Source: a virus
Taxonomy: Duplodnaviria; Caudoviricetes
Length of the DNA: 64,000 nt
Virus record (IMG/VR): IMGVR_UViG_3300032285_001531
Reading direction: 5' to 3' (one strand)
The position numbers were made by a program, and so were the translations under genes. Shown here one piece after another: positions 1-64,000 of the stretch (positions within the stretch are counted from its first letter, which is position 1; the number at the start of each line of letters is the position of its first letter). The notes under the pieces are model-generated. The model was not told where the DNA came from, searched no databases, and saw nothing but the letters and a program-made list of their open reading frames with translations.

Positions 1-1266
1 TACTTTGAAAGTTATACACCAACATTACAAGAAGATATGGGTATTGGTCAACCTGATTTAGCAGAAATGTTTGTCAGTTCAAGTATCGATCCTAGAATAG
101 AACATGCTATGCCAATCTTAGCAAAACTAATGAAGCCAAAGAAACAAAAGATGGATGAAGTAGCAGAGTTGGAAGAATGGTCTGAAAGTATAATCACTGA
201 GAAACTAAAGCCCCATAAGCAAGATCAACTAAACGATTTAGCAAAACTATTTGCAGAAGAAATTCCATTCGGTGATGATGCAGTAAATGTTAAATATATC
301 CTTTCACGTTATGAGTTACAAGACCGTGACTTGTTTGATTTCTTAAAAACTATTGCAGAACAAGATAGAGATGGTGATGCGAGACCGGCAATTATACATT
401 GGTTAAGTCAGTCAAGTGATCATGATCATCATGAATTATTACAAGCAATTGAAGATGCTATGCCTCAACCAGCACCGGCCCCACAACCAGCTGCTCCAGA
501 ACAACAAGCACCGGTGCAGCAAGAAAGTTTACGTCCTGGCGAACGTCATCATTTTGAGACAGACCCAGAAACAGGTAAGCGTGTATATAAAGGCATACGT
601 GGTGATCAATATGATGCTCCTAAGAAGCGTGATAGTTCAGGTGATGCTGCAGAACGTGCAGATAGAGAACGTCAAGCACATATTAAACATGATAGAGGGT
701 TGACTGAAGAAGAACCAGGCATGAGTAAACGTGCGAGGGACTCTTTTAAAGATTTAGATGCTGCAACAACTGATTCTCAAACAGATAATCAGCAAGATTT
801 AGAAAAATTTAGAGATCGTGTTCGTACTGGGCAAGCAGGTAAATCAACAAAACTACAAGATATGAATCCATTGGATAGAGAACAATGGGAAAGAGAAAAG
901 CAACAACAAGGAATAAAAAACGAAACTAAAGATAATGAAGACCATTGGTCAACTGATTCAGCATTGGAACATTTATTACCAATGATTATTACAATGTCAG
1001 TAGAAGGTGCAACTGATAAAGAGATTGCTAAATCATTACATATTAATGTTGATGTTGTTGGAGAAATCATTAACCATTTTGTTAAAGAACTTAAAGCAGA
1101 TGCAGGTCATGAAGAAGTTGAAGAAGGATTAGATGCTAACCAAAAGCGTGTTGGACAATTAGGCCCAACTGAAAAGGTTAAAAATAACAATATAGGTAAA
1201 TTAGTGGGTGCAAGTGAAAGTATTGACCCTGCCTTAGCTAGAATGCGTAAACTATCTGGTTTATAA
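1..1266 (+). CDS. 5'-truncated probable virion/internal head protein (acidic, low complexity)
   Basis: Frame is open from base 1 (YFESYTPTLQED precedes the M at 37), so the gene starts upstream. It has a PAPAPQ linker, many hydrophobic-X-E sites and ends LARMRKLSGL, like the 47677 protein. Confidence 0.55.
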   Translation, partial: YFESYTPTLQEDMGIGQPDLAEMFVSSSIDPRIEHAMPILAKLMKPKKQKMDEVAELEEWSESIITEKLKPHKQDQLNDLAKLFAEEIPFGDDAVNVKYILSRYELQDRDLFDFLKTIAEQDRDGDARPAIIHWLSQSSDHDHHELLQAIEDAMPQPAPAPQPAAPEQQAPVQQESLRPGERHHFETDPETGKRVYKGIRGDQYDAPKKRDSSGDAAERADRERQAHIKHDRGLTEEEPGMSKRARDSFKDLDAATTDSQTDNQQDLEKFRDRVRTGQAGKSTKLQDMNPLDREQWEREKQQQGIKNETKDNEDHWSTDSALEHLLPMIITMSVEGATDKEIAKSLHINVDVVGEIINHFVKELKADAGHEEVEEGLDANQKRVGQLGPTEKVKNNNIGKLVGASESIDPALARMRKLSGL

Positions 1267-1361
1267 AAGGGTAAAAAACCTCTATAAAAAATTGTATTTT
1301 CCCACATAAGGCATAAATACTATTGTTAAACAAATTATAACACTGTATAATCTGTTTATCA

Positions 1362-1380
1362 GTCACTCATAGGGAGTGGC
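1362..1380 (+). promoter_or_regulatory. Hairpin in the SSB gene leader
   Basis: GTCACTC-ATAGG-GAGTGGC (7 bp), downstream of ATAAATA (1313-1319) and followed by an A-rich unstructured stretch to the ATG at 1423. Confidence 0.5.
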
Positions 1381-1422
1381 GAATATTAAATAAAGACCAA
1401 CTTAAGACAAAAGGCAAATATC

Positions 1423-2415
1423 ATGGCATCATTAGCAGACATCCGCGCACGTATCGCTGCGCAAGAAAACAAATCAACAGGCAGTTCATCTCAGCAAGCA
1501 GATAACGCAATTTACCCACACTGGAACATGGACGAAGGCACTAACGCTGTTATTCGTTTCTTACCAGACGGTAATAGCAATAATACTTTCTTCTGGGTAG
1601 AACGTCAAATCATCAAACTCTCATTCAATGGAGTTAAAGGTGATAGTAATGTAAAACAAATCACAGTACAAGTACCATGCGTAGAAATGTATGGTGACTC
1701 TTGTCCAATCTTAGCTGAGGTACGTCCTTGGTATAAAGATGAATCATTAAAAGAAATGGCAAACAAGTATTGGAAGAAGCGTAGTTATTTGTTCCAAGGC
1801 TTTGTGCGTCAGAATCCATTAGGAGATGACAAATCACCAGCGAATCCAATTCGTAGATTTATCATTAGTCCACAAATCTTTACAATCATCAAATCTAGTT
1901 TGATGGATCCAGAGATGGAAGAATTACCAACTGACTATGTTCATGGGTTAGACTTCCGTGTCACAAAAACTAGCAAAGGTGGTTATGCTGACTATAGTAC
2001 TTCAACTTGGAGTCGTAAAGAATCTGCACTAACACAAGCAGAACAAGACGCAATTGAAGCACATGGTCTATTCAACTTGGCTGATTTCTTACCAAAGAAA
2101 CCAGGTGAGGCAGAACTACGTGTAATCAAAGAAATGTTTGAAGCAAGCGTAGATGGTCAACCATACGACAATGATCGTTGGGGCCAATATTATCGTCCAT
2201 ATGGTTTAGATGCACCTGCAGGAGCGAAAGTGGAAGAACATACAGCAGCACCTGTCAAAGCTGCAACCACAACTGCACCCGTAGCAGACTCTAATCAATT
2301 TGATGAAGATGATACTGTATCACAACCAGTAAAAGTTCCATCATCAGCTCCATCAAGTGATAAAGCACAAGACATTCTTGCAATGATTCGTGCTAGACAA
2401 AACAAAGCAGCCTAA
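1423..2415 (+). CDS. gp32: T4 gp32-like single-stranded DNA-binding protein
   Basis: Motifs AVIRFLPD, FFWVER, VPCVEMYGDSCP, YWKKRSYLFQGFV, GGYADYSTSTW. Only two Cys remain in the T4 zinc-site region. Confidence 0.9.
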   Translation: MASLADIRARIAAQENKSTGSSSQQADNAIYPHWNMDEGTNAVIRFLPDGNSNNTFFWVERQIIKLSFNGVKGDSNVKQITVQVPCVEMYGDSCPILAEVRPWYKDESLKEMANKYWKKRSYLFQGFVRQNPLGDDKSPANPIRRFIISPQIFTIIKSSLMDPEMEELPTDYVHGLDFRVTKTSKGGYADYSTSTWSRKESALTQAEQDAIEAHGLFNLADFLPKKPGEAELRVIKEMFEASVDGQPYDNDRWGQYYRPYGLDAPAGAKVEEHTAAPVKAATTTAPVADSNQFDEDDTVSQPVKVPSSAPSSDKAQDILAMIRARQNKAA

Positions 2416-2466
2416 TTAAGGGTAACGGACAGGGAACGTCACCGTTCCCTACCGTAGGAGATTAAT

Positions 2467-2691
2467 ATGACATTACCAGACGAACGATACCTTGCATTAA
2501 AGCAAAGTAAGAAATTATTAGAGGAACTATGTGATCCTGGCAAAACACCAAGAGTACCTAGTTTAGTGAGAGACCGTGCAAGAACGGCCCTTCGCCACTT
2601 TCCAAACGATTTTGATATTGATAATATCGCAGAGAAGTGTCCAGAAATAATTGACAAAAAGCCTAATGGCGTGTATCGTGTTACAAAATAA
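2467..2691 (+). CDS. Conserved small T4-like phage hypothetical protein
   Basis: SD AGGAG upstream; the MTLPDERY...TPRVP...ALRHFP pattern is recalled from T4-like phage hypotheticals. Confidence 0.7.
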   Translation: MTLPDERYLALKQSKKLLEELCDPGKTPRVPSLVRDRARTALRHFPNDFDIDNIAEKCPEIIDKKPNGVYRVTK

Positions 2692-2705
2692 ATTAGGAGA
2701 ATAAT

Positions 2706-3773
2706 TTGGGAAAGCCATTTGATGTAAGTAAGTTTAGGAAAGATATCACTAAGACTATTGAAGGACTTAGTGTAGGTTTTAATGATCCGACCGATTGGAT
2801 CAGCACAGGAAATTATGCACTCAATTATCTTATTAGTGGTGATTTTAACAAAGGCGTGCCTCTTGGTAAAGTCACTGTATTCGCTGGAGAAAGTGGTTCC
2901 GGAAAGAGTTACATCTGTTCTGGCAACTTGGTTCGCCATGCTCAGCAACAAGGTATTTTCGTGGTACTCATTGATTCGGAAAATGCTTTGGACGAAGATT
3001 GGCTAAAAGCATTAGGAGTTGATACAGGCGAAGATAAGTTGTTGAAACTTAACATGGCTATGATTGATGATGTAGCCAAAACAATCAGTAAGTTTGTTGC
3101 TGATTATAAAACTATTCCAAATGAAGATAGACCTAAAGTCTTATTCATTGTAGATAGTTTAGGTATGTTGTTGACACCAACTGACGTTAATCAGTTTGAT
3201 GCAGGTGATATGAAGGGTGACATGGGTCGTAAGCCTAAAGCACTAACATCACTTGTACGTAACACAGTTAATATGTTTGGTGCATTGAACATTGGTATGG
3301 TTGCAACTAATCATACATATGCATCACAGGATATGTTTGACCCAGATGATAAAATCAGTGGTGGTCAAGGCTTTGTTTATGCAAGTTCAATTGTAGTTGC
3401 AATGAAGAAATTGAAACTAAAAGAAGATGAAGATGGTAACAAAGTAAGTGAAGTAAATGGTATACGTGCTGCGTGTAAGATTATGAAAACACGTTATGCT
3501 AAGCCGTTTGAATCACTACAGATTAAGATACCATATGAAACAGGTATGAATCCATATTCAGGATTACTTGACTTATTTGAAAAGAATAACCTCTTAACTA
3601 AAGAAGGTAATCGTTTATCATACACGACTAATGACGGTGAAGTACTTAAGATGTTCCGTAAAGGTTGGGAATCAAATGAAGATGGTTGCTTAGATAAAGT
3701 TATGACTGAGTTTACAAAAAGGAATCAAACTAAGCTAAGTACTGTTACATTGGAGGAGGAGGTAACAGAATGA
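2706..3773 (+). CDS. uvsX: UvsX/RecA-like recombinase (TTG start)
   Basis: Walker A GESGSGKS, IDSENALD, Walker B FIVDSLG, GGQGFVYASS, KTRYAKPF; SD AGGAG before the TTG. Confidence 0.93.
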   Translation: MGKPFDVSKFRKDITKTIEGLSVGFNDPTDWISTGNYALNYLISGDFNKGVPLGKVTVFAGESGSGKSYICSGNLVRHAQQQGIFVVLIDSENALDEDWLKALGVDTGEDKLLKLNMAMIDDVAKTISKFVADYKTIPNEDRPKVLFIVDSLGMLLTPTDVNQFDAGDMKGDMGRKPKALTSLVRNTVNMFGALNIGMVATNHTYASQDMFDPDDKISGGQGFVYASSIVVAMKKLKLKEDEDGNKVSEVNGIRAACKIMKTRYAKPFESLQIKIPYETGMNPYSGLLDLFEKNNLLTKEGNRLSYTTNDGEVLKMFRKGWESNEDGCLDKVMTEFTKRNQTKLSTVTLEEEVTE

Positions 3774-4018
3774 ACTTAGATTCAATAGCAGAAGTATGGG
3801 ATGTATTACGTAGTCATATTGACTTTAGCGAACGCAAAGATGCGGCTGAAACACTAGTTGGATTCTTAATTGAAAACAACTGTGAGGCAGATGAAATCAA
3901 ACAAGCCTTTAGGGGCGACAAAGAAGTTGCTAAAGCACTTCTAATCTATGATGATAGCAATTTGCATGAAGAAGAAGATGACTATGATGATGACTATGAT
4001 GACGAAGATAGGTATTAA
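3770..4018 (+). CDS. Hypothetical protein with acidic tail
   Basis: ATGA overlap with uvsX; D/E-rich C-terminus. Confidence 0.7.
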   Translation: MNLDSIAEVWDVLRSHIDFSERKDAAETLVGFLIENNCEADEIKQAFRGDKEVAKALLIYDDSNLHEEEDDYDDDYDDEDRY

Positions 4019-4026
4019 AGGCATCT

Positions 4027-4482
4027 ATGACCTGGTATACTAAAGTATCTACTAATCTTGCGGCAATACCTGACTTTATTGCATACTATGATGCTGAATT
4101 AATTTCAGCAAAAAATGATGTAAGAGTAGCAGGTATTTTGGAGAAGAATATCTCAGCATTACCAGGCATCACTGAGCATCGTTTCAATCAACTACAAGAG
4201 ATTGAAGCGGTGCTTAACTTGCTTAATATACAACTACGTAAAATCAGACGCAGACATTTTCAAAAGTATTTAGAAGCGTATAACCGTGTACTAACAAGCC
4301 GTGATGCAGAAAAGTATGTAGACGGTGAAGATGAAGTTATTGATTTTGAAACTATTATTAACGAAGTAGCACTATTACGCAATCGTTGGCTAGGTATTTT
4401 AAAAGGTCTTGATGCCAAACAATGGCAAATGGGCCATATAGTTAGACTACGTACTGCTGGTATGGAAGATATTACACTTTAA
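4027..4482 (+). CDS. uvsY: UvsY-like recombination mediator
   Basis: Helical protein with KYLEAYNRVLTSRDAEKYVDGE and ILKGLDAKQWQ; lies in a uvsX-uvsY-uvsW neighbourhood. Confidence 0.8.
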   Translation: MTWYTKVSTNLAAIPDFIAYYDAELISAKNDVRVAGILEKNISALPGITEHRFNQLQEIEAVLNLLNIQLRKIRRRHFQKYLEAYNRVLTSRDAEKYVDGEDEVIDFETIINEVALLRNRWLGILKGLDAKQWQMGHIVRLRTAGMEDITL

Positions 4483-4499
4483 ACAACATTTTACTAGGC

Positions 4500-4528
4500 T
4501 TGACATTGAATCGATCCAGCTATATAAT
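4500..4528 (+). promoter_or_regulatory. Consensus sigma70 promoter
   Basis: TTGACA (4500-4505), 17-bp spacer, TATAAT (4523-4528), then SD AGGAG and ATG 4560. Confidence 0.85.
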
Positions 4529-4559
4529 TAGCATTCTAAATCAATAATAGGAGCTAATA

Positions 4560-5594
4560 ATGAGTACGATTCTTGTTAAATTCGGTGAGTATCGCAACAA
4601 GCCCGTAATCAATCAAAAATTCACATTAGTAAAAGACTTTCAAACAGGTAAAAAAGGTAACTTTATTACTGTAAAAAATGAAGGTCAATTTGACGTTGCA
4701 ATTGAAGATGTTAGAGTAAAAGTAAATTCCATTAATGATGTAGTATTTGTAGAAGAGGAGCCAACTATGGCAGAAAACGCAATATCATTTGTAGCAAAAG
4801 AAATTAAGCATGTAGAAACTGACGAACAAGCAATGGATCGTATTGCTGCACGTTTTCAAATTTTAGATCAAATGACTAAAGCTGCAATCAATAGTGACAT
4901 TCGTGCTATGATTGTTTCAGGTCCACCGGGTGTAGGTAAATCATTTGGTGTTGAAACACAACTTGAAAAAGCAAGTATGTTTGATAAAATTTCAGGTAAG
5001 AAATTGCGTTTTGAAGTTGTCAAAGGTGCAATGACTGCATTAGGTTTGTATGCTACATTATACAAGTATAGTGATGCTAAGAATGTGTTAGTATTCGATG
5101 ACTGCGACAGTGTGTTCCAAGATGACTTGTCACTAAACATACTAAAAGCAGCACTTGATTCAGGTAAGCGTAGACGTATCTGCTGGAACAGTGATAGTGC
5201 ATTGTTACGTAGAGAAGGTATCCCTGATCAATTTGACTTTAAGGGTAGTGCTATCTTCATTACAAACTTAAAGTTTGAAAATGTTAAGAGCAAAAAACTA
5301 CAAGATCACCTAGAAGCACTAGAATCACGTTGTCACTTTTTGGATCTAACAATTGATACTGAACGTGATAAGATGTTACGTATCAAGCAAGTACATCGTG
5401 ACACTGATGGTGGTCTGTTTAGATCATATGATTTTGATGCTAATCAAGCAGAAGAAATTATGGAATTTATGTCAACTAACAAAACTAAATTGCGTGAATT
5501 AAGTTTACGTATGTGTTTAAAAATTGCTGACTTAGTTAAGATTAGCCCAAGTAACTGGCAGAATCTTGCAGCAAGTACATGTATGAAACGATAA
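4560..5594 (+). CDS. P-loop (AAA+-like) ATPase of unknown function
   Basis: Walker A GPPGVGKS, Walker B LVFDDCD, sensor-like IFITN and ALESR. Confidence 0.75.
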   Translation: MSTILVKFGEYRNKPVINQKFTLVKDFQTGKKGNFITVKNEGQFDVAIEDVRVKVNSINDVVFVEEEPTMAENAISFVAKEIKHVETDEQAMDRIAARFQILDQMTKAAINSDIRAMIVSGPPGVGKSFGVETQLEKASMFDKISGKKLRFEVVKGAMTALGLYATLYKYSDAKNVLVFDDCDSVFQDDLSLNILKAALDSGKRRRICWNSDSALLRREGIPDQFDFKGSAIFITNLKFENVKSKKLQDHLEALESRCHFLDLTIDTERDKMLRIKQVHRDTDGGLFRSYDFDANQAEEIMEFMSTNKTKLRELSLRMCLKIADLVKISPSNWQNLAASTCMKR

Positions 5595-5606
5595 TTATTG
5601 TACAGT

Positions 5607-5630
5607 TAATGGGGGCTTCGGCTCCCATTA
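5607..5630 (+). terminator. Probable intrinsic terminator (UUCG loop)
   Basis: TAATGGGGGC-TTCG-GCTCCCATTA after the ATPase stop; T-rich sequence follows but the U-tract is weak. Confidence 0.6.
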
Positions 5631-5660
5631 GCCATTTATCTTTTATTAATTCTTTTATTA

Positions 5661-5678
5661 TGTTATAATAACATTATG
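5661..5678 (+). promoter_or_regulatory. Extended -10 promoter placed for leaderless mRNA (representative copy)
   Basis: TG-T-TATAAT-N6-ATG; same geometry at 8138, 12899, 19149 and 61081. Confidence 0.75.
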
Positions 5679-6686
5679 AACAAATTGTTATATGCTGAAG
5701 AAGTTTTAGAATTATGCCTTAATCAAATCAGCCTTAGCCGATATGATAAAAAGTTTTTCTATAACTTGCAACTATTGAATGTACTTCCTAGAAAATCTAT
5801 TACATCCAATCAGGCTGAATTGTTTAAAAAGGTAGTGTTAAAGTATCACTCACAACTATTAAAGAAACAATATAACTCAATTGAATTAAGTGAGTTGCCC
5901 TGGCAGTTGACCATAACACAAAGTTCACCGGACTTCACTAATGCACAATTTCAAATAAAAGACGGTACACTTGTATTGCGCTGTCCTTATAAGCAACAAT
6001 TTATAAAAGATTTTAAAAGTTTACAATTAATGAATTGGCACGGTGCTGACAAATGTTATTATAGTAAATTTGGGTTAGACACATTTAGAAAAGTAAATGA
6101 TGTTGTAATGAAGTATTATCAGGAAATATCGTACTGTAACGATTTAAAAGATATAATACATGAAGTAAGTAAATATGAAGGTGATTGTATTTGGGATCCA
6201 ACCTTAGTAGAAAGCAATGGTAGATATTATATTGCTGCTATTAATGAACCTCTTTTCAATGCAATAGAGGGTGTTGAATTTAAAACTGATTTCTACTCAT
6301 TGAGTAAAATAACGTCATATGGAATTAAGATAGATAAGAAACTTCATAATACTTTGAATGACACACAGGCTCGATTTATTTCTAATCATGAATATAAACA
6401 TGAACATACTGAAATAGATTCACTAATAGCATTGCTTAAAGAAATAAAATGCGACCAGTTATTAGTAGGCACACGTTATGGTGCATGGAATAACAGTGAT
6501 GATATGTTAAAAGCAATAGCAAATAGTGGAATTCCAGTAATTCATGCAGGTGATCAATGTGAATATCTTTCATTTTCTATGCCAGTATTCTTAAAATTTA
6601 ATTCATTTAGTTATAAAGGATACGGTAGCATGTTCGCAGCAAAGGTAATACACGTAGTAAATTCAACTGAAATTGAGATTAAATGA
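5676..6686 (+). CDS. Hypothetical protein with possible HARP-like module
   Basis: 336-aa ORF overlapping uvsW (ATGA); internal LVLRCPYKQQFIKDFKSLQLMNWHGADKCY resembles the HARP pattern. Confidence 0.55.
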   Translation: MNKLLYAEEVLELCLNQISLSRYDKKFFYNLQLLNVLPRKSITSNQAELFKKVVLKYHSQLLKKQYNSIELSELPWQLTITQSSPDFTNAQFQIKDGTLVLRCPYKQQFIKDFKSLQLMNWHGADKCYYSKFGLDTFRKVNDVVMKYYQEISYCNDLKDIIHEVSKYEGDCIWDPTLVESNGRYYIAAINEPLFNAIEGVEFKTDFYSLSKITSYGIKIDKKLHNTLNDTQARFISNHEYKHEHTEIDSLIALLKEIKCDQLLVGTRYGAWNNSDDMLKAIANSGIPVIHAGDQCEYLSFSMPVFLKFNSFSYKGYGSMFAAKVIHVVNSTEIEIK

Positions 6687-8140
6687 CCCAATGTAAAATA
6701 ATAATAAAGGATGAAGTAAACTGTAAGATAGAAGGCTTAGAGTTACCTGAACGTAGAAAACTAATGAAGATGTTTGAGTACGAGGTTCCTGGTGCTCGTT
6801 ATCAACCTGCAGTTAGACTTGGTAGATGGAATGGTAAAGTAAGTTTCTTTAGTTTAGGTGGCAGTTGTTATATCAATTTATTAGATAGAATCATACCTGT
6901 ATTAGATCAGGCAGGCTATGAGATTGAACTAGAAGATTTACGTGAAACGGTACACAACTTCAATTTCACACAGATAACAGAAGATACTTTTGCAAACAAA
7001 GCATGGCCAAAAGGTCACGTTAAAGAAGGTGAGCCAGTTCTATTCCGTGACTATCAAGTAGAGATTGTAAACAACTTTCTTAGTAATCCACAGAGTGTCC
7101 AAGAAGTAGCAACAGGTGCAGGCAAGACATTGATGACTGCAGCATTGAGTTATAGTGTACAGGACTATGGTCGTAGTATCGTAGTAGTACCTAACAAGAG
7201 TTTAGTAGTACAGACTGAAGAAGATTATATCAACTTAGGTCTTGATGTAGGTGTGTATTTTGGTGATAGAAAAGATATTGGCAAACAACACACTATTTGT
7301 ACGTGGCAGAGTTTAAACAATATGATGAAAGCCACAAAAGCAGGTGAAGCAGATTTAACTATAGGTGAATTCTTAGAAGGTGTTATATGTGTAATGATTG
7401 ATGAAGCACATATGGCACAAGCAGACGCATTAAAAACGATGTTAACAGGTCCTATGAGTCATATTCCAATTCGTTGGGGTCTGACTGGTACTATCCCTAA
7501 AGAGAAGTTTCAACACGAAGCATTGTTTGTTAGTATTGGCAATCTAATTGGCAAACTATCAGCAAGCGAATTACAAGATAGGGGAGTATTAGCAAAGTGT
7601 CATGTTAACATTATTCAACTTCAAGACCTAGTAGAATTTAGCAACTATCAAAGTGAACTTAAACATTTACTTGAGGATGCAACTAGACTTGATACTATCG
7701 CAGAACTGATAATGAATATTAAAGGTTCAGGGAACACACTCATACTGGTCGATAGAGTTAACGCAGGTAAGGAACTGATAGATAGATTACCGGGCGCAGT
7801 GTTCGTAAGCGGTGGTACTAAATTAACAGAAAGAAAAGAAGAATATGATGAATTTGCGACAAGTGATGACAAGGTGGCTGTTGCAACTTACGGTGTGGCT
7901 GCTGTGGGTATTAATATACCCCGTATCTTTAACCTTGTTCTTATTGAGCCTGGAAAAAGTTTCGTTCGAGTTATACAATCGATTGGTCGAGGTATCAGAA
8001 AAGCTGAGGACAAAGATTTCGTCCAAATCTGGGACATGACAAGTAGTTGTAAGTTTGCTAAGCGACATCTAACAAAGCGCAAAGAATTCTATAAGGATGC
8101 TTCCTATCCTTTTAGTATTGAAAAATTAAAATACAAGTGA
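6683..8140 (+). CDS. uvsW: UvsW-like SF2 helicase
   Basis: FRDYQ, ATGAGKT, DEAH, GLTGT, GINIP and QSIGRGIR motifs. Confidence 0.9.
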   Translation: MTQCKIIIKDEVNCKIEGLELPERRKLMKMFEYEVPGARYQPAVRLGRWNGKVSFFSLGGSCYINLLDRIIPVLDQAGYEIELEDLRETVHNFNFTQITEDTFANKAWPKGHVKEGEPVLFRDYQVEIVNNFLSNPQSVQEVATGAGKTLMTAALSYSVQDYGRSIVVVPNKSLVVQTEEDYINLGLDVGVYFGDRKDIGKQHTICTWQSLNNMMKATKAGEADLTIGEFLEGVICVMIDEAHMAQADALKTMLTGPMSHIPIRWGLTGTIPKEKFQHEALFVSIGNLIGKLSASELQDRGVLAKCHVNIIQLQDLVEFSNYQSELKHLLEDATRLDTIAELIMNIKGSGNTLILVDRVNAGKELIDRLPGAVFVSGGTKLTERKEEYDEFATSDDKVAVATYGVAAVGINIPRIFNLVLIEPGKSFVRVIQSIGRGIRKAEDKDFVQIWDMTSSCKFAKRHLTKRKEFYKDASYPFSIEKLKYK

Positions 8141-8152
8141 TATAATAACAAC

Positions 8153-8653
8153 ATGAAAATACTAACCTTAGATAACACAGTTTATAATTTAGAAACTCTA
8201 CCGGAGGAAATAGATGATCTTAGATTTGCCATTCTTGACAACAGTAATCCTGCTAATGTTGACTACCACTATATACCTCTAATATTCTTAGAGAGTTTTA
8301 ATAGTCCTGCATTAGTATTACGTGTTGCTGATAGAGTTATTAAGATGCCAGTAGATTGGCAAATACTTATCGGTGAACCTGAATTAGGTGATTTAGAAAC
8401 GTTACCACTGACTAGTATCAATGATAGGGGATTCAAAGCATTTGAATTCAATCCATTAAGTAGTTTCAAGCCCACATTCTGCGATATAGAAATATTAGAT
8501 ATATACCATGATGTTAGTTGGTATGCTCCTAGATTAAAAAACGGGCAGTTCTTATGTATTCCGATTGATGACACACCTAAACCAAGATGTGTTTATTTTG
8601 TAAAAGAAATTAGTAGAAACTGTGAGATTGTAGACTATAGACAGGCATTCTAA
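8153..8653 (+). CDS. Hypothetical protein, possibly a free-standing degenerate Hint-fold domain
   Basis: Pattern ILTLDNTVYNLETL ... IKMPVDWQIL ... WYAPRLKNGQF follows Hint block spacing, but Cys1 and His-Asn are absent. Confidence 0.4.
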   Translation: MKILTLDNTVYNLETLPEEIDDLRFAILDNSNPANVDYHYIPLIFLESFNSPALVLRVADRVIKMPVDWQILIGEPELGDLETLPLTSINDRGFKAFEFNPLSSFKPTFCDIEILDIYHDVSWYAPRLKNGQFLCIPIDDTPKPRCVYFVKEISRNCEIVDYRQAF

Positions 8654-9243
8654 TGGCAAAAAAAGAAAAACTTAGTGCTGATGAAAAGTTCACTGACGTG
8701 GACTTTCCATTGTTTCCTGCACTAGAAGCATTAGATAGAAAAGATTATGGTTGGTATGACAGACTAACAGTAGAACAACAGAAAGGATTTACTCCTTTCA
8801 TGCTAATGACTTGGATGAGTACAATTCAGGGTAATGCAGATTTACAACGATACTATATACAAAGCACAACTTATGCTGCAAATAAGCACATGTTTAATGA
8901 TACAATTATGGATCATAAAAAATTACAGTGGTTAATGTTATGTGCAATCAGTCCTGGCCTGGGAAAGCAATATCACAAGTATCTACCACAGATTAAACGT
9001 AAAGTTTCATTATTGCAAGAGCCAGCAAAGTTAAGTGATATTAAAGATTATTTTAAAAAAGTATATCCTAAAACTGATGATGAAACAATTGCAGCAGTAG
9101 GCGAAGAATATACTAGAGTACAGAAACGGAAGTTTTATTTAGCTCAGCAGTTCCCTGAATTGAAACACGAAGATATTGAACTATTAAATGAATTAGTTAC
9201 TGACGAAGATATTAAGAAGTATGAAGAAGATAGAGGCAACTAA
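8653..9243 (+). CDS. Clamp loader small subunit (gp62-like)
   Basis: FTPFMLMTWMS ... HKKLQWLMLCAISPGLGKQYHKYL resembles the T4 gp62 core; a gp44-like gene is at 62679. Confidence 0.6.
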   Translation: MAKKEKLSADEKFTDVDFPLFPALEALDRKDYGWYDRLTVEQQKGFTPFMLMTWMSTIQGNADLQRYYIQSTTYAANKHMFNDTIMDHKKLQWLMLCAISPGLGKQYHKYLPQIKRKVSLLQEPAKLSDIKDYFKKVYPKTDDETIAAVGEEYTRVQKRKFYLAQQFPELKHEDIELLNELVTDEDIKKYEEDRGN

Positions 9244-9913
9244 GTTTGGATGTGAATTTTGTAAACGTGAGTTTGTACGTGAAAGTACCATGCTCAAGCA
9301 TATCTGTGAGTATAAGCATCGTTGGTTAGATCGTGACCGCAGAGGTAATCAGATTGGCTTTCAGAGTTTTGTACAGTTCTATCAAAAGCACAGTGCAAGT
9401 AAGAAATTAAAAACCTATGAAGAATTTATTAAAAGTGCATATTATATTGCATTTATTAAGTTTGGGTCATATTGTTTAGAAGTTAATTGTGTCAATGTTC
9501 CTAGACTAGTAGATTTTTATCTTAAAGAAAACATCAAACTAGATAATTGGACAAGTGACACTAACTATACAAAGTTTTTAATTGAATACATGAAATCTGA
9601 GAATCCAATAGATGCTGTAGAAAGGTCTATGCAATTCTGTGCTGATAAAGCAATCGAAGAAAAGATTCAACCAAATGACTATCTACGATATGGTAATCGT
9701 AATAAAATTTGCTATGCTATAACTAGTGGAAGAATTAGTCCATGGGTATTGTATCAAAGTGAAAGTGGTGTTAAACTATTGGATGAATTATCAGAAGATT
9801 TGATTAAAATGATCTATGATTATATAAATCCAGTACAATGGGCAGTAAAGTTTAGTAAAGATACTGAAAACGTTGAATTAGTTAAACAAGTTCTAACATT
9901 GGCAAGATGGTAG
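9221..9913 (+). CDS. Hypothetical protein with N-terminal C2HC zinc finger
   Basis: FGCEFCKREFVRESTMLKHIC = F-x-C-x2-C-x3-F-x8-H-x-C. Confidence 0.65.
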   Translation: MKKIEATKFGCEFCKREFVRESTMLKHICEYKHRWLDRDRRGNQIGFQSFVQFYQKHSASKKLKTYEEFIKSAYYIAFIKFGSYCLEVNCVNVPRLVDFYLKENIKLDNWTSDTNYTKFLIEYMKSENPIDAVERSMQFCADKAIEEKIQPNDYLRYGNRNKICYAITSGRISPWVLYQSESGVKLLDELSEDLIKMIYDYINPVQWAVKFSKDTENVELVKQVLTLARW

Positions 9914-10140
9914 AGAATAGACAAAGATTTATAGTAGGTCCTAAACTAGCTAAACACTCAGAAATGGGTCTATGGGTACTGTTAGCAGATTACATGTACT
10001 GGGGACAAGAAACAACATTAGATGAATTGCATGATTGGTGTGAAAAGTATCTTAGTAAAGGCAAAGATGCAATACAAGGATCAATCATACAATTTGCAAC
10101 TGAACAAGAATTATCATTTTTTATATTACGATGGAGTTAA
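9907..10140 (+). CDS. Small hypothetical protein
   Basis: Tightly packed ORF in the operon. Confidence 0.6.
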   Translation: MVENRQRFIVGPKLAKHSEMGLWVLLADYMYWGQETTLDELHDWCEKYLSKGKDAIQGSIIQFATEQELSFFILRWS

Positions 10141-10141
10141 T

Positions 10142-10321
10142 ATGGAATTAATGACTTGGATATTATTAGTTTATCAACTAACAGAAAATCCATATGGCAT
10201 GAAACTTGAATATAAGCAAGAGTTTGCTAATCATGCTACATGTATTGCAGAGATACCTAAATACGTGCATAAAGATAAAATGGTATTCTGTGCATTAAAA
10301 AGAGAGGATGTAAAGGAATAA
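10142..10321 (+). CDS. Small hypothetical protein
   Basis: Likely start is ATG 10142, right after the previous stop, with GGAG upstream; the track start at 10022 is probably too early. Confidence 0.5.
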   Translation: MELMTWILLVYQLTENPYGMKLEYKQEFANHATCIAEIPKYVHKDKMVFCALKREDVKE

Positions 10322-10323
10322 TT

Positions 10324-10539
10324 ATGGAAGCAATTACATGGACACTAGTGGTATATCTGTTGACACCAACATTGATGCAAACAGTTAGTACAGAAAGTTA
10401 CCCGACAATGGAAACTTGTATGGCAGCAGGTGACAAAATAATTCGTAGTAATAAAGAAAAAGCAAACTCATACATGACCACATGTACAGCAGTTTATCCT
10501 AAAGAAAAATCACTAGACGAAATAGAAAATGGCAAATGA
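10324..10539 (+). CDS. Small hypothetical protein
   Basis: SD AAGGA; hydrophobic N-terminus and two Cys, similar in layout to the preceding ORF. Confidence 0.55.
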   Translation: MEAITWTLVVYLLTPTLMQTVSTESYPTMETCMAAGDKIIRSNKEKANSYMTTCTAVYPKEKSLDEIENGK

Positions 10540-11074
10540 TATTATGCTGGATATTGAAAGTTTAGACACAAGTCCTTATTGTGTTATACTTACTATTGGT
10601 GCAGTCAGATTCGATCCTAAAGGTACAGGTGTAGTTGAGAAACTAGAACTACGTCCTACTATTGATGAACAAACAGAAATTTATAATAGAGTTATAAATG
10701 ATGATACAATTCGTTGGTGGAGTACACAAAATCCTGCAGCATTAGAAGAAGCTATGGGTGATCAGGGTCGCATATCATTTAAAGATGCAATGGAACAACT
10801 ATATAAGTTTTGTTGGAACCGTCGTGCAGTATGGAGTAATGGTGCAGCATTTGATTGTGTTGCAATGGAAACAGCGTGGCAGCAATTAGATATGCGTATA
10901 CCATGGCCCTTCTATACAGTTAGAGATACAAGAACATTGTATGAAATTGCAGGTGTTAAACTTAAAGACGGCGGGCATGTTACTAGTCATAAAGCGGTAG
11001 AAGATGCAGAGCGTCAGGCTATTGTTGTGCAAGAAGCATATAAGAAATTAATGAAAGCAGGATTTATGCGATGA
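10529..11074 (+). CDS. DEDDh 3'-5' exonuclease (Rv2179c-like)
   Basis: ExoI IMLDIESL, WSNGAAFD, RDTRT, ExoIII HKAVEDA. Confidence 0.85.
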   Translation: MANDIMLDIESLDTSPYCVILTIGAVRFDPKGTGVVEKLELRPTIDEQTEIYNRVINDDTIRWWSTQNPAALEEAMGDQGRISFKDAMEQLYKFCWNRRAVWSNGAAFDCVAMETAWQQLDMRIPWPFYTVRDTRTLYEIAGVKLKDGGHVTSHKAVEDAERQAIVVQEAYKKLMKAGFMR

Positions 11075-11652
11075 ATTTTGATATTGATATTGACTTTGGT
11101 GATCGTAGTAAAGTACTTGAAGTAATCAAGTGCATACCTGCAGCCATGCGCAATGTCAAGCCTATGCGTAAACATAACACTGGTGTTTATGTAACAGAAG
11201 TTCCATATGATCCTATCAATGACATGGCTAGTATTGATTATACTGAGGCAGAACAACGTGGGTATATGAAATTAGACTTGTTGAACGTTCATGTGTATGA
11301 CAAGATTAATTCAGAAATGGAATTGATTGAAAATATGCGTGAACCTAATTGGGCAAAGTTAAAAGAAAAAGATTTTGTAGAATCATTGATTCACTTAGGT
11401 AATCAATTTGCTACAATTCAAAAGATGCCTGAACCTATAGATAGTATACCTAGACTAGCAATGTTTTTAGCAATTATTCGTCCTGGTAAAAAGCATTTAA
11501 TTGGATCAACTTGGGCAGAGATAGCTAAAACTGTGTGGGAAAAGAATGAAGATGGATATAGCTTTAAGAAAGCACATGCAATAAGTTATGCATGGTTAGT
11601 TGCTGTACATATGAATCTGTTAGAATCTAAGGCATCCGACGCACAAGAGTAA
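11071..11652 (+). CDS. dnaE: Miniature DNA polymerase III alpha-like protein, C-terminal half of the catalytic core
   Basis: FDIDIDF ~ PDFDVDF, KHNTGVYV ~ KHAGGVVI, MKLDLL ~ VKFDFL, LAIIRPG ~ VALFRPG, GYSFKKAHAISYA ~ GYGFNKSHSAAYA, all within 193 aa. Confidence 0.8.
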   Translation: MNFDIDIDFGDRSKVLEVIKCIPAAMRNVKPMRKHNTGVYVTEVPYDPINDMASIDYTEAEQRGYMKLDLLNVHVYDKINSEMELIENMREPNWAKLKEKDFVESLIHLGNQFATIQKMPEPIDSIPRLAMFLAIIRPGKKHLIGSTWAEIAKTVWEKNEDGYSFKKAHAISYAWLVAVHMNLLESKASDAQE

Positions 11653-12007
11653 TACTACGTCTTTTGGTTTTCTTTTTACTTAATTCGCTGATGCTACATA
11701 TTGGTCCATGAATTATATCTAAGCTCTTATTATTAAAAGTCCTTAAATAGGGCTTGAAAGTAATCCATTCTTCTTTTAAGAACATATTGATTGGAATTAG
11801 TCTGTTTGATTCCCACCACCAAACTTCACCTAATTCTAGGAACTTCTCTTTTAATTGGGGCTGAATAATAGAACCATAGTCGTATATTGTAGTTACGATG
11901 TCATCACGGTTTTGGATGATTCCCACATAGTCCTGTCCCGAATAGGAGCAGACTGTTATGAATGGGTGATTCTCTGATAGTCGTTTGAAAAACTCGTTAT
12001 GTATCAT
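11627..12007 (-). CDS. Conserved hypothetical protein
   Basis: 126-aa ORF with its own late-type ATAAATA upstream on the minus strand; convergent 26-bp overlap with the DnaE-like gene. Confidence 0.7.
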   Translation of the reverse strand: MIHNEFFKRLSENHPFITVCSYSGQDYVGIIQNRDDIVTTIYDYGSIIQPQLKEKFLELGEVWWWESNRLIPINMFLKEEWITFKPYLRTFNNKSLDIIHGPICSISELSKKKTKRRSITLVRRMP

Positions 12008-12118
12008 TGTTTTTTATATCTTCGGATATATTTATTGAATAAACCTATCCAAAATATTTTATTTTTATAGGTCATAGCTTATTTAGTAGGGAATAAATAA
12101 AATAAAGGAGCCAATTCT

Positions 12119-12865
12119 GTGTATTCAACACCATTATATTTTTTCAAACCCAGACAGATTGTAGTACTTTATTCGGGCACCTCATCTAGGAGATATCAAA
12201 TCGTGTACGCCAAAAATCTTACTTTAAACCGTGGAGTTGATAATCAACTACAATTTCAATTTCTGGACCAAGAACAGAAGAAAATAGACATCACTGGTAA
12301 AACATTGAGTTTCAGACTATTGAATTATGACGGCACTCAGATATTACTTAGAAAAGCCCTAGATGCATTTCTCCCGTTAACTGGATTAGCTAATCTAACT
12401 TTAAGTAGCTCTGAACTCATCAATATCAACCCACAACTTTGTAGTTATAGTTTAGAGATAGATGACGGTTCATTAAATCTTCCGGTGTTCACTAATAGTG
12501 AAGCAAGCGCACGAGGAACAATTAGTGTAGTTGATAGTGTACTTCCAAAACACATACCATCTATGCCTGTTGAAATACCAACACATCAAACTGTAGCTAA
12601 TACAGGTACTACATATTATAGTAGCGTGATTGGAATGAACGGAACCAGTTTAATGACATTCCAACCATATTTGGATGAATACTCAGGTAACATTGTAATC
12701 CAAGGTTCAACTAGTATAGACAATGGTTGGTATGATGTTGATACTATTGGGACTTTTGCTAATGATTCTTCAACCACTTCCTTTAGTGTTGAAGGATTTC
12801 ATCCTTATGTAAGACTACAATTCAATAGCACTGCGGGAAATGTCGCTAACATTTTAGTCAGATAA
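12119..12865 (+). CDS. Probable virion structural protein (BppU-like Ig fold), GTG start
   Basis: LTLNRGVDNQLQFQFLDQEQKKIDITGKT pattern, beta-rich; ATAAATA and SD AAGGAG upstream. Confidence 0.55.
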   Translation: MYSTPLYFFKPRQIVVLYSGTSSRRYQIVYAKNLTLNRGVDNQLQFQFLDQEQKKIDITGKTLSFRLLNYDGTQILLRKALDAFLPLTGLANLTLSSSELININPQLCSYSLEIDDGSLNLPVFTNSEASARGTISVVDSVLPKHIPSMPVEIPTHQTVANTGTTYYSSVIGMNGTSLMTFQPYLDEYSGNIVIQGSTSIDNGWYDVDTIGTFANDSSTTSFSVEGFHPYVRLQFNSTAGNVANILVR

Positions 12866-12913
12866 ACTACCAAACTGTTACTATTTTGACATTGTATATG
12901 TTATAATTATAAC

Positions 12914-13888
12914 ATGTTTGATATTCTGTCGGTCGTTCCTAATAAGAAAAAACTAACGTCAAGTGGATGGTATAGCTTTAATGCTATCTGCTGTCACCAT
13001 AATGGACACAACCCTGATAAACGTCAACGCGGTGGTATTCGTATAGAAGGAAACAAATGGACATATCACTGCTTCAATTGCAATTATAGTTGTGGCTTTG
13101 AATTAGGACATAATATAAGCGACCGCACAAGAGAACTATTGAGATGGTGCGGAATAGATGACCAACAAATCTTACGCTGGAATTTAGAAAGTTTACAGAA
13201 TAAAGATTTATTAGATTTCACTAAGAAGTTTAAGAAAGAAAGACCAGTTGAATTTGCAGCTAAAAAACTTCCTGAATACGCAGAGATATTAGATGACACT
13301 AATCCTAAACATAAAGTTTATGTAGATTATTTGATTAAACGATGTGTTGATTATAAATCATTTGATTTTTACGTAACTCCAGATGATACAGGAAGAAATG
13401 CTAATAGAGTAATTATACCATACACATATCACAAAGAGATTGTGGGTAACACTAGCAGATTCTTAGATACTAGAATACCTAAGTATATTAATGACCAACA
13501 GCCTGGTTATGTGTTTGGATATGACCAACAGAAAGCTGATTGGCAAATATGTATCCTAACAGAAGGTATCTTTGACGCCCTATCAATTCAGGGCTGTGCA
13601 ATTATGCATAGTGATATAAGTCCTGAACAAGCAAAGATGCTAAGACAATTGAACAGACATATTATATTTGTACCAGATCAAGATAAAGCAGGACTAGCAT
13701 TATGTGACAAAGCATTAGAATTAGGATATAGTGTAAGCATTCCTGTTTGGCACGATGACATTAAAGATTTAAATGATGCAGTAATTAAATATGGAAAATT
13801 GCCTACATTGTTAAGTATATTGCAGGCAGCTACTACGAGCAAAATAAAAATAGAAATGCAAAGGAAAAAGATTGTTAAAGGAATATAA
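12914..13888 (+). CDS. gp61: DNA primase (gp61/DnaG-like)
   Basis: Zinc-binding CCH...YHCFNC, RVIIPY, TOPRIM LTEGIFDA, PDQD, KDLND. Confidence 0.85.
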   Translation: MFDILSVVPNKKKLTSSGWYSFNAICCHHNGHNPDKRQRGGIRIEGNKWTYHCFNCNYSCGFELGHNISDRTRELLRWCGIDDQQILRWNLESLQNKDLLDFTKKFKKERPVEFAAKKLPEYAEILDDTNPKHKVYVDYLIKRCVDYKSFDFYVTPDDTGRNANRVIIPYTYHKEIVGNTSRFLDTRIPKYINDQQPGYVFGYDQQKADWQICILTEGIFDALSIQGCAIMHSDISPEQAKMLRQLNRHIIFVPDQDKAGLALCDKALELGYSVSIPVWHDDIKDLNDAVIKYGKLPTLLSILQAATTSKIKIEMQRKKIVKGI

Positions 13889-15287
13889 CCGAGACGTTCA
13901 GCAACTCTTTTTACAAATGATGCTAACAAATGCAGAATTGTACACTAGAGTTATGAACATTATGAATCCTCAAAACTTTGAGAAGTCACTACGACCAGTG
14001 GCTGAGTTTATGACGGAGTATAGTGAGAAGTATAGTTTGTTACCTGATGCTGCACAGATCAAAGCAACAACAGGAGTTGACATTGAACTTATAGATGATT
14101 TCAGTGATAAACATACTGAATGGTTCTTAGCAGAATTTGAATCATTCACTAAACGTCAGGAACTTGAGAGTGCGATTCTTAAAGCAGCCGACTTACTAGA
14201 GAAGGGTGACTTTGGCCCTGTTGAGAAACTAATTAAAGATGCAGTACAGATTAGTTTACAACGTGACATGGGTACAGATTACTTTGCTGACCCTAAACTT
14301 AGATTGAACAAATACTTTAATGCAGGTGGACAACAAAGCACAGGCTGGCCACAGATGGATAGATTACTCTATGGTGGATTCAGTCGTGGCGAATTGAATA
14401 TCTTTGCAGGTGGCTCAGGTTCAGGTAAGTCATTGGTTATGATGAACATTGCATTGAATTGGTTACAGATGGGCTTAAGCGGTGTTTATATCTCATTAGA
14501 ACTTTCAGAAGAACTAACCTCACTGAGAACTGATGCGATGTTAACTAGTATGAGTACAAAGGATATCCGTAAAGATATGGATACAACTGAACTCAAAGTT
14601 AAGATGGTAGGTAAGAAAGCAGGACAATATCGTGTTAAAGGATTACCTGCACAAAGTAACGTCAATGACATTCGTAGCTATCTAAAAGAAGTACAAATTC
14701 AGACTGGCATGAGAGTTGACTTTGTTATGATTGACTACTTGGATCTAGTTATGCCGGTATCAGTTAAAGTCAATCCAAATGACCAGTTTATCAAAGACAA
14801 ATATGTATCAGAAGAATTGCGTAATCTGTCAAAGGAACTTGGTATATTGATGGTAACAGCTAGTCAGTTGAATCGTAGCGCAGTTGAAGAAATTGAATTT
14901 GATCATAGTCATATCGCAGGTGGTATATCTAAGATTAACACAGCAGATAATGTGTTCGGTATCTTTACAAGCCGTAGTATGCGTGAGCGTGGCAAGTATC
15001 AGATTCAATGTATGAAATCTCGTAGTAGTACAGGGGTAGGACAAAAGATAGATTTAGAGTATAATATCGAAACCATGAGAATTACAGACAGCGGGGAAGA
15101 GAGTGATAGTACAAAATACAACAATCCTCAACCCAGCGTCAATGCACTTATGAACAGTCTGAAACCTAGCAGCACAGTAACCTCTGCGACTTATTCTAGC
15201 GAAGAAGAGGATTATGAGGGTCCAAAAGTAGTAGCAAATGTACAGGGTGCAAAACTCAAAGCAATGTTGAATAATCTTAAAAAGTGA
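13872..15287 (+). CDS. gp41: DnaB/gp41-like replicative helicase (TTG start)
   Basis: Walker A GGSGSGKS, ISLEL, IDYLD, TASQLNR, KSRSS; overlaps the primase gene. Confidence 0.88.
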   Translation: MLKEYNRDVQQLFLQMMLTNAELYTRVMNIMNPQNFEKSLRPVAEFMTEYSEKYSLLPDAAQIKATTGVDIELIDDFSDKHTEWFLAEFESFTKRQELESAILKAADLLEKGDFGPVEKLIKDAVQISLQRDMGTDYFADPKLRLNKYFNAGGQQSTGWPQMDRLLYGGFSRGELNIFAGGSGSGKSLVMMNIALNWLQMGLSGVYISLELSEELTSLRTDAMLTSMSTKDIRKDMDTTELKVKMVGKKAGQYRVKGLPAQSNVNDIRSYLKEVQIQTGMRVDFVMIDYLDLVMPVSVKVNPNDQFIKDKYVSEELRNLSKELGILMVTASQLNRSAVEEIEFDHSHIAGGISKINTADNVFGIFTSRSMRERGKYQIQCMKSRSSTGVGQKIDLEYNIETMRITDSGEESDSTKYNNPQPSVNALMNSLKPSSTVTSATYSSEEEDYEGPKVVANVQGAKLKAMLNNLKK

Positions 15288-15313
15288 CTAAATACTATTG
15301 GGACTCAAATATT

Positions 15314-15568
15314 ATGGAACGAAAAACTCGCAGTTTATTAGAAGAATTAGAAGCTCTGGGAAATAACAGAGATACTAAGCACGTTATTGAAAGTCGTGCC
15401 CATAATATCATTACCAGCGCAATTAATCTCATAGAAATGATTAATAAGCACTATGACCCTGAAAAAGCTTTGATCTTAGAGAAGAAATTGTTAGCTTCCA
15501 TCAAGTACAAGGATCAGGCTCGATTCTCAAAAAGTATTAAAAAATCAGATGAAACTCCAGGAAGTTGA
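15314..15568 (+). CDS. Hypothetical late protein
   Basis: CTAAATA at 15288-15294, then ATG 15314 (MERKTRSLLEEL). Confidence 0.65.
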   Translation: MERKTRSLLEELEALGNNRDTKHVIESRAHNIITSAINLIEMINKHYDPEKALILEKKLLASIKYKDQARFSKSIKKSDETPGS

Positions 15569-16268
15569 TACAGAAGTAACTGAAGGTATAATGGACCTTG
15601 TTAAGGGTGTATCCAACACAATGGGTGCGGCTATGGGCAGTCGTGCTAACAGAAAAGAATTAGAAAATCAACAGGCCAAAAAAAACTTCACAAGTATGTT
15701 TGTTAAAAAGATGCTTGGAGTAATCTCAGGGCAATGGCTAGAAGTGCAGCAACGTCAAAATGAATTACAACAACAAGCAGAATTAGTCCAACAACAATAT
15801 AATGCTAAGGGTAAGAATTTACAGATTGCTGCAAATCCTGCAGCAGCAGAAGCAGAACGTAACGCAGCAGCTCCTGTTCCAGCGGTATCAGAATCATATA
15901 GTTTTTTCAATGATTTGGTTGAGGCTGCAGCGAAACAACCTCCACCGCAGGTCAAGAAAATAACAATGGCAGACTATCTAGTCAAAGTGATTATGCAGTA
16001 TATGCAGGGTGTGAATATTCAACCGCAAATGGCTTCAATTACACAAATGTGTAAAATGGTTGAATTGACGTATGCACAAAATCATGGACTTCCTGCACTA
16101 AGAAAACTAGGGGATATGCTATACGATTTAGCAGCAGACCAAAAAGCAAAGTCTGCCCCTGCTGTTCCCGAACCAGAAAGCCCAACAGAGAAAACTATTA
16201 TTTCTTTATTCAAACAACTCGATCCAAACGAGCAGAAAGCTGTTTTAGCCAAGCTAAAACCATCCTAA
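15549..16268 (+). CDS. Probable internal head protein
   Basis: Starts MKLQEV; Q/A-rich; hydrophobic-X-E sites. Confidence 0.5.
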   Translation: MKLQEVDTEVTEGIMDLVKGVSNTMGAAMGSRANRKELENQQAKKNFTSMFVKKMLGVISGQWLEVQQRQNELQQQAELVQQQYNAKGKNLQIAANPAAAEAERNAAAPVPAVSESYSFFNDLVEAAAKQPPPQVKKITMADYLVKVIMQYMQGVNIQPQMASITQMCKMVELTYAQNHGLPALRKLGDMLYDLAADQKAKSAPAVPEPESPTEKTIISLFKQLDPNEQKAVLAKLKPS

Positions 16269-16355
16269 AACATTACCCTAAATCACATTTTTTTGTAAAA
16301 GGACTAAATAAAAGTAGAGCCTTTGAAAGCTCACATTTTATAAAGGAAAAATATC

Positions 16356-16760
16356 ATGGCATCATTCGCAAGAACACACGGTGATTTACAACCAGTAATG
16401 AACTATGACACCGGCGCATACACAGTCGGTTCAGCAAACGCATTAGTAAGCGGAGCATCAGTACAACCAGCAGGTCCAAAGCTAGACTTCTTCACAATCG
16501 AAGGCGCTTATATCGACAATGCAAGTACTGAAAGCGGCAACGTTTATTTACTAATCAACGCAATTCAGCAATTAGCAACAATTCACATGTATCAATGGAC
16601 AGACGCAGGTTCAAATGGTACATTAGCAATTGGTGTATATCCAACTCAAGCTTTCTCAACCGATGGTTCAGTTGGCGCAAACTTGACTTCAGTATGTCAA
16701 GCAGCAGTTAGCTCAGTAGTTTGCAGCAACTCAGCTACATTCACTTCTTCACAAACTTAA
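16356..16760 (+). CDS. Small, probably abundant virion protein (head-decoration-like)
   Basis: Own late promoter (16304-16310), SD AAGGA and terminator; A/S/T/G-rich. Confidence 0.55.
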   Translation: MASFARTHGDLQPVMNYDTGAYTVGSANALVSGASVQPAGPKLDFFTIEGAYIDNASTESGNVYLLINAIQQLATIHMYQWTDAGSNGTLAIGVYPTQAFSTDGSVGANLTSVCQAAVSSVVCSNSATFTSSQT

Positions 16761-16783
16761 TTTAAAGTTTTTGAATATAAAAG

Positions 16784-16809
16784 GCCCAAGAATTTCTTGG
16801 GCTTTTTTT
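16784..16809 (+). terminator. Intrinsic terminator
   Basis: GCCCAAGA-ATT-TCTTGGGC followed by a T-tract. Confidence 0.85.
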
Positions 16810-16826
16810 ACCTCATTAAATAGTGT

Positions 16827-17252
16827 ATGGCAATTAATATTAGATGTTACACACTGTTTGACATTACTAAAACCAATGTCACTAACCGAAGACCTCCCCC
16901 AGAGTCTAGTCCTGAGGAGATTAAAGTTTGGCAAGAAAAACGTAATACACAGTGTAATTTAGATACTATAACTCAGGTGATATCCATTAGGGCACAACCC
17001 GAAAATCTCACTGATCCTGTACGAAAAGAAATAGAAAAATCTGTTTTTGGAACAGAATTAACACCAACTCATTATTGGACATTTGATTTTACTATCAATT
17101 ATGCCCAAGTATTCACTGATGATTCAGGTGAATTGGGTGCGTTATTTTCTGATTGTACTAATGTTCCTATGATTAACACAACCCAAGCAGTCATGCTCTC
17201 TTACTTAGATACCACTGTAGAAAAAAGAAACATTTATTTTGAGGTTTTGTGA
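16827..17252 (+). CDS. Conserved hypothetical late protein
   Basis: TAAATA-N4-ATG start; 141 aa. Confidence 0.65.
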   Translation: MAINIRCYTLFDITKTNVTNRRPPPESSPEEIKVWQEKRNTQCNLDTITQVISIRAQPENLTDPVRKEIEKSVFGTELTPTHYWTFDFTINYAQVFTDDSGELGALFSDCTNVPMINTTQAVMLSYLDTTVEKRNIYFEVL

Positions 17253-17253
17253 T

Positions 17254-17718
17254 ATGAATGATAAACAATTATTTCAAGCCCTAGAAAAAATAATCAATGA
17301 AAACACAGTCAATAAGATAAAGAATACGGCTGTGATAAAAGAAGGTGATCAATATAGATTATTTGAAAAATATATCGTCAAGAAAACTAAAGTGGGTTTT
17401 CAGGTCACTAGAATATCTGACGATAATTCTAAATTATTCACTAGTATTAAATATGCAGTAACCTGGGCAACATTGGACAAGAGGAATTTAATTGTAGAAG
17501 CTAATCGTGTATTACAATTGGATGATATTTTAGCAGGGTTAGAAGTGTCTACAAAGCTACTTGAAAAGTACAATAAAAAGACTCAGAATTTTATATATCT
17601 AAACAAATTAAACGAAAACAGACTAAAAAGGGTCAGTCTTATTAAGGAATTAGACAGCTATACCGTCAAGGCCAAGCAATGGCAAATGACTCAATTTGCT
17701 CAAAGTTCCTATAAATAA
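17254..17718 (+). CDS. Hypothetical protein
   Basis: Likely start is ATG 17254, just after the previous stop. Confidence 0.6.
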   Translation: MNDKQLFQALEKIINENTVNKIKNTAVIKEGDQYRLFEKYIVKKTKVGFQVTRISDDNSKLFTSIKYAVTWATLDKRNLIVEANRVLQLDDILAGLEVSTKLLEKYNKKTQNFIYLNKLNENRLKRVSLIKELDSYTVKAKQWQMTQFAQSSYK

Positions 17719-17761
17719 GATATAGAATGATAAATACTATTATCAGCTTTTGGGAAAAACT

Positions 17762-18469
17762 ATGAAACTTACCGAATTTAACAAAAAGCCACATTTGATG
17801 GCAAAGAAAGCTCTAAAAGAGAACTTTAACACCGACATTAACTTAGAAAAGATGAATCTTAGCGAAACTAGAAATATGCTAGGAAAAGTCAAATCATTAA
17901 TTAGTGAAGTTAGAGATACTAACAATGTTTACTCCAGTGAAACCAATCCAACTTATTTAAAGTTAGTGTTCATGGAGCAAGCACTAAGCAACTACTATAA
18001 TGAGTTGAAATATCAACCTGAACACAATGGCAGAATCGTCATTGAAAACGAAAACGTTGAGCAAGCTCAAGTTGTTTTAGCAGCTAAAGATATGATTGAC
18101 AGTGTACAGAAAATGATTGAAGATGTTTCTGACATGTTAGTTAAAGAACTGCCTGCAGTTGTTGACAGCGTATCTGCTGAAATTGGCACTAATGAAGCTG
18201 AACAGTTTAATGGTCAAGCTACTGATGCGTTATCAGGTTTACAAGCAGCATTAACACAAGCTAAGACAGGTCTACAAGGCGCATTAGGTATTGTAACTGG
18301 TCAAGGCGGTGGATTTGGTGCTGGCATGGGTGCAGGATTAGATGGTGGTTTAGATGAACCTAAACTAGATGCTATGGATGATCAAGCAGAAGAATTGCCA
18401 ATGCCACCAGAAGCAGATGAAGAACCAGAAGAACTACCTACTCCGGGTGTTGGACGCGGTAAAAGATAA
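17762..18469 (+). CDS. Probable prohead core/internal head protein
   Basis: Starts MKLTEF after ATAAATA (17730-17736); coiled-coil core with a G-rich and P/E-rich tail. Confidence 0.5.
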   Translation: MKLTEFNKKPHLMAKKALKENFNTDINLEKMNLSETRNMLGKVKSLISEVRDTNNVYSSETNPTYLKLVFMEQALSNYYNELKYQPEHNGRIVIENENVEQAQVVLAAKDMIDSVQKMIEDVSDMLVKELPAVVDSVSAEIGTNEAEQFNGQATDALSGLQAALTQAKTGLQGALGIVTGQGGGFGAGMGAGLDGGLDEPKLDAMDDQAEELPMPPEADEEPEELPTPGVGRGKR

Positions 18470-18471
18470 TA

Positions 18472-18798
18472 ATGCGTTTATTTGAGTTTGCTAGTGATGA
18501 TCCTCTACGTATTAAGTTGGTTGCAATAACTGATCAACTTAAGGATAGATACCAGCATTCTAGCAAACCAATGTCTACAGATGCATTCTTAGAATTCTTG
18601 AGTGATAACGATATCACAGTTGGTATAGAAGACCTAAGAGACATGATTCAAAAACCACCCTTAGTTAATATCATTGATGACATCAAAGGTGATAATGTTA
18701 TATTTAAAGGTCAACAACAAGAACCAAGACTCCCGACAAGCCCTGATCAAGCAGAAAAAACAGTTGCTAACATGGCCAAACATGCTATAAAAAAATAA
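18472..18798 (+). CDS. Hypothetical late protein
   Basis: Starts MRLFEF; tightly coupled to its neighbours. Confidence 0.6.
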   Translation: MRLFEFASDDPLRIKLVAITDQLKDRYQHSSKPMSTDAFLEFLSDNDITVGIEDLRDMIQKPPLVNIIDDIKGDNVIFKGQQQEPRLPTSPDQAEKTVANMAKHAIKK

Positions 18799-18800
18799 CC

Positions 18801-19127
18801 GTGATAACAGTTACAGAAAAAGCAGCTATCAAAATCAAAAAACATTTAGAAAAAAGAGGTAAGGGTATTGGTATCCTTGTAGGTGTTAATACTACTGGAT
18901 GCAGTGGATTAGCATATAAACTAGAATATGTTGATGACTTACCAAATAAGGGTGAGTACATGACATTCAATAGCAATGATATTATCATAGTAGTCAGTCA
19001 AAAAGACCTCCCCTACATTGATGGTATGAAAATGGAATGGAAGCGTGAAGGATTAAATGAGGGATTTGACTTTATTAATCCAAATGAAACAGCACGTTGC
19101 GGTTGCGGAGAAAGTTTCACCGTTTAA
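18801..19127 (+). CDS. iscA: A-type Fe-S cluster carrier (IscA/HesB family)
   Basis: ITVTEKAA, TTGCSGLAY, FINPNETARCGCGESF; all three Cys ligands present. Confidence 0.92.
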   Translation: MITVTEKAAIKIKKHLEKRGKGIGILVGVNTTGCSGLAYKLEYVDDLPNKGEYMTFNSNDIIIVVSQKDLPYIDGMKMEWKREGLNEGFDFINPNETARCGCGESFTV

Positions 19128-19163
19128 CTTGTAGCATGTTTGACAACATGTTATAATAATTGC

Positions 19164-19850
19164 ATGTATAATCCCACTAAATTCAATTATCAACGATTCG
19201 ATAGAGTAACAATCAATGGTTCACGTAAATATGCTACACCAGATGGTGAAAAGCTACCAAGTGTAACAACAATCCTAGAAGCAACTAAAAGTGAAGAAAG
19301 TAAACAAGCACTTAATGAGTGGCGCAAACGTGTAGGTGTTAAGAAAGCACAAGAGATTACCACAGAAGCAGCAGGACGTGGTACACGTATGCACAAATGG
19401 ATAGAAGATTACATTAAGACTGGTGTGATCGGTGATCCAGGAAGTAATCCGTATAGCATACAAAGCCATAAAATGGCTCAGGAGATTATAGGCAAAGGTC
19501 TAGTTAACTGCAATGAAGCTTGGGGTGTAGAGGTTCCATTATATCTCCCTAAAATCTATGCAGGCACCACTGATTTATGTGGTGTACATGATGGACAAGA
19601 AGCTATTATGGATCACAAGCAAAGCAACAAAGTCAAAAAGCGTGAGTGGATTGAGGATTATTTCGTACAATCTGCTGCATATGCTGAAGCACACAATGAA
19701 GTATATGGAACTAAGATACGTAAGGGTGTTATTTTCATGTGTACTGCAGATGTTCAGTACCTAGAATTCATAGTCGAAGGCACTGAGTTTGACAAATACA
19801 GAGATATTTGGTTCCGTAAAGTGGAGGAATATTACACCAAGTTTCTATAG
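19164..19850 (+). CDS. PD-(D/E)xK exonuclease (MGME1-like phage family)
   Basis: LPSVTTIL, RGTRMHKWIE, YAGTTDL, IMDHKQS, QSAAYA; likely start is ATG 19164. Confidence 0.82.
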   Translation: MYNPTKFNYQRFDRVTINGSRKYATPDGEKLPSVTTILEATKSEESKQALNEWRKRVGVKKAQEITTEAAGRGTRMHKWIEDYIKTGVIGDPGSNPYSIQSHKMAQEIIGKGLVNCNEAWGVEVPLYLPKIYAGTTDLCGVHDGQEAIMDHKQSNKVKKREWIEDYFVQSAAYAEAHNEVYGTKIRKGVIFMCTADVQYLEFIVEGTEFDKYRDIWFRKVEEYYTKFL

Positions 19851-19908
19851 TTTCTAATCCAAATTAGATTGATAAATAGTATAATCATCTTTTCATAAGA
19901 ATTATACT

Positions 19909-22900
19909 ATGGCAATAATACAACTTTCCAAAATTCAACACCGTACAGGGGCTAACGTAGATTTGCCCCAACTAGCTGAGGGCGAATTAGGTTTCGCCAC
20001 AGACGAGCGTAGACTTTACATAGGTAATGACGCAAATCTGTTTCCCCCTTTAGGGACTAGTACTACTACTCAGACTGAGATACTCACAGAGGTTTCTACT
20101 CTGAATTGGTCAAGACTGGGTGGTTCTGCAAATACAACATTAAACATAGAGGCCCCTGTAGAAGATGGGCAGTTAATTGTTGCTAATTCAAATACATGGA
20201 CTAATGCAGGTGGTACTTCAGCTTTGCCTATCAATTTAGGTAATATTCAAAATCTTAATATCGGTGGTGGTTTAAATGGATATGTACTTACAACTGACGG
20301 CTCAGGTAATCTAAGCTGGCAGGGTAGCGGTGTTGTGACATATGCTGTTGCTAATGTTTCACAAGCTAATCCTGCAGTCGTAACAACTACTGAAGATAAT
20401 GCAATCTTAACTGGATTGCAAGTTACAATCTTTGGTGTTGGTGGTATGACCCAGCTAAAGACAGCCGGTGCAAGTGGCACAAACAAATTCTATGTAGTAA
20501 AACAATCTAACAGTACATTCACCCTGTACTCGGACAGTACATTATTATCAGCAGTTAACAGTTCGGCATTTACTGCAGCAGTTCCTAATACAGGTAATGC
20601 AGTCACATCATTCTATGAAAACGGCACAGGTAATCCAGGTGGTGGAAATAGAAATATTCAATTCAATGATGGTTCTGGATTATTTGGTGGTATTGGTACT
20701 TTTACATTTGATAAAACTACTTCTAATTTAAGTTTAACCGGTAATGCAAACATAACATATGATATTGCTGCAAATAATTTCATAGGTAAGTTTACAGGAC
20801 CAATAGGAAACACAACAGCCAATACAGGTAACTTTACGACTATCAATGCTGCTTCTACTATTAGCACTTCAGGAAATGTTTCTGCAGGTGGTAATGTAGT
20901 AGTCACTGGAAATATAAGCACAGGTAGTAATTTAACAACAGCAGGCAATTTAAGTGTAACAGGTAATACTAAGTTAACAGGTAAATTGTCAATGGGTGGT
21001 AATATAGTAGGCAATTTAGTACCAGATGCTGACATCACTTATAATTTAGGTAGTCCAACAAGACGTTGGAAAGATTTATACATATCAAGTAACTCACTCG
21101 TTATTGGTAATGGTACATTATCTACTAGTCCTACTGGTGACTTTAATTTTTCAAACTCAAACATAACAACATTAAATGCTAATTTAGGTAATCTAGCAAC
21201 TGCTAATTTCTTAGGCGGCACACTAATTGCATCATCAAGTTCACAACCTAACATATCAACTGTTGGTAATCTAACAAGTTTGAATGTTGCTGGTATAAGT
21301 AATTTAGGTCCAGTAAACAATGTGTTTATTGGCAACTCTACTGCAAATTATGTATTAACTGCTACTGATGCAAATGGAACCATGCGTTGGTTACCAACCC
21401 AGTATATTGAAACTCCTGCTAAAGGCTCAAATCAAAGCGTACAGTTTAATGTAGGTAATGTAATTTCTGGCAGTGCTAATTTCTTATTTGATAAAGATTT
21501 TAATAAATTAACAGTTCCTAACCTTGTTGTCGGAACAACAATTAACGGCAATGCCACTATTAGTGTTACTGGTAATATAACTGGTAATGCCATTAACGCA
21601 ACTACACTTAATGTTAGTGGTGCTGTAATCGCATCAAACACAGTTAGTGCTGCAGGCAATCTTACATCAAACGGTATACTTACTGTTAATAACAATGCAG
21701 CTATCACTGGTAATTTAAGTTTAACTGGAACCATTACTGCTAATCTTACAAATGCAGGCAATGTAAGTGTATCAGGTAATACAACTACTTCACGTTTATC
21801 TGTAGTATCTAATGTAGTTGCTAACGGTAATATTACTGGTGGTAATATATTAACATTGGGTAGTATATCTGCTGGTGGTAATGTAGATGCAAATAATCTA
21901 AATGCAGCAGGCAATGTCATCATTACTGGACAAGCAAACGCAGTGCGTTTTGTAGCTAGTGCAGAAATTAAAGCTGGTCAATATATTCAAGCTGCTGGTA
22001 AAGCATATATCGGTGAAGATGTATTAGCAAATGGTAATGTTTCTGGTGCTAATATTTTAACTTTAGGTAATGTTTCAGCAGGTGGAAACTTAACTATAGC
22101 AGCAAATGCACAAATCAACGGTAATGCTACTATTACTGGCACTATTGCTGGTGGTAATATTACTACTCTTGGCTTAATCAGTGCAAGAGGTAATATCAAT
22201 GGTGCTAATATTACTGCTAATGGATTTATCACCACAACAGGTGATGTAACAGCAAATGGTGCAATATCAGCAAATGGTAATATTACTAGTTTAGGAACAA
22301 TAACAGCTAACGCATTGAACGTTGGTAATGTATCAACAACTGGTAATTTAACAGTCAACAATCTTGCTGTAGCAAACTTTGTAAGTTCATCATTACTACC
22401 AAATGCAGATATTTCTCTTGCATTGGGTGGCCCAACTAAACGTTGGTCAACATTATATGTTGGCAACACAATCAATATTGGTGATAAGACTATTGTTTCA
22501 GATGCAAATGGTATTGGATTTGGTGCTGCATTATTCAATCAAGCTAATGCAAATATTGCTAACTTAAGAACAGCATATGCAAATCTACCAGATACCGGTA
22601 ATATCAAGATACCAGGTGGTACTTTAGGTGCAATTCTTAAAACAGACGGTAATGGTAATATAAGTTGGGGAGCACCTAGTAGCTTTGTATCTGGTGCAGC
22701 CGGGTCAAACACACAAGTTCAGTTTAACGATGCTAATATAATGGCTGGTAGTGCGAACTTTGTATTCAACAAAACAAGTAACACATTAACAGTAGATAAG
22801 ATCATTGCAAATGGTAGTGGTCTAACAGGAATGAATGGTGCAAATGTAACAGGCACAGTAAGTTCTGCTAGTGTAGCAGGAACAGTATCAGTAAATGCAC

Positions 22901-25900
22901 AACCAAATATTAATAGTGTTGGTAATCTAACAGGTCTAGTGGTAGGTAATTTAGGTAATGTTGATTTCAGTAATACAACTGCAGTAACTTTAAACAGTAA
23001 TAGTCTACGAGTTCCAAATGGTTGGACTCCTGGAATGTCAATCATTGCTGTTAGTCCAACCGCTAATAGTAATGCAGACGCAGGAAAATTAAGTTGGGGT
23101 TATTCATCTCTATTACAAAATGGCAATAGTAATGTAGTTGTTGATACTGCTGCAAATATTCGTTTTACTGCCAACGGTGTAGTTAACGTAGTTACTATCG
23201 CAAACACTGGATTATTCACTTCAAATCTAACAGTTAATGCAATTGCTAATTTAGGCTCAGTTAGTAATGTAAAAATTACTGGTGGTGGACCAAATCAAAT
23301 ATTAAGAACAGATGGTAACGGTGTGTTAAGTTGGGTAGCTCCTGCAAGTACTAGTGCATTAGCAAATGCAAATAGTAACATAACAGTTGAAGCCGCAAAT
23401 ATAAATCTATCAGCAAATGGCACACCTAACGTATTACAAGTAACTGCAACCGGTGTTAATATATCTAATGAAACAATATCTGGTACTTCTAATATCGGTA
23501 CATTAAATATAAATGCTATTGCTAATCTTGGTGCAGTTGCTAATATAAGAATTGGAGGTAGTAATGTAGGATGGTTACTGCAATCAAATGGTGCTGGTGG
23601 AGTTGTTTGGACACCGCCAGCAAGTACAAGTGGCTTAACAAATGGTAACAGTAGCGTTTCTGTTGATCAAAACGGTAATATAAGAATAACTGCAAACACT
23701 GCACCTAATGTAGTTGTCATTGCAAATACAGGGCTTTTCACAAGTAATATTTCAGCGACAGGTACATTAACAACAAATGGTATCGCTGTACTAAACAACG
23801 GTAACATAACACTACCGGGTACTGCTAGTACTGCAGGTAAAATATATTGGCCAGGCACTGCTGCTTGCTCAGCACCACAACTTACTACATATTCAGGTGG
23901 TACACGATTAGTATTACAAGACTCTATTGCTACTAGTGGTTCTGCAGGATACACAATGGGTATTGAATCTGGTAATATGTGGTTTGGTACTGATGTAGTT
24001 GCAGCAGGATTTAAATGGTATGGTGGCATAACTCAAATTGCGACATTAAGTAACGCAACTGGATTTAGTACAGTTGGCAATGTTGCCGGTATTAACATTA
24101 ATACAACAGGTAATGTAAGCGCAACAGGTAATGCTAATATTGGTAATAATGTAAACACTGTTAATGTTAATGCAACCGGTAGTATAATAGCAGCTAATAT
24201 CACTGCTAATACAGTCATAAGCACAACTGGTAATATTAACTCAGGCAATGAGAATGTAACCGGTAATGTACAAGCAGGTAACTTAAGAACAACAGGTAAT
24301 GTAAGCGCAACAGGTAACATCACAACTGCAAACTTCTTTGTAGGTAATGGTTATTACTTGACAGGTGTATTAAGAGAACCAACAGCATTAATTGCTAATG
24401 GTACTTTAAGTAATGTCAGCATTCCAGCTGCTAATGGCTCCATCTCAGTAGTAGCAAATAACGTAAGTGTTATGACTATTACTAGTGTTGGTGCAAATAT
24501 CAGTGGTAATGCAAGTATTTCAGGTAATGCTAACGTAGGTAACTTAGGAACTGCGGGTAATGTTACAGCAAATTACTTTATTGGTAATGGTGCATTATTA
24601 ACAGGCATTGCAACAAGCAATCAATTGTTTAATGGAAATAGTAACGTAACTATTGATTCAAATGCTAACGTAAGAATTACTGCAAATGGATCAGCAAACA
24701 TCGTAAGTTACATTGGTAATGGTGTATATCCTGCAAATGCTAACATAGGAGCAATTCAGCCGCAAAATACTTATTATCGTGTTGGTAATGTATATGTATC
24801 ATCTGGTGGCGATTACGGACATTTCTCTACTCATGCATGGTACACTGGCGGTATGTGGATGGGTGATGGTGCAGTTGGCGGATTATTCCAAATAGCAGGA
24901 CCTACATTTAATTGGTTCAAAGGTTCTGCATGTACAAGTGTCACATACACTAGTTTGATGTCACTTGATGCTAATGGAAATTTATTCGCAAATGGTACTA
25001 TATCATCAGTAAGCAATATAACCGGTGTTAATATAATTGGTACTAATATAAGTGCCACAGCTAATGTAACTGGTGGTAATATCATAACTGCTGGTGCAGT
25101 AAGTGCTACTGGTGTAATAAGTACTGCTGGTAATATTGTAAGTAACAGCTATCACTTCTTAAATTCATATGCTGGCGCCACTGAAGGTGGTCAGATTGTT
25201 ATGTCGTTTGCTGGTGGTAACGCTTATGCTAATGCAGTAGCTTCAACATGGAACATAGATGTTGGTCCTGCAAATGACTTCCGTATATTCAATTATAACT
25301 CGGGTGGTGCGGTATCAATTCCATTCATAATTCGTCAATCAAATAATCAAGCAGATTTCACTGGAAATATTGCTACTGGTGCTAATGTTAATGCAGGCAA
25401 TGTTAATACTACCGCTGCAGTATCAGCAGGTGGTAATATTACTACAACACAGTTCTTAAATGCTGGTAGTATGAGTGTTTCTGGCACTATTAATGGTGGC
25501 GCAAATGCTAACATAGCAGGTAATTTAAATCTAACAGGTAATGCAAATGTAATAGGTAAGATAAATGTATCCAATAGCATTAGTATGGCTAATGGCTCTC
25601 TGAACATAATTAATTGGGGTACTGCTGGTTATGCACCGCCTAGTATTGTAGCAGCTTATGGAAATGGCACAAAAATTGTATTGTTTGACAGTAAAACATC
25701 AACTGCTACTGCTCTTGGCTACACAATGGGTATTGATACAAGTACATTCTACTTTACCAGTGATGTAAACTTTAAATGGTATACTAATGGCTCACTAACA
25801 CCAGTAGCAACAATGACTCCTACAGGATTCAGTGTCACTGGCACAGTTAATGCATCCAACTTTGTTGGTAACGGATCTGGTCTTACTGGTATTTCAGCAT

Positions 25901-28900
25901 CAAATGCACTTAGTTTGGTAAACGGTTCAAGTAATGTTGTAGTTGACGTAAATGGTGCAATAAGAATTGGTGCAATAGGTGTGCCTAATGTGTTGACCAT
26001 CACAAACACAGGCACAGTAGTGACAGGTACAGAAAGCGTAACTGGTGCTATTACTGCTAATGGTGCAATTACAACGGCAACAACTTTAACTGCAGCTAAT
26101 TTGAGTATTACTGGAAATGTAGCATTTACTGCTGCAAACGTAAGTTTAGGATCTAATACTGCTGTTAGAATTACTGGTGGGGGTCCTAATCAATTCTTAA
26201 AAACAGATGGAAACGGTAATTTAAGTTGGGTTTCTGCAGGTGGTACTGCAAACGTTGCAGGTGCACCAACTCAAGTACAGTTTAACACTGGCGGTGCAAT
26301 GGATGCTAGTGCTAACTTTACATTTGATAAAACAACTAATACATTAGTAGTCACTAATGCTACAAATTCAGGTAACTTAAGCGTAGGCGGTAATGCAACT
26401 GTAGCAGCTAACTTAAGTGTTACTACAGGCAATATCAGTGCTAGTGGTAACGTTAGCTTAATTGGCAATAACGTAACTGGTAAACTAGTGTTTAACAATA
26501 ATGGTGTTGCAGCTCCGATATTAAATGGTGTAAGTAATGGTACTAGAACAATTTTCTATAATTCAGCAGGAGCTCAAGCTACTAACTTTGCAATGGGTAT
26601 AGATAGTAGCACATTATGGTACAGTGTTCCGGATACAGCTAGTTTCCACAGATGGTACGGTGGAACAACTCAGCTTGCATATCTAACTGGAATTGGATTC
26701 TCTGTAACAGGTAACATATTTGCTAGTGCTAATATTAGTACTATTGGCAATATTCTTGCTGCAGGTTTACTCAGTGTTACTGGAACAATTTCAAGTACTG
26801 GTGCTATTGCTACCCCAAGTACAATCAGTGCTACAGGTAATATTAATACTACAGCTACACTAAATGCAGCAGCATTGTCTGTAACTGGAGCAGCAATTTA
26901 CGGTGGTGTAATTAACACAACAAGCACAATGAGTGCTACTGGTACAGTAACGGCAGGTGGATTTATCACTGCAGGTACAATTAGTGCTAATGGTACTATT
27001 ACATCAAATACTGCAATTAACACTACAGGTACTATAAGTGCTACTGGTAACATTACTACTGCTGGTTACATACAAGCTGCAGGTCTTGCTTCTAGCGGTA
27101 ACATGGCAATCCCAGCAGGTAATTCATTATTGATGGGAACAAATGCTGGCACATCAGCTAAGATAATATGGGATGCAGCTGGGACAGGAGCACCAACATA
27201 TAGTGCATTTAGTCCAGGTACAAAATTAGTATTGTATCCTGCAACTGCTGCGCCATACACACCAAGTGCAAGTGAGGTTGGATATGCAATGGGTATTGAA
27301 GCCTACTCAATATGGTATAGTACAAGCAATTCTACAGTTGGTTTCCATAGATGGTATGCAGGTAATACACAAATTGCAAACTTAAACTATCAATCATTTA
27401 CTGTAGCAGGAAATTTAAGTGCAGTTGGTAATGTTTATTCAAATAACGAAAACGTAACAAGTAATGTACAAGCAGGTAACTTAAGAACAACAGGTGTAGT
27501 ATCTGCAGCAAGTACAATAACCGGTGGCAATTTAGTAACAGGAGGCACAATAAGTTCATATGGTATTGCAACATTAGGTAATGTTGTTGTACCAACAGGC
27601 GGTACTATATCTGCAATCGGCAATATCATTGGTGGTAATATAGTAGCAAATGCAACTGTCACTGGTGTAACATTAAGTGCTAGTGGTAACGTAACAGGCT
27701 TTAACTTAACAACTGGCGGTGTAGTGAGTGCTGCTAGTAACGTAACCGGTGGTAATATCTTAACTGGTGGTTTAATAAGTGCTGCAGGTAGTGTTACAGG
27801 TATAAGTCTTGTTGGTAATCTATACACAGTTCGTAACGGTGGTATTTACTGGCCTAGTGATACTAGTGGTGACGTTGCAACTATCACTTATCTAAGATCA
27901 GGCGCTGATACTGGTACCCTAGAACTTTCTGTACAAAATGATACAGACGATATTATTAGATTAAATGCAAGTGGTGGTACATCAGTTGTTGGTAATTTAA
28001 CAGTTGGTGCTAACATAACAACAACTGCAAATGCTAACGTAGGTAATTTAAATGCAACAAGTAATGTACAAGCAGGTAACTTAAGAACAACTGGATTAAT
28101 AAGTGCTACTGGTAATGTAACAGCTAGTAATTTTATCACAACTGGCACGATAACTTTAGGTGGTGTCATCAGTGCTACTGGTACCCCAGCTGCTATCGCT
28201 GCTACTGGTACAATTAACACTTTAAGTACAATTAGTGCTACTGGCACAATTACTGGTGGTAATATTGTAACCGCAGGCGCAGTCAGTGCAACAGGTATAA
28301 TCAGTACTACAGCTAATATTACTACTGCAGCTAATATTAGTGCTACTGCAGGAATATTTGCTAGTACAATTAGTGCTGTTGGTAATATCAACAGTACAGG
28401 TAACATTATAACTAATGGTACAATATGTACTATAGGATTGATAGTAAGTGCAGGTGCAAGTGCTAACTTTGCCTCTCCGATATATGCAACATCATTAATT
28501 AGTACTACTGCAACAGTTACTAGTGCTGTTTTAAGTGCTACAGGAAATGTAAATGCTGCTAATGTAATATCTACTGGTAATGTAAATGCTGGTACTAACA
28601 TAAGTGCTACTGGTAATATTACTTCTGCAGCAAACATAAGTACTAGTGGTAATATTATTGCTGCTGGCACAATGAGTTCTACTGGATTAGCGACACATGG
28701 TAGTTTAAGTGTCGTTGGTAGTTCTACTCATACTGGTGCAATCAATACAACTAATGCTATTAGTGCTGTTGGTACGGTTACTGCAGGTGGATTCAGTACT
28801 ACAGGAAATACTATTACTGGTAATTTAAGCGTTACTGGTAACGTAATTGGTACATTAACTGTTCCTGGTACTGCAAATATTGGTACTGCAAATGTAACTA

Positions 28901-29355
28901 CTTTAAATGTATCTGGTGCTGCTAATGTAAGTCCAAGTTCAGTTGTAAGAGATCCTGCTAATGCAGCAATAAATATTCCAGTTGGATATCGTATAAATCC
29001 ACTAATTCCCGTAACAATGGCATCTGGAACTATTGCCAGTGTTTTATACGATAATAACGCTACACAAAAAATATTTTATGTCACTGGTGCAACCGTAGCT
29101 ACTGGTGTAATTAATTGGGAAGGCAGCGGATCTTTCGAACGTTTTGCTCTTGGTTCAGTTATAACTATTATCAATGATAGTTCAGGAACAGTACAAGCTT
29201 CTGGCTCCTATGCTGGATGTAATTTTAGACGAGCGCAAACCGGAGCTACAACAAATACTATTAATGTTGGACCTAATGGTTATGCAGTATTTACTAAGAT
29301 TGTATCTGTTGGACCAGGCGGATATCCATTATGGTTCGTGTCAGGTAATTTCTAA
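19909..29355 (+). CDS. Giant tail fibre (3148 aa)
   Basis: Mtd_N-like N-terminus (KIQHRTG...LPQLAEGELGFATDERRLYIGN); N/G/T/A/S-rich triple-beta repeats; repeated TQVQFN and TDGxGNLSW junctions. Confidence 0.85.
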   Translation: MAIIQLSKIQHRTGANVDLPQLAEGELGFATDERRLYIGNDANLFPPLGTSTTTQTEILTEVSTLNWSRLGGSANTTLNIEAPVEDGQLIVANSNTWTNAGGTSALPINLGNIQNLNIGGGLNGYVLTTDGSGNLSWQGSGVVTYAVANVSQANPAVVTTTEDNAILTGLQVTIFGVGGMTQLKTAGASGTNKFYVVKQSNSTFTLYSDSTLLSAVNSSAFTAAVPNTGNAVTSFYENGTGNPGGGNRNIQFNDGSGLFGGIGTFTFDKTTSNLSLTGNANITYDIAANNFIGKFTGPIGNTTANTGNFTTINAASTISTSGNVSAGGNVVVTGNISTGSNLTTAGNLSVTGNTKLTGKLSMGGNIVGNLVPDADITYNLGSPTRRWKDLYISSNSLVIGNGTLSTSPTGDFNFSNSNITTLNANLGNLATANFLGGTLIASSSSQPNISTVGNLTSLNVAGISNLGPVNNVFIGNSTANYVLTATDANGTMRWLPTQYIETPAKGSNQSVQFNVGNVISGSANFLFDKDFNKLTVPNLVVGTTINGNATISVTGNITGNAINATTLNVSGAVIASNTVSAAGNLTSNGILTVNNNAAITGNLSLTGTITANLTNAGNVSVSGNTTTSRLSVVSNVVANGNITGGNILTLGSISAGGNVDANNLNAAGNVIITGQANAVRFVASAEIKAGQYIQAAGKAYIGEDVLANGNVSGANILTLGNVSAGGNLTIAANAQINGNATITGTIAGGNITTLGLISARGNINGANITANGFITTTGDVTANGAISANGNITSLGTITANALNVGNVSTTGNLTVNNLAVANFVSSSLLPNADISLALGGPTKRWSTLYVGNTINIGDKTIVSDANGIGFGAALFNQANANIANLRTAYANLPDTGNIKIPGGTLGAILKTDGNGNISWGAPSSFVSGAAGSNTQVQFNDANIMAGSANFVFNKTSNTLTVDKIIANGSGLTGMNGANVTGTVSSASVAGTVSVNAQPNINSVGNLTGLVVGNLGNVDFSNTTAVTLNSNSLRVPNGWTPGMSIIAVSPTANSNADAGKLSWGYSSLLQNGNSNVVVDTAANIRFTANGVVNVVTIANTGLFTSNLTVNAIANLGSVSNVKITGGGPNQILRTDGNGVLSWVAPASTSALANANSNITVEAANINLSANGTPNVLQVTATGVNISNETISGTSNIGTLNINAIANLGAVANIRIGGSNVGWLLQSNGAGGVVWTPPASTSGLTNGNSSVSVDQNGNIRITANTAPNVVVIANTGLFTSNISATGTLTTNGIAVLNNGNITLPGTASTAGKIYWPGTAACSAPQLTTYSGGTRLVLQDSIATSGSAGYTMGIESGNMWFGTDVVAAGFKWYGGITQIATLSNATGFSTVGNVAGININTTGNVSATGNANIGNNVNTVNVNATGSIIAANITANTVISTTGNINSGNENVTGNVQAGNLRTTGNVSATGNITTANFFVGNGYYLTGVLREPTALIANGTLSNVSIPAANGSISVVANNVSVMTITSVGANISGNASISGNANVGNLGTAGNVTANYFIGNGALLTGIATSNQLFNGNSNVTIDSNANVRITANGSANIVSYIGNGVYPANANIGAIQPQNTYYRVGNVYVSSGGDYGHFSTHAWYTGGMWMGDGAVGGLFQIAGPTFNWFKGSACTSVTYTSLMSLDANGNLFANGTISSVSNITGVNIIGTNISATANVTGGNIITAGAVSATGVISTAGNIVSNSYHFLNSYAGATEGGQIVMSFAGGNAYANAVASTWNIDVGPANDFRIFNYNSGGAVSIPFIIRQSNNQADFTGNIATGANVNAGNVNTTAAVSAGGNITTTQFLNAGSMSVSGTINGGANANIAGNLNLTGNANVIGKINVSNSISMANGSLNIINWGTAGYAPPSIVAAYGNGTKIVLFDSKTSTATALGYTMGIDTSTFYFTSDVNFKWYTNGSLTPVATMTPTGFSVTGTVNASNFVGNGSGLTGISASNALSLVNGSSNVVVDVNGAIRIGAIGVPNVLTITNTGTVVTGTESVTGAITANGAITTATTLTAANLSITGNVAFTAANVSLGSNTAVRITGGGPNQFLKTDGNGNLSWVSAGGTANVAGAPTQVQFNTGGAMDASANFTFDKTTNTLVVTNATNSGNLSVGGNATVAANLSVTTGNISASGNVSLIGNNVTGKLVFNNNGVAAPILNGVSNGTRTIFYNSAGAQATNFAMGIDSSTLWYSVPDTASFHRWYGGTTQLAYLTGIGFSVTGNIFASANISTIGNILAAGLLSVTGTISSTGAIATPSTISATGNINTTATLNAAALSVTGAAIYGGVINTTSTMSATGTVTAGGFITAGTISANGTITSNTAINTTGTISATGNITTAGYIQAAGLASSGNMAIPAGNSLLMGTNAGTSAKIIWDAAGTGAPTYSAFSPGTKLVLYPATAAPYTPSASEVGYAMGIEAYSIWYSTSNSTVGFHRWYAGNTQIANLNYQSFTVAGNLSAVGNVYSNNENVTSNVQAGNLRTTGVVSAASTITGGNLVTGGTISSYGIATLGNVVVPTGGTISAIGNIIGGNIVANATVTGVTLSASGNVTGFNLTTGGVVSAASNVTGGNILTGGLISAAGSVTGISLVGNLYTVRNGGIYWPSDTSGDVATITYLRSGADTGTLELSVQNDTDDIIRLNASGGTSVVGNLTVGANITTTANANVGNLNATSNVQAGNLRTTGLISATGNVTASNFITTGTITLGGVISATGTPAAIAATGTINTLSTISATGTITGGNIVTAGAVSATGIISTTANITTAANISATAGIFASTISAVGNINSTGNIITNGTICTIGLIVSAGASANFASPIYATSLISTTATVTSAVLSATGNVNAANVISTGNVNAGTNISATGNITSAANISTSGNIIAAGTMSSTGLATHGSLSVVGSSTHTGAINTTNAISAVGTVTAGGFSTTGNTITGNLSVTGNVIGTLTVPGTANIGTANVTTLNVSGAANVSPSSVVRDPANAAINIPVGYRINPLIPVTMASGTIASVLYDNNATQKIFYVTGATVATGVINWEGSGSFERFALGSVITIINDSSGTVQASGSYAGCNFRRAQTGATTNTINVGPNGYAVFTKIVSVGPGGYPLWFVSGNF
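27456..28091 (+). repeat. Dispersed exact DNA repeat in the giant fibre
   Basis: AACAAGTAATGTACAAGCAGGTAACTTAAGAACAAC at 27456-27491 and 28056-28091; a third copy at 24263-24297 matches 27461-27495. Confidence 0.85.
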
Positions 29356-29359
29356 AATA

Positions 29360-29385
29360 AAATGGGCTATTAATTTAGCCCATTT
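29360..29385 (+). terminator. Hairpin after the giant fibre, probable terminator
   Basis: AAATGGGCTA-TTAATT-TAGCCCATTT. Confidence 0.7.
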
Positions 29386-29395
29386 CAGCTAAATA

Positions 29396-29470
29396 CTATA
29401 GTTCACTCTCTATATGAGAGAGTTTATGCAGCACCCACTGCGTAGACCCTAGAACGGTCACTATAGGAGA
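29396..29470 (+). ncRNA. Candidate cis-regulatory structured 5' leader (multi-way junction)
   Basis: Three hairpins enclosed by CTATAGT/ACTATAG; the 3' strand runs into the SD AGGAG. Confidence 0.5.
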
Positions 29471-29479
29471 TTAAAACAA

Positions 29480-30616
29480 ATGGGACGTCCTTTAAAAATT
29501 ATCAAAGAAAACGCATCAGCAAGCCCAAGTGGAAAAATTGATGCAGGTTATCCAAATAACGGAACAACCAATAATGGATTCAGTAGAAGCTATCCAGGTA
29601 TTCTCGGCGGATCAATTCCAACATTTAACGATTCAGATCAAGTTGAAGCTAGTGTAGCTATTGAGAAAAAACAATATGGTACAATAGTTGCATCAACTGC
29701 ACATACTTGTGTAAGCGGTTTCGGCACTGCATTTAGCAGTGTACTGTCAGTAGGTAGTTCAGTTTATGCTGACGGTATTTCCGCTGCAATTGGAACAGTT
29801 AATACATTAAATGCAAATGCATCAGACACAGCAACAGCAACAACTGCATCAAATGATCGTATCACTGTAACAGCTAGTGCGCAGTTCGTAGTAGGCGGTT
29901 CGGTAACTGTTGCCGCAAATATTGGTAATCTAGTTGCAGGAACAGTGTATTATGTATATGATTTACCAACTTCAACAACATTACGTGTTAGTTCTACACC
30001 TGATCTAGCATCTATATTCCAGTTAGCTGATACTACATTACAATCAGTAGCAATAACTCAAACACAAACATTGACTTTAGACGCAGTTTCAACTGCATCA
30101 GTTACACGTAGTGTTTGGACCAGCTCTACTCCTGAAAGTAATAATGGTTATATTGTTCGTCAAAAGGGTAAGAGAAAATTCTTAGTTGTTGCTAAAACAG
30201 CAATTCAGGATGAGTTCATTGCTCAAGGCGGAAGCTACATGATCGTTTCAGTTAGTAATACCAACTGGGAAGCATTAGGAGCAGGAGCAGATGCAACAGC
30301 AGGTAAAATATTCACTGCAATTAAAGATGGAACCGGTCTAACAACTAATGGAACTGTTTACGCAGTTGGTGTGTGTTTATTATCAAACGTTGCTGATGGA
30401 AGTTTAACTAGAAATCAAATGAACTTAAATCTAAACAAGGCAAGTGGTCCAGATGTATTTGCATCTTCAGTATCAGATCATTTTGCAGTTGATTTCACTG
30501 ATAACGGAACTGATGAAAATGCAGGAACTAAGTTTATTGCAACACTAAATGGTGCAAGCAATACTCCAGATCCAGCAACAGGTCTCATCTCTGTCGCAGT
30601 AGATAACTATTGCTAA
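29480..30616 (+). CDS. Conserved virion structural protein
   Basis: MGRPLK start, YIVRQKGKRKFLV motif, T/S/A-rich; late promoter and terminator flank it. Confidence 0.6.
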   Translation: MGRPLKIIKENASASPSGKIDAGYPNNGTTNNGFSRSYPGILGGSIPTFNDSDQVEASVAIEKKQYGTIVASTAHTCVSGFGTAFSSVLSVGSSVYADGISAAIGTVNTLNANASDTATATTASNDRITVTASAQFVVGGSVTVAANIGNLVAGTVYYVYDLPTSTTLRVSSTPDLASIFQLADTTLQSVAITQTQTLTLDAVSTASVTRSVWTSSTPESNNGYIVRQKGKRKFLVVAKTAIQDEFIAQGGSYMIVSVSNTNWEALGAGADATAGKIFTAIKDGTGLTTNGTVYAVGVCLLSNVADGSLTRNQMNLNLNKASGPDVFASSVSDHFAVDFTDNGTDENAGTKFIATLNGASNTPDPATGLISVAVDNYC

Positions 30617-30632
30617 TCAATTTCTAGCAAAT

Positions 30633-30660
30633 AAAAAAGCCGCACTATGCGGCTTTTTTT
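30633..30660. terminator. Bidirectional intrinsic terminator
   Basis: AAAAAAGCCGC-ACTAT-GCGGCTTTTTTT between convergent genes; overlaps the Nudix stop codon. Confidence 0.9.
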
Positions 30661-31067
30661 ATAAGTGTTTCTAGTTTATCTTTTACTACGTCAAAGTTAA
30701 TTGTGTTAAACAATCCAGGATGTAATGGCTTTGGATAGTTATGTACATCAACCCAGCAATAACCTATGTGTTCATCATTTAATACTGGTAAGAATTCATT
30801 TTCTACACTACAGAAGAATGTATGATATGTAAACGTATTGTTTACAAACTTTTGAATTGGTATTAACTTAGCGTCTTTAGGAAAATAGTCTATTTCTTCA
30901 ATACATTCACGTTCAAGACCTTGTATTAATGTCTCTCCGTTTTCTATTTTCCCACCAGGTATGCCCCAAAATGTAGTACTCTTGTTGTCATTGCGTAATA
31001 AGAACAAGAATCTGTTTGTAGATGCAGAATGATAAAATATTCCAGCAGATATGTTTTGCGCTTTCAT
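30645..31067 (-). CDS. Nudix hydrolase
   Basis: Nudix box GGKIENGETLIQGLERECIEEI. Confidence 0.88.
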   Translation of the reverse strand: MKAQNISAGIFYHSASTNRFLFLLRNDNKSTTFWGIPGGKIENGETLIQGLERECIEEIDYFPKDAKLIPIQKFVNNTFTYHTFFCSVENEFLPVLNDEHIGYCWVDVHNYPKPLHPGLFNTINFDVVKDKLETLIKKAA

Positions 31068-31085
31068 ATAGTAATTTATCTCAGA

Positions 31086-32459
31086 TTAAATCACTACGCT
31101 AAAATCTCCCGCTTCATACCAACCTTCCCATGATTTCATCCATGTACCAGTATAACGATACTGAACACCAGTAGTTAAATTAGTTACGTATTGAGTGCTA
31201 GTTAAGTTAGTACTATCAAAGCTAACAAACCATGCACCTGACATAGAATCATATTCAATAATATCATTTGCTTTTGCTTTTAATGTTCCCCATGCACTAG
31301 TAGGATCATATGAGTATGTACTATCAATACTTTCAACTATTAAGTATCGTTGACCATTTGCTGGCAATGGTAAATTGTTACCTGGACTCTTAGCAAGTGG
31401 ATTAACTACACTATCAACTGCTGGTAACGTGTTTTGTGGTAATGTATCCGGGTCAATGTTAAAGATTAATAATCTATCGTCATTGGGATTGAATGCAATC
31501 GTACCTACAATCTCTGTTTCCATATATGGATTTTGTAACCATATTTGACTGATGCCAGGTCTTACTTTTCCATACACGTTTAAAAATGCAGACCAATGCA
31601 CATTAGTGTCAGGATTGGTTGGTAATTCTAAACTTTCATTGTTAGGAGTAAACGCAGTTCCGTCTGGTAACACTTGTAATGAGTTACCTAATAATAATAA
31701 CTTATATCCATAAGGAGTAATCTTTTGTCTTGTTCCTAATAGCATGTCATCATCTTGCATATCTGTAAGAGCGTTCCCCTGAAATATACTTGCGATAATC
31801 TTGTAAATAACACCAAGCTTTTTGACTTTAGCACTGCTACTAATCCATATAGGCATGTAGAATGTCCATGTCATAACATCAATAGGGTTTCCTGATCCGA
31901 TTGGTATTGTACGTGAACTAAATGTAAGTTTATCTTGATACACAACACTTAATGAAGTCCAGTCAATGAAGTTATCAGTACTTTGAATTTCCATTGCAGG
32001 ATTGAATAACACACCTAATTGTTCTAATAACTCTAATTTCTGATTATAGTTTGTTGTCCAAAAATCAACTGTGATACGCAATGTATACGGAACAGGCATG
32101 ATACGTTCAACTGTGAATGCATCGCCTTGTGTGGTTTCAAATTGTTGAGTGTCTACATTAAATGTTCTACGTCTTACTGCTAGATTATCTACAAAATATG
32201 GTTCTTGTGTTCTGCTTTGATCATATTCTAAACCTGAGATATAATACGTAATCATAGGTGCGCTAGGTAAACTACTAGGACTGTTATTGCCTATGACTGT
32301 AGATACCATTCTGCTTTGATCACCATACTGAATAGGTACACGCACTAATATATCATTGCCCGCTGGATCTTTGCCTTTGGTTACATACCAATTGCTGAAA
32401 ATTCTAGCGAACTGAACCAAAAATCTACGTATTTGGTTATCATAAAAAAACTTTGCCAT
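31086..32459 (-). CDS. gp15: Tail terminator/sheath stabiliser (gp15-like) with C-terminal extension
   Basis: FFYDNQIRRFLVQFARIFSN...VRVPIQYG ~ T4 gp15 YFYNSSFRRY...IRVPITYA. Confidence 0.72.
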   Translation of the reverse strand: MAKFFYDNQIRRFLVQFARIFSNWYVTKGKDPAGNDILVRVPIQYGDQSRMVSTVIGNNSPSSLPSAPMITYYISGLEYDQSRTQEPYFVDNLAVRRRTFNVDTQQFETTQGDAFTVERIMPVPYTLRITVDFWTTNYNQKLELLEQLGVLFNPAMEIQSTDNFIDWTSLSVVYQDKLTFSSRTIPIGSGNPIDVMTWTFYMPIWISSSAKVKKLGVIYKIIASIFQGNALTDMQDDDMLLGTRQKITPYGYKLLLLGNSLQVLPDGTAFTPNNESLELPTNPDTNVHWSAFLNVYGKVRPGISQIWLQNPYMETEIVGTIAFNPNDDRLLIFNIDPDTLPQNTLPAVDSVVNPLAKSPGNNLPLPANGQRYLIVESIDSTYSYDPTSAWGTLKAKANDIIEYDSMSGAWFVSFDSTNLTSTQYVTNLTTGVQYRYTGTWMKSWEGWYEAGDFSVVI

Positions 32460-32467
32460 TTTATTCC

Positions 32468-34105
32468 TTAATCAGGTGTAATTCTTAAAATACTTGATAG
32501 TGGTTGTTGTTGCGGTATATCACCATTATTTGTTTGTGTAATATTGTTATTATTAATAAAGCCTGACAATTGAGATTGATTAGAACTATCAAAGCCGAAG
32601 CCTGTTCTTACGTTCTCACTTATCTTGACCCATAAGCTACCGTCCCATCTAAACAGTTGTTGCGGTAAATAATCAATGCGCAATACATATTGACCTAATG
32701 TTGGATTAGGCGGGAATGTAATTGCTGATGTAACTGGCTCACCATTAGGTGCTTGACCAGTACCTACTAAGTATCCATCTAAATAACCGAAACTTTGTGG
32801 ACTACTTCTTACAATAAATCTAAATCTAGGATCACAGTCTGCTCTGTAATCCATATCAGGATTAATCAATGTCTTATCAAAGTCAGGTGTACTAGGATCA
32901 GCATCACTGAATGCGTATGTATTATCTGAGGTACCGAATGGAACTGTAACAGGACCAAATGCTTTTACTGCAAGAACTAATGTTGGTTCAATTGATCCTG
33001 AACCTGTGTCTGTTCTTTCTAACTCCAACTCAGCAACTTCCATGTTCAATTGAATGAAAGCTTTGATATCTTCTAAATTCAAATCTCTACTTTCTAACTC
33101 TGCTAGTGCTGCTGCAGTGATACGTAATATAGGACTAGGATTAAAGCCTGCTGGTTGTATAACTTCTAATGTACCAGTTACTGGGGCTCCGTTATAAACA
33201 ACTACACTTACAGGGAGTGCAGGTTTGTCACCTTCAGTAGGTAATACATATAATTGACTTCTATCGTAACCTGTTAGAGGTACAAGGCGTGCAGCTTCAG
33301 CTATTGCAGCATCATTGATTTGTATATTCTTATTGTATCTACTGATAATGTCTTTTAAGCTATCTCCCACTTCTAATGTCCAATACTCAGGGTCAGTACA
33401 AGGGATGCCTGCCGGTACATCTTTGATAGGTGTATAAATCTTATCACCGTATGTCACTGTATATCCAGGAACATATGATTTTGTTTTGTCCCAATCACCT
33501 AAGTAGTTATCCTTATTGATTGGTTGCTCTAATATATTACTGAATTCTTGACTATCAACTAATGGCTCACACTTGATTCTCCATAGATGCGGATACCATG
33601 TTTGACTGAACCCTTCACTAGCATAGTTTGAATCAGTTATTTGATAATATCTACGTAATGAAGTTGGTAATTTGTCGTTTAGTGGATGATAGTCGGTCAA
33701 GTGGGGCAACTCTAATACGTCCCCAACCATTAACTTACGACCAATCAAGTCTATCATGTTGTTATAATGAACAGTAATGAATATAATATCGTTGTTTAGG
33801 AACAATCCAAATTGACTTAAATCAAAATCTAAATTCTGTACGTTATAATGACCGCGGATTCTGTAGATATCAGGAGCGTATTTTCTGTCACGATTTTCTA
33901 AGAATAGTAAATCTTGTATATTTAATGGGCTAAGTTCAGTATATTGTGGTTGTGTCAAATCAGTGCTAGGACCTTGATCCTGAGGCCCCAAATACTTGTG
34001 AATATACATGTCGGTTCCACCCACAGTAAACATCTCATAGATTGTTCTATCCATGAATCTATAATCGTTCGTTTTTTCGGGGCGGTATAGTGAAAGTCTT
34101 GGCAT
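32468..34105 (-). CDS. gp14: Neck/head-completion protein (gp14-like) with insertions
   Basis: IQDLLFLENRDRKY, DFDLSQFGLF, GRKLMVGDVLELPH, WYPHLWRIKC; co-transcribed with the gp15-like gene. Confidence 0.65.
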   Translation of the reverse strand: MPRLSLYRPEKTNDYRFMDRTIYEMFTVGGTDMYIHKYLGPQDQGPSTDLTQPQYTELSPLNIQDLLFLENRDRKYAPDIYRIRGHYNVQNLDFDLSQFGLFLNNDIIFITVHYNNMIDLIGRKLMVGDVLELPHLTDYHPLNDKLPTSLRRYYQITDSNYASEGFSQTWYPHLWRIKCEPLVDSQEFSNILEQPINKDNYLGDWDKTKSYVPGYTVTYGDKIYTPIKDVPAGIPCTDPEYWTLEVGDSLKDIISRYNKNIQINDAAIAEAARLVPLTGYDRSQLYVLPTEGDKPALPVSVVVYNGAPVTGTLEVIQPAGFNPSPILRITAAALAELESRDLNLEDIKAFIQLNMEVAELELERTDTGSGSIEPTLVLAVKAFGPVTVPFGTSDNTYAFSDADPSTPDFDKTLINPDMDYRADCDPRFRFIVRSSPQSFGYLDGYLVGTGQAPNGEPVTSAITFPPNPTLGQYVLRIDYLPQQLFRWDGSLWVKISENVRTGFGFDSSNQSQLSGFINNNNITQTNNGDIPQQQPLSSILRITPD

Positions 34106-34169
34106 TGTCTTTTCCGTTATTTAAGTATTTAGTCGGAAAACTGTTACTACTATGATAACTACCATAAGG

Positions 34170-34198
34170 TTGACAGTAAATACCGTGTCTGTTATACT
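34170..34198 (+). promoter_or_regulatory. sigma70 promoter
   Basis: TTGACA (34170-34175), 17-bp spacer, TATACT (34193-34198) with extended -10 TG; SD AAGGAG follows. Confidence 0.82.
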
Positions 34199-34225
34199 GA
34201 CATTTCATTAATAAAAGGAGTAACA

Positions 34226-35428
34226 ATGTCCCGCAAGTCGAAACATAATGACGGAGCAATGATTAAAGCACTAAATCCAAAGGATCCTGACACAAAATAT
34301 ACAGGGGAAGAGCCGTTTTTTGCAGTACAACCCGATCCTGAGTTCAGGAACAGCGCACTAGCCCGATCATTTAGTTGGTATACACGATATTATGGTCGTA
34401 AAGAGGGCAAAGAACTTTACATTCAATATTTGGAATTGAATGATAGAAAAGCCGATGCTAAGATTATGGCAAAAGCCCCTGATAGTGAAATTCTCACTAC
34501 ATTGTGTTGGTTAGCACGTATGACATTGCGTGGTCTACAATTAAATGACCATGAAGAACTTACACTACAAAACGAAATCAGTCGTTTATTATTATGTGTA
34601 AGTAAACCAGAAACTATTTTTAAATCAGGACTTACTCCACTAGTAATTGAAGAGGTAGAAGAAGAAAAGAAAGAAAGTACTCGCCCTAATGTACAAGAAA
34701 TTATGCGTGACAAAGCACGTGAAGCAGCAGGTGAGATTGAAGGGTTGTTTGATGATTTTATAGTAGCAGGCGTAAAAGGTTATTTACCAGGAAAGCCTGT
34801 TGATGTACTCAGCAAATACAACATTCTACCGCAGCATATTCCAATCATATTGAGTACTTGGAAAGAACGTTTAGTTGAAATAAGTGATACTATTGAAGGC
34901 AAAGACCCTCAACTAGTTGAAGCTTATAGCAATTTAACTAAAGTTCAATTAAAGAACATGCTCAAATGCATAGACCAAGTTATCAATGATCTTAATAGTT
35001 ATATTAGTGTTAAAAAAGCATCAAAAACTCCACGTAAACGTAAGCCAGTTCCGGTTGAAAAAATTGTTGCTAAACTCAAGTATCTTAAAGAGTTTAAAGA
35101 CGATGCTGCTAAACTTGATTTAGTAAGTATGCATCCAACCAAAATACATGGCGCAAGTGAAGCCTGGGTGTATGATACTGCTAAGCGCAAACTTCATCAC
35201 TATATTGCGGATGAGTACAGCAAAACATTTACAGTTAAGGGCAACAATCTTATAGGATTTGACAATTCACAAAGTGAGGTCAAAACACTGCGTAAACCCG
35301 CAGAGCAGTTGAAAGAAATTATGGGCAGCAAACCTGCAGCACGTAAATTCTTTAAGGACATTAAAGCAACTAGTGTAACACCAAATGGTCGCTTTAATGA
35401 AAACATGATTATTTTAAAGGCATTCTAA
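34226..35428 (+). CDS. Conserved hypothetical early protein
   Basis: 400-aa ORF under a sigma70 promoter; no motif recognised. Confidence 0.75.
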   Translation: MSRKSKHNDGAMIKALNPKDPDTKYTGEEPFFAVQPDPEFRNSALARSFSWYTRYYGRKEGKELYIQYLELNDRKADAKIMAKAPDSEILTTLCWLARMTLRGLQLNDHEELTLQNEISRLLLCVSKPETIFKSGLTPLVIEEVEEEKKESTRPNVQEIMRDKAREAAGEIEGLFDDFIVAGVKGYLPGKPVDVLSKYNILPQHIPIILSTWKERLVEISDTIEGKDPQLVEAYSNLTKVQLKNMLKCIDQVINDLNSYISVKKASKTPRKRKPVPVEKIVAKLKYLKEFKDDAAKLDLVSMHPTKIHGASEAWVYDTAKRKLHHYIADEYSKTFTVKGNNLIGFDNSQSEVKTLRKPAEQLKEIMGSKPAARKFFKDIKATSVTPNGRFNENMIILKAF

Positions 35429-35429
35429 T

Positions 35430-35621
35430 ATGATTAAATTTTATACTTGGTTCACCAATAACCGTCACACGATTGGTCTCGTTATAGGCGTATTGAATAT
35501 TATGGCAGGATTAGGTAATTTACTAATCGGCGGATTATTAACTGCGGTACTTCAACTTTCAGCAGGTGCGATAATTTTAGTTGATGCGTGGTTTTTAGGA
35601 CAACGTAATGAAGAACATTGA
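35430..35621 (+). CDS. Small membrane protein (two hydrophobic helices)
   Basis: IGLVIGVLNIMAGLG and LLTAVLQLSAGAIILVDAWFL. Confidence 0.6.
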   Translation: MIKFYTWFTNNRHTIGLVIGVLNIMAGLGNLLIGGLLTAVLQLSAGAIILVDAWFLGQRNEEH

Positions 35622-36051
35622 TTTAAACAGATACTCAGACTTTGTGGGTGCTGTCACTAGTATGCCATCAAAAGACCTAACTACTTTTATGAGTACATTA
35701 GACCGTCTAGATGCAAACTATGAATTATTTGATGGCGAAATGAAGCATGGTCCTGACGTAAACTTACCCTTATTAATTACAGCATGTATGGGTCTAGCGG
35801 CAGAAAGCGGAGAATTTATTGAGATTCCTAAGAAGATAATTTTTCAAGGCAAAGCACTAACCGATGAAAACGTGTTTCATATGAAGCGTGAACTCGGTGA
35901 TGTTATGTGGTACTGGATCAATGCTTGTAGGGCGCTTGGTCTAGATCCAAATGATGTTATTGCAGAAAACGTAAAGAAACTAGAATCACGTTATCCTAGT
36001 GGATCATTCGATCCATTCTACTCAGAAAATCGCAAAGAGGGCGATCTATAG
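35608..36051 (+). CDS. mazG: MazG-like NTP pyrophosphohydrolase
   Basis: GLAAESGEFIEIPKK, ELGDVMWY, ENVKKLESRY. Confidence 0.85.
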   Translation: MKNIDLNRYSDFVGAVTSMPSKDLTTFMSTLDRLDANYELFDGEMKHGPDVNLPLLITACMGLAAESGEFIEIPKKIIFQGKALTDENVFHMKRELGDVMWYWINACRALGLDPNDVIAENVKKLESRYPSGSFDPFYSENRKEGDL

Positions 36052-36059
36052 TATCCATG

Positions 36060-36090
36060 GTTCTCCGTATAAATAGATTATATGGAGAAC
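36060..36090 (+). promoter_or_regulatory. T4-type late promoter inside an SD-sequestering hairpin
   Basis: TATAAATA at 36068-36075 lies within the 12-bp stem GTTCTCCGTATA/TATATGGAGAAC that covers GGAG. Confidence 0.8.
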
Positions 36091-36094
36091 ACAC

Positions 36095-36883
36095 ATGGCA
36101 TCAGCAATAGCAAATCCAGCACCGTCTGCTTATAATTTAGACCAACTAAAAGAGAATCTGTTTCAAGACTTGCGTTATCGTTTAGGTGACGGAATTGTTG
36201 ATGTAGAATTGGATCCTGTACATTTTGAAGCAGCATATCGCTATGCAGTTAAAATATATCGCCAACGTGCGCAGAACTCTACAGCAGAAAGCTACACATT
36301 GATGGAAATACATGAGCATACTGATACGTATACTCTTCCCGCAGAATTCATCAATGTAAGACAAGTTTTCCGTCGTACTGTTGGTCTTGAAACAGGCCCA
36401 TCATCAAGCAGTTTTGATCCATTCAGTAGTGCAATTCTAAACACATATCTGTTAAACTATAACTATGCAGGAGGTCTTGCAACATATGACTTCTACGCTG
36501 GTTATATTGAATTAGCAGCACGTATGTTTGGTGGCTATGTCATTTATACATTCGATCCTGTAACTAAATTACTACGTTTAGTGCGTGATCCTAAAGCAAG
36601 TGGGGAAAAGATATTGATTTGGGCTGACGTTCAACGACCAGAAGAAGTATTATTACAAGATCCAGGTGCTGGTGTATGGCTGGGTGACTGGACACTCAGT
36701 CAATTAAAATTAACCTTAGGTGAAGCACGTGAAAAGTTTGCTAGTATTGCAGGCCCTGCTGGCGGCACTTCATTGAATGGCTCAGCACTTAAAGCAGAAG
36801 GCAAAGCAATGCAGGATCAATTATTACAAGACCTAAAGAACTTTGTTGATTATAGTCAACCTTATACTTGGGTAATCGGCTAA
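36095..36883 (+). CDS. gp13: Neck protein (gp13-like)
   Basis: YRLGDGIVDVELDPVHF, REKFASIAGPAGGTSLNG. Confidence 0.75.
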   Translation: MASAIANPAPSAYNLDQLKENLFQDLRYRLGDGIVDVELDPVHFEAAYRYAVKIYRQRAQNSTAESYTLMEIHEHTDTYTLPAEFINVRQVFRRTVGLETGPSSSSFDPFSSAILNTYLLNYNYAGGLATYDFYAGYIELAARMFGGYVIYTFDPVTKLLRLVRDPKASGEKILIWADVQRPEEVLLQDPGAGVWLGDWTLSQLKLTLGEAREKFASIAGPAGGTSLNGSALKAEGKAMQDQLLQDLKNFVDYSQPYTWVIG

Positions 36884-36942
36884 CCATAACATTTTTATTC
36901 GTCACTGTTTTGTAATATAATTACAGCATACAAGGAGAACAA

Positions 36943-37572
36943 ATGCTTATCAGCGTTACCGGTTTTATCGGGTCTGGAAAAGACACAGTAGCAAACTATC
37001 TCACTACATTTCATGGTTTCAAAAAAGAATCTTGGGCTGGATCATTAAAAGATGCAGTATCAAATGTCTTTGGTTGGGACAGAGAATTACTTGAAGGCAC
37101 TACCAAATACAGTCGTGAATGGCGAGAACAAGTAGATCCTTGGTGGAGTGAACGTTTAAATATCCCGCATTTAACTCCTAGATGGATACTACAGCAATGG
37201 GGAACAGATGTTTGTCGCAACCATTTTCACACTGATATTTGGGTATCTAGTATTGAAAATAAGTTACGTCAAAGCAAAGATGATATTGTACTCACGGACT
37301 CACGTTTTCCTAACGAGTTAAACACAATCAAAAAACTAGGTGGTATAACAATACGTGTTAATCGTGGTCCTCAACCTGATTGGTATAATGATGCTATTGC
37401 GTCAAATACAGGTCCAAAACATATGACTTGGGCATTGAGTACAGCTAGACTACATAAGCTTGGAATCCACCCTAGTGAATATTCTAGTGTTGGGCTTAAG
37501 TTTGACTATGAGATTGAGAATGATGGAACTATTGATGACCTACATGAGAAGATTAAACAGATAATTGATTAG
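36943..37572 (+). CDS. Deoxynucleoside monophosphate kinase (gp1-like)
   Basis: P-loop GFIGSGKDT, TPRWILQQWGTD, DSRFPNE, HPSE. Confidence 0.88.
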   Translation: MLISVTGFIGSGKDTVANYLTTFHGFKKESWAGSLKDAVSNVFGWDRELLEGTTKYSREWREQVDPWWSERLNIPHLTPRWILQQWGTDVCRNHFHTDIWVSSIENKLRQSKDDIVLTDSRFPNELNTIKKLGGITIRVNRGPQPDWYNDAIASNTGPKHMTWALSTARLHKLGIHPSEYSSVGLKFDYEIENDGTIDDLHEKIKQIID

Positions 37573-37913
37573 TCAACTTCAAGGTCTCCCCTTTTCCATA
37601 TAGTTTCTCTACGCTTGACTACTTCAATACAATTCAAACAGATAGTACGTAGATTAAACAACTCGTTATTGTTAAGATTTCCGTCAATATGAAACACACA
37701 TAATTGACTATCATATGACCTAGTAAACCCGCATATATCACATGTGGGTTTTTTCTTGTACCCTAAACTTTTCCACCTAGGCTCTTTGGGCTTGAGTTTT
37801 TTATTCTTGCGATTACAGTCCTCACACCTGCTGCGATAGTGTCTGACTCCGTCTCTATAATAGTTTGCAGCACAATAATTCTTGTTGCAAATCTTGCAAA
37901 TGGGTCTGTTCAT
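37569..37913 (-). CDS. Small zinc-binding HNH-family protein
   Basis: CxxC pairs plus FHIDGNLNNNELFNLRTICLNC; the final HNH His is replaced. Confidence 0.7.
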   Translation of the reverse strand: MNRPICKICNKNYCAANYYRDGVRHYRSRCEDCNRKNKKLKPKEPRWKSLGYKKKPTCDICGFTRSYDSQLCVFHIDGNLNNNELFNLRTICLNCIEVVKRRETIWKRGDLEVD

Positions 37914-38036
37914 GCTAGTATTTATCGTGGCTCTTCGGGAAGAGTTTTCATTCCCTCATTTTCTAATTTTTATCATAAATAATAACATACACTAGGGCGT
38001 TAACCCTCACAATCATAACATAAAGGAAAAATTAAA

Positions 38037-41000
38037 ATGGCATTATCATCACCAGGCGTAGAAGTAACGATTATAGATCAAAGCAATTACTTGCCAGCCA
38101 CATCTAATTCTGTACCGCTAATCGTTTTAGCTACAGCTAAGAATAAAGCAAATGCAGCAGGAACAGCAGTTGCATCTGGAACTACTGCAGCGAATGCAGG
38201 AAAAGCATTTATCGTTACAAGTCAAAAAGATATTGTAGCACTATACGGAAACCCATTCTTTTATAAGACAACAAGCGGTACTCCGATCCAAGGATATGAA
38301 CTTAATGAATATGGCTTATTAGCTGCGTATTCATTATTAGAAACAACAAACCGTTGCTACGTACTACGTGCTGATATTGACCTAGCAAGTTTAGTTGGTC
38401 AAATAGGTCGTCCAAAGGGTAACCCAGCGGATGGTACATATTGGTTAGACACAACTACTACTAACTGGGGCATCTATGAATTCAATTCAGTTACTGGTAA
38501 ATTCAGTCTAAAGACTCCAATCGTTATTACTAATAGTGTTGATTTAGCAGGTGGTTATCCACTACAAAGCTTAGGTAATGTAGGTAGCTATGCAGTTAAT
38601 GCAATTGATCCAGTAGTAGTAGATCCATTAAACAACAGCATGTACTTCTTTAAGAATAGTGATAATATTTGGGTACAGTTAGGTGCTAAAGAATGGAAAC
38701 AATCTATTCCTGCAATCGTAGGAACAAATTCTAATCCAACATTAACTGCAGGTCAGACATTTACTATTACAACATACGGTGCTTTAGGAAATTACGCATT
38801 AACAGTAACAGTTCCTTCTTCACCTAATAACACTGTTTCTGGTGTTGCAGCAGCAATTAATAATAGAGGTTTAGGTGACATTCAAGCAAGTATAATTAAT
38901 GGAAAATTAAATATATTCTATTCAGTAGCTTCTGATATTGCATATCAACCTTATTTGGAACTTAGTTCAACTGATACTGTATTAACAGATTTAGGTATGA
39001 CTGCGGGTGTTAAATATTATCCTCCGCAAGTAGTTAATGGCTCAAGCGCACAAATGCCATTATGGACAACTGGACAAAACACCCCACACCCTACTGGTTC
39101 TGTTTGGATTAAATCTTCTATCGTTGGTAATGGCATGAATTTACTATTATCAAAATTTAACACAGCATCGGCTGCGTTTGTGCAAAAACCGGTATCAGTT
39201 TATAGAAATATAAGTAATGCAACAGCTACTATAGACTCAACTGGTGGTAAAAATATCACTGCCGGCACAACAGTAGCAGTGTTTGATTCACCTAGTGAAT
39301 CAAATGAATTTTGCAATAACGTATATTTCTATGAAAGACTTGCTACTGGACCAACAGTAGTTAAAGGTACTGTAAAAAATCCAACATTACCTAACTCAGC
39401 ACAAATTTATGTTTTTGTAAGTACTCCTCGTTTAGGAATAACAACTAATAGTACATTATATACAGTTACATTACCTTCTGCAGGAACTGTGGGAGCAACA
39501 GAATTCTGTACAGCGTGGTCAGCTACTAACATTCCTAACACAACAGCGACAGTTGCTACTGATGGTTCTATTGCATTAACTCATACGTTAGGTGGAGAGA
39601 TTGCAATGTATGTACCATTCGGAAATAATTCATATCAGACAACATTGACTGATGCAGGATTAACCGCGGCAACAAATAGTTCTATAGCTAATTTTGCAAT
39701 TACCAGACAAGAGTTCACTGGTGTATCACAATATAGTACAACAGGTGCAGGATCAGGTGCTGTGTTTAATGTAGTTATTGCTCTCAACAATTATACTGTA
39801 TCTTCAATCGTTTCTGGTGGTAGTGGATACCAAGTAGGTGATAAGATAACATTAGCAGGAGCAAGCTTCGGTGGTGCTACACCAAACAACAACTTTGTAT
39901 TTGAAGTTATGTCAGTTTCAACAGGAAATGCAATTACATCAGTTGCACATGTATCAGGTGGCCTAAATATAGGATACTATAATTTAGTATCTAACTGGAA
40001 GCAAATTACATATGTTGCAAACGAAGGCGCACCGTTTACAAACCCATTAGAAAATACTAATTGGTATTACAGTGCTATTGACCAAGTTGACATTATGATC
40101 AACCAAGGTGGTATTTGGAAAGGTTACAGAGAAGTAAATTACGACTCAAACGGTCATCCAATCACTACAGGAACAAATGCAACTGATCCTAATGGTCCAA
40201 TCATTTCAGCAACAACACCAACTGCACAAAGCGATGGTACAGTTTTAGTGTATGGTGATTTATGGATTGATACAAGTGACTTAGAAAACTATCCATTAAT
40301 CAATCGTTGGCAGTTAGCTGACGGTGTTGATCAATGGGTAAGATTAGATAACACAGATCAAGTAACATCAAATGGTGTCTTGTTTGCTGATGCACGTTGG
40401 GCAGATAACAACGAAACAGATCCAGTAAGCGATCCGTTCCCAACAATCAAGTCATTATTAATAAGTAACTACTTAGATTTAGATGCTCCTTCAGGAGTTG
40501 ATCACCCACAAGGTATGTTACTATGGAACACACGCCGTTCAGGTTACAATGTAAAACAATTCAGAGGCAACTACTTCAACGGTATTAGCTTCCCTGATCA
40601 AACATTGCCTTTCGTAAAGAATGCATGGGTAAGCGTAAGTGGATTAAAGACAGATGGTTCACCATACATGGGTCGTAAAGCACAAAGAGCAATGGTAGTT
40701 AAATCACTAAAATCAGTAATTTCTACTAACATGACTGTTCGTGAAGAAGATAACTATTTCAACATGATTGCTTGCCCAGGTTATCCAGAACTACAACCTG
40801 AAATGGTAGGACTAAACAATGCTAGAAACAACACAGCATATATCATTGGTGACACACCATTCAGATTACCTGATGATGCTACTGCAATTCAAAATTGGGC
40901 TACTAATGCAGCAGGTGCAGCAGCTACAGGCGAAGATGGATTAGTAACACGTAATGAGTACATGGGATTATTCTACCCAAGTGGTATCAGTACTGACTTA

Positions 41001-41630
41001 ACAGGTGCTGCGGTTGCAGTTCCACCAAGTCATATGATTCTACGTACATTCTTACGTAACGATACAATCGCTTATCCTTGGTTAGCTCCAGCTGGTACAA
41101 AGCGTGGTACAATTGACAATGCTACAAACATTGGTTACATTGATGGTATGAGTGGTGAGTTCGTAACTATTAAGAATCGTGTAGGTATTCGTGATGTATT
41201 ATATACTAATCAAATCAACCCAATCGCATTCTTTACAAATGTTGGTTTCTTAAACTATGGTAATAAGAGTAGTAAAGATACTGGAACCGCACTAGACAGA
41301 ATTAACGTAGGTCGTTTAGTTGCTTATATTCGTGAAAAACTACAAACTTCAGTGCGTCCGTTCGTATTTGAACCAAACGATGCTAAGACTAGAAGTGAAA
41401 TTACTGGTGTTGTTCAAACATTGTTTGTTGACTTAGTTGCTAAGAGAGGTTTATATGATTACCTAGTTGTTTGTGATGGTACAAACAATACTCCTGCAGT
41501 TATTGACAGAAGCGAATTGAGAATTGACATTGCTATTGAACCAGTAAAAGCGGCAGAGTTCATTTATATCCCTGTTCGTGTCTTGAATACAGGTGAAATA
41601 GCACAAAGAGGAAATCAAGTATTCGCTTAA
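38037..41630 (+). CDS. gp18: Tail sheath protein with large insertions (1197 aa)
   Basis: LSSPGVEVTIID, FYKT...ELNEYGLLAAY, WLAPAGTKRG, DRINVGRL, FEPNDAKTR, KAAEFIYIP. Confidence 0.92.
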   Translation: MALSSPGVEVTIIDQSNYLPATSNSVPLIVLATAKNKANAAGTAVASGTTAANAGKAFIVTSQKDIVALYGNPFFYKTTSGTPIQGYELNEYGLLAAYSLLETTNRCYVLRADIDLASLVGQIGRPKGNPADGTYWLDTTTTNWGIYEFNSVTGKFSLKTPIVITNSVDLAGGYPLQSLGNVGSYAVNAIDPVVVDPLNNSMYFFKNSDNIWVQLGAKEWKQSIPAIVGTNSNPTLTAGQTFTITTYGALGNYALTVTVPSSPNNTVSGVAAAINNRGLGDIQASIINGKLNIFYSVASDIAYQPYLELSSTDTVLTDLGMTAGVKYYPPQVVNGSSAQMPLWTTGQNTPHPTGSVWIKSSIVGNGMNLLLSKFNTASAAFVQKPVSVYRNISNATATIDSTGGKNITAGTTVAVFDSPSESNEFCNNVYFYERLATGPTVVKGTVKNPTLPNSAQIYVFVSTPRLGITTNSTLYTVTLPSAGTVGATEFCTAWSATNIPNTTATVATDGSIALTHTLGGEIAMYVPFGNNSYQTTLTDAGLTAATNSSIANFAITRQEFTGVSQYSTTGAGSGAVFNVVIALNNYTVSSIVSGGSGYQVGDKITLAGASFGGATPNNNFVFEVMSVSTGNAITSVAHVSGGLNIGYYNLVSNWKQITYVANEGAPFTNPLENTNWYYSAIDQVDIMINQGGIWKGYREVNYDSNGHPITTGTNATDPNGPIISATTPTAQSDGTVLVYGDLWIDTSDLENYPLINRWQLADGVDQWVRLDNTDQVTSNGVLFADARWADNNETDPVSDPFPTIKSLLISNYLDLDAPSGVDHPQGMLLWNTRRSGYNVKQFRGNYFNGISFPDQTLPFVKNAWVSVSGLKTDGSPYMGRKAQRAMVVKSLKSVISTNMTVREEDNYFNMIACPGYPELQPEMVGLNNARNNTAYIIGDTPFRLPDDATAIQNWATNAAGAAATGEDGLVTRNEYMGLFYPSGISTDLTGAAVAVPPSHMILRTFLRNDTIAYPWLAPAGTKRGTIDNATNIGYIDGMSGEFVTIKNRVGIRDVLYTNQINPIAFFTNVGFLNYGNKSSKDTGTALDRINVGRLVAYIREKLQTSVRPFVFEPNDAKTRSEITGVVQTLFVDLVAKRGLYDYLVVCDGTNNTPAVIDRSELRIDIAIEPVKAAEFIYIPVRVLNTGEIAQRGNQVFA

Positions 41631-41640
41631 GCGGAAAACG

Positions 41641-41647
41641 ATAAATA
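41641..41647 (+). promoter_or_regulatory. T4-like late promoter core (A/C/T)TAAATA (representative copy)
   Basis: Recurs before mostly structural genes at 1313, 15288, 16304, 17730, 19872, 29389, 36068, 37975, 41641, 44310, 45161, 50215, 59141 and 60197, and on the minus strand upstream of 12007, 34105 and 37913. Confidence 0.75.
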
Positions 41648-41667
41648 ATATTAAGGAGATTTAAAAC

Positions 41668-42309
41668 ATGGCAACAGCATCACAATCACTGTTCAATATG
41701 TCTGTAGGGGCAGATAACACCCCAAGTACAGCAGCACTGTTGATGCCGAAATTACAATTCCGTTTTAGAGCGTTATTTCTAAACTTCGGAGTAGGCGGAG
41801 CTACTCAGGAATTGACAAGACAGGTTATAGACATTACACGTCCTCAGTTAACTTTCACTGAGATACCAATTGATATCTATAACAGTAAAATGTACCTGGC
41901 AGGTAAACATGACTGGGCAGCTACTACACTTAATCTACGTGATGATGCAACTGGTAAAGTTGCTTCATTAGTAGGTCAACAAATTCAGAAACAAATGGAC
42001 TTTGTTGAACAAGCAAGTGCAGCTACTGGACAAGATTATAAATTCCAACTCAACTACGAAGTACTTGACGGTGGTAACGGAACAGCTACTCCAACAGTAC
42101 TTGAGACTTGGGAGTTATATGGTTGCTTCATTCAATCAGTTAATTACAACAATATGAGTTATAGCGAAAGTAATGCTGCTACAATTCAACTTGTAGTTCG
42201 TTATGACAATGCAATTAGTTCACCACTAAGTTCTGGAATTGGTGTTGCAGTTGGTCGTGCATTAGGTGGTACTACAATTACTGGTATCGGTCGCGGTACT
42301 GCTGCTTAA
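41668..42309 (+). CDS. gp19: Tail tube protein
   Basis: Follows the sheath; PKLQFRFR, YLAGKHDW, WELYGCF, IQLVVRYDNA. Confidence 0.8.
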   Translation: MATASQSLFNMSVGADNTPSTAALLMPKLQFRFRALFLNFGVGGATQELTRQVIDITRPQLTFTEIPIDIYNSKMYLAGKHDWAATTLNLRDDATGKVASLVGQQIQKQMDFVEQASAATGQDYKFQLNYEVLDGGNGTATPTVLETWELYGCFIQSVNYNNMSYSESNAATIQLVVRYDNAISSPLSSGIGVAVGRALGGTTITGIGRGTAA

Positions 42310-42312
42310 TAG

Positions 42313-43497
42313 ATGGCTGGATTTTTTCAAAATCTATTAGGAGAAGATGTTCTCGGAGGATTCGTTGGTGGCTTGTTCGGCAACGATTATCTCCGAGATT
42401 TCCAACATGCTAGTCGTGTATTCAGAACAAATGGATACGCATATAGTCCTAAATTCAAGTTTCTATTTCATGTATACTTTGAGATAAACACAGATTTAAT
42501 TGGATTAAAAGCCCAGTTCCCTCAAGATGCACATTTTGGATTAGCAGTAAAATCAATATCACTTCCTGGATATAGTTTCAGTACATCAACACATAATCAA
42601 TATAATCGTAAAAGAATCGTACAAACTAAAATTAATTACGATGATGTAAACATTACTTTCCATGATGATAACGCAAACTTAATACGTAATCTATGGTATG
42701 CATACTATACATATTACTACAAAGATGCAACTAAACGTGCAAGTGATCCTAATACATCAGCATATAATCAACGTTCAGCCACAGATCCTTCATTCGTAGA
42801 CGAATATGCTACAAGCTATAAAGTTTATGATTATAATAGAAGAAATATATATGACCCTTCATTGATGCAAGATACTGACTGGGGTTATATTGGTGAAAGT
42901 AACTTAGACCAACAAACAGCATTGGGTGTTACTTTAGGAGCAAGTAAAGCTCCGTTCTTTAAATCAATTGAAATTTATGGATTTAATCAACATAGTTTTT
43001 CACAATACAAACTAATCAATCCAATGATTACATCATTTAAACATGATACATATGATTATAGTCAAGCAAATGGCACAATGCAACATTCTATGACACTAGC
43101 ATATGAAACTGTTAAATACAGTGAAGGTGCAATTGATGGCAATGCAATCATTAGTGGTGGAACTAGTAGAACAGCTAATGCAAGTGCTAGAGATTTTGGT
43201 CAAGATTACTATGACACAACTGTTAGTCCAATCTCAAGACCGGGTGCTAATTCAACCATATTAGGTCAAGGTGGTTTGATTGATGCAGTTGGTGGATTCT
43301 CAAAAGATTTGCAATCTGGAAATCTATTAGGAGCTATAACAACTGCAGGAAGAACATATAATACCTTCAAAAATGGTAATTTAAAGACAGCAGCACAGAA
43401 TGATATCAAATCAACAATTTATAATGCTGCTGCAGGGACACCAAATAGAAACACACCATTTAGTTTCCCTGGGAATAAAGTTAGCCCCTTTCAATAA
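42313..43497 (+). CDS. Tube-like baseplate protein (gp48/gp54-like)
   Basis: KSISLPGY, INYDDVNITFHDD, LINPMITSFKHD, LAYETVKY. Confidence 0.55.
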   Translation: MAGFFQNLLGEDVLGGFVGGLFGNDYLRDFQHASRVFRTNGYAYSPKFKFLFHVYFEINTDLIGLKAQFPQDAHFGLAVKSISLPGYSFSTSTHNQYNRKRIVQTKINYDDVNITFHDDNANLIRNLWYAYYTYYYKDATKRASDPNTSAYNQRSATDPSFVDEYATSYKVYDYNRRNIYDPSLMQDTDWGYIGESNLDQQTALGVTLGASKAPFFKSIEIYGFNQHSFSQYKLINPMITSFKHDTYDYSQANGTMQHSMTLAYETVKYSEGAIDGNAIISGGTSRTANASARDFGQDYYDTTVSPISRPGANSTILGQGGLIDAVGGFSKDLQSGNLLGAITTAGRTYNTFKNGNLKTAAQNDIKSTIYNAAAGTPNRNTPFSFPGNKVSPFQ

Positions 43498-43499
43498 TT

Positions 43500-43859
43500 A
43501 TGGCATTAATTGATTTTACAAGAACTGAATTAGACAACACTGTAAGACTTTTTGATAAGTTTTATGACAGTAAACTAACTGTTGGTGCAAATGAGTATGA
43601 TGTTATTTTCTCATATTTTGTATCTGTTTGCAAAACTACCAACGCAGCAGCAAACTTTACTTATATCTTATTTCGTATAGCAGCATTAACAAATGAACCT
43701 GTTGTAACATTACTTGGATATCTACAAGGTAAAACAGGAGTAGAAGTTAATAGTATCATGGCTTACTATTTGAATACGATTCAATCAAAAACGACATTGT
43801 ATGGTATAAGCAATGTTCCACTACCCAATCCTAGCGTACAACGTAACGTAATTATCTAA
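43500..43859 (+). CDS. Hypothetical protein
   Basis: Packed in the late operon. Confidence 0.6.
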   Translation: MALIDFTRTELDNTVRLFDKFYDSKLTVGANEYDVIFSYFVSVCKTTNAAANFTYILFRIAALTNEPVVTLLGYLQGKTGVEVNSIMAYYLNTIQSKTTLYGISNVPLPNPSVQRNVII

Positions 43860-43860
43860 A

Positions 43861-44313
43861 ATGGCTAACTTTGCACAAGGTGTCTACGAAATACGCAATC
43901 CAGAAAAATATGTAGGCGGTACTAAACCTAGATACAGATCAGGATGGGAATTTACTTTCATGCAATTCTGTGATAATAACAAGAGTGTTATTAAATGGGC
44001 AAGTGAAAGCATTAGAATTCCATATCGTCATCCATTAACAGGAAAGAACACAACATACGTTCCTGACTTCTTTATTATCTATGAAAACAAGTTCGGTCTT
44101 AAACGTGCTGAAATCGTAGAAATTAAACCAAAGAAACAAAGTCTTATAGAAAGTCGCACAGCTAGTGCAAGAGACAGAGCAATTGTAGCAATTAATCATG
44201 CTAAATGGCAAGCAGCTAATGCATACTGCAAAGCACAGGGATTGACCTTCAGAGTAATAAATGAGCAAGATTTGTTCGTTAACGGTAATCCAAATTACAA
44301 GAAAAAAAGATAA
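43861..44313 (+). CDS. gp4: Head-completion nuclease (T4 gp4-like, TnsA fold)
   Basis: NPEKYVG, YRSGWE, WASESIRIPY, YVPDF, EIKPKKQ, AKWQAA. Confidence 0.85.
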   Translation: MANFAQGVYEIRNPEKYVGGTKPRYRSGWEFTFMQFCDNNKSVIKWASESIRIPYRHPLTGKNTTYVPDFFIIYENKFGLKRAEIVEIKPKKQSLIESRTASARDRAIVAINHAKWQAANAYCKAQGLTFRVINEQDLFVNGNPNYKKKR

Positions 44314-44318
44314 ATATA

Positions 44319-44378
44319 AGTGTAGTTCGCGGATCTGGACAATCCCAACTACTCTAACGCTTAAAGGAGCAATCAGCA
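44319..44378 (+). promoter_or_regulatory. Structured leader of the HNH remnant
   Basis: GTAGTT/AACTAC and GGAT/ATCC stems, then GCT...AGC around the SD AAGGAG; ATAAATA at 44310-44316. Confidence 0.55.
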
Positions 44379-44680
44379 ATGATATTTATCAACAACAAAT
44401 ATACCAACTGGTATAATTCAATAATCAACAACGTTAAAAATAGAAATATAACCGGCTATACAGAAAAACATCATATCATACCTAGTTCTTTGGGTGGTGA
44501 TAATTCTAAAGAAAATATAGTTTCCTTAACTGCAAGAGAGCATTTTGTATGTCACTTACTGCTGTATTTGAACTGGTGGACATTGGTATGAATGTAAGAC
44601 AAATCGCATTAAATTTGGGCATATCCTGGGACAGAGTAAAATACATTTTAGACAACCGATCCAGAATAAATAATATATGA
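44379..44680 (+). pseudogene. Decayed HNH homing endonuclease (internal deletion/frameshift)
   Basis: Frame 1 encodes EKHHIIPSSLGGDNSKENIVSLTAREHFVCHLLL and stops at 44591. Another frame encodes an HTH-like MNVRQIALNLGISWDRVKYIL and stops at TGA 44678-44680, overlapping the next ATG. Confidence 0.75.
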
Positions 44681-45168
44681 CAAAAAAATTATCAGAATTA
44701 TTTAACTTACCACTAGATTCCGAAGATGAGGATTTAACAAGTCCTATTTCAGAAATCGGAGATGAAATTACTACCACCGCATACACTAATTTGGAACGTA
44801 TAGAAGCTGCGTTACCTCAGGTGAGGGGACTAGAAATGGCTGATATTGAATTAGATGAACTAGCGACACTAGCTAAAGAAAGTTTCAATGATTTAAGCGA
44901 TTTAGCAATGCAAGTGGATAGCAGGTTTGCAAGTGAAATATTTAATGCAGCAAGTAGTATGCTAGGTCATGCTATCACAGCTAAAACAGCTAAGATTAAC
45001 AAGAAACTAAAAATGATTGATTTGCAGCTTAAAAAAGCAGCATTGGATCACAAGATGACGGAAAAAACTAAAGAGATTGAAGCTACTCCGTTGGGTGAAG
45101 GACAGGTCCTAGATAGAACGGAACTGCTCAAAGCCATAATTAGTAAAAATACCAATAATGATAAATAA
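44677..45168 (+). CDS. Probable terminase small subunit (gp16-like)
   Basis: Helical core LATLAKESFNDLSDLAMQVDSRFASEIFNAASSML...KKLKMIDLQLKK; next to the gp4-like gene. Confidence 0.45.
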   Translation: MTKKLSELFNLPLDSEDEDLTSPISEIGDEITTTAYTNLERIEAALPQVRGLEMADIELDELATLAKESFNDLSDLAMQVDSRFASEIFNAASSMLGHAITAKTAKINKKLKMIDLQLKKAALDHKMTEKTKEIEATPLGEGQVLDRTELLKAIISKNTNNDK

Positions 45169-45186
45169 TATTAATAGGAATAAACC

Positions 45187-45783
45187 ATGAAAACCTTTCG
45201 CCACTATCTAGCAGAAAGTGTACGTACATATCGTTACACTATCAAAATCGCAGGAGATATCGACAAGAACTTTGTTGATATGTTTAAGTACAACCTGACA
45301 AAATTCGATCCTGTAAGTATCAGCGATCCGAAAAGCACCCCAATTCAGAAAGACCCATATGGGTTCCCTGACTTGCACAATCAAGCAATTCATGTGTTCA
45401 AAGCAGAATTTAAATATCCTGCAACTGAACCAATGATTCAGCAAATTGTACAGTTATTGGGCAAGAATATTAATGCAGTTCGTGTAGTCACCACTGATTA
45501 TGACGAAAGCGTTAATAAAGAAGGTGAACAATACGAGAATGAAATTTCACATAGTCCAATATTATTACATGGTGAATTAGAAGATAATGGCAAAGAAGCA
45601 AGTAAAGATTATGCTAATCAATATCTAGACAAAGTAGTTCCAAAGAAGCCAACATTTGATTATAAATTTGATGCACCTAAAACTCCAGATGCAAAGAATA
45701 CTTCTAAAGAAAATATCGGTACAACTAGTCCAATGACAAATGTAAAACGTCAACCAAAACCAAGCACCGGAGCACACAAATAA
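45187..45783 (+). CDS. Probable head/prohead protein with T4-like capsid-targeting N-terminus
   Basis: MKTFRHYLAE ~ T4 internal-protein CTS MKTYQEFIAE; ATAAATA at 45161-45167. Confidence 0.55.
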   Translation: MKTFRHYLAESVRTYRYTIKIAGDIDKNFVDMFKYNLTKFDPVSISDPKSTPIQKDPYGFPDLHNQAIHVFKAEFKYPATEPMIQQIVQLLGKNINAVRVVTTDYDESVNKEGEQYENEISHSPILLHGELEDNGKEASKDYANQYLDKVVPKKPTFDYKFDAPKTPDAKNTSKENIGTTSPMTNVKRQPKPSTGAHK

Positions 45784-45784
45784 A

Positions 45785-46003
45785 ATGATAGACTTTACTA
45801 CAAGTCAGTTGACATGGATAGTTGTTGGCGCTTGCAGCTTAGGCGGCGGTGGCTACCTAACTATGAATTCAAGCATTGCAAGTTTAGATAAAAAGATTGA
45901 AGTATCTAATATCAGAGCAGAAGCTACCCAAGAGAAAATTTCTTTATTACAAGCTCAGTTAGATAGAATCGAAAACAAGTTAGATTCTAGAGGTAGTAGA
46001 TAA
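45785..46003 (+). CDS. Small single-TM coiled-coil protein
   Basis: LTWIVVGACSLGGGGYLTM followed by a heptad-rich helix. Confidence 0.6.
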   Translation: MIDFTTSQLTWIVVGACSLGGGGYLTMNSSIASLDKKIEVSNIRAEATQEKISLLQAQLDRIENKLDSRGSR

Positions 46004-47658
46004 TGAAGGCCAAAGATATTATTACTGAATGGACAGATCCTCAGGATATGATTCTTGGACCTAGAGGTCGCCCTGGTGCAGAAATGGGACCTGGTAGTTA
46101 CGGAGGTGGAGGATTCACCGGAGGCAGAGGAAGAACTGCAATAGGTCCAGGTACAGCAGAAGTTATTCCTGTTACACGAAGCACTAGAGGACAGACATTT
46201 AAAGATTTAAATCCAACGGATCTTAAGACTACAAATAACTCTATTTTATCAAAGATTAAAGATTTAGTAAGTAAGCCAGGTAAAGAAGTACCTGCTAATA
46301 AAAAAATAGAACCTACATTTGTAGATAATGTAAAACAAATTAGTGGTTCATCTAGAGAAGTTAAACCTACAACCCCAAACAGTGCAACTACAACTCAAAC
46401 TGTTTCAGGTAAAGTACAAAAACCAAAAATTGAAATTAAACCAGGTGAAACACCAAAAGATGCTGTCAATCGTGCCCAAGCAGAATTAAAAAGTAAACAA
46501 AATAAGCCATTAAGTAAAGAAGCACAAAAATATAAACAAGAACAAGAAAAATGGAAAGATTGGGCTGATAAGAATAAAGAAACTAAAACTGAAAAATCTT
46601 CAGACAAAAATTCTAATAAATCTAATAAAATAGAACCAACTTCAAATAGAGTTGCTGATAAAACTAATAAAAATCAAAATAGAGAAGAACCTAGTTTCAC
46701 TAGTGACAAAAAAGTGTCATTGAATCCTAATAAGAAAAAAAATAAAGGTAATCAAAATAGTGATACAAGTAATCTAAAAGCATCACCTGCAGAAAAAAAA
46801 GCATTAAAAGCAGCGGCTCTTCCGATGGCGACAGCTATTGCATTAGGTGCGAAAGGTTACTATGATTCAGTTAAGGGTGATGAAGATACCAAAGATAATT
46901 CATCAAAGCCAGAAGATAAGCCAGCAGATAATTCAACAGATAATTCAACAGATAAGCCAGCAGATAATACAGCAGATAATACAGCAGATAATACAGCTAA
47001 ACCGGCTGATACAGATTCATCTTCAAATAACTCTGCGGATAAATCAGCAGATAGTTCATCAAAGCCAGCAGATAGTTCATCAAAGCCGGCGGATAACAGT
47101 ATATCTAAACCGGCTGATAGTAATTCATCTTCAGCTAACTCAGCAAGTAATAATGCTAATGCAGGGAGAGCAGTACGTTCAAAAACTAGGGTATCATCGG
47201 ATAACTTAAATAAACCTACAGGTGGTGAACTAGCTGATCTTATGAGATTAGCTGGGAATGATAAATCTTCTTCTAGTAATAAAGCTATAGACCCAGTTGA
47301 TACAGTTAAACCTATCGAAGTAGCTCCTGATATTGAACTATCAAACACTGATAATGTAATATCTAAACCATCAAGACCAGGTGAATACGATCAAACTGAC
47401 AAAGGCTTATTAGGCGGTACTATTAAATATCGTACTGACAGTGAAGGTAGACATTGGATAGCAAATCCTCAAAAACAAGGTCCAGCATTACAGAATCTTA
47501 ATAGAGGTGCCCCAGATGAAGTTCCGTATGTAACATCAGGACAAGTTAGTGATGTTGTTGATAGAGCGAAATCAGGTGTTAAAAGTATTTTAGGAATGAA
47601 CGAAAGTGTTGAAGCTAATCAAGCTTTATCAACAATTAAACGTTTATCAAGACAATAG
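46003..47658 (+). CDS. Low-complexity probable internal head/ejection protein
   Basis: K-rich N-half, one hydrophobic stretch, then ADN/SS tandem repeats. Confidence 0.55.
   Translation: MKAKDIITEWTDPQDMILGPRGRPGAEMGPGSYGGGGFTGGRGRTAIGPGTAEVIPVTRSTRGQTFKDLNPTDLKTTNNSILSKIKDLVSKPGKEVPANKKIEPTFVDNVKQISGSSREVKPTTPNSATTTQTVSGKVQKPKIEIKPGETPKDAVNRAQAELKSKQNKPLSKEAQKYKQEQEKWKDWADKNKETKTEKSSDKNSNKSNKIEPTSNRVADKTNKNQNREEPSFTSDKKVSLNPNKKKNKGNQNSDTSNLKASPAEKKALKAAALPMATAIALGAKGYYDSVKGDEDTKDNSSKPEDKPADNSTDNSTDKPADNTADNTADNTAKPADTDSSSNNSADKSADSSSKPADSSSKPADNSISKPADSNSSSANSASNNANAGRAVRSKTRVSSDNLNKPTGGELADLMRLAGNDKSSSSNKAIDPVDTVKPIEVAPDIELSNTDNVISKPSRPGEYDQTDKGLLGGTIKYRTDSEGRHWIANPQKQGPALQNLNRGAPDEVPYVTSGQVSDVVDRAKSGVKSILGMNESVEANQALSTIKRLSRQ
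46922..47120 (+). repeat. In-frame tandem repeats (12 nt and 21 nt)
   Basis: CAGATAATTCAA x2 (46925-46948), CAGCAGATAATA x3 (46958-46993), CAGCAGATAGTTCATCAAAGC x2 (47045-47086). Confidence 0.9.
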
Positions 47659-47676
47659 GAATTAAGGAGTAATATT

Positions 47677-50145
47677 ATGGATTTTAGAGACATACTTGGT
47701 CAATTACATGGCATCATTGATGAAGGTAAGATGGCTGACATCAAAGGTAAAAAGCACACTGGTAAATATGGTACATACCATGATACTGATGAAGAAGGCG
47801 AAGAAAAGAAACGTGGCGGTCAAGAAAGTGATGCTACTAAAGATTCTAAGAAATGGCAGGGTGCTGCTGATGCTGCTAAATTAATTAGTGGTGGCAAAAA
47901 AGCTAGTTTAAAAGACTGGGTTGAATCTGCTGAAGAATCAATTATGGAACGTGCTAAGAACAAGTATGCAATTGGCATGGCTGCTGCTGAAAAAATGACT
48001 GGCGATAAACCACCATTAAAGAAAAGCACAATCGTTAAAGCACATGAGATTGCTAAAGGTATTAAAGAAGAAGATGTGACAGAAGCTCGTAAGGGCGATA
48101 CTAACTTTGGTCATACTGTTACAAAAGGCTCATGGGTAGTGCATGATGGTAGCAAAGTAAAACGCTTTAAATCTCGTGACAGTGCTAAAGCATATGCTGA
48201 AAAGAATGGCGGAAAAGTAGCAAGCAGTGAATTCTATGCTGACAATATTCAAAAGCAAGGTGTAGATGAAGATATGAGTCGTGCTGCCAAAGGTAACGAA
48301 AAGTACGGTAAAGACGGCATGAAAGCACTAGCTAAAGCAGGTCGTGAAGGTGCTAGTGAAAAGAAACTAGATACTATTCGTGACAAGTATGATAATTATG
48401 ATGAAGATTTATCAGAAGAATTAAAAGGCGGACAGAAAAAGATTGACAAAAATAAAAATGGCAAATTAGATGCACAGGATTTTAAAATGTTAAGAAAAGA
48501 AAAAATTAAAGAAGGCATCAATTTTCAAGAAATGATGACTGAGAAGCAACGTAAAGTTGATGAGATGTTAGAAGAACTGCAGCAAGAAATCGCTGAGTTC
48601 AAGACAACAGGTCACATGGGTGATAAACTACGTGATGCACTAGACATTCATGCTTATAGCAAAGATGAAACACTAATCGGCGAAGAAGATGACGCAATCG
48701 GTGATGAAATTAGACACGGACAAGATGTACAACGTGATAAAGATATGGCTCGTTCAGATGCAAGACACATGCAAGATATCAGTGATTTGCATGACCAATC
48801 AACTTCTGATCTATGGCGCATGAAAGATTTAGCTAGAGATAAATCTATGTCAAGTCCATCACAAAGACCAAATGGACAAACTTTTCCATTAAAATCTGAA
48901 CTAGATGAAAATCCATTTAGCTATGCTGCTAAGCAAGCTAAAGCTCATCATGAAGATACATTCAGTTTAGGTGGAAAAACTTTTCCAGTTAAAGAATCAG
49001 ACGAGCCAAGATTAAAGACAACCAAAACTGATTCAGGAAGCGAAACAACATCAAGTACTGGTCGTCTTAAGGCAACATTTGAGCCAGGTAAAGAAACTAA
49101 AGTTGAGCCAATAAAAGAAGCTGGTGCATCAGGGTACACTGACGAAGAAATGAAGGCAATGGATCGTGCAACAGCTAAGGCGCAAGAAGCCAATCGCCGT
49201 GAAACTGAAAGACAATATAATAATGTTTGGACAGACTATGATCATCCAGCAAGTCCTGATGAAGGTCCAACTGGCAAAGCTCCTAAAGCAAAACCAGCTA
49301 CCTCAACTTCAACTAAATCAGGCATCAAAGAATCAATGATATATGATGTATGGAATCATCAACTAGAAAAGATGATTAATGAAAGTATGATTAATGAAAG
49401 TATAACAGTATCAACAACACAAAGCGATCAAGGAGATGATAGCGTGAGTGTAACTGCATCAGGTCACGATGCAGCAGATATTTTAGCGTTGTTAAGAAAC
49501 GCAGGATTAGGCGGCATGGGTCCAACTGAACATCAAGAAGAACCTGAACAACAATTTTCAAATTATGGAGTACCTATCTCAGCAGAACATCATGATGCAG
49601 GTATAGCAAATCATGGTAAACCACCAGTAGAAGTAATTTCTGCAGGTGATGAGATAGGCGAATTAATGCAAGCATTATCTAGCATTGCTAGTGAAGAAGG
49701 TTCCGATTATGCTGACGAAGTAGAAGAAGGAAATGCTTTTACTGGTGCACTACATGATACACCAAAAGGCGGTGAATTTGAGATAGACGGGAACAAATAT
49801 ACTGACAATAGTTCACTTGAAGAAGAAATGTGTCAAGAATGCGGTGTATATGAATCAGGATGTGGCTGTGATAAAAGTCATGAAATGGTTGATGAAGAAT
49901 CCGTTGAAGAAAACTTAGAAAGCGCACGTCCAGTAGAAGAAGAAATAGCAAACGGTATAGATAACCAAACTACACAAGATATTGACTTTATGACTAGAGT
50001 TATTTCTGGTGGATTGAACAAAGAAAAAGTTCAACATAAAGACGGTTATCAGTTTGCGGACAATCCTTTAGCAATGAAAGAGTCAAAAGTATACTCAGCT
50101 AATGACTTGTTACATGACTACAGAAAATTAAGTGGTCTAGAATAA
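47677..50145 (+). CDS. Large acidic modular head protein, probable protease-processed polyprotein
   Basis: About 20 [ILVM]-X-E sites separate short modules; ends YRKLSGLE. Confidence 0.55.
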   Translation: MDFRDILGQLHGIIDEGKMADIKGKKHTGKYGTYHDTDEEGEEKKRGGQESDATKDSKKWQGAADAAKLISGGKKASLKDWVESAEESIMERAKNKYAIGMAAAEKMTGDKPPLKKSTIVKAHEIAKGIKEEDVTEARKGDTNFGHTVTKGSWVVHDGSKVKRFKSRDSAKAYAEKNGGKVASSEFYADNIQKQGVDEDMSRAAKGNEKYGKDGMKALAKAGREGASEKKLDTIRDKYDNYDEDLSEELKGGQKKIDKNKNGKLDAQDFKMLRKEKIKEGINFQEMMTEKQRKVDEMLEELQQEIAEFKTTGHMGDKLRDALDIHAYSKDETLIGEEDDAIGDEIRHGQDVQRDKDMARSDARHMQDISDLHDQSTSDLWRMKDLARDKSMSSPSQRPNGQTFPLKSELDENPFSYAAKQAKAHHEDTFSLGGKTFPVKESDEPRLKTTKTDSGSETTSSTGRLKATFEPGKETKVEPIKEAGASGYTDEEMKAMDRATAKAQEANRRETERQYNNVWTDYDHPASPDEGPTGKAPKAKPATSTSTKSGIKESMIYDVWNHQLEKMINESMINESITVSTTQSDQGDDSVSVTASGHDAADILALLRNAGLGGMGPTEHQEEPEQQFSNYGVPISAEHHDAGIANHGKPPVEVISAGDEIGELMQALSSIASEEGSDYADEVEEGNAFTGALHDTPKGGEFEIDGNKYTDNSSLEEEMCQECGVYESGCGCDKSHEMVDEESVEENLESARPVEEEIANGIDNQTTQDIDFMTRVISGGLNKEKVQHKDGYQFADNPLAMKESKVYSANDLLHDYRKLSGLE

Positions 50146-50160
50146 GACCAAAACTTAGGA

Positions 50161-50190
50161 AAATAGCTCGGTTCGCCGGGCTATTTTTTT
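50161..50190 (+). terminator. Intrinsic terminator
   Basis: AAATAGCTCGG-TTCG-CCGGGCTATTT followed by a T-tract. Confidence 0.9.
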
Positions 50191-50247
50191 GGGTACTGTG
50201 TTCTAAAATTACTGATAAATAGTATATAACTTATAAGGTTTGATTTT

Positions 50248-53200
50248 ATGGCTCAAGAGAATATTGATTTTGGTGCTTACCCCAACGATCCAGATGCAGA
50301 TGCAATTAGAGTAGCGTTCCAAAAAGTACAGAATAATTTTAGCGAAATATATTCAACTGCACTGACTACAGGTGTTGATCAGGTAATTGCAGGGACAGGT
50401 ATATTAGTAGACCAAAACATTGGAAATGTAACGGTCACCGCACGTATCCCACAAATTACTATACAAACAGGTGACAGTTTAAAAATTGGTGTCAGCGCAG
50501 CCACCACAAATACTGCTACAATTACATCAGGAAGCACTCCATTTGTAATTACACTAGCAAACACAATTAACACAATAAACATTGTTGCTACAGGCAATTT
50601 AGTTGGTACCTTAGCAGCAAATGCAAGTTCACAGCCAAACATAACTTCAGTAGGAACATTAGCTAATCTAAGTGTATCTGGAAATATCAATGCTCAAAAC
50701 CTAATAGGAAATGTAGTAGCAACAAATTTATCTGCTACAAATATTGGTATAGCAGGGGCCAATACACAATTATTATATAACTATCAAGGCAATATAAGAT
50801 CCGCTAGTGGATTAACTTTTGATAATGCAAATCTAACTGTTGCAAATAGAGTACAAGCTGGTAACTTAAGTGTTACTGGTAATTCTAATGTTAACATAGT
50901 ACGTGCTAATTATCTATATGGTGACGGTAGTAATTTAACTAATGTTAACATTGCAACTGCTGGTACATTAAGTGTACCTAATTTAATAGCTAGTGGTAAT
51001 CTAGTAGGTACATTAGCAGCTAATGCAAGTTCACAACCAAACATCACAACTGTTGGTGTACTATCAAGTTTAAGTGTAACAGGTACATCTAATTTAGCTA
51101 ACGTCAATGCAGGTAATATAAGTGCAACTGGTAATGCTAATGTAGGTATATTACGTGCAACTTATCTTTATGGTGATGGTAGTAATTTAACTAATTTAAG
51201 TACACCTACATCATTCAGTGCAGGTAATGTAAGCGTAAGTGGTAATATAACTGGTCGTTTATCTGCTGCTTCTGCATTACAACCAAACATCACAACTGTT
51301 GGTACATTATCTAATTTATCAGTTGCAGGCACCGTAGTAGTACCAAATGTATCTGCTACGTATATATCAGCATCAGGCAACATTTCAGCACCTGGTACTA
51401 ACACTCAAGTAGTATTCAATAATCAAGGTAACTTAGCCGGCAGTACAAATCTTGTATTTACAGGTTCAAATTTAAATGTTGCTGCAAATTTAAATGCAAC
51501 AGGAAATATAAGTGGTAATAATGCAACATTAGCAGGTAGATTAAATGCAACAGGAAACATAAGTGCTGCAGGAAATATTAGTACAGCAAGTAACTTAAAT
51601 GTATCAGGGAATGCAGCTATAACAGGTACTGCAACTATATCAGGTAATGCAGTTGTAACAGGTAAAGTAACAGCAGGCACAATATCTTCAATAGGTAACA
51701 TTGACTCAGGTGGTAACTTGAATGCTAACAGTGTTACACTATCAGGTGAAGCCAATGCTAATATAGTACGTGCTGTATATCTATACGGTGATGGTAGTAA
51801 CATCAGTAACGTTGGCACAGTTGTTCCTCGTAACGAAATTACTAGAGGTGCTGGGTATGTATCATTAGACATCAACGGTTATATTCATGGCGGTGATAGC
51901 GTTAACGGTGATCAATTTATAGTCAAAGCTGGTAATGGATTACAAGCTCTTAATAAATTCTCTATTACAGATGGAACTGCAAATTATTTCTCATCAAATA
52001 CAACTGATGCTAGTTTTGATTTAGGGCAAAATTTTGAAGGTTCAACCTTCACGGTTGAATGTCAGGACAATGTAGGAGCACAATTACAAATATCTGCTCC
52101 TGCAGGTGGAGTAGGAAATAGTCAAGCATGGTTAGGTGCTAATACAGTAATTATAGCTGGTACTGGCACTGCTAACGCTAAACTAAGCTCAATTAATTTA
52201 ACAGGTAGTACAATCTCTGTTGTTGGTAATTTAGTAATGAATAGCAGTCCAGCAAGTTCAACTAATAATACACAAGTTGCTACTACTGCGTTTGTACAAA
52301 CATTAGTGGGTACTAAAGCTAACTTAGCTAGTCCTATATTCAGTGGAACTCCAACTGCACCAACTGCAGCCAATGGAACAAATAACACACAAATCGCTAC
52401 CACACAATTCGTAGCAAATGCTATAGCAGCAGGCGCTGGTGCTGGTGGCGGAACATTTATAGCAAACGGTAATAGCAACGTAAGTACAAGTAGTAACGGC
52501 AACATTAAAATATCATTGGGTGACGGTAATAATAGCAACTCAACCTTTGCTATTAGTTTAAACGATGGTACCGGTGTAAATCAAATTAGGATTAACAGCG
52601 GTAACGGTAATGCTGGAAATATGAATTCAAATATTACAACTATTGCTACAAATTATAGTATGCAGATAGTTGGAGGTGGATATGCAAATGGTAGTTCACT
52701 ACTCATGCGTCCTGATCAATTTACTGTTACTCATTTGCAGCAAATTCGTATGTCTGCACCTACTACTAATATGTTTTCGCCGCTTACATACATTTCTGGT
52801 AATTTAGTTATTACTTCTGGATCTCCTGGAATTACCCTACAAGCAGACGCTGCCGTAGCTAATTTAACAGGTGCAAACAGTAAGATTTTCTTAAGTGGTG
52901 CTATACCAGCTAATGCATCAAACACAATGGTACCAACTACTGCATGGGTAACAGGCTATACACAAACAGCTATTGCAGGGGCAATATCAAATGCAGTAAC
53001 ATCAAACAATTTTGTATTAACAAAAATAGGTCCTGCTAGTGGTACAAATACAGGTTCTATTGTTAATAATGACACATTAGCAACCACTCTAAACTATGCT
53101 AATATGTATTTCCCTGTAGTATTAGGTACACAAGACTTTACTTTTGAAGGTTGGTTTAAGTATACATCAATTGGTGCAACTAATGGAACACTATTTGGCT

Positions 53201-56200
53201 TAGGCGGTGGCGCCGGTGAGATAATAGTTAAAATAGTAGGTACTACTCTTAATCTTGTTATATTCAGTGCTACTGCTTCTCTTGGGACAGCACCAGCGAC
53301 AAACACTTGGTTTCACGTTGCCGTGTCAAAAAATGCAGGTACTATTAGAGTATTTGCTAACGGCATAGCTGTTTATACTAGTGCTAGTTACAGTGCAACT
53401 TCTCTTGGTAGTGATATGGTATTGGGGCAACAGCTATATACCGCTGGTACATACTTTAATGGATTAATTACTAATGTACGTTTTGTTGCTGGCACAGGCG
53501 TATACTCAAGCAACTTCACACCACCTACTAGTGCATTAACTGCTATATCTGGTACTACACTATTATTGTTAACACAAAATCTAGCAACTGTTAACTTTGA
53601 TAATAGCGGAAACTATAGATTTAATAATATGTTCCAAAGTAACTTTGGATATAATACTGATTCACCTATTACAACTCAAACAAATACACTTACTGTAACA
53701 TCTCCAATAACATTACCAGCAAGTTATACAATGCGTCTACCTGGTAATTTAGGTAGCAATGGTCAAGTATTAAGCACAGATGGTACAGGTAACTTAAATT
53801 GGATTACCGCAAGTGGCGGTAGTGGTGGAACTGGTAATTTAATTACTAGCGGAGGAATCGCTACTGTAGCTACAAGTTCAGTAAGCGGTGTAGGATTTGT
53901 TAAGACTACAATTAGTAATGCTGACATTATAACTACCACTGCAGTATCTACTGTATTCAACAATGGTAACGTGGGCATAGGTGTACCGGGTAATCCTACA
54001 GCAAGATTAGACATAGCCGGAATACAAGGTTCATTAACTGAAGCTAGAATTAGATCACTTGATGATAGAATGGCTAGAGTGTCATTAGTCAATACAGTAC
54101 GCAACTGGTCAATATCTAATTATGGAAATCAATTTGCTCCTAATGGTCAATTCGCAATTGCAGATGAAACACAAGGTGCAGTAAGATTTGCAATTGATGT
54201 ATTAGGTAATGTAACTGTTACTAGTAATTTAATAGTATCTGGTATAACATCATTGGGTGCTAACAGTAATGTTAAAATTACAGGTGGTACAACTGGTCAA
54301 GTATTAAGTACAGATGGCACAGGCAATCTGAGTTGGATAACTGCAACAGGCGGTGGCGGTGCAACTACAACAATTAGTAATGCAAATAGTATTGTTAGTA
54401 CATTTGCATATGGTCAAGTATCTGTATCTACAGGTGCATTACAAACAATATTCAGTAATGCAGGAGTTGGTATTGGAACTAATTCACCTACTAGTGTTAC
54501 TGGAGCAACAAGTGTTACTATCAATGGCGGTGCAAACGGTGGTAGAGTTGATTTATTAAAGAGCGGAACTCAGTTTGGTGCAATATACAGTGCTGCAGCT
54601 AATTTATTAGATATTGAAGCAATTGGTACAAATACAGCAATTCGTCTAAACACAAACGGTGCTGAACGTATGCGTATTGATCCTAACGGTAACGTTGGTA
54701 TTGGCACTACTACTCCTTCTTATAAATTAGACATAACTGCTGGTACATTAGGAACAACTGCTGGAAGTACAGTTTCATATCAACGCTTAGTTTCATTTGA
54801 TACAAATGCCGATTATCTTGAAATAACAAATACTAGGCAAACTGCTGGATCGTCTTGGGTTGGGGCTGGATCAAGACTGCAACAAAAAGTAGATGCTACA
54901 TGGATGGCGTATATACAATTTAATGGTGGAGCAGGTACAACAAATGATGGTGGTATTTCTTTTGGAACTGGAACTACCACAGTAAATTCCACATCAATAT
55001 TGGAACGTATGCGTATTGATGCATCTGGCAATGTGGGTATCGGAACAACTACTCCGGCAGCAAAATTAGATGTCAATGGCACAGTAAATATTAGTGGTAA
55101 TACTGCTATAGCAGGCAATGCAACTATCACCGGTAATACTACTATAACAGGTAATGTAACTCACTCTAGTATATCAAAATTGGGTCCTGTAGGTAATGTT
55201 CAAATCACAGGTGGTTCATCTGGTCAAGTATTAAGTACAGATGGCACAGGTAATCTAAGTTGGGTAGCACAATCAGGTGGCGGTGGAGGATCTTCATCAT
55301 ATAATGGATTTAAGAATCGCCTCATCAACGGTGCATTTAATGTTTGGCAACGTGGTACAAGCTTTAATATTAGTACAAACGGAGGATATACTGCTGATAG
55401 ATGGTTCCTATTTAATCCTATTCCTATGACATTTAGTCAGTCAACTGATGTGCCTCAAGGATTTGTATATAGTGCTAAAGCAGGTAGAGCAGCAGGTCAA
55501 GCATCTGGTAATTATTTATATATAGGACAAAATATTGAATATGCCAGTTTTTCGGATTTAGTAGGACAACCTATTACGGTTAGCTTCTGGGCAAAGAAAG
55601 GTGCAAACTTTAGCGGTACATCATTGAATAGTGAGATTTATACTGGTACGTCACTGGATCAAGGTGGTAATGCCGGTATACAAGGGCTTTGGGTTGGTTC
55701 AGTTTCTAATTCGGTTAATATAGCAATTACAAATACATGGGCAAAGTATAGTTACACTTATACATTACCAGCAAACGCTAAATCACTTGTATTAGATTTT
55801 GGATATACATGCTCAGGTACTGCAGGTGCAGATGATAATTTCTATATTACAGGAATACAATTTGAAGCAGGTAGTACAGCAACTTCTTATGATGCTATAT
55901 CACCTTCAGAGGCGTTATCACGCTGTCAGAGATTCTATTGCAAGAATAGTAATACTGATGTTGTAGCTACTCATGGCAGTCCATATACAACTACTGGAAT
56001 GTTTAGTTCAGGAACGATAGGAGCGTATGGTGCTAATGCAGGTTACATTCAGTGGATACCTTTCCCAGTGTCAATGTTTAGAGCACCAAATTTTGGTGGC
56101 GATATTAAATTTATCAATCCTGGTAGTTTAACATCAGGTGCTATCACAGTAGGGCAGTGGATGGTGTATAACGCAGGAACTTGGGCAAGTTCAACTACTT

Positions 56201-56310
56201 TAGCAGTCCAGTCTGTTACTACAAATGGCATGGGATTAAATATAGGTGGAACATTCCCTGCAGGAACATCACTATGGTACGGGGCATGGACTGTATCTGC
56301 AGACTTATAA
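50248..56310 (+). CDS. Long tail fibre/baseplate-attached fibre (2020 aa)
   Basis: N-terminus DPDADAIRVAFQKVQNNFSEIY is T4 gp9/gp10-like. It has QVATTAFVQ and NVGIGTTTP repeats, a LamG-like insert (DFTFEGWF...WFHVAVSK...FNGLITNVRF) and a FKNRLINGAFNVWQRG CBM-like domain. Confidence 0.85.
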   Translation: MAQENIDFGAYPNDPDADAIRVAFQKVQNNFSEIYSTALTTGVDQVIAGTGILVDQNIGNVTVTARIPQITIQTGDSLKIGVSAATTNTATITSGSTPFVITLANTINTINIVATGNLVGTLAANASSQPNITSVGTLANLSVSGNINAQNLIGNVVATNLSATNIGIAGANTQLLYNYQGNIRSASGLTFDNANLTVANRVQAGNLSVTGNSNVNIVRANYLYGDGSNLTNVNIATAGTLSVPNLIASGNLVGTLAANASSQPNITTVGVLSSLSVTGTSNLANVNAGNISATGNANVGILRATYLYGDGSNLTNLSTPTSFSAGNVSVSGNITGRLSAASALQPNITTVGTLSNLSVAGTVVVPNVSATYISASGNISAPGTNTQVVFNNQGNLAGSTNLVFTGSNLNVAANLNATGNISGNNATLAGRLNATGNISAAGNISTASNLNVSGNAAITGTATISGNAVVTGKVTAGTISSIGNIDSGGNLNANSVTLSGEANANIVRAVYLYGDGSNISNVGTVVPRNEITRGAGYVSLDINGYIHGGDSVNGDQFIVKAGNGLQALNKFSITDGTANYFSSNTTDASFDLGQNFEGSTFTVECQDNVGAQLQISAPAGGVGNSQAWLGANTVIIAGTGTANAKLSSINLTGSTISVVGNLVMNSSPASSTNNTQVATTAFVQTLVGTKANLASPIFSGTPTAPTAANGTNNTQIATTQFVANAIAAGAGAGGGTFIANGNSNVSTSSNGNIKISLGDGNNSNSTFAISLNDGTGVNQIRINSGNGNAGNMNSNITTIATNYSMQIVGGGYANGSSLLMRPDQFTVTHLQQIRMSAPTTNMFSPLTYISGNLVITSGSPGITLQADAAVANLTGANSKIFLSGAIPANASNTMVPTTAWVTGYTQTAIAGAISNAVTSNNFVLTKIGPASGTNTGSIVNNDTLATTLNYANMYFPVVLGTQDFTFEGWFKYTSIGATNGTLFGLGGGAGEIIVKIVGTTLNLVIFSATASLGTAPATNTWFHVAVSKNAGTIRVFANGIAVYTSASYSATSLGSDMVLGQQLYTAGTYFNGLITNVRFVAGTGVYSSNFTPPTSALTAISGTTLLLLTQNLATVNFDNSGNYRFNNMFQSNFGYNTDSPITTQTNTLTVTSPITLPASYTMRLPGNLGSNGQVLSTDGTGNLNWITASGGSGGTGNLITSGGIATVATSSVSGVGFVKTTISNADIITTTAVSTVFNNGNVGIGVPGNPTARLDIAGIQGSLTEARIRSLDDRMARVSLVNTVRNWSISNYGNQFAPNGQFAIADETQGAVRFAIDVLGNVTVTSNLIVSGITSLGANSNVKITGGTTGQVLSTDGTGNLSWITATGGGGATTTISNANSIVSTFAYGQVSVSTGALQTIFSNAGVGIGTNSPTSVTGATSVTINGGANGGRVDLLKSGTQFGAIYSAAANLLDIEAIGTNTAIRLNTNGAERMRIDPNGNVGIGTTTPSYKLDITAGTLGTTAGSTVSYQRLVSFDTNADYLEITNTRQTAGSSWVGAGSRLQQKVDATWMAYIQFNGGAGTTNDGGISFGTGTTTVNSTSILERMRIDASGNVGIGTTTPAAKLDVNGTVNISGNTAIAGNATITGNTTITGNVTHSSISKLGPVGNVQITGGSSGQVLSTDGTGNLSWVAQSGGGGGSSSYNGFKNRLINGAFNVWQRGTSFNISTNGGYTADRWFLFNPIPMTFSQSTDVPQGFVYSAKAGRAAGQASGNYLYIGQNIEYASFSDLVGQPITVSFWAKKGANFSGTSLNSEIYTGTSLDQGGNAGIQGLWVGSVSNSVNIAITNTWAKYSYTYTLPANAKSLVLDFGYTCSGTAGADDNFYITGIQFEAGSTATSYDAISPSEALSRCQRFYCKNSNTDVVATHGSPYTTTGMFSSGTIGAYGANAGYIQWIPFPVSMFRAPNFGGDIKFINPGSLTSGAITVGQWMVYNAGTWASSTTLAVQSVTTNGMGLNIGGTFPAGTSLWYGAWTVSADL

Positions 56311-56329
56311 AAATTTTAAAAGGAAAGAA

Positions 56330-56947
56330 ATGATTACATTAGAATTATTGCAAAAATTATGTCCAAAGACAAAACCAGCAGTACTTAAAAAGTATGCTGA
56401 ATCACTACATGAAACAGCACAATATTATGACATGTATGTCAATCCAAAACGTGCTGCAGCATTTGTGGCTCAAGTAGCACATGAATCAGGTGGATTTAAC
56501 TTTGTGAAAGAGAATTTAAACTACAGCGCAAAAGGTTTAAGAACAACATTTAAGAAGTATTTTGCTGATGATTCAACTGCACAAAAATATGAACGTAAAC
56601 CAGAAATGATTGCTAATCGTGTTTATGCTAATCGTATGGGCAATGGTGATGAAGCAAGCGGAGACGGATACAAATATTGTGGTCGTGGTTTAATTCAATT
56701 GACTGGTAAACAAAACTATACTAAGTTTGCAGCAGACTTAGGTATCAGTGTAGATGAAACAGTTGCATATTTAGAAACACCAGAAGGTGCTGTTAGTTCA
56801 GCAGGTTGGTTCTGGGACAACAATAATTTAAATTCATATTGCGACAAAGATGATTTTGTAGGTTTAACTAAACGTATCAATGGTGGTACTATTGGATTAG
56901 AAGATCGTCAGCATCACTATGAATTAGCACTTACATTACTTAAGTAA
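56330..56947 (+). CDS. GH19 chitinase/lysozyme-like endolysin
   Basis: FVAQVAHESGGF, ENLNYS, GDGYKYCGRGLIQLTGKQNY, TKRINGG; true start is ATG 56330 after AAGGA. Confidence 0.9.
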   Translation: MITLELLQKLCPKTKPAVLKKYAESLHETAQYYDMYVNPKRAAAFVAQVAHESGGFNFVKENLNYSAKGLRTTFKKYFADDSTAQKYERKPEMIANRVYANRMGNGDEASGDGYKYCGRGLIQLTGKQNYTKFAADLGISVDETVAYLETPEGAVSSAGWFWDNNNLNSYCDKDDFVGLTKRINGGTIGLEDRQHHYELALTLLK

Positions 56948-56960
56948 TTAGGAAACATTA

Positions 56961-59132
56961 ATGGCACAGCCAATTTGGATAACACCCGCAGGACAACAAG
57001 GAATATATCCTTCAAATGTGCCGGCAACAATTGAATTTAAAGCACAACCTGTATATCCTGCAAGAACATTAGTCTATAAAATGTTAAACGGAAGTTTACC
57101 TGCAGGATTGACTATGAATTCGTTAGGTATAGTTACGGGTACACCTGATCCAGTAACATTAGATACAACAAGTACATTTACCATACGTGTAATAGATGAT
57201 TTAGAAAACTTCAGAGATAGAACATTTAGTATTACAATCCTAACTGCTGGTTTTCCGTCATTGGATATTCCATCTGGTATTCTTTTTTCTGTACAAGATA
57301 GTATATATGTTGATTATCAAATAAAATATACAGTACCCATTAAAGATAATTCTGCACAAATTATTCTCTCATCAGGTGCATTGCCACCGGGACTTTACTT
57401 GCAAAGTTCAGGAAGAATTACTGGATATGCCAGTCCTCCTTTATCAGTTTTAGGTAATCCAGTTACACGAATATATAATTTTACAGTTACACTAATAACT
57501 AGTTTAGGAACTACTTTTGCAAACTACGAAATTCAAGTTAGAAATTTTGAATTACATAATGCAGGAGTTAAACCTAGAAATCCAGTCATATTAAATTATC
57601 AACCAGAAATTTTACCTGTACCAAAAAACGATCCATATTATGATTATTATATAGTAAATAATCCAATGCCTGTTATTGAAAGCGGAACTAAGTTTGCATA
57701 TAAGATAATAGGAAAAGATTTTGATAATGACAATTTAACATACAATTATAGTAATTTACCTTTAGGTTTAGTAGGGGACACAACTACAGGATGGATTACT
57801 GGTGTTCCTGTTATTGGTAAAGGTATTAGTTCATATAAGTTTCAAGTAGTTGTAATAAAAAATTCAAATAGCTTATCAACTGATGTAGTAACCTTCTCCT
57901 TTATGGTATACAATGAAGTTAAACAAGACATAACTTGGGTATCTGATTCTAATTTAGGAACAGTAAACAATAATGAAATTAGTACATTGCAAATTGAAGC
58001 TAGTTCAAATCAAGAATTAACATATCGTGTAATCAGCGGAACATTACCAGCTAATCTTTCACTTAATACATCAGGTGAACTAATAGGACGAGTTGCATAT
58101 CAGCCTACTGATACGTTGACAGCAAAGGGTCAAACAACATCTTATACATTTACAGTAGAAGCGATTGCACTAAACTATCCTTTAGTTAATGCCACTAAAA
58201 CTTTTACTCTGAATGTATATCAGTATTATGATACACCTACAGAAAACGTTTACTTTAAAGCTACACCTACTTTAGCCGAGAGAACTATCATTGATTCATT
58301 GTTATCTAACACCGATTTAATTCCTAACAATTACTTATATAGACCAACCGATGTGAATTTTGGTAAAGCTAAAGACATAAATTTTGTACATGCATATGGT
58401 ATGAACGCAAGTACTGCTGAACAATACGTAGCTGCTATTCAAAAGAATCATTATTGGAGAAACGTTACTTTAGGACCTATAAAAACTGCTATTGCACGTG
58501 ATGATATGGGTAATATTATTTACGAAGTGGTTTACAGTGAGATTAATGATGATTTAGTAAATTCAAGTGGAGTTAGTATTCCGCAAGAAATTACATGGCC
58601 ATTTAGAGTTAGTTTAGAATTAGGTCCTTGGATAACTTCGGATCCAAACATATACACCAGCTTTATTGATGACATGAATGGTAATGAAGCATATTATACA
58701 AGCTTGACTCCTGGCTCAACTGATAAATTTTATCCAGCAAGTTTTCAAAACATGCGCCTAGAAACAGCATCATTTTTAGGACAAAGTTATGATGGTAAAT
58801 TATTACCTAGATGGATGTACACACAGCAATTAAATGGAAGTGTTTTGGGTTATATTCAAGCATGGGTAATTTGTTATACCAAACCTAGAACATCAACTAC
58901 TGTGTATTCGGATATAATAGTAAACAATATTAAAGCAAATTGGGCACATAAGTTAAATGAGATTAACTTTACTATTGATAGATATTATATTGATAAGAGT
59001 AGTACATACAACTATAACAGTTATCTGAGTACTCCAGCATGGAATAAGTTACCTAGTGCGGATCCTACACCTGATCCATTAAACACTAAAGACTTTACTA
59101 TTGCATTTCCCAGAAAAACAATTTTGCCATAA
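56961..59132 (+). CDS. Baseplate wedge-like protein with putative Ig (He_PIG-type) repeats
   Basis: Repeated GSLPAGLT/GALPPGLY/GTLPANLS ... G.ITG.P units; C-terminal LPRWM...LGYIQAWVICYTKP. Confidence 0.65.
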   Translation: MAQPIWITPAGQQGIYPSNVPATIEFKAQPVYPARTLVYKMLNGSLPAGLTMNSLGIVTGTPDPVTLDTTSTFTIRVIDDLENFRDRTFSITILTAGFPSLDIPSGILFSVQDSIYVDYQIKYTVPIKDNSAQIILSSGALPPGLYLQSSGRITGYASPPLSVLGNPVTRIYNFTVTLITSLGTTFANYEIQVRNFELHNAGVKPRNPVILNYQPEILPVPKNDPYYDYYIVNNPMPVIESGTKFAYKIIGKDFDNDNLTYNYSNLPLGLVGDTTTGWITGVPVIGKGISSYKFQVVVIKNSNSLSTDVVTFSFMVYNEVKQDITWVSDSNLGTVNNNEISTLQIEASSNQELTYRVISGTLPANLSLNTSGELIGRVAYQPTDTLTAKGQTTSYTFTVEAIALNYPLVNATKTFTLNVYQYYDTPTENVYFKATPTLAERTIIDSLLSNTDLIPNNYLYRPTDVNFGKAKDINFVHAYGMNASTAEQYVAAIQKNHYWRNVTLGPIKTAIARDDMGNIIYEVVYSEINDDLVNSSGVSIPQEITWPFRVSLELGPWITSDPNIYTSFIDDMNGNEAYYTSLTPGSTDKFYPASFQNMRLETASFLGQSYDGKLLPRWMYTQQLNGSVLGYIQAWVICYTKPRTSTTVYSDIIVNNIKANWAHKLNEINFTIDRYYIDKSSTYNYNSYLSTPAWNKLPSADPTPDPLNTKDFTIAFPRKTILP

Positions 59133-59167
59133 AAATTTAAATAAATATATAACGGATTAAGACAACT

Positions 59168-60196
59168 ATGAGTTCAATAAACACAAACGGAATGAATGTA
59201 AACTACCCAGTATCTGGGATCAATAACTCTACACAGGGTTTTAGAGATAATTTCAGCTCCATCAAAAACAACCTAGACACTGCAGCGAGTGAACTAACCG
59301 ATTTGCAAAACAAGGTAGTTTTAAAGTCTGCACTTACTGGCACTAACTTAAACAATGACATGGCTAACAGTTTAATCAGCAATGCATTAACTAAGAGTTT
59401 CAGAGCAAGTACTTATAATTTGGGTAATAATATATCCGGAACTCTTACTGTTAATGTAAGTCAAGGTGATGTACAATACGGTACAATCACTGCTAACACT
59501 ACACTACAACTTGGAGGATGGGCTCCTGTAGGAACACAAAGCAATGTACAATTACAGTTCAGTATAGCAAACGCAAATGCATATATTACACTTCCAAATA
59601 CAACAACAGATGTAGATAATATTCCAAATGCTGGTATGACATTTACTGCATTGCAAATAGAAAACTATTTTAGTAATGCAACTCCTACTGCATCTGGATC
59701 ATATACTAATATCATTGGAATTCCAAATGGTGTTAGTCAAGTAAACTATACATTGTCAACTACTAATTGCGGAACCACAGTAGATATTTTACCAATTAAT
59801 AGAAATCAAAAAGCAACATTCATTGGTTCAGGTACTCCTAATGTTTCAAATGTAACAGCAACAGGTACAATCACAGTAGCTACTAATAGCCCTGCAATTA
59901 CCGGAGCAGGCACTGCATTCACAACTGAATTGGTTGTGGGAAGAGCAATTTTAAATTCATCAAATGTATTGATTGGTTATATTGCTAATATCACTAGTAC
60001 TACTGCAGCTAATCTAACAGCTAATTCTGCTCTTTCAATTACCGGTGGTTCATACAGACGCCAATTACCAATTGGTAGTCCGGGCGACACATTAGGCACT
60101 TTCCAAACTGACGGAACATACGTATATGTTTGTACAGCAAATTATGCAGGTGGAAATACAACAGTTTGGAAAAGAATTACACCGAGTAGTTACTAA
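59168..60196 (+). CDS. Virion structural protein (baseplate/fibre adaptor-like)
   Basis: YPVSGINNSTQGFRDNFSSIKNNL N-terminus; T/N/S/G-rich; ATAAATA at 59141-59147. Confidence 0.6.
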   Translation: MSSINTNGMNVNYPVSGINNSTQGFRDNFSSIKNNLDTAASELTDLQNKVVLKSALTGTNLNNDMANSLISNALTKSFRASTYNLGNNISGTLTVNVSQGDVQYGTITANTTLQLGGWAPVGTQSNVQLQFSIANANAYITLPNTTTDVDNIPNAGMTFTALQIENYFSNATPTASGSYTNIIGIPNGVSQVNYTLSTTNCGTTVDILPINRNQKATFIGSGTPNVSNVTATGTITVATNSPAITGAGTAFTTELVVGRAILNSSNVLIGYIANITSTTAANLTANSALSITGGSYRRQLPIGSPGDTLGTFQTDGTYVYVCTANYAGGNTTVWKRITPSSY

Positions 60197-60208
60197 CTAA
60201 ATATGTGA

Positions 60209-60445
60209 ATGCAACATCCATTCATACACGATTTGAGTGAAAAAACACTAGATGAATTACAGACTTCCATTTCGGATTTAAACAAAAAACTTAATTTTGC
60301 ATACAGAATTCAAAATGGTGCCATGATTAATCAACTTAGAATGATTTTGGAAAGCTATAATTCTGAAAATACCAAACGAATGGATGAACTTTACAAGAAG
60401 CAAAACATCCAGAATCAAATCAATATATCAAGCGATAAAAAATGA
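60209..60445 (+). CDS. Small helical-hairpin protein
   Basis: TAAATA-N5-ATG start; DLSEKTLDELQTSISDLNKKL. Confidence 0.65.
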   Translation: MQHPFIHDLSEKTLDELQTSISDLNKKLNFAYRIQNGAMINQLRMILESYNSENTKRMDELYKKQNIQNQINISSDKK

Positions 60446-61065
60446 CAGCAAGAATTAGCAAAAGCTTTGTGTTCCAGTCAGGCGTTTATTTTAACGATTC
60501 ATTTATAATGAACGTATATGACGTAGAAATGCATTTTAACATACACACCGAAAATATACGTGAACAAAATATTTCACTAGAAAGAGTTAAATTCTTTATA
60601 CGAGAGAATATAGAAAGTGCTGTATTTGTTGAAGAAAAAAATAAAACAGTAATAGATAGTTTTGTTGATGCAGGTATTAAAGTATGTGCATTACCAGAAG
60701 AACCTTATGACCAAATTATAGGTATTATGTTGTTGTGTAAATTAAATGCTATTATGGAAGATAGAATGGAATTATCTGACATCTCAATCACTAGTTGGAT
60801 GAGCGATGGTGTAACATGTAATCATTCAATTGATGAAAGCATGGGACCATTTGTTGATAGTGGATGGTGGAATGACAATACTCCAAGAGCATATGTTTCT
60901 AAGTCAAATGCAACCAAATCTAAGAAATTGGTTAAACTAGTTAAGTCTATGTATTCATGGGATGAAGTTTATTTGGGTTGGGGAGAGAATATAGAACCGA
61001 CAAACACCTTTAATAGTGAAGTAGTATTTGCTTGTTTTGACAAAAAGGTTGACAAAAAAGATTGA
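60442..61065 (+). CDS. Degenerate T-fold (QueD/PTPS-like) protein
   Basis: Segment order matches QueD (ISKSFVF ~ LFKDFTF, EPYDQII ~ NPTSEVL, LSDISIT ~ LSAVMVK), but the His/Cys catalytic residues are absent. Confidence 0.45.
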   Translation: MTARISKSFVFQSGVYFNDSFIMNVYDVEMHFNIHTENIREQNISLERVKFFIRENIESAVFVEEKNKTVIDSFVDAGIKVCALPEEPYDQIIGIMLLCKLNAIMEDRMELSDISITSWMSDGVTCNHSIDESMGPFVDSGWWNDNTPRAYVSKSNATKSKKLVKLVKSMYSWDEVYLGWGENIEPTNTFNSEVVFACFDKKVDKKD

Positions 61066-61095
61066 CTTATCTAGTTTTTATGTTATACTAGTAAA

Positions 61096-61602
61096 ATGAG
61101 AACAGATATATATGGTCAACAAATATTCACAGAAAACGAAGTATGTGAGATATATCTAACCAATCCCGATATTAAAATACAATCTATCCTAGTAGACACT
61201 ACAGTCACAATTGATGACGCACTAGAGTTAGAGAGTACACCTGATATTCGCACATATATTGATCAAAAAATATCATTAGCAGAATTTGATTTAAACAATC
61301 AAAATAAATGGTTCATCCCAAATAGTTACAAATCATTGGACATAGCACAGTTTGTGTTAGACCAATGCAAAAGCGAAGCAGAACTACAACGAGCAGGTTC
61401 TGAATTGCTATTATTCCAAGAACGTAACTTATTCCCATTATTGTGTTACTTGAAATATTTGGTAGATACGATGAGAGATAATAATATAGTTTGGGGAGTA
61501 GGCAGGGGTAGTAGTGTTGCCAGCTTTGTATTATTTCTTTTGGGAGTACATAGGATAAATAGTTTATACTATGACTTGAGCATAGAAGAATTTCTAAAAT
61601 AG
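61096..61602 (+). CDS. dnaE: Miniature DNA polymerase III alpha-like protein, N-terminal half of the catalytic core
   Basis: NIVWGVGRGSSVASFVLFLLGVHRINSLYYDLSIEEFLK ~ DnaE [36 protein letters not shown]. Confidence 0.8.
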   Translation: MRTDIYGQQIFTENEVCEIYLTNPDIKIQSILVDTTVTIDDALELESTPDIRTYIDQKISLAEFDLNNQNKWFIPNSYKSLDIAQFVLDQCKSEAELQRAGSELLLFQERNLFPLLCYLKYLVDTMRDNNIVWGVGRGSSVASFVLFLLGVHRINSLYYDLSIEEFLK

Positions 61603-61612
61603 GAGAAATATT

Positions 61613-61924
61613 ATGTCAAATTACAGAAGCGCAATGGGCAGACCAGTTGATATGGCAGCTATGGTTACTAAGAACGAAAAGGTAAGAGCAGTTGGAAACA
61701 TGCGTGTTAATGCACGTGGTGATCTATTGGATCACAATAATCAAATCATACAAGATTCTACTACACGAGTAGCAGAAAATTATAATCAAACTGTAAACAG
61801 TCAAGCACCAAAACCATCACATCAAAGTGCACCTACTATCCGCAATCAAATTGATCTCTCTGAGTTAAATGATGCAGAGCGTGAAGTATTTGAGGATGAC
61901 ACTGAAGTTGTCAAAAAAGATTAA
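61613..61924 (+). CDS. Conserved hypothetical protein
   Basis: SD AGGAG; AVGNMRVNARGDLL motif. Confidence 0.7.
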   Translation: MSNYRSAMGRPVDMAAMVTKNEKVRAVGNMRVNARGDLLDHNNQIIQDSTTRVAENYNQTVNSQAPKPSHQSAPTIRNQIDLSELNDAEREVFEDDTEVVKKD

Positions 61925-61969
61925 CCAAACACTTTGATTTTTTAACACAAATTATATATTATACAATTT

Positions 61970-62332
61970 ATGACAGAATACGCCTTTCAACCTCACAAAG
62001 TAAGTGAATTAACAGCATTGCATGACACTATAATAGTCAGTGACATGTCCTTTGATTCACGTATAACATCTAGCGGTATTATACTTCCGGGTGATGATAC
62101 AAAATTAGCGGGAATTAGACCTAGATGGTGTAAAGTATATGCAGTAGGTCCTGAACAAACTTCAGTTCAGCCTGGGCAATATATTTTAGTTGCACATGGA
62201 CGTTGGACTAGGGGTGTTAAGATAGAAGATGACGAGGGTGAGAAAACTATTCGTAAAGTAGATCCTGAAGAAATACTTATGGTTAGTGATGAACCCATTA
62301 CTGATGACACAATGAGTGATAAGGTTATATAA
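61970..62332 (+). CDS. groES: GroES-like co-chaperonin
   Basis: LTALHDTIIV, mobile loop TSSGIILP, KVYAVGP, VQPGQYILV. Confidence 0.82.
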   Translation: MTEYAFQPHKVSELTALHDTIIVSDMSFDSRITSSGIILPGDDTKLAGIRPRWCKVYAVGPEQTSVQPGQYILVAHGRWTRGVKIEDDEGEKTIRKVDPEEILMVSDEPITDDTMSDKVI

Positions 62333-62682
62333 TGAAATGGTTTAAAAAATGGATGTTTAGAATGTTTCAAGAGGGCAGAGATATTATTGAAGAAGAAATT
62401 TATAGTGTTTCTGATAATAATGTTCCTGAACGAATACGTAGAGGCATTAATAAATCTAAAGGAATTCATGGAATAACAGCAGCATCAGATCATAGTCCTA
62501 GCACACCTAGTATTAACTTTCAAATCTATCCTGCAACAGGTGGATATGTAGCAGAGATTACTTATTACGATGAAAAGTCGGATAGTACTATTCGTTCCCT
62601 GCATGTTATTCCAACTACAGACTTTTCTGAACTAGGTTCTAGTATCAGTAAAATCATTACAATTGAGATGTTAAAGCGATGA
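62332..62682 (+). CDS. Hypothetical protein
   Basis: Packed in the operon; INFQIYPATGGYVAE beta motif. Confidence 0.65.
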   Translation: MKWFKKWMFRMFQEGRDIIEEEIYSVSDNNVPERIRRGINKSKGIHGITAASDHSPSTPSINFQIYPATGGYVAEITYYDEKSDSTIRSLHVIPTTDFSELGSSISKIITIEMLKR

Positions 62683-63605
62683 AAAATTCTTTATGGGTTG
62701 AAAAATATCGTCCGAATAAAGTAGAAGATTATGTATTCGTTAACGATGCACAAAAGAATCAAGTGTTGGGCTGGATTAAAGATGGTTCAATCCCTCACTT
62801 ATTACTCAGTGGTGATCCAGGTACAGGTAAAACTACACTAGCAAAAGTATTGATTAATGAGTTAGGTGTTAGTGAATATGATGTATTAGAAATCAATGCA
62901 TCACGTGAAAACAGTGTTGACACAGTTCGTAATAAGATACTAGGCTTTGCACAAACAATGCCTTTCGGCACATTTAAGATTGTGTTACTTGATGAGGCTG
63001 ATTATCTAACTCCGGCAGGTCAAGCAGCATTACGTAGTGATATGGAAGCATATCATGAAACTTGTAGATTTATTCTTACTTGTAATTATGAATATCGTAT
63101 CATTCCTGCACTACGTGAGAGTCGTTGCTATAAGTTTCATATCGCTAAGCCAGATCAAGCAGAGTTTACAGCACGTGCAGCAACCGTATTGATTACTGAG
63201 CAAATAGAATTTGATATTGATATATTGGATAGTTATGTTCGCACAACCTATCCTGATTTACGTAAATGTTTAAATCAATTACAAGTAAACAGTGCATCAG
63301 GGTCATTAGTTTCTCCGATTGAAGAAACATCAAGCGAAGATAGTTTGTTAATTGCAGCAACTGACCAATTCAAAGCAGGTAAGATTCTTGAGGGTAGACA
63401 AGAATTAATGCAATACTTAGAAATGCATCCTACAAAACTAGAGGATATATATCGCTGGATGTATAATAACTTAGACTTATGGGGTAAATCAAATGAAACA
63501 CGAGATGCAGCTATCGTTAAAATACGTGACGGTTTAGTTAATCTTTCATTAGTAGGTATTCCAGAAATCAGTCTAGCAGCAACATTAGTGGAGTTAACAA
63601 GTTGA
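62679..63605 (+). CDS. gp44: Clamp loader large ATPase subunit (gp44/RFC-like)
   Basis: LWVEKYRP, GDPGTGKTT, LEINAS, LLDEAD, FILTCNY, SRC. Confidence 0.92.
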   Translation: MKNSLWVEKYRPNKVEDYVFVNDAQKNQVLGWIKDGSIPHLLLSGDPGTGKTTLAKVLINELGVSEYDVLEINASRENSVDTVRNKILGFAQTMPFGTFKIVLLDEADYLTPAGQAALRSDMEAYHETCRFILTCNYEYRIIPALRESRCYKFHIAKPDQAEFTARAATVLITEQIEFDIDILDSYVRTTYPDLRKCLNQLQVNSASGSLVSPIEETSSEDSLLIAATDQFKAGKILEGRQELMQYLEMHPTKLEDIYRWMYNNLDLWGKSNETRDAAIVKIRDGLVNLSLVGIPEISLAATLVELTS

Positions 63606-63862
63606 GATATTTTTTAATCACATTCAAAAGAAAAGCCGGCGGGCAAATTGACGAAGAAGTCAGCATAGCACGTAATCTAAAACCCAATGACATTACTATG
63701 TGTAATGTTATTATGGACTTTAAACAAAGGAAAGTAGAACGTTGCTTTATTGAAGGTAAGGTACTAGATACTGATTGGGATAAGCTACGTGAATACTATC
63801 ACAAAGTATACCCTACAATAATAGAAAATTTAGATAATGCAAACAGAGTAGAAGGGGAATAA
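63602..63862 (+). CDS. Hypothetical protein
   Basis: Overlaps the gp44 stop; 86 aa. Confidence 0.6.
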   Translation: MRYFLITFKRKAGGQIDEEVSIARNLKPNDITMCNVIMDFKQRKVERCFIEGKVLDTDWDKLREYYHKVYPTIIENLDNANRVEGE

Positions 63863-63876
63863 TCCCCTTCTTTTTA
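63851..63876. terminator. Hairpin between convergent genes, probable terminator
   Basis: GAAGGGGA-ATAA-TCCCCTTC followed by a T-run. Confidence 0.75.
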
Positions 63877-64000
63877 CTCATACATTGTCAAGATATGTTC
63901 AATTAGATGATGCCTCTGCACATCTTTAAGTTCGAGTTGACAAAGTTCAATTCCCGGAATATTTAGTTTAACTATTCGTTGTTGTAAATCTAATAATCCG
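63874..64000 (-). CDS. phoH: 3' end of a PhoH-like protein (gene starts beyond the window)
   Basis: Minus-strand translation GLLDLQQRIVKLNIPGIELCQLELKDVQRHHLIEHILTMYE* matches the PhoH C-terminal D(V/I)xRH...IL..YE pattern; absent from the ORF track. Confidence 0.65.
   Translation of the reverse strand, partial: GLLDLQQRIVKLNIPGIELCQLELKDVQRHHLIEHILTMYE

Follow-up and report, generated by a model that had tools for sequence, protein, structure and literature searches.

A freshwater-2 RNA precedes a predicted late gene of an uncultured T4-like phage and is probably a translational operator

Introduction

The cis-regulatory RNA family freshwater-2 (Rfam RF02980) is presumably, going by its Rfam/Wikipedia entry, known only from aquatic metagenomes, where it is found 5′ of genes without known domains. 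The motif is said to be a product of the comparative screen that Weinberg et al. published in NAR in 2017. A search of the literature collection used here for RF02980 or "freshwater-2" by name found no mention, and freshwater-2 is not named in the main text of Weinberg 2017 (PMC5737381). The Rfam model describes three tandem hairpins followed by AAGGAGA...AAACAAAUG and does not contain a closing stem.

Two kinds of T4 leader are the closest described systems. In the leaders of gene e (lysozyme) and of I-TevI, the late promoter lies inside the 5′ strand of a hairpin that sequesters the ribosome binding site (RBS) (PMC3014915). The autogenous operators of gene 32 (a pseudoknot) and gene 43 (a hairpin), together with the RegA sites, are structured and sequence-specific elements in the 5′ leaders of replication genes, near the initiation region (PMC3014915). 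The T4 late promoter itself, TATAAATA, spans −13 to −6 relative to the transcription start (PMC1524935).

Here, we analyzed the leader of a 378-aa open reading frame (ORF) in a stretch of 64,000 nucleotides from a viral metagenomic record (IMGVR_UViG_3300032285_001531), which as a whole is called the window below. A sequence-only reading of the window, made before any database search, had drawn attention to this leader, and its claims are taken up where our results bear on them.

Results

Judged from its sequence, the window is part of an uncultured T4-like myovirus. It encodes a gp15-type sheath stabilizer, a tail sheath, a tail tube, a gp32-like SSB, a primase, helicases and a NUDIX protein, and neither the DNA of the leader and its gene nor the encoded protein had a match in the GenBank phage collection. 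The leader follows an ORF of 3148 aa (19909–29355, + strand) that is rich in short N/G/T/S repeats and fibre-like; a second giant ORF of 2020 aa lies at 50248–56310 (+). The hairpin behind the stop codon of the 3148-aa ORF (Table 1) has no T run and was not called by a terminator scan, and it is possibly a weak terminator or a 3′ stabilizer. A probable auxiliary metabolic gene lies upstream of the 3148-aa ORF, at 18801–19127 (+) and beside an exonuclease gene; its product is of the HesB/IscA type and serves Fe-S cluster biosynthesis (PF01521, E 3e-16).

Table 1. Coordinates of the leader, its neighboring elements and the downstream gene in the window
Feature	Position	Strand	Basis or remark
Hairpin AAATGGGCTA/TAGCCCATTT	29361–29386	+	After the stop of the 3148-aa ORF; forms in the long-transcript fold
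T4-type late promoter core CTAAATA	29389–29395	+	Family consensus NATAAATA or NCTAAATA, C usually next
Closing stem, 5′ arm CTATAGT	29396–29402	+	At −5 to +2 of the predicted start; window-specific
Predicted late transcription start G	29401–29401	+	6 nt 3′ of the promoter core; inferred from T4
P1 hairpin ACTCTCT-ATATG-AGAGAGT	29405–29423	+	Variable first freshwater-2 hairpin; absent in some lineages
RF02980 (freshwater-2) match	29406–29482	+	cmscan, 57.7 bits
P2 hairpin UAUGCAG-CACCCA-CUGCGUA	29425–29444	+	U·G wobble conserved; C-rich loop
P3 hairpin GACC-CUAGAAC-GGUC	29445–29459	+	No linker between P2 and P3
Closing stem, 3′ arm ACTATAG	29460–29466	+	2-nt overlap with the Shine-Dalgarno sequence
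Shine-Dalgarno AGGAG	29465–29469	+	Sequence; RF02980 alignment
Start codon ATG	29480	+	Sequence
378-aa ORF MGRPLK...	29480–30616	+	All-beta late protein, function unknown

The leader matches RF02980, a Cis-reg family, with a score above the gathering score of 49.9 bits (E 2.9e-8), and RF02980 was the sole Rfam family above threshold across the 64-kb window. The alignment is untruncated and spans model positions 1–84 of 84. The window leader has the three tandem hairpins of the family, a P2 of the form UAUGCNG/CNGCGUA and a 4-bp P3 with the loop CUAGAAC; from UUAUGC..GCGUAG through CUAGAAC to AAGGAGA...AAACAAAUG the core is identical to the model, and the two differ in the 7-bp closing stem, which is present in the window and absent from the model. 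It lies directly 5′ of an RBS and a start codon on the same strand, as do all 105 copies of the motif that are described below. Moreover, each of eight leaders of homologues of the 378-aa protein from IMG/VR loci exceeded the RF02980 gathering score, and each was placed directly upstream of its gene. The sequence-only reading had taken the leader for an unrecognized and uncharacterized RNA; the Infernal search against Rfam contradicts this, as the family that it matched had already been described. The statement that the RNA is not a tRNA was borne out: ARAGORN found no tRNA gene in the window, and no tRNA family was among the cmscan hits at E ≤ 10. A variable loop is absent, and the loop CUAGAAC sits on a stem of 4 bp. 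A tRNA or tRNA mimic was therefore rejected as an identity for the leader.

Folding with RNAfold gave the four-way junction as both the minimum free energy (MFE) and the centroid structure. The 71 nt from 29396 to 29466 reach −25.1 kcal/mol, where shuffles average −12.2 (z −5.2) and none of 200 was as good; with flanks (29389–29490), z was −2.6. Every helix and motif described by the sequence-only reading was recovered at its position, and P2, read there as ATGCAG/CTGCGT (29426–29443), can be extended by one U-A pair. By these measures, the leader is a real folded RNA and an ordinary member of a known orphan family of phage leaders.

A pattern scan of IMG/VR for the P2–P3 core returned at least 120 stretches. 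We analyzed 105 distinct copies with usable flanks among the matches listed, the window included, of which 103 came from IMG/VR viral contigs. Since the search pattern fixed most of P2 and the P3 loop, the invariance of these parts in the 105 copies is partly by construction; the Rfam consensus independently shows the same conservation of P2 and the P3 loop. The one P2 pair left free by the pattern is G-C in 50 copies, A-U in 38 and U-A in 17, and is unpaired in none. All copies keep a U·G wobble in P2, which identifies this strand as the RNA. In P3, 94% of cells are paired and three of the four positions hold three to five pair types, while the 7-nt loop CUAGAAC, fixed by the pattern, is identical in every copy among the matches listed. 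P2 and P3 are thus under selection at the RNA level. P1 varies in sequence and length and is missing in some lineages; in 12 relatives, 80% of its cells are paired. AAGGAG follows all 105 copies, and GGA stands 6–11 nt, mostly 7–8 nt, before the AUG throughout the family. The spacer between P3 and the Shine-Dalgarno (SD) sequence ranges from 5 to 19 nt across copies, a variation that speaks against a bound protein simply blocking the SD sterically.

The same scan, applied to one genome each of 185,579 prokaryote species, gave a single match, on a 148-kb contig (NZ_JBBAKG010000003.1; our locus L136, 1–8000) of a metagenome-assembled genome (MAG) of Haliscomenobacter sp. This locus carries a T4-like phage block with a gp21 protease, a gp23 capsid protein, a fatty-acid desaturase and a TPR/GT9 protein, and either the contig is phage DNA that was binned wrongly or it hints at a Bacteroidota host. 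As the copies come from IMG/VR and the lone MAG match lies in a phage region, freshwater-2 is a phage element within the collections scanned.

Both arms of the closing stem in the window contain the palindrome ACTATAG, a direct repeat that doubles as an inverted repeat. Of the relatives that have a leader, L133 is the closest (protein 65% identical); its 5′ arm has lost one base and its 3′ arm is unchanged, so that the helix is broken, and remnants of about 3 bp and of 5 bp are left in L001 and L007 and in L005, respectively. Among 12 close relatives, 58% of the cells of the closing helix are paired, compared with 100% for P2 and P3. Across the 105 copies the value is 47%, and 17.5% for the outermost pair, against 25–51% for slid controls. 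An enclosing helix was missing from the MFE structure of 59 of 104 copies when folding began at −5, and of 84 of 104 when it began at +1. We therefore rejected the closing stem as a feature of the freshwater-2 family. Since pairing across the family is at the level of the controls, the four-way junction is not a family property, and in this register it is a local feature of this genome. The four-way junction announced by the sequence-only reading thus holds for the fold of the window and fails for its closing stem in relatives; likewise, the covariation for which homologous leaders were to be searched is strong in P2 and P3 and does not extend to the 7-bp closing stem.

A different closing helix was seen in another clade, which mostly encodes MGRP proteins of 117–160 aa. 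It also has 7 bp and begins at the predicted +1, with compensated changes between copies (GUCAGAU/AUCGGAC, GUUCAGU/AUUGGAC and GUCUAAU/GUUGGAC). Its carriers are L059 (8798–8913, −), L038, L024, L058, L102, L112, L116 and L123. This clade has a true four-way junction, which is not included in the Rfam model.

The sequence CTAAATA stands immediately before the 5′ arm of the closing stem. With the T4 late promoter at −13 to −6, the late transcript of the window is predicted to start at G29401, and the T4-type spacing supports the proposal of the sequence-only reading that a transcript would begin near this position. TAAATA is found 15–52 nt 5′ of P2 in 104 of the 105 copies, most commonly as GATAAATA (54 copies), CATAAATA (13) or GCTAAATA (13). 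Within the window, TAAATAC is depleted, with 13 sites against 22 expected. Several of these lie just 5′ of ORF starts on the same strand (near 1314, 17731, 34125 on the − strand, 34177, and 37918 on the − strand), and further sites are at 10258, 15289 and 29390. When the RNA is begun at +1, no more than 4 nucleotides are unpaired at the predicted 5′ end in 92 of 104 copies. In the window, five of the seven bases of the 5′ closing arm fall upstream of the predicted start, so only transcripts reading through from the 3148-aa ORF could form the closing stem.

The sequence-only reading had further proposed two alternative folds over the RBS, with GTTC (29401–29404) pairing with GAAC (29452–29455) in place of the junction. 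Both tetranucleotides are present, and the MFE structure of RNA begun at 29401 does pair GUUC with GAAC instead of forming P3; if the 5′ arm is included, the junction prevails in the long form with a probability near 1. However, the closing stem reaches no further into AGGAG than its first 2 nt (AG), and the SD is no less accessible in the long form, with an unpaired probability of 0.60–0.65 compared with 0.46–0.47 in the short form. Given this near-equal accessibility, and with a closing stem that relatives have not kept, a clear switch at the RBS is unsupported.

Across the family, 40 of 104 copies have, no more than 16 nt from the promoter, a stretch of at least 4 nt complementary to CUAGAAC; the background is 15%. 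It occurs in 12 of the 14 copies with a short 5′ segment (at most 22 nt), most of which lack P1, and the largest clades have no such complement near the 5′ end, so that the GTTC/GAAC pairing was rejected as a general feature. The invariance of the P3 loop means that pairing of this type gives no covariation signal. We regard it as a lineage-specific possibility only. In the variants without P1 (L023, 3356–3450, −; L052, L074, L086, L094 and L108), GUCUAG directly follows the late promoter and complements CUAGA in the P3 loop, a pairing that the MFE structure favors over P3. We also considered the 5′ arm of P1 as an anti-SD element, which suits the CUCUC-type P1 of the window's clade, and rejected it, as the P1 sequences of other clades are wholly different.

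In most copies, the last bases of the P2 loop are CCCA or CCA; the gene starts with AUGGG. CCCA is thus complementary to the UGGG of the start region in the majority of copies. The four core pairs of this putative helix can form in 83–100% of copies and a flanking fifth in 11%, with 74.8% of cells paired overall, and the register fits best at slide 0. A Watson-Crick match of 4 nt that overlaps the start codon is found in 72 of 105 copies, compared with about 20 when the loops are shuffled, and 33 copies are without one. All four copies that start with AUGGCA lack CCC; one of these (L037, loop GCCA) is fully compensated, and three are not. Covariation between loop and start in the 105 copies equals the shuffle mean, a result that may be due to conservation of both sides for other possible reasons, such as the coding of Met-Gly. 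Comparison of the copies is consistent with pairing between the P2 loop and the AUG and does not prove it.

The ORFs behind all 105 copies begin with MGRP, MGRA or MAR, have lengths of 117–470 aa and belong to one protein family; 78 of them match the profile of the window's protein family, and short and long forms have their C-terminal domain in common (hhalign 98.4%). The conserved segments, MGRPLK at the N terminus and RQKGKRKF, are basic. The AF2 model of the 378-aa protein is confident and all-beta (pLDDT 86). This protein matched no Pfam or PHROG family, and Foldseek against the PDB returned nothing at E ≤ 0.001. In a wide VIA-align search, the sole match was the inserted beta-barrel of residues 112–195 (Z 7.6), and a structure search of BFVD returned uncharacterized phage proteins only. 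The best structural match of the short-form model (Z 3.1) is at noise level, and neither this match nor the inserted barrel amounts to a recognizable RNA-binding fold. None of the 415 metagenomic homologues found is named beyond "hypothetical protein". In L133 and L136, the MGRP gene lies a few genes 3′ of gp23, and its product is plausibly a virion protein. The conserved virion gene of the sequence-only reading is thus a conserved late gene; the word "virion" is an inference for which neither a family nor an informative fold match was found. As further observations at single loci, a pirin-family gene (4172–4855, +) lies between the MGRP and NUDIX genes of L133 and is absent from the window, and the ORF behind the motif of L112 (10845–10967, −) ends after seven codons (MGRPITD, then stop), so that an intact leader may here stand before a broken or frameshifted gene.

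Discussion

Overall, after analyzing the leader and its relatives, we favor, with a probability of roughly 0.6, the reading that the window carries a freshwater-2 leader on a late-promoter transcript, with a closing stem that is local to this genome and a P2–P3 module that acts as an operator of MGRP translation. The arrangement runs from the late promoter CTAAATA and the predicted start at G29401 through P1, the P2–P3 core and AGGAG to the AUG of an MGRP-family late gene. On the late mRNA, the P2–P3 module would serve as a sequence-specific operator that sets MGRP translation through a protein bound to P2–P3, for which the basic product of the gene itself is one candidate. The P2 loop CCCA may additionally pair with the UGGG of the start region, and P1, close to the 5′ end, would further shield the mRNA from decay. 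The leader is thus probably a translational operator of a late message. The fold, the match to a Cis-reg family and the linkage to one gene also support the more general claim of the sequence-only reading, that a conserved late gene of the phage has a structured leader acting in cis.

Other explanations of the leader have to be weighed against this operator model. One that is compatible with it, and that we consider rather unlikely, is a clamp on the start codon, in which a long-range pseudoknot between CCCA of the P2 loop and UGGG of AUG-GGA keeps initiation repressed as long as neither a factor nor the ribosome has opened it. The frequency of the core pairs and their best fit in exactly this register, the excess of 4-nt matches over shuffled loops, and the AUGGCA copies, all without CCC and compensated in L037, argue for such a clamp. 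However, the helix would have just 4 bp, there is no covariation beyond that of shuffles, three of the four AUGGCA copies are uncompensated, about a third of the copies (33) lack the 4-mer, and UGGG is fixed in any case by the coding of Met-Gly. It is very unlikely that the hairpins are purely a 5′ stabilizer that only shields late mRNA from decay dependent on the 5′ end. The few unpaired nucleotides at the predicted 5′ ends of most copies (92 of 104) and the clade whose helix begins exactly at +1 would fit this role, but it leaves unexplained the constant P3 loop, the U·G wobble, the P2 sequence and the exclusive linkage to one protein family.

A switch between long and short transcripts of the T4 gene e and I-TevI type would have read-through RNA form the closing stem and be poorly translated, whereas late-promoter RNA would lack the stem and be well translated. 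Several features of the window recall this arrangement: the promoter core ends at 29395, with the 5′ arm at −5 to +2, and in T4 the late promoters of e and I-TevI are embedded in the 5′ strand of an inhibitory hairpin (PMC3014915); the absence of a T run from the upstream hairpin makes read-through plausible; and the long form adopts the junction with a probability near 1. Nevertheless, we consider the switch highly improbable, because the stem covers only 2 nt of an SD that is predicted to be no less accessible in the long form, because it is unconserved in L133, L001 and L007 and at control level family-wide, and because the upstream gene is itself of late structural type, which leaves no contrast between early and late expression. 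A metabolite riboswitch or tRNA-like mimic is extremely improbable. The multi-stem layout with conserved loop nucleotides 5′ of an RBS is what one would expect of a riboswitch, and the window structure is cloverleaf-like, with 71 nt, a 7-bp closing stem and a 2-nt linker. However, no expression platform is present and no alternative helix is conserved family-wide, and the downstream gene encodes a structural-type late protein rather than a transporter or an enzyme. As for a tRNA-like RNA, neither ARAGORN nor the tRNA models found one, and the family can do without P1 and the closing stem, both of which a cloverleaf requires.

Under the operator model, the protein that binds P2–P3 could be the MGRP protein itself. 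We speculate that the two form an autoregulatory pair, in which the small and basic MGRP protein binds P2–P3 of its own late mRNA, or stabilizes the pseudoknot between the P2 loop and the AUG, and thereby caps its own synthesis; as a specific proposal, we rate this as unlikely. If it were true, co-evolution of the RNA with the protein would extend over a very wide range of T4-like and jumbo phages, and the pair would be the first known autogenous translational circuit for a late structural-type gene of T4-like phages.

By itself, the window leader is ordinary, another copy of a catalogued orphan RNA motif. The context described here presumably adds three things to the Rfam entry: the link to T4-like phages, a motif that starts only a few bases from a predicted late-promoter start, and a single protein family, MGRP, that always follows it. 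The orphan RNA thereby gains a concrete hypothesis, the translational control of one late phage protein, and the MGRP protein family is flagged as worth characterizing.

With the leaders of T4 gene e and I-TevI, the window leader shares a late transcript that lacks the 5′ arm of a helix open to longer transcripts. In contrast to these leaders, the helix of the window covers 2 nt of the SD, so that the long form does not sequester the RBS; it is unconserved in related phages, and the upstream transcript is also late. Freshwater-2 has no sequence or structural similarity to the T4 autogenous operators of genes 32 and 43 or to the RegA sites, and it comes without a known binding protein; its gene is late and of structural type, whereas theirs are replication genes. 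Like those operators, freshwater-2 is a structured and sequence-specific element of the 5′ leader near the initiation region, and it is strictly tied to one gene.

Follow-up and report, generated by a model that had tools for sequence, protein, structure and literature searches.

A putative two-chain, minimal DNA polymerase III alpha-like core encoded by distant genes in an uncultured lineage of jumbo phages

In DnaE, the catalytic subunit of DNA polymerase III (Pol III), the GS motif (GxGRGS) binds the triphosphate group of an incoming dNTP, and contacts with template and primer are made by two motifs of the fingers, RPG and FxKxH. A DnaE protein can be encoded in two pieces: in the cyanobacteria Synechocystis and Nostoc each half has one part of an intein, and protein trans-splicing joins the two into the full-length protein. 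A different kind of split, a mini Pol III in jumbo phages of group 2.2, has been published from sequence by Iyer, Anantharaman, Krishnan, Burroughs and Aravind (2021, Viruses 13:63; PMC7824862, section 3.4.1 and Fig. 3b), who propose an ancestrally unfused state of Pol III; PA5oct, 121Q/PBECO4, Atu_ph07, SCTP-2 and RsoM2USA are examples of phages that have it. The published system is that of gp23-type jumbo myophages that use sigma factors and also have a family B polymerase. We analysed a 64-kb stretch of phage DNA (the window) that encodes a further, uncultured member of this already described system. As in the account of Iyer et al., there is an N-terminal unit for binding NTP and a C-terminal one for Mg and template, with the same break between them; the two proteins match phrog_11127 and phrog_11778 end to end, and related phages have a family B polymerase, a UvsW-like helicase and a clamp loader. 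Unlike the cultured examples, the clade of the window has a leaderless-type promoter at the N-half gene and an exonuclease gene that overlaps the C-half gene. In that paper's treatment of the split polymerase we did not find the linkage to clamp-loader subunits or the contiguous RsoM2USA cluster that we describe below. We regard the clamp-loader linkage and the leaderless-type promoters as modest additions to the published system.

The window comes from a T4-like jumbo phage, and its genes include those for a gp32-like SSB, UvsX, a UvsW-like helicase, a primase, DnaB, the tail sheath and tube, and a clamp loader. Of these, the SSB, UvsX, UvsW-like helicase, DnaB and tail sheath are typical of group 2.2 jumbo phages. 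The structural region also contains giant ORFs, at 19909-29355 (+ strand, 3148 aa) and 50248-56310 (+ strand, 2020 aa). A megablast search found no nucleotide match to the region among 50,697 phage records, and the window is only 35-48% identical to the cultured phages that have the split Pol III; it belongs to a large uncultured clade. The N-half protein is recorded on a contig of 349,679 bp. We found no family B polymerase within the 64-kb window. Each of the five large related genomes that we checked has both halves and, beside them, a family B polymerase of 825-1010 codons. The features of the two loci are listed in Table 1.

Table 1. Features of the two split-polymerase loci, in order along the window.
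Feature	Position	Strand	Product	Details
Sigma-70-type promoter of ORF 8153	8118-8146	+		TTGAAA-17-TG-n-TATAAT; ends 6 nt before ATG
Probable gp62-like clamp-loader small subunit	8653-9243	+	196 aa	Basis: fold and synteny in RsoM2USA
Phage-specific protein with C2H2-type zinc-finger pattern	9221-9913	+	230 aa	phrog_11058; N-terminal C-x2-C-x12-H-x5-H
Rv2179c-like 3'-5' exonuclease	10529-11074	+	181 aa	PF16473, E 1e-33
C half of split mini Pol III alpha	11071-11652	+	193 aa	Basis: phrog, fold and motifs
Sigma-70-type promoter of N half	61062-61089	+		TTGACT-16-TG-n-TATACT; ends 6 nt before ATG
N half of split mini Pol III alpha	61096-61602	+	168 aa	Basis: Pfam, phrog, phmmer and hhalign
GroES/gp31-like protein	61970-62332	+	120 aa	PF00166 (Cpn10), E 1e-5; phrog_931 'head morphogenesis'
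gp44/RFC-like AAA+ clamp-loader large subunit	62679-63605	+	308 aa	phrog_168, E 6e-73
Bidirectional terminator-like hairpin	63850-63871	.		Closes the unit N half, clamp loader, ORF 63602

Several searches relate the N half to DnaE. The protein matches the Pfam family PF07733 (DNA_pol3_alpha) with E = 2.7e-9, above the curated gathering cut-off, with profile positions 19-94 aligned to residues 92-167, and phrog_11127 ('DNA polymerase', 171 positions) covers it end to end (E = 2e-38). In a phmmer search against PDB, residues 101-167 align to residues 326-392 of E. coli DnaE, and a 38-sequence profile aligned by hhalign matches residues 98-168 to DnaE 323-393 (probability 90%, E = 1.5e-6). This alignment places K168, the last residue of the N half, on N393 of the DnaE segment FERFLN, so a sequence-only reading of the window, which had proposed that the protein aligns with the segment ending in FERFLN, was right on this point; the C-terminus of the ORF is exactly the peptide that it had quoted. 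The GVGRGS motif falls inside the matching region, and G134, G136, R137, G138 and S139 are invariant in all 38 N-half sequences, down to 35% identity. The phmmer alignment puts a glutamate of the phage protein opposite R390 of E. coli DnaE, and therefore the dNTP pocket is not identical. Neither Pfam nor profile alignment to DnaE detected a DnaE counterpart of residues 1-97, the residues that precede the palm match, and no PHP domain was matched in the N half by Pfam or hhalign. These 97 residues (61096-61386) have a conserved motif of their own, EFD..Q..WF.P..Y...D, in which P75 is invariant and W72, Y78 and D82 are nearly so.

The C half, whose protein begins MNFDIDIDF, is covered end to end by phrog_11778 (E = 7e-54) but reaches DnaE by sequence only weakly, yet colinearly. 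Searched alone against PDB with phmmer it gave chance matches only. A 13-sequence profile aligned its DIDID, RPG and FxKSHA motifs, in that order, with those of Mycobacterium tuberculosis DnaE1 at a sub-threshold E-value of 0.12, and hhalign aligned residues 32-140 to E. coli DnaE 508-642 (E = 0.0015, probability 17%). The motifs comprise DxDxD (D4, D6, D8), H35, K67/D69, the 'RPG' at R137-P138, and F165-K-K-x-H169; D4, D6, D8, H35, K67, D69, R137, P138, K166 and H169 are invariant. The 13 best Foldseek matches of an AlphaFold model of the C half, built from 31 sequences (pLDDT 87.4), are all Pol III alpha. When we looked a second time with VIA, the model aligned with C-family structures at Z = 8.4-8.9 over 181-188 of its 193 residues, and the top 12 rows are all C-family polymerases, followed by an unrelated row at Z = 3.4. 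Residues 1-191 of the model correspond to residues 399-781 of the E. coli enzyme, 460-841 of Taq, 418-811 of M. tuberculosis and 970-1296 of PolC. The C half thus covers the same stretch as DnaE 399-781 but lacks the inserts of the thumb and fingers, and its end falls at the equivalent of DnaE 781. A 126-aa gene that matches phrog_11637, a family with no annotated function, converges on the C-half gene from the minus strand (11627-12007) and overlaps its 3' end by 26 nt; this arrangement recurs in nearly all of 83 related loci and in Paride, Atu_ph07 and PBECO4, and is absent from the RsoM2USA locus.

Taken together, the two proteins have the features of a C-family palm and fingers, and it is only together that they have them. 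Like DnaE and PolC (PDB 2hnh, 2hpi, 3e0d, 5lew and 3f2b), the pair has a Pol-beta-like palm, a GS motif for binding the triphosphate, three catalytic carboxylates and, in the same order, RPG and FxKSH as motifs of the fingers. Unlike DnaE and PolC, which have 1100-1450 aa in one chain, it has 361 aa in two; it has no PHP domain, beta-clamp-binding motif, OB fold or tau-binding C-terminus, and the thumb and fingers are heavily trimmed, so that 193 residues span DnaE 399-781. By its motifs and model, the mini Pol III would work like a DnaE core without being a canonical DnaE. The N half stops at DnaE position 393 and the C half starts at about 396-399, which leaves only about five DnaE positions between them, in line with the earlier proposal that one protein stops a few residues before the other begins. 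The break is therefore inside the palm. It lies between the triphosphate-binding GS motif and the catalytic aspartates, and therefore neither half has a full active site. Like the cyanobacterial split DnaE, the phage system is a C-family catalytic subunit encoded by two genes that are far apart (50 kb in the window), but the phage halves have no intein, and their break is inside the palm whereas the cyanobacterial one is elsewhere.

The position of the break is highly conserved. In an exhaustive HMMER scan of 1.84 billion representatives with the N half as query, the best 150 hits, which are clusters at 50% identity, are all 95-222 aa long. Among the 142 of these diverged cluster representatives that have the EFLK motif, the N half ends exactly at the motif in 102 and no more than two residues away in 130. 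C halves start 0-15 residues ahead of DxDxD; for example, the RsoM2USA C half starts directly with MDIDID. Cultured phages of at least five genera have the same break as the roughly 150 clusters at 50% identity. At 90% identity there are about 8000 clusters of N halves and 5900 of C halves, with near-constant lengths of mostly 168 and 192-193 aa, respectively. We found no fused form: no C-half match is as long as 339 aa or longer, and in 80 IMG/VR loci the C-half reading frames have 187-236 codons with no N half within 3 kb. Both halves share a contig in a few assemblies only, the very long ones. Both genes are present in about 100 cultured jumbo phages, including the PA5oct group, relatives of Rak2, 121Q and PBECO4, Atu_ph07, Phosso, SCTP-2, RsoM2USA, XaC1 and a Vibrio phage, at distances from each other that vary widely (4.2 kb in RsoM2USA, 31 kb and 44 kb in others, and 182 kb in Atu_ph07). 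Comparison of the window genes with close metagenomic relatives by the Nei-Gojobori method gives a dN/dS of 0.08-0.20 (N half) and 0.06-0.13 (C half), similar to the neighbouring replication genes (0.02-0.15). The sequence-only reading had held that the split is long-standing and selected rather than a product of decay, and that variable breakpoints, relaxed selection or genomes with only one half would speak against it; none of these was seen in the data examined. As judged from the sequences, the split is real, ancient and under selection. To call it a 'fission' presumes a direction, and the ancestrally unfused state proposed by Iyer et al. is the alternative.

Both loci contain a clamp-loader gene. 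The assignment of a gp44-like subunit at 62679, made in the sequence-only reading, is borne out by its phrog match (Table 1). The companion claim of a gp62-like subunit at 8653 had a more mixed outcome: sequence searches gave it no support, and the evidence for it comes from the predicted fold and from gene order. ORF 8653 matches neither Pfam nor phrog_225, which T4 gp62 itself matches; its sole phrog is phrog_11758, which has no annotated function. Direct comparison with T4 gp62 was not significant (BLASTP E = 1.7; hhalign E = 0.25), and Foldseek with the ORF 8653 model returned nothing below E = 1. We aligned this model (pLDDT 76.5) exhaustively to 48,161 PDB representatives with VIA. The top-ranked structure among the 48,161 is 3u5z_A, the 186-residue gp62 chain of the T4 clamp loader (Z = 7.5, rmsd 2.2 Å over 76 residues), although at Z < 8 the fold alone is not conclusive. 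Residues 36-111 of gp62 align to residues 15-112 of the model, in the same register as in the hhalign alignment, and the next ranks are the collar domains of Rad24-RFC, CTF18-RFC, archaeal RFC and the bacterial gamma-complex. In RsoM2USA the homolog of ORF 8653 directly follows the gp44-like gene. On the basis of fold and synteny together, ORF 8653 is probably a gp62-like small subunit.

The gene order in T4 is also 44 and then 62. The likeness to T4 therefore has several parts: ORF 62679 is of the gp44/RFC AAA+ type, ORF 8653 contains a helical domain resembling a clamp-loader collar, for which gp62 is the best match in structure, and the adjacent gp44-like and gp62-like genes of RsoM2USA are in the T4 order. 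Unlike in T4, the two clamp-loader genes of the window are 53 kb apart, and unlike T4 gp62, ORF 8653 has no significant sequence similarity to gp62 and no phrog_225 match. In the Ralstonia phage RsoM2USA, the whole set forms one 5.3-kb cluster on a single strand (1297-6588), in the order N half, GroES-like gene, an extra 400-aa gene, gp44-like, gp62-like, C2H2 protein and C half. In the window and in most relatives, this set is cut between the gp44-like and gp62-like genes. The contiguous cluster could be either the undivided form of the two window loci or a secondary merger, and it hints that the polymerase and the clamp loader belong together. Other genes are retained alongside. In the loci of Paride, Atu_ph07 and RsoM2USA that we examined, the GroES-like gene is conserved in its place after the N half and before the clamp loader. 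Every relative examined has the C2H2 gene between those for the gp62-like protein and the C half, and its product may also belong to the module. We also considered the Rv2179c-like exonuclease, whose stop codon overlaps the start of the C half (ATGA), as a general third, proofreading subunit. Of 80 IMG/VR loci from the nearest uncultured clade, about 50 have it next to the C half, but it was not found in four of five other large genomes searched and in the fifth it is far from the C half. We therefore rejected this idea; the adjacency is specific to the nearest clade.

The two loci also share a type of promoter. ORF 8153 is the first gene of a tightly packed unit on one strand that runs through p166, the gp62-like gene, the C2H2 protein, small ORFs and the exonuclease and ends with the C half. 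Both ORF 8153 and the N half have a sigma-70-type promoter immediately upstream (Table 1), and there is no Shine-Dalgarno sequence ahead of the N-half ATG; many other ORFs of the window that we inspected have AGGAG-type ribosome-binding sites instead. The promoter patterns that we counted were defined after the sites had been seen: the full pattern has just these two matches in 64 kb, against 0.25 expected, and the shorter pattern TGnTATAMT-N6-ATG has five matches in the window against 0.34 expected, a number that none of 100 shuffled sequences reached. All five are on the + strand (5661-5678, 8138-8155, 12899-12916, 19149-19166 and 61081-61098) and all are at ORF starts (5676, 8153, 12914, which is the primase, 19164 and 61096). 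A second hairpin terminator, at 5605-5632, precedes the promoter at 5661. The ORF at 19140-19850 was listed from a TTG at 19140; an in-frame ATG at 19164 lies 6 nt after the TGTTATAAT box and is more likely to be the start than the TTG.

Among 17 distinct upstream regions of N-half genes from relatives with 42-95% identity, the arrangement TTGnnn-16/17-TAnnnT-6(8)-ATG is kept in 10, and in another four this promoter stands at a distance of 12 nt from the ATG. The regions are not alike in their spacers, and across all ATGs of the same loci the background rate is 1.2%. In Paride, of the PA5oct group, the N-half gene overlaps its upstream neighbor, so the leaderless-type promoter is clade-specific. 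These patterns predict leaderless mRNAs for a set of replication-module genes. The earlier claim that both operons start at the same leaderless-type promoter therefore has support at the sequence level, and leaderless co-expression of the two units would be a well-supported expectation. It is from the promoter type only that we infer co-regulation of the halves.

Four explanations for the two short genes can be weighed against these data. The first, that this contig shows decay, an artefact of assembly or a recent accident, has in its favor the bare fact of two short ORFs, and we found nothing more for it. The comparative data already refute it: thousands of N-half and C-half clusters and roughly 100 cultured phage genomes have the same break, dN/dS does not exceed 0.2, and both genes have clean starts and stops. 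Joining of the halves into a single chain, either after translation by a split intein as in cyanobacterial DnaE or at the RNA level, would have a precedent in that the cyanobacterial dnaE is likewise encoded as two distant genes. We consider it highly improbable. N halves mostly end 0-2 residues after EFLK and C halves start 3-5 residues before DxDxD or, in RsoM2USA, directly with it, and these short margins at both termini leave no room for the N part (about 100 aa) or the C part (about 35 aa) of an intein. Nor is any RNA context for joining conserved, given that the distance between the two genes varies among phages from 4 to 180 kb.

A more serious alternative, though one that we consider unlikely, is that the proteins are remnants of a DnaE core that have given up DNA polymerisation. 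They would then serve as a nucleotidyltransferase of another kind, as a nucleotide sensor, or as an adaptor with a structural role in the clamp loader or replisome. The extreme reduction in size (361 aa against about 1160) and the absence of the PHP, clamp-binding and OB domains fit this reading, as do the presence of a family B polymerase in the related phages checked and the lack of conservation at the R390 equivalent. We found no biochemical or genetic laboratory study of the split enzyme in the literature, and the PA5oct omics paper does not mention it. Against relics stands the invariance, across deep divergence, of all classes of residue that polymerase chemistry requires, among them GRGS, the three aspartates, the lysine beside the third of them, RPG and FxKxH; a protein that is not a polymerase would have no need of fingers motifs that contact template and primer. 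We favor the explanation, with a probability of roughly 80%, that ORF 61096-61602 is one of the two obligate subunits that make up a minimal nucleotidyltransferase of the C family (Pol III alpha-like) in group 2.2 jumbo phages, most likely an accessory polymerase beside a family B replicase.

In the two-chain enzyme, the N half would contribute the helix-loop with GxGRGS that holds the triphosphate of the incoming dNTP, and the C half would contribute the three metal-binding aspartates and the conserved lysine beside the third, together with a pared-down thumb and fingers bearing the RPG and FxKxH motifs. Because neither protein has a complete active site, the halves would have to associate non-covalently into one palm domain. 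The product would most likely be a second, accessory polymerase working alongside the family B replicase, a role that rests on the relatives. It would be coupled to the gp44/gp62-like clamp loader, which has one gene beside each half, and it may use the clamp. A bolder extension of the two-chain reading, which we think rather doubtful, is that the halves, both clamp-loader subunits (gp44-like and gp62-like), the GroES-like protein and the C2H2 protein are the descendants of one operon, still undivided in RsoM2USA, and make up a self-contained second polymerase holoenzyme coupled to the clamp loader. Its composite active site would form only when both leaderless units are expressed. Such an AND gate would control a polymerase for the lagging strand, for repair or for modified bases that works alongside the family B replicase. 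The split module could also serve as a model of the pre-fusion state of Pol III.

The window adds a further lineage to the published system, with quantitative evidence for the fixed break and for purifying selection, and it adds a link to two clamp-loader subunits and to leaderless-type promoters. The thousands of clusters at 90% identity in metagenomes imply that the enzyme is widespread. At 361 aa in two chains it would be by far the smallest C-family polymerase core, with a palm domain assembled from two polypeptides. If it is active, the mini Pol III defines the minimal catalytic unit of the bacterial replicase and offers a tractable model for the assembly or the reduction of Pol III in evolution. 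It also raises the question of what role a second polymerase has in a phage that already has a T4-type replicase.
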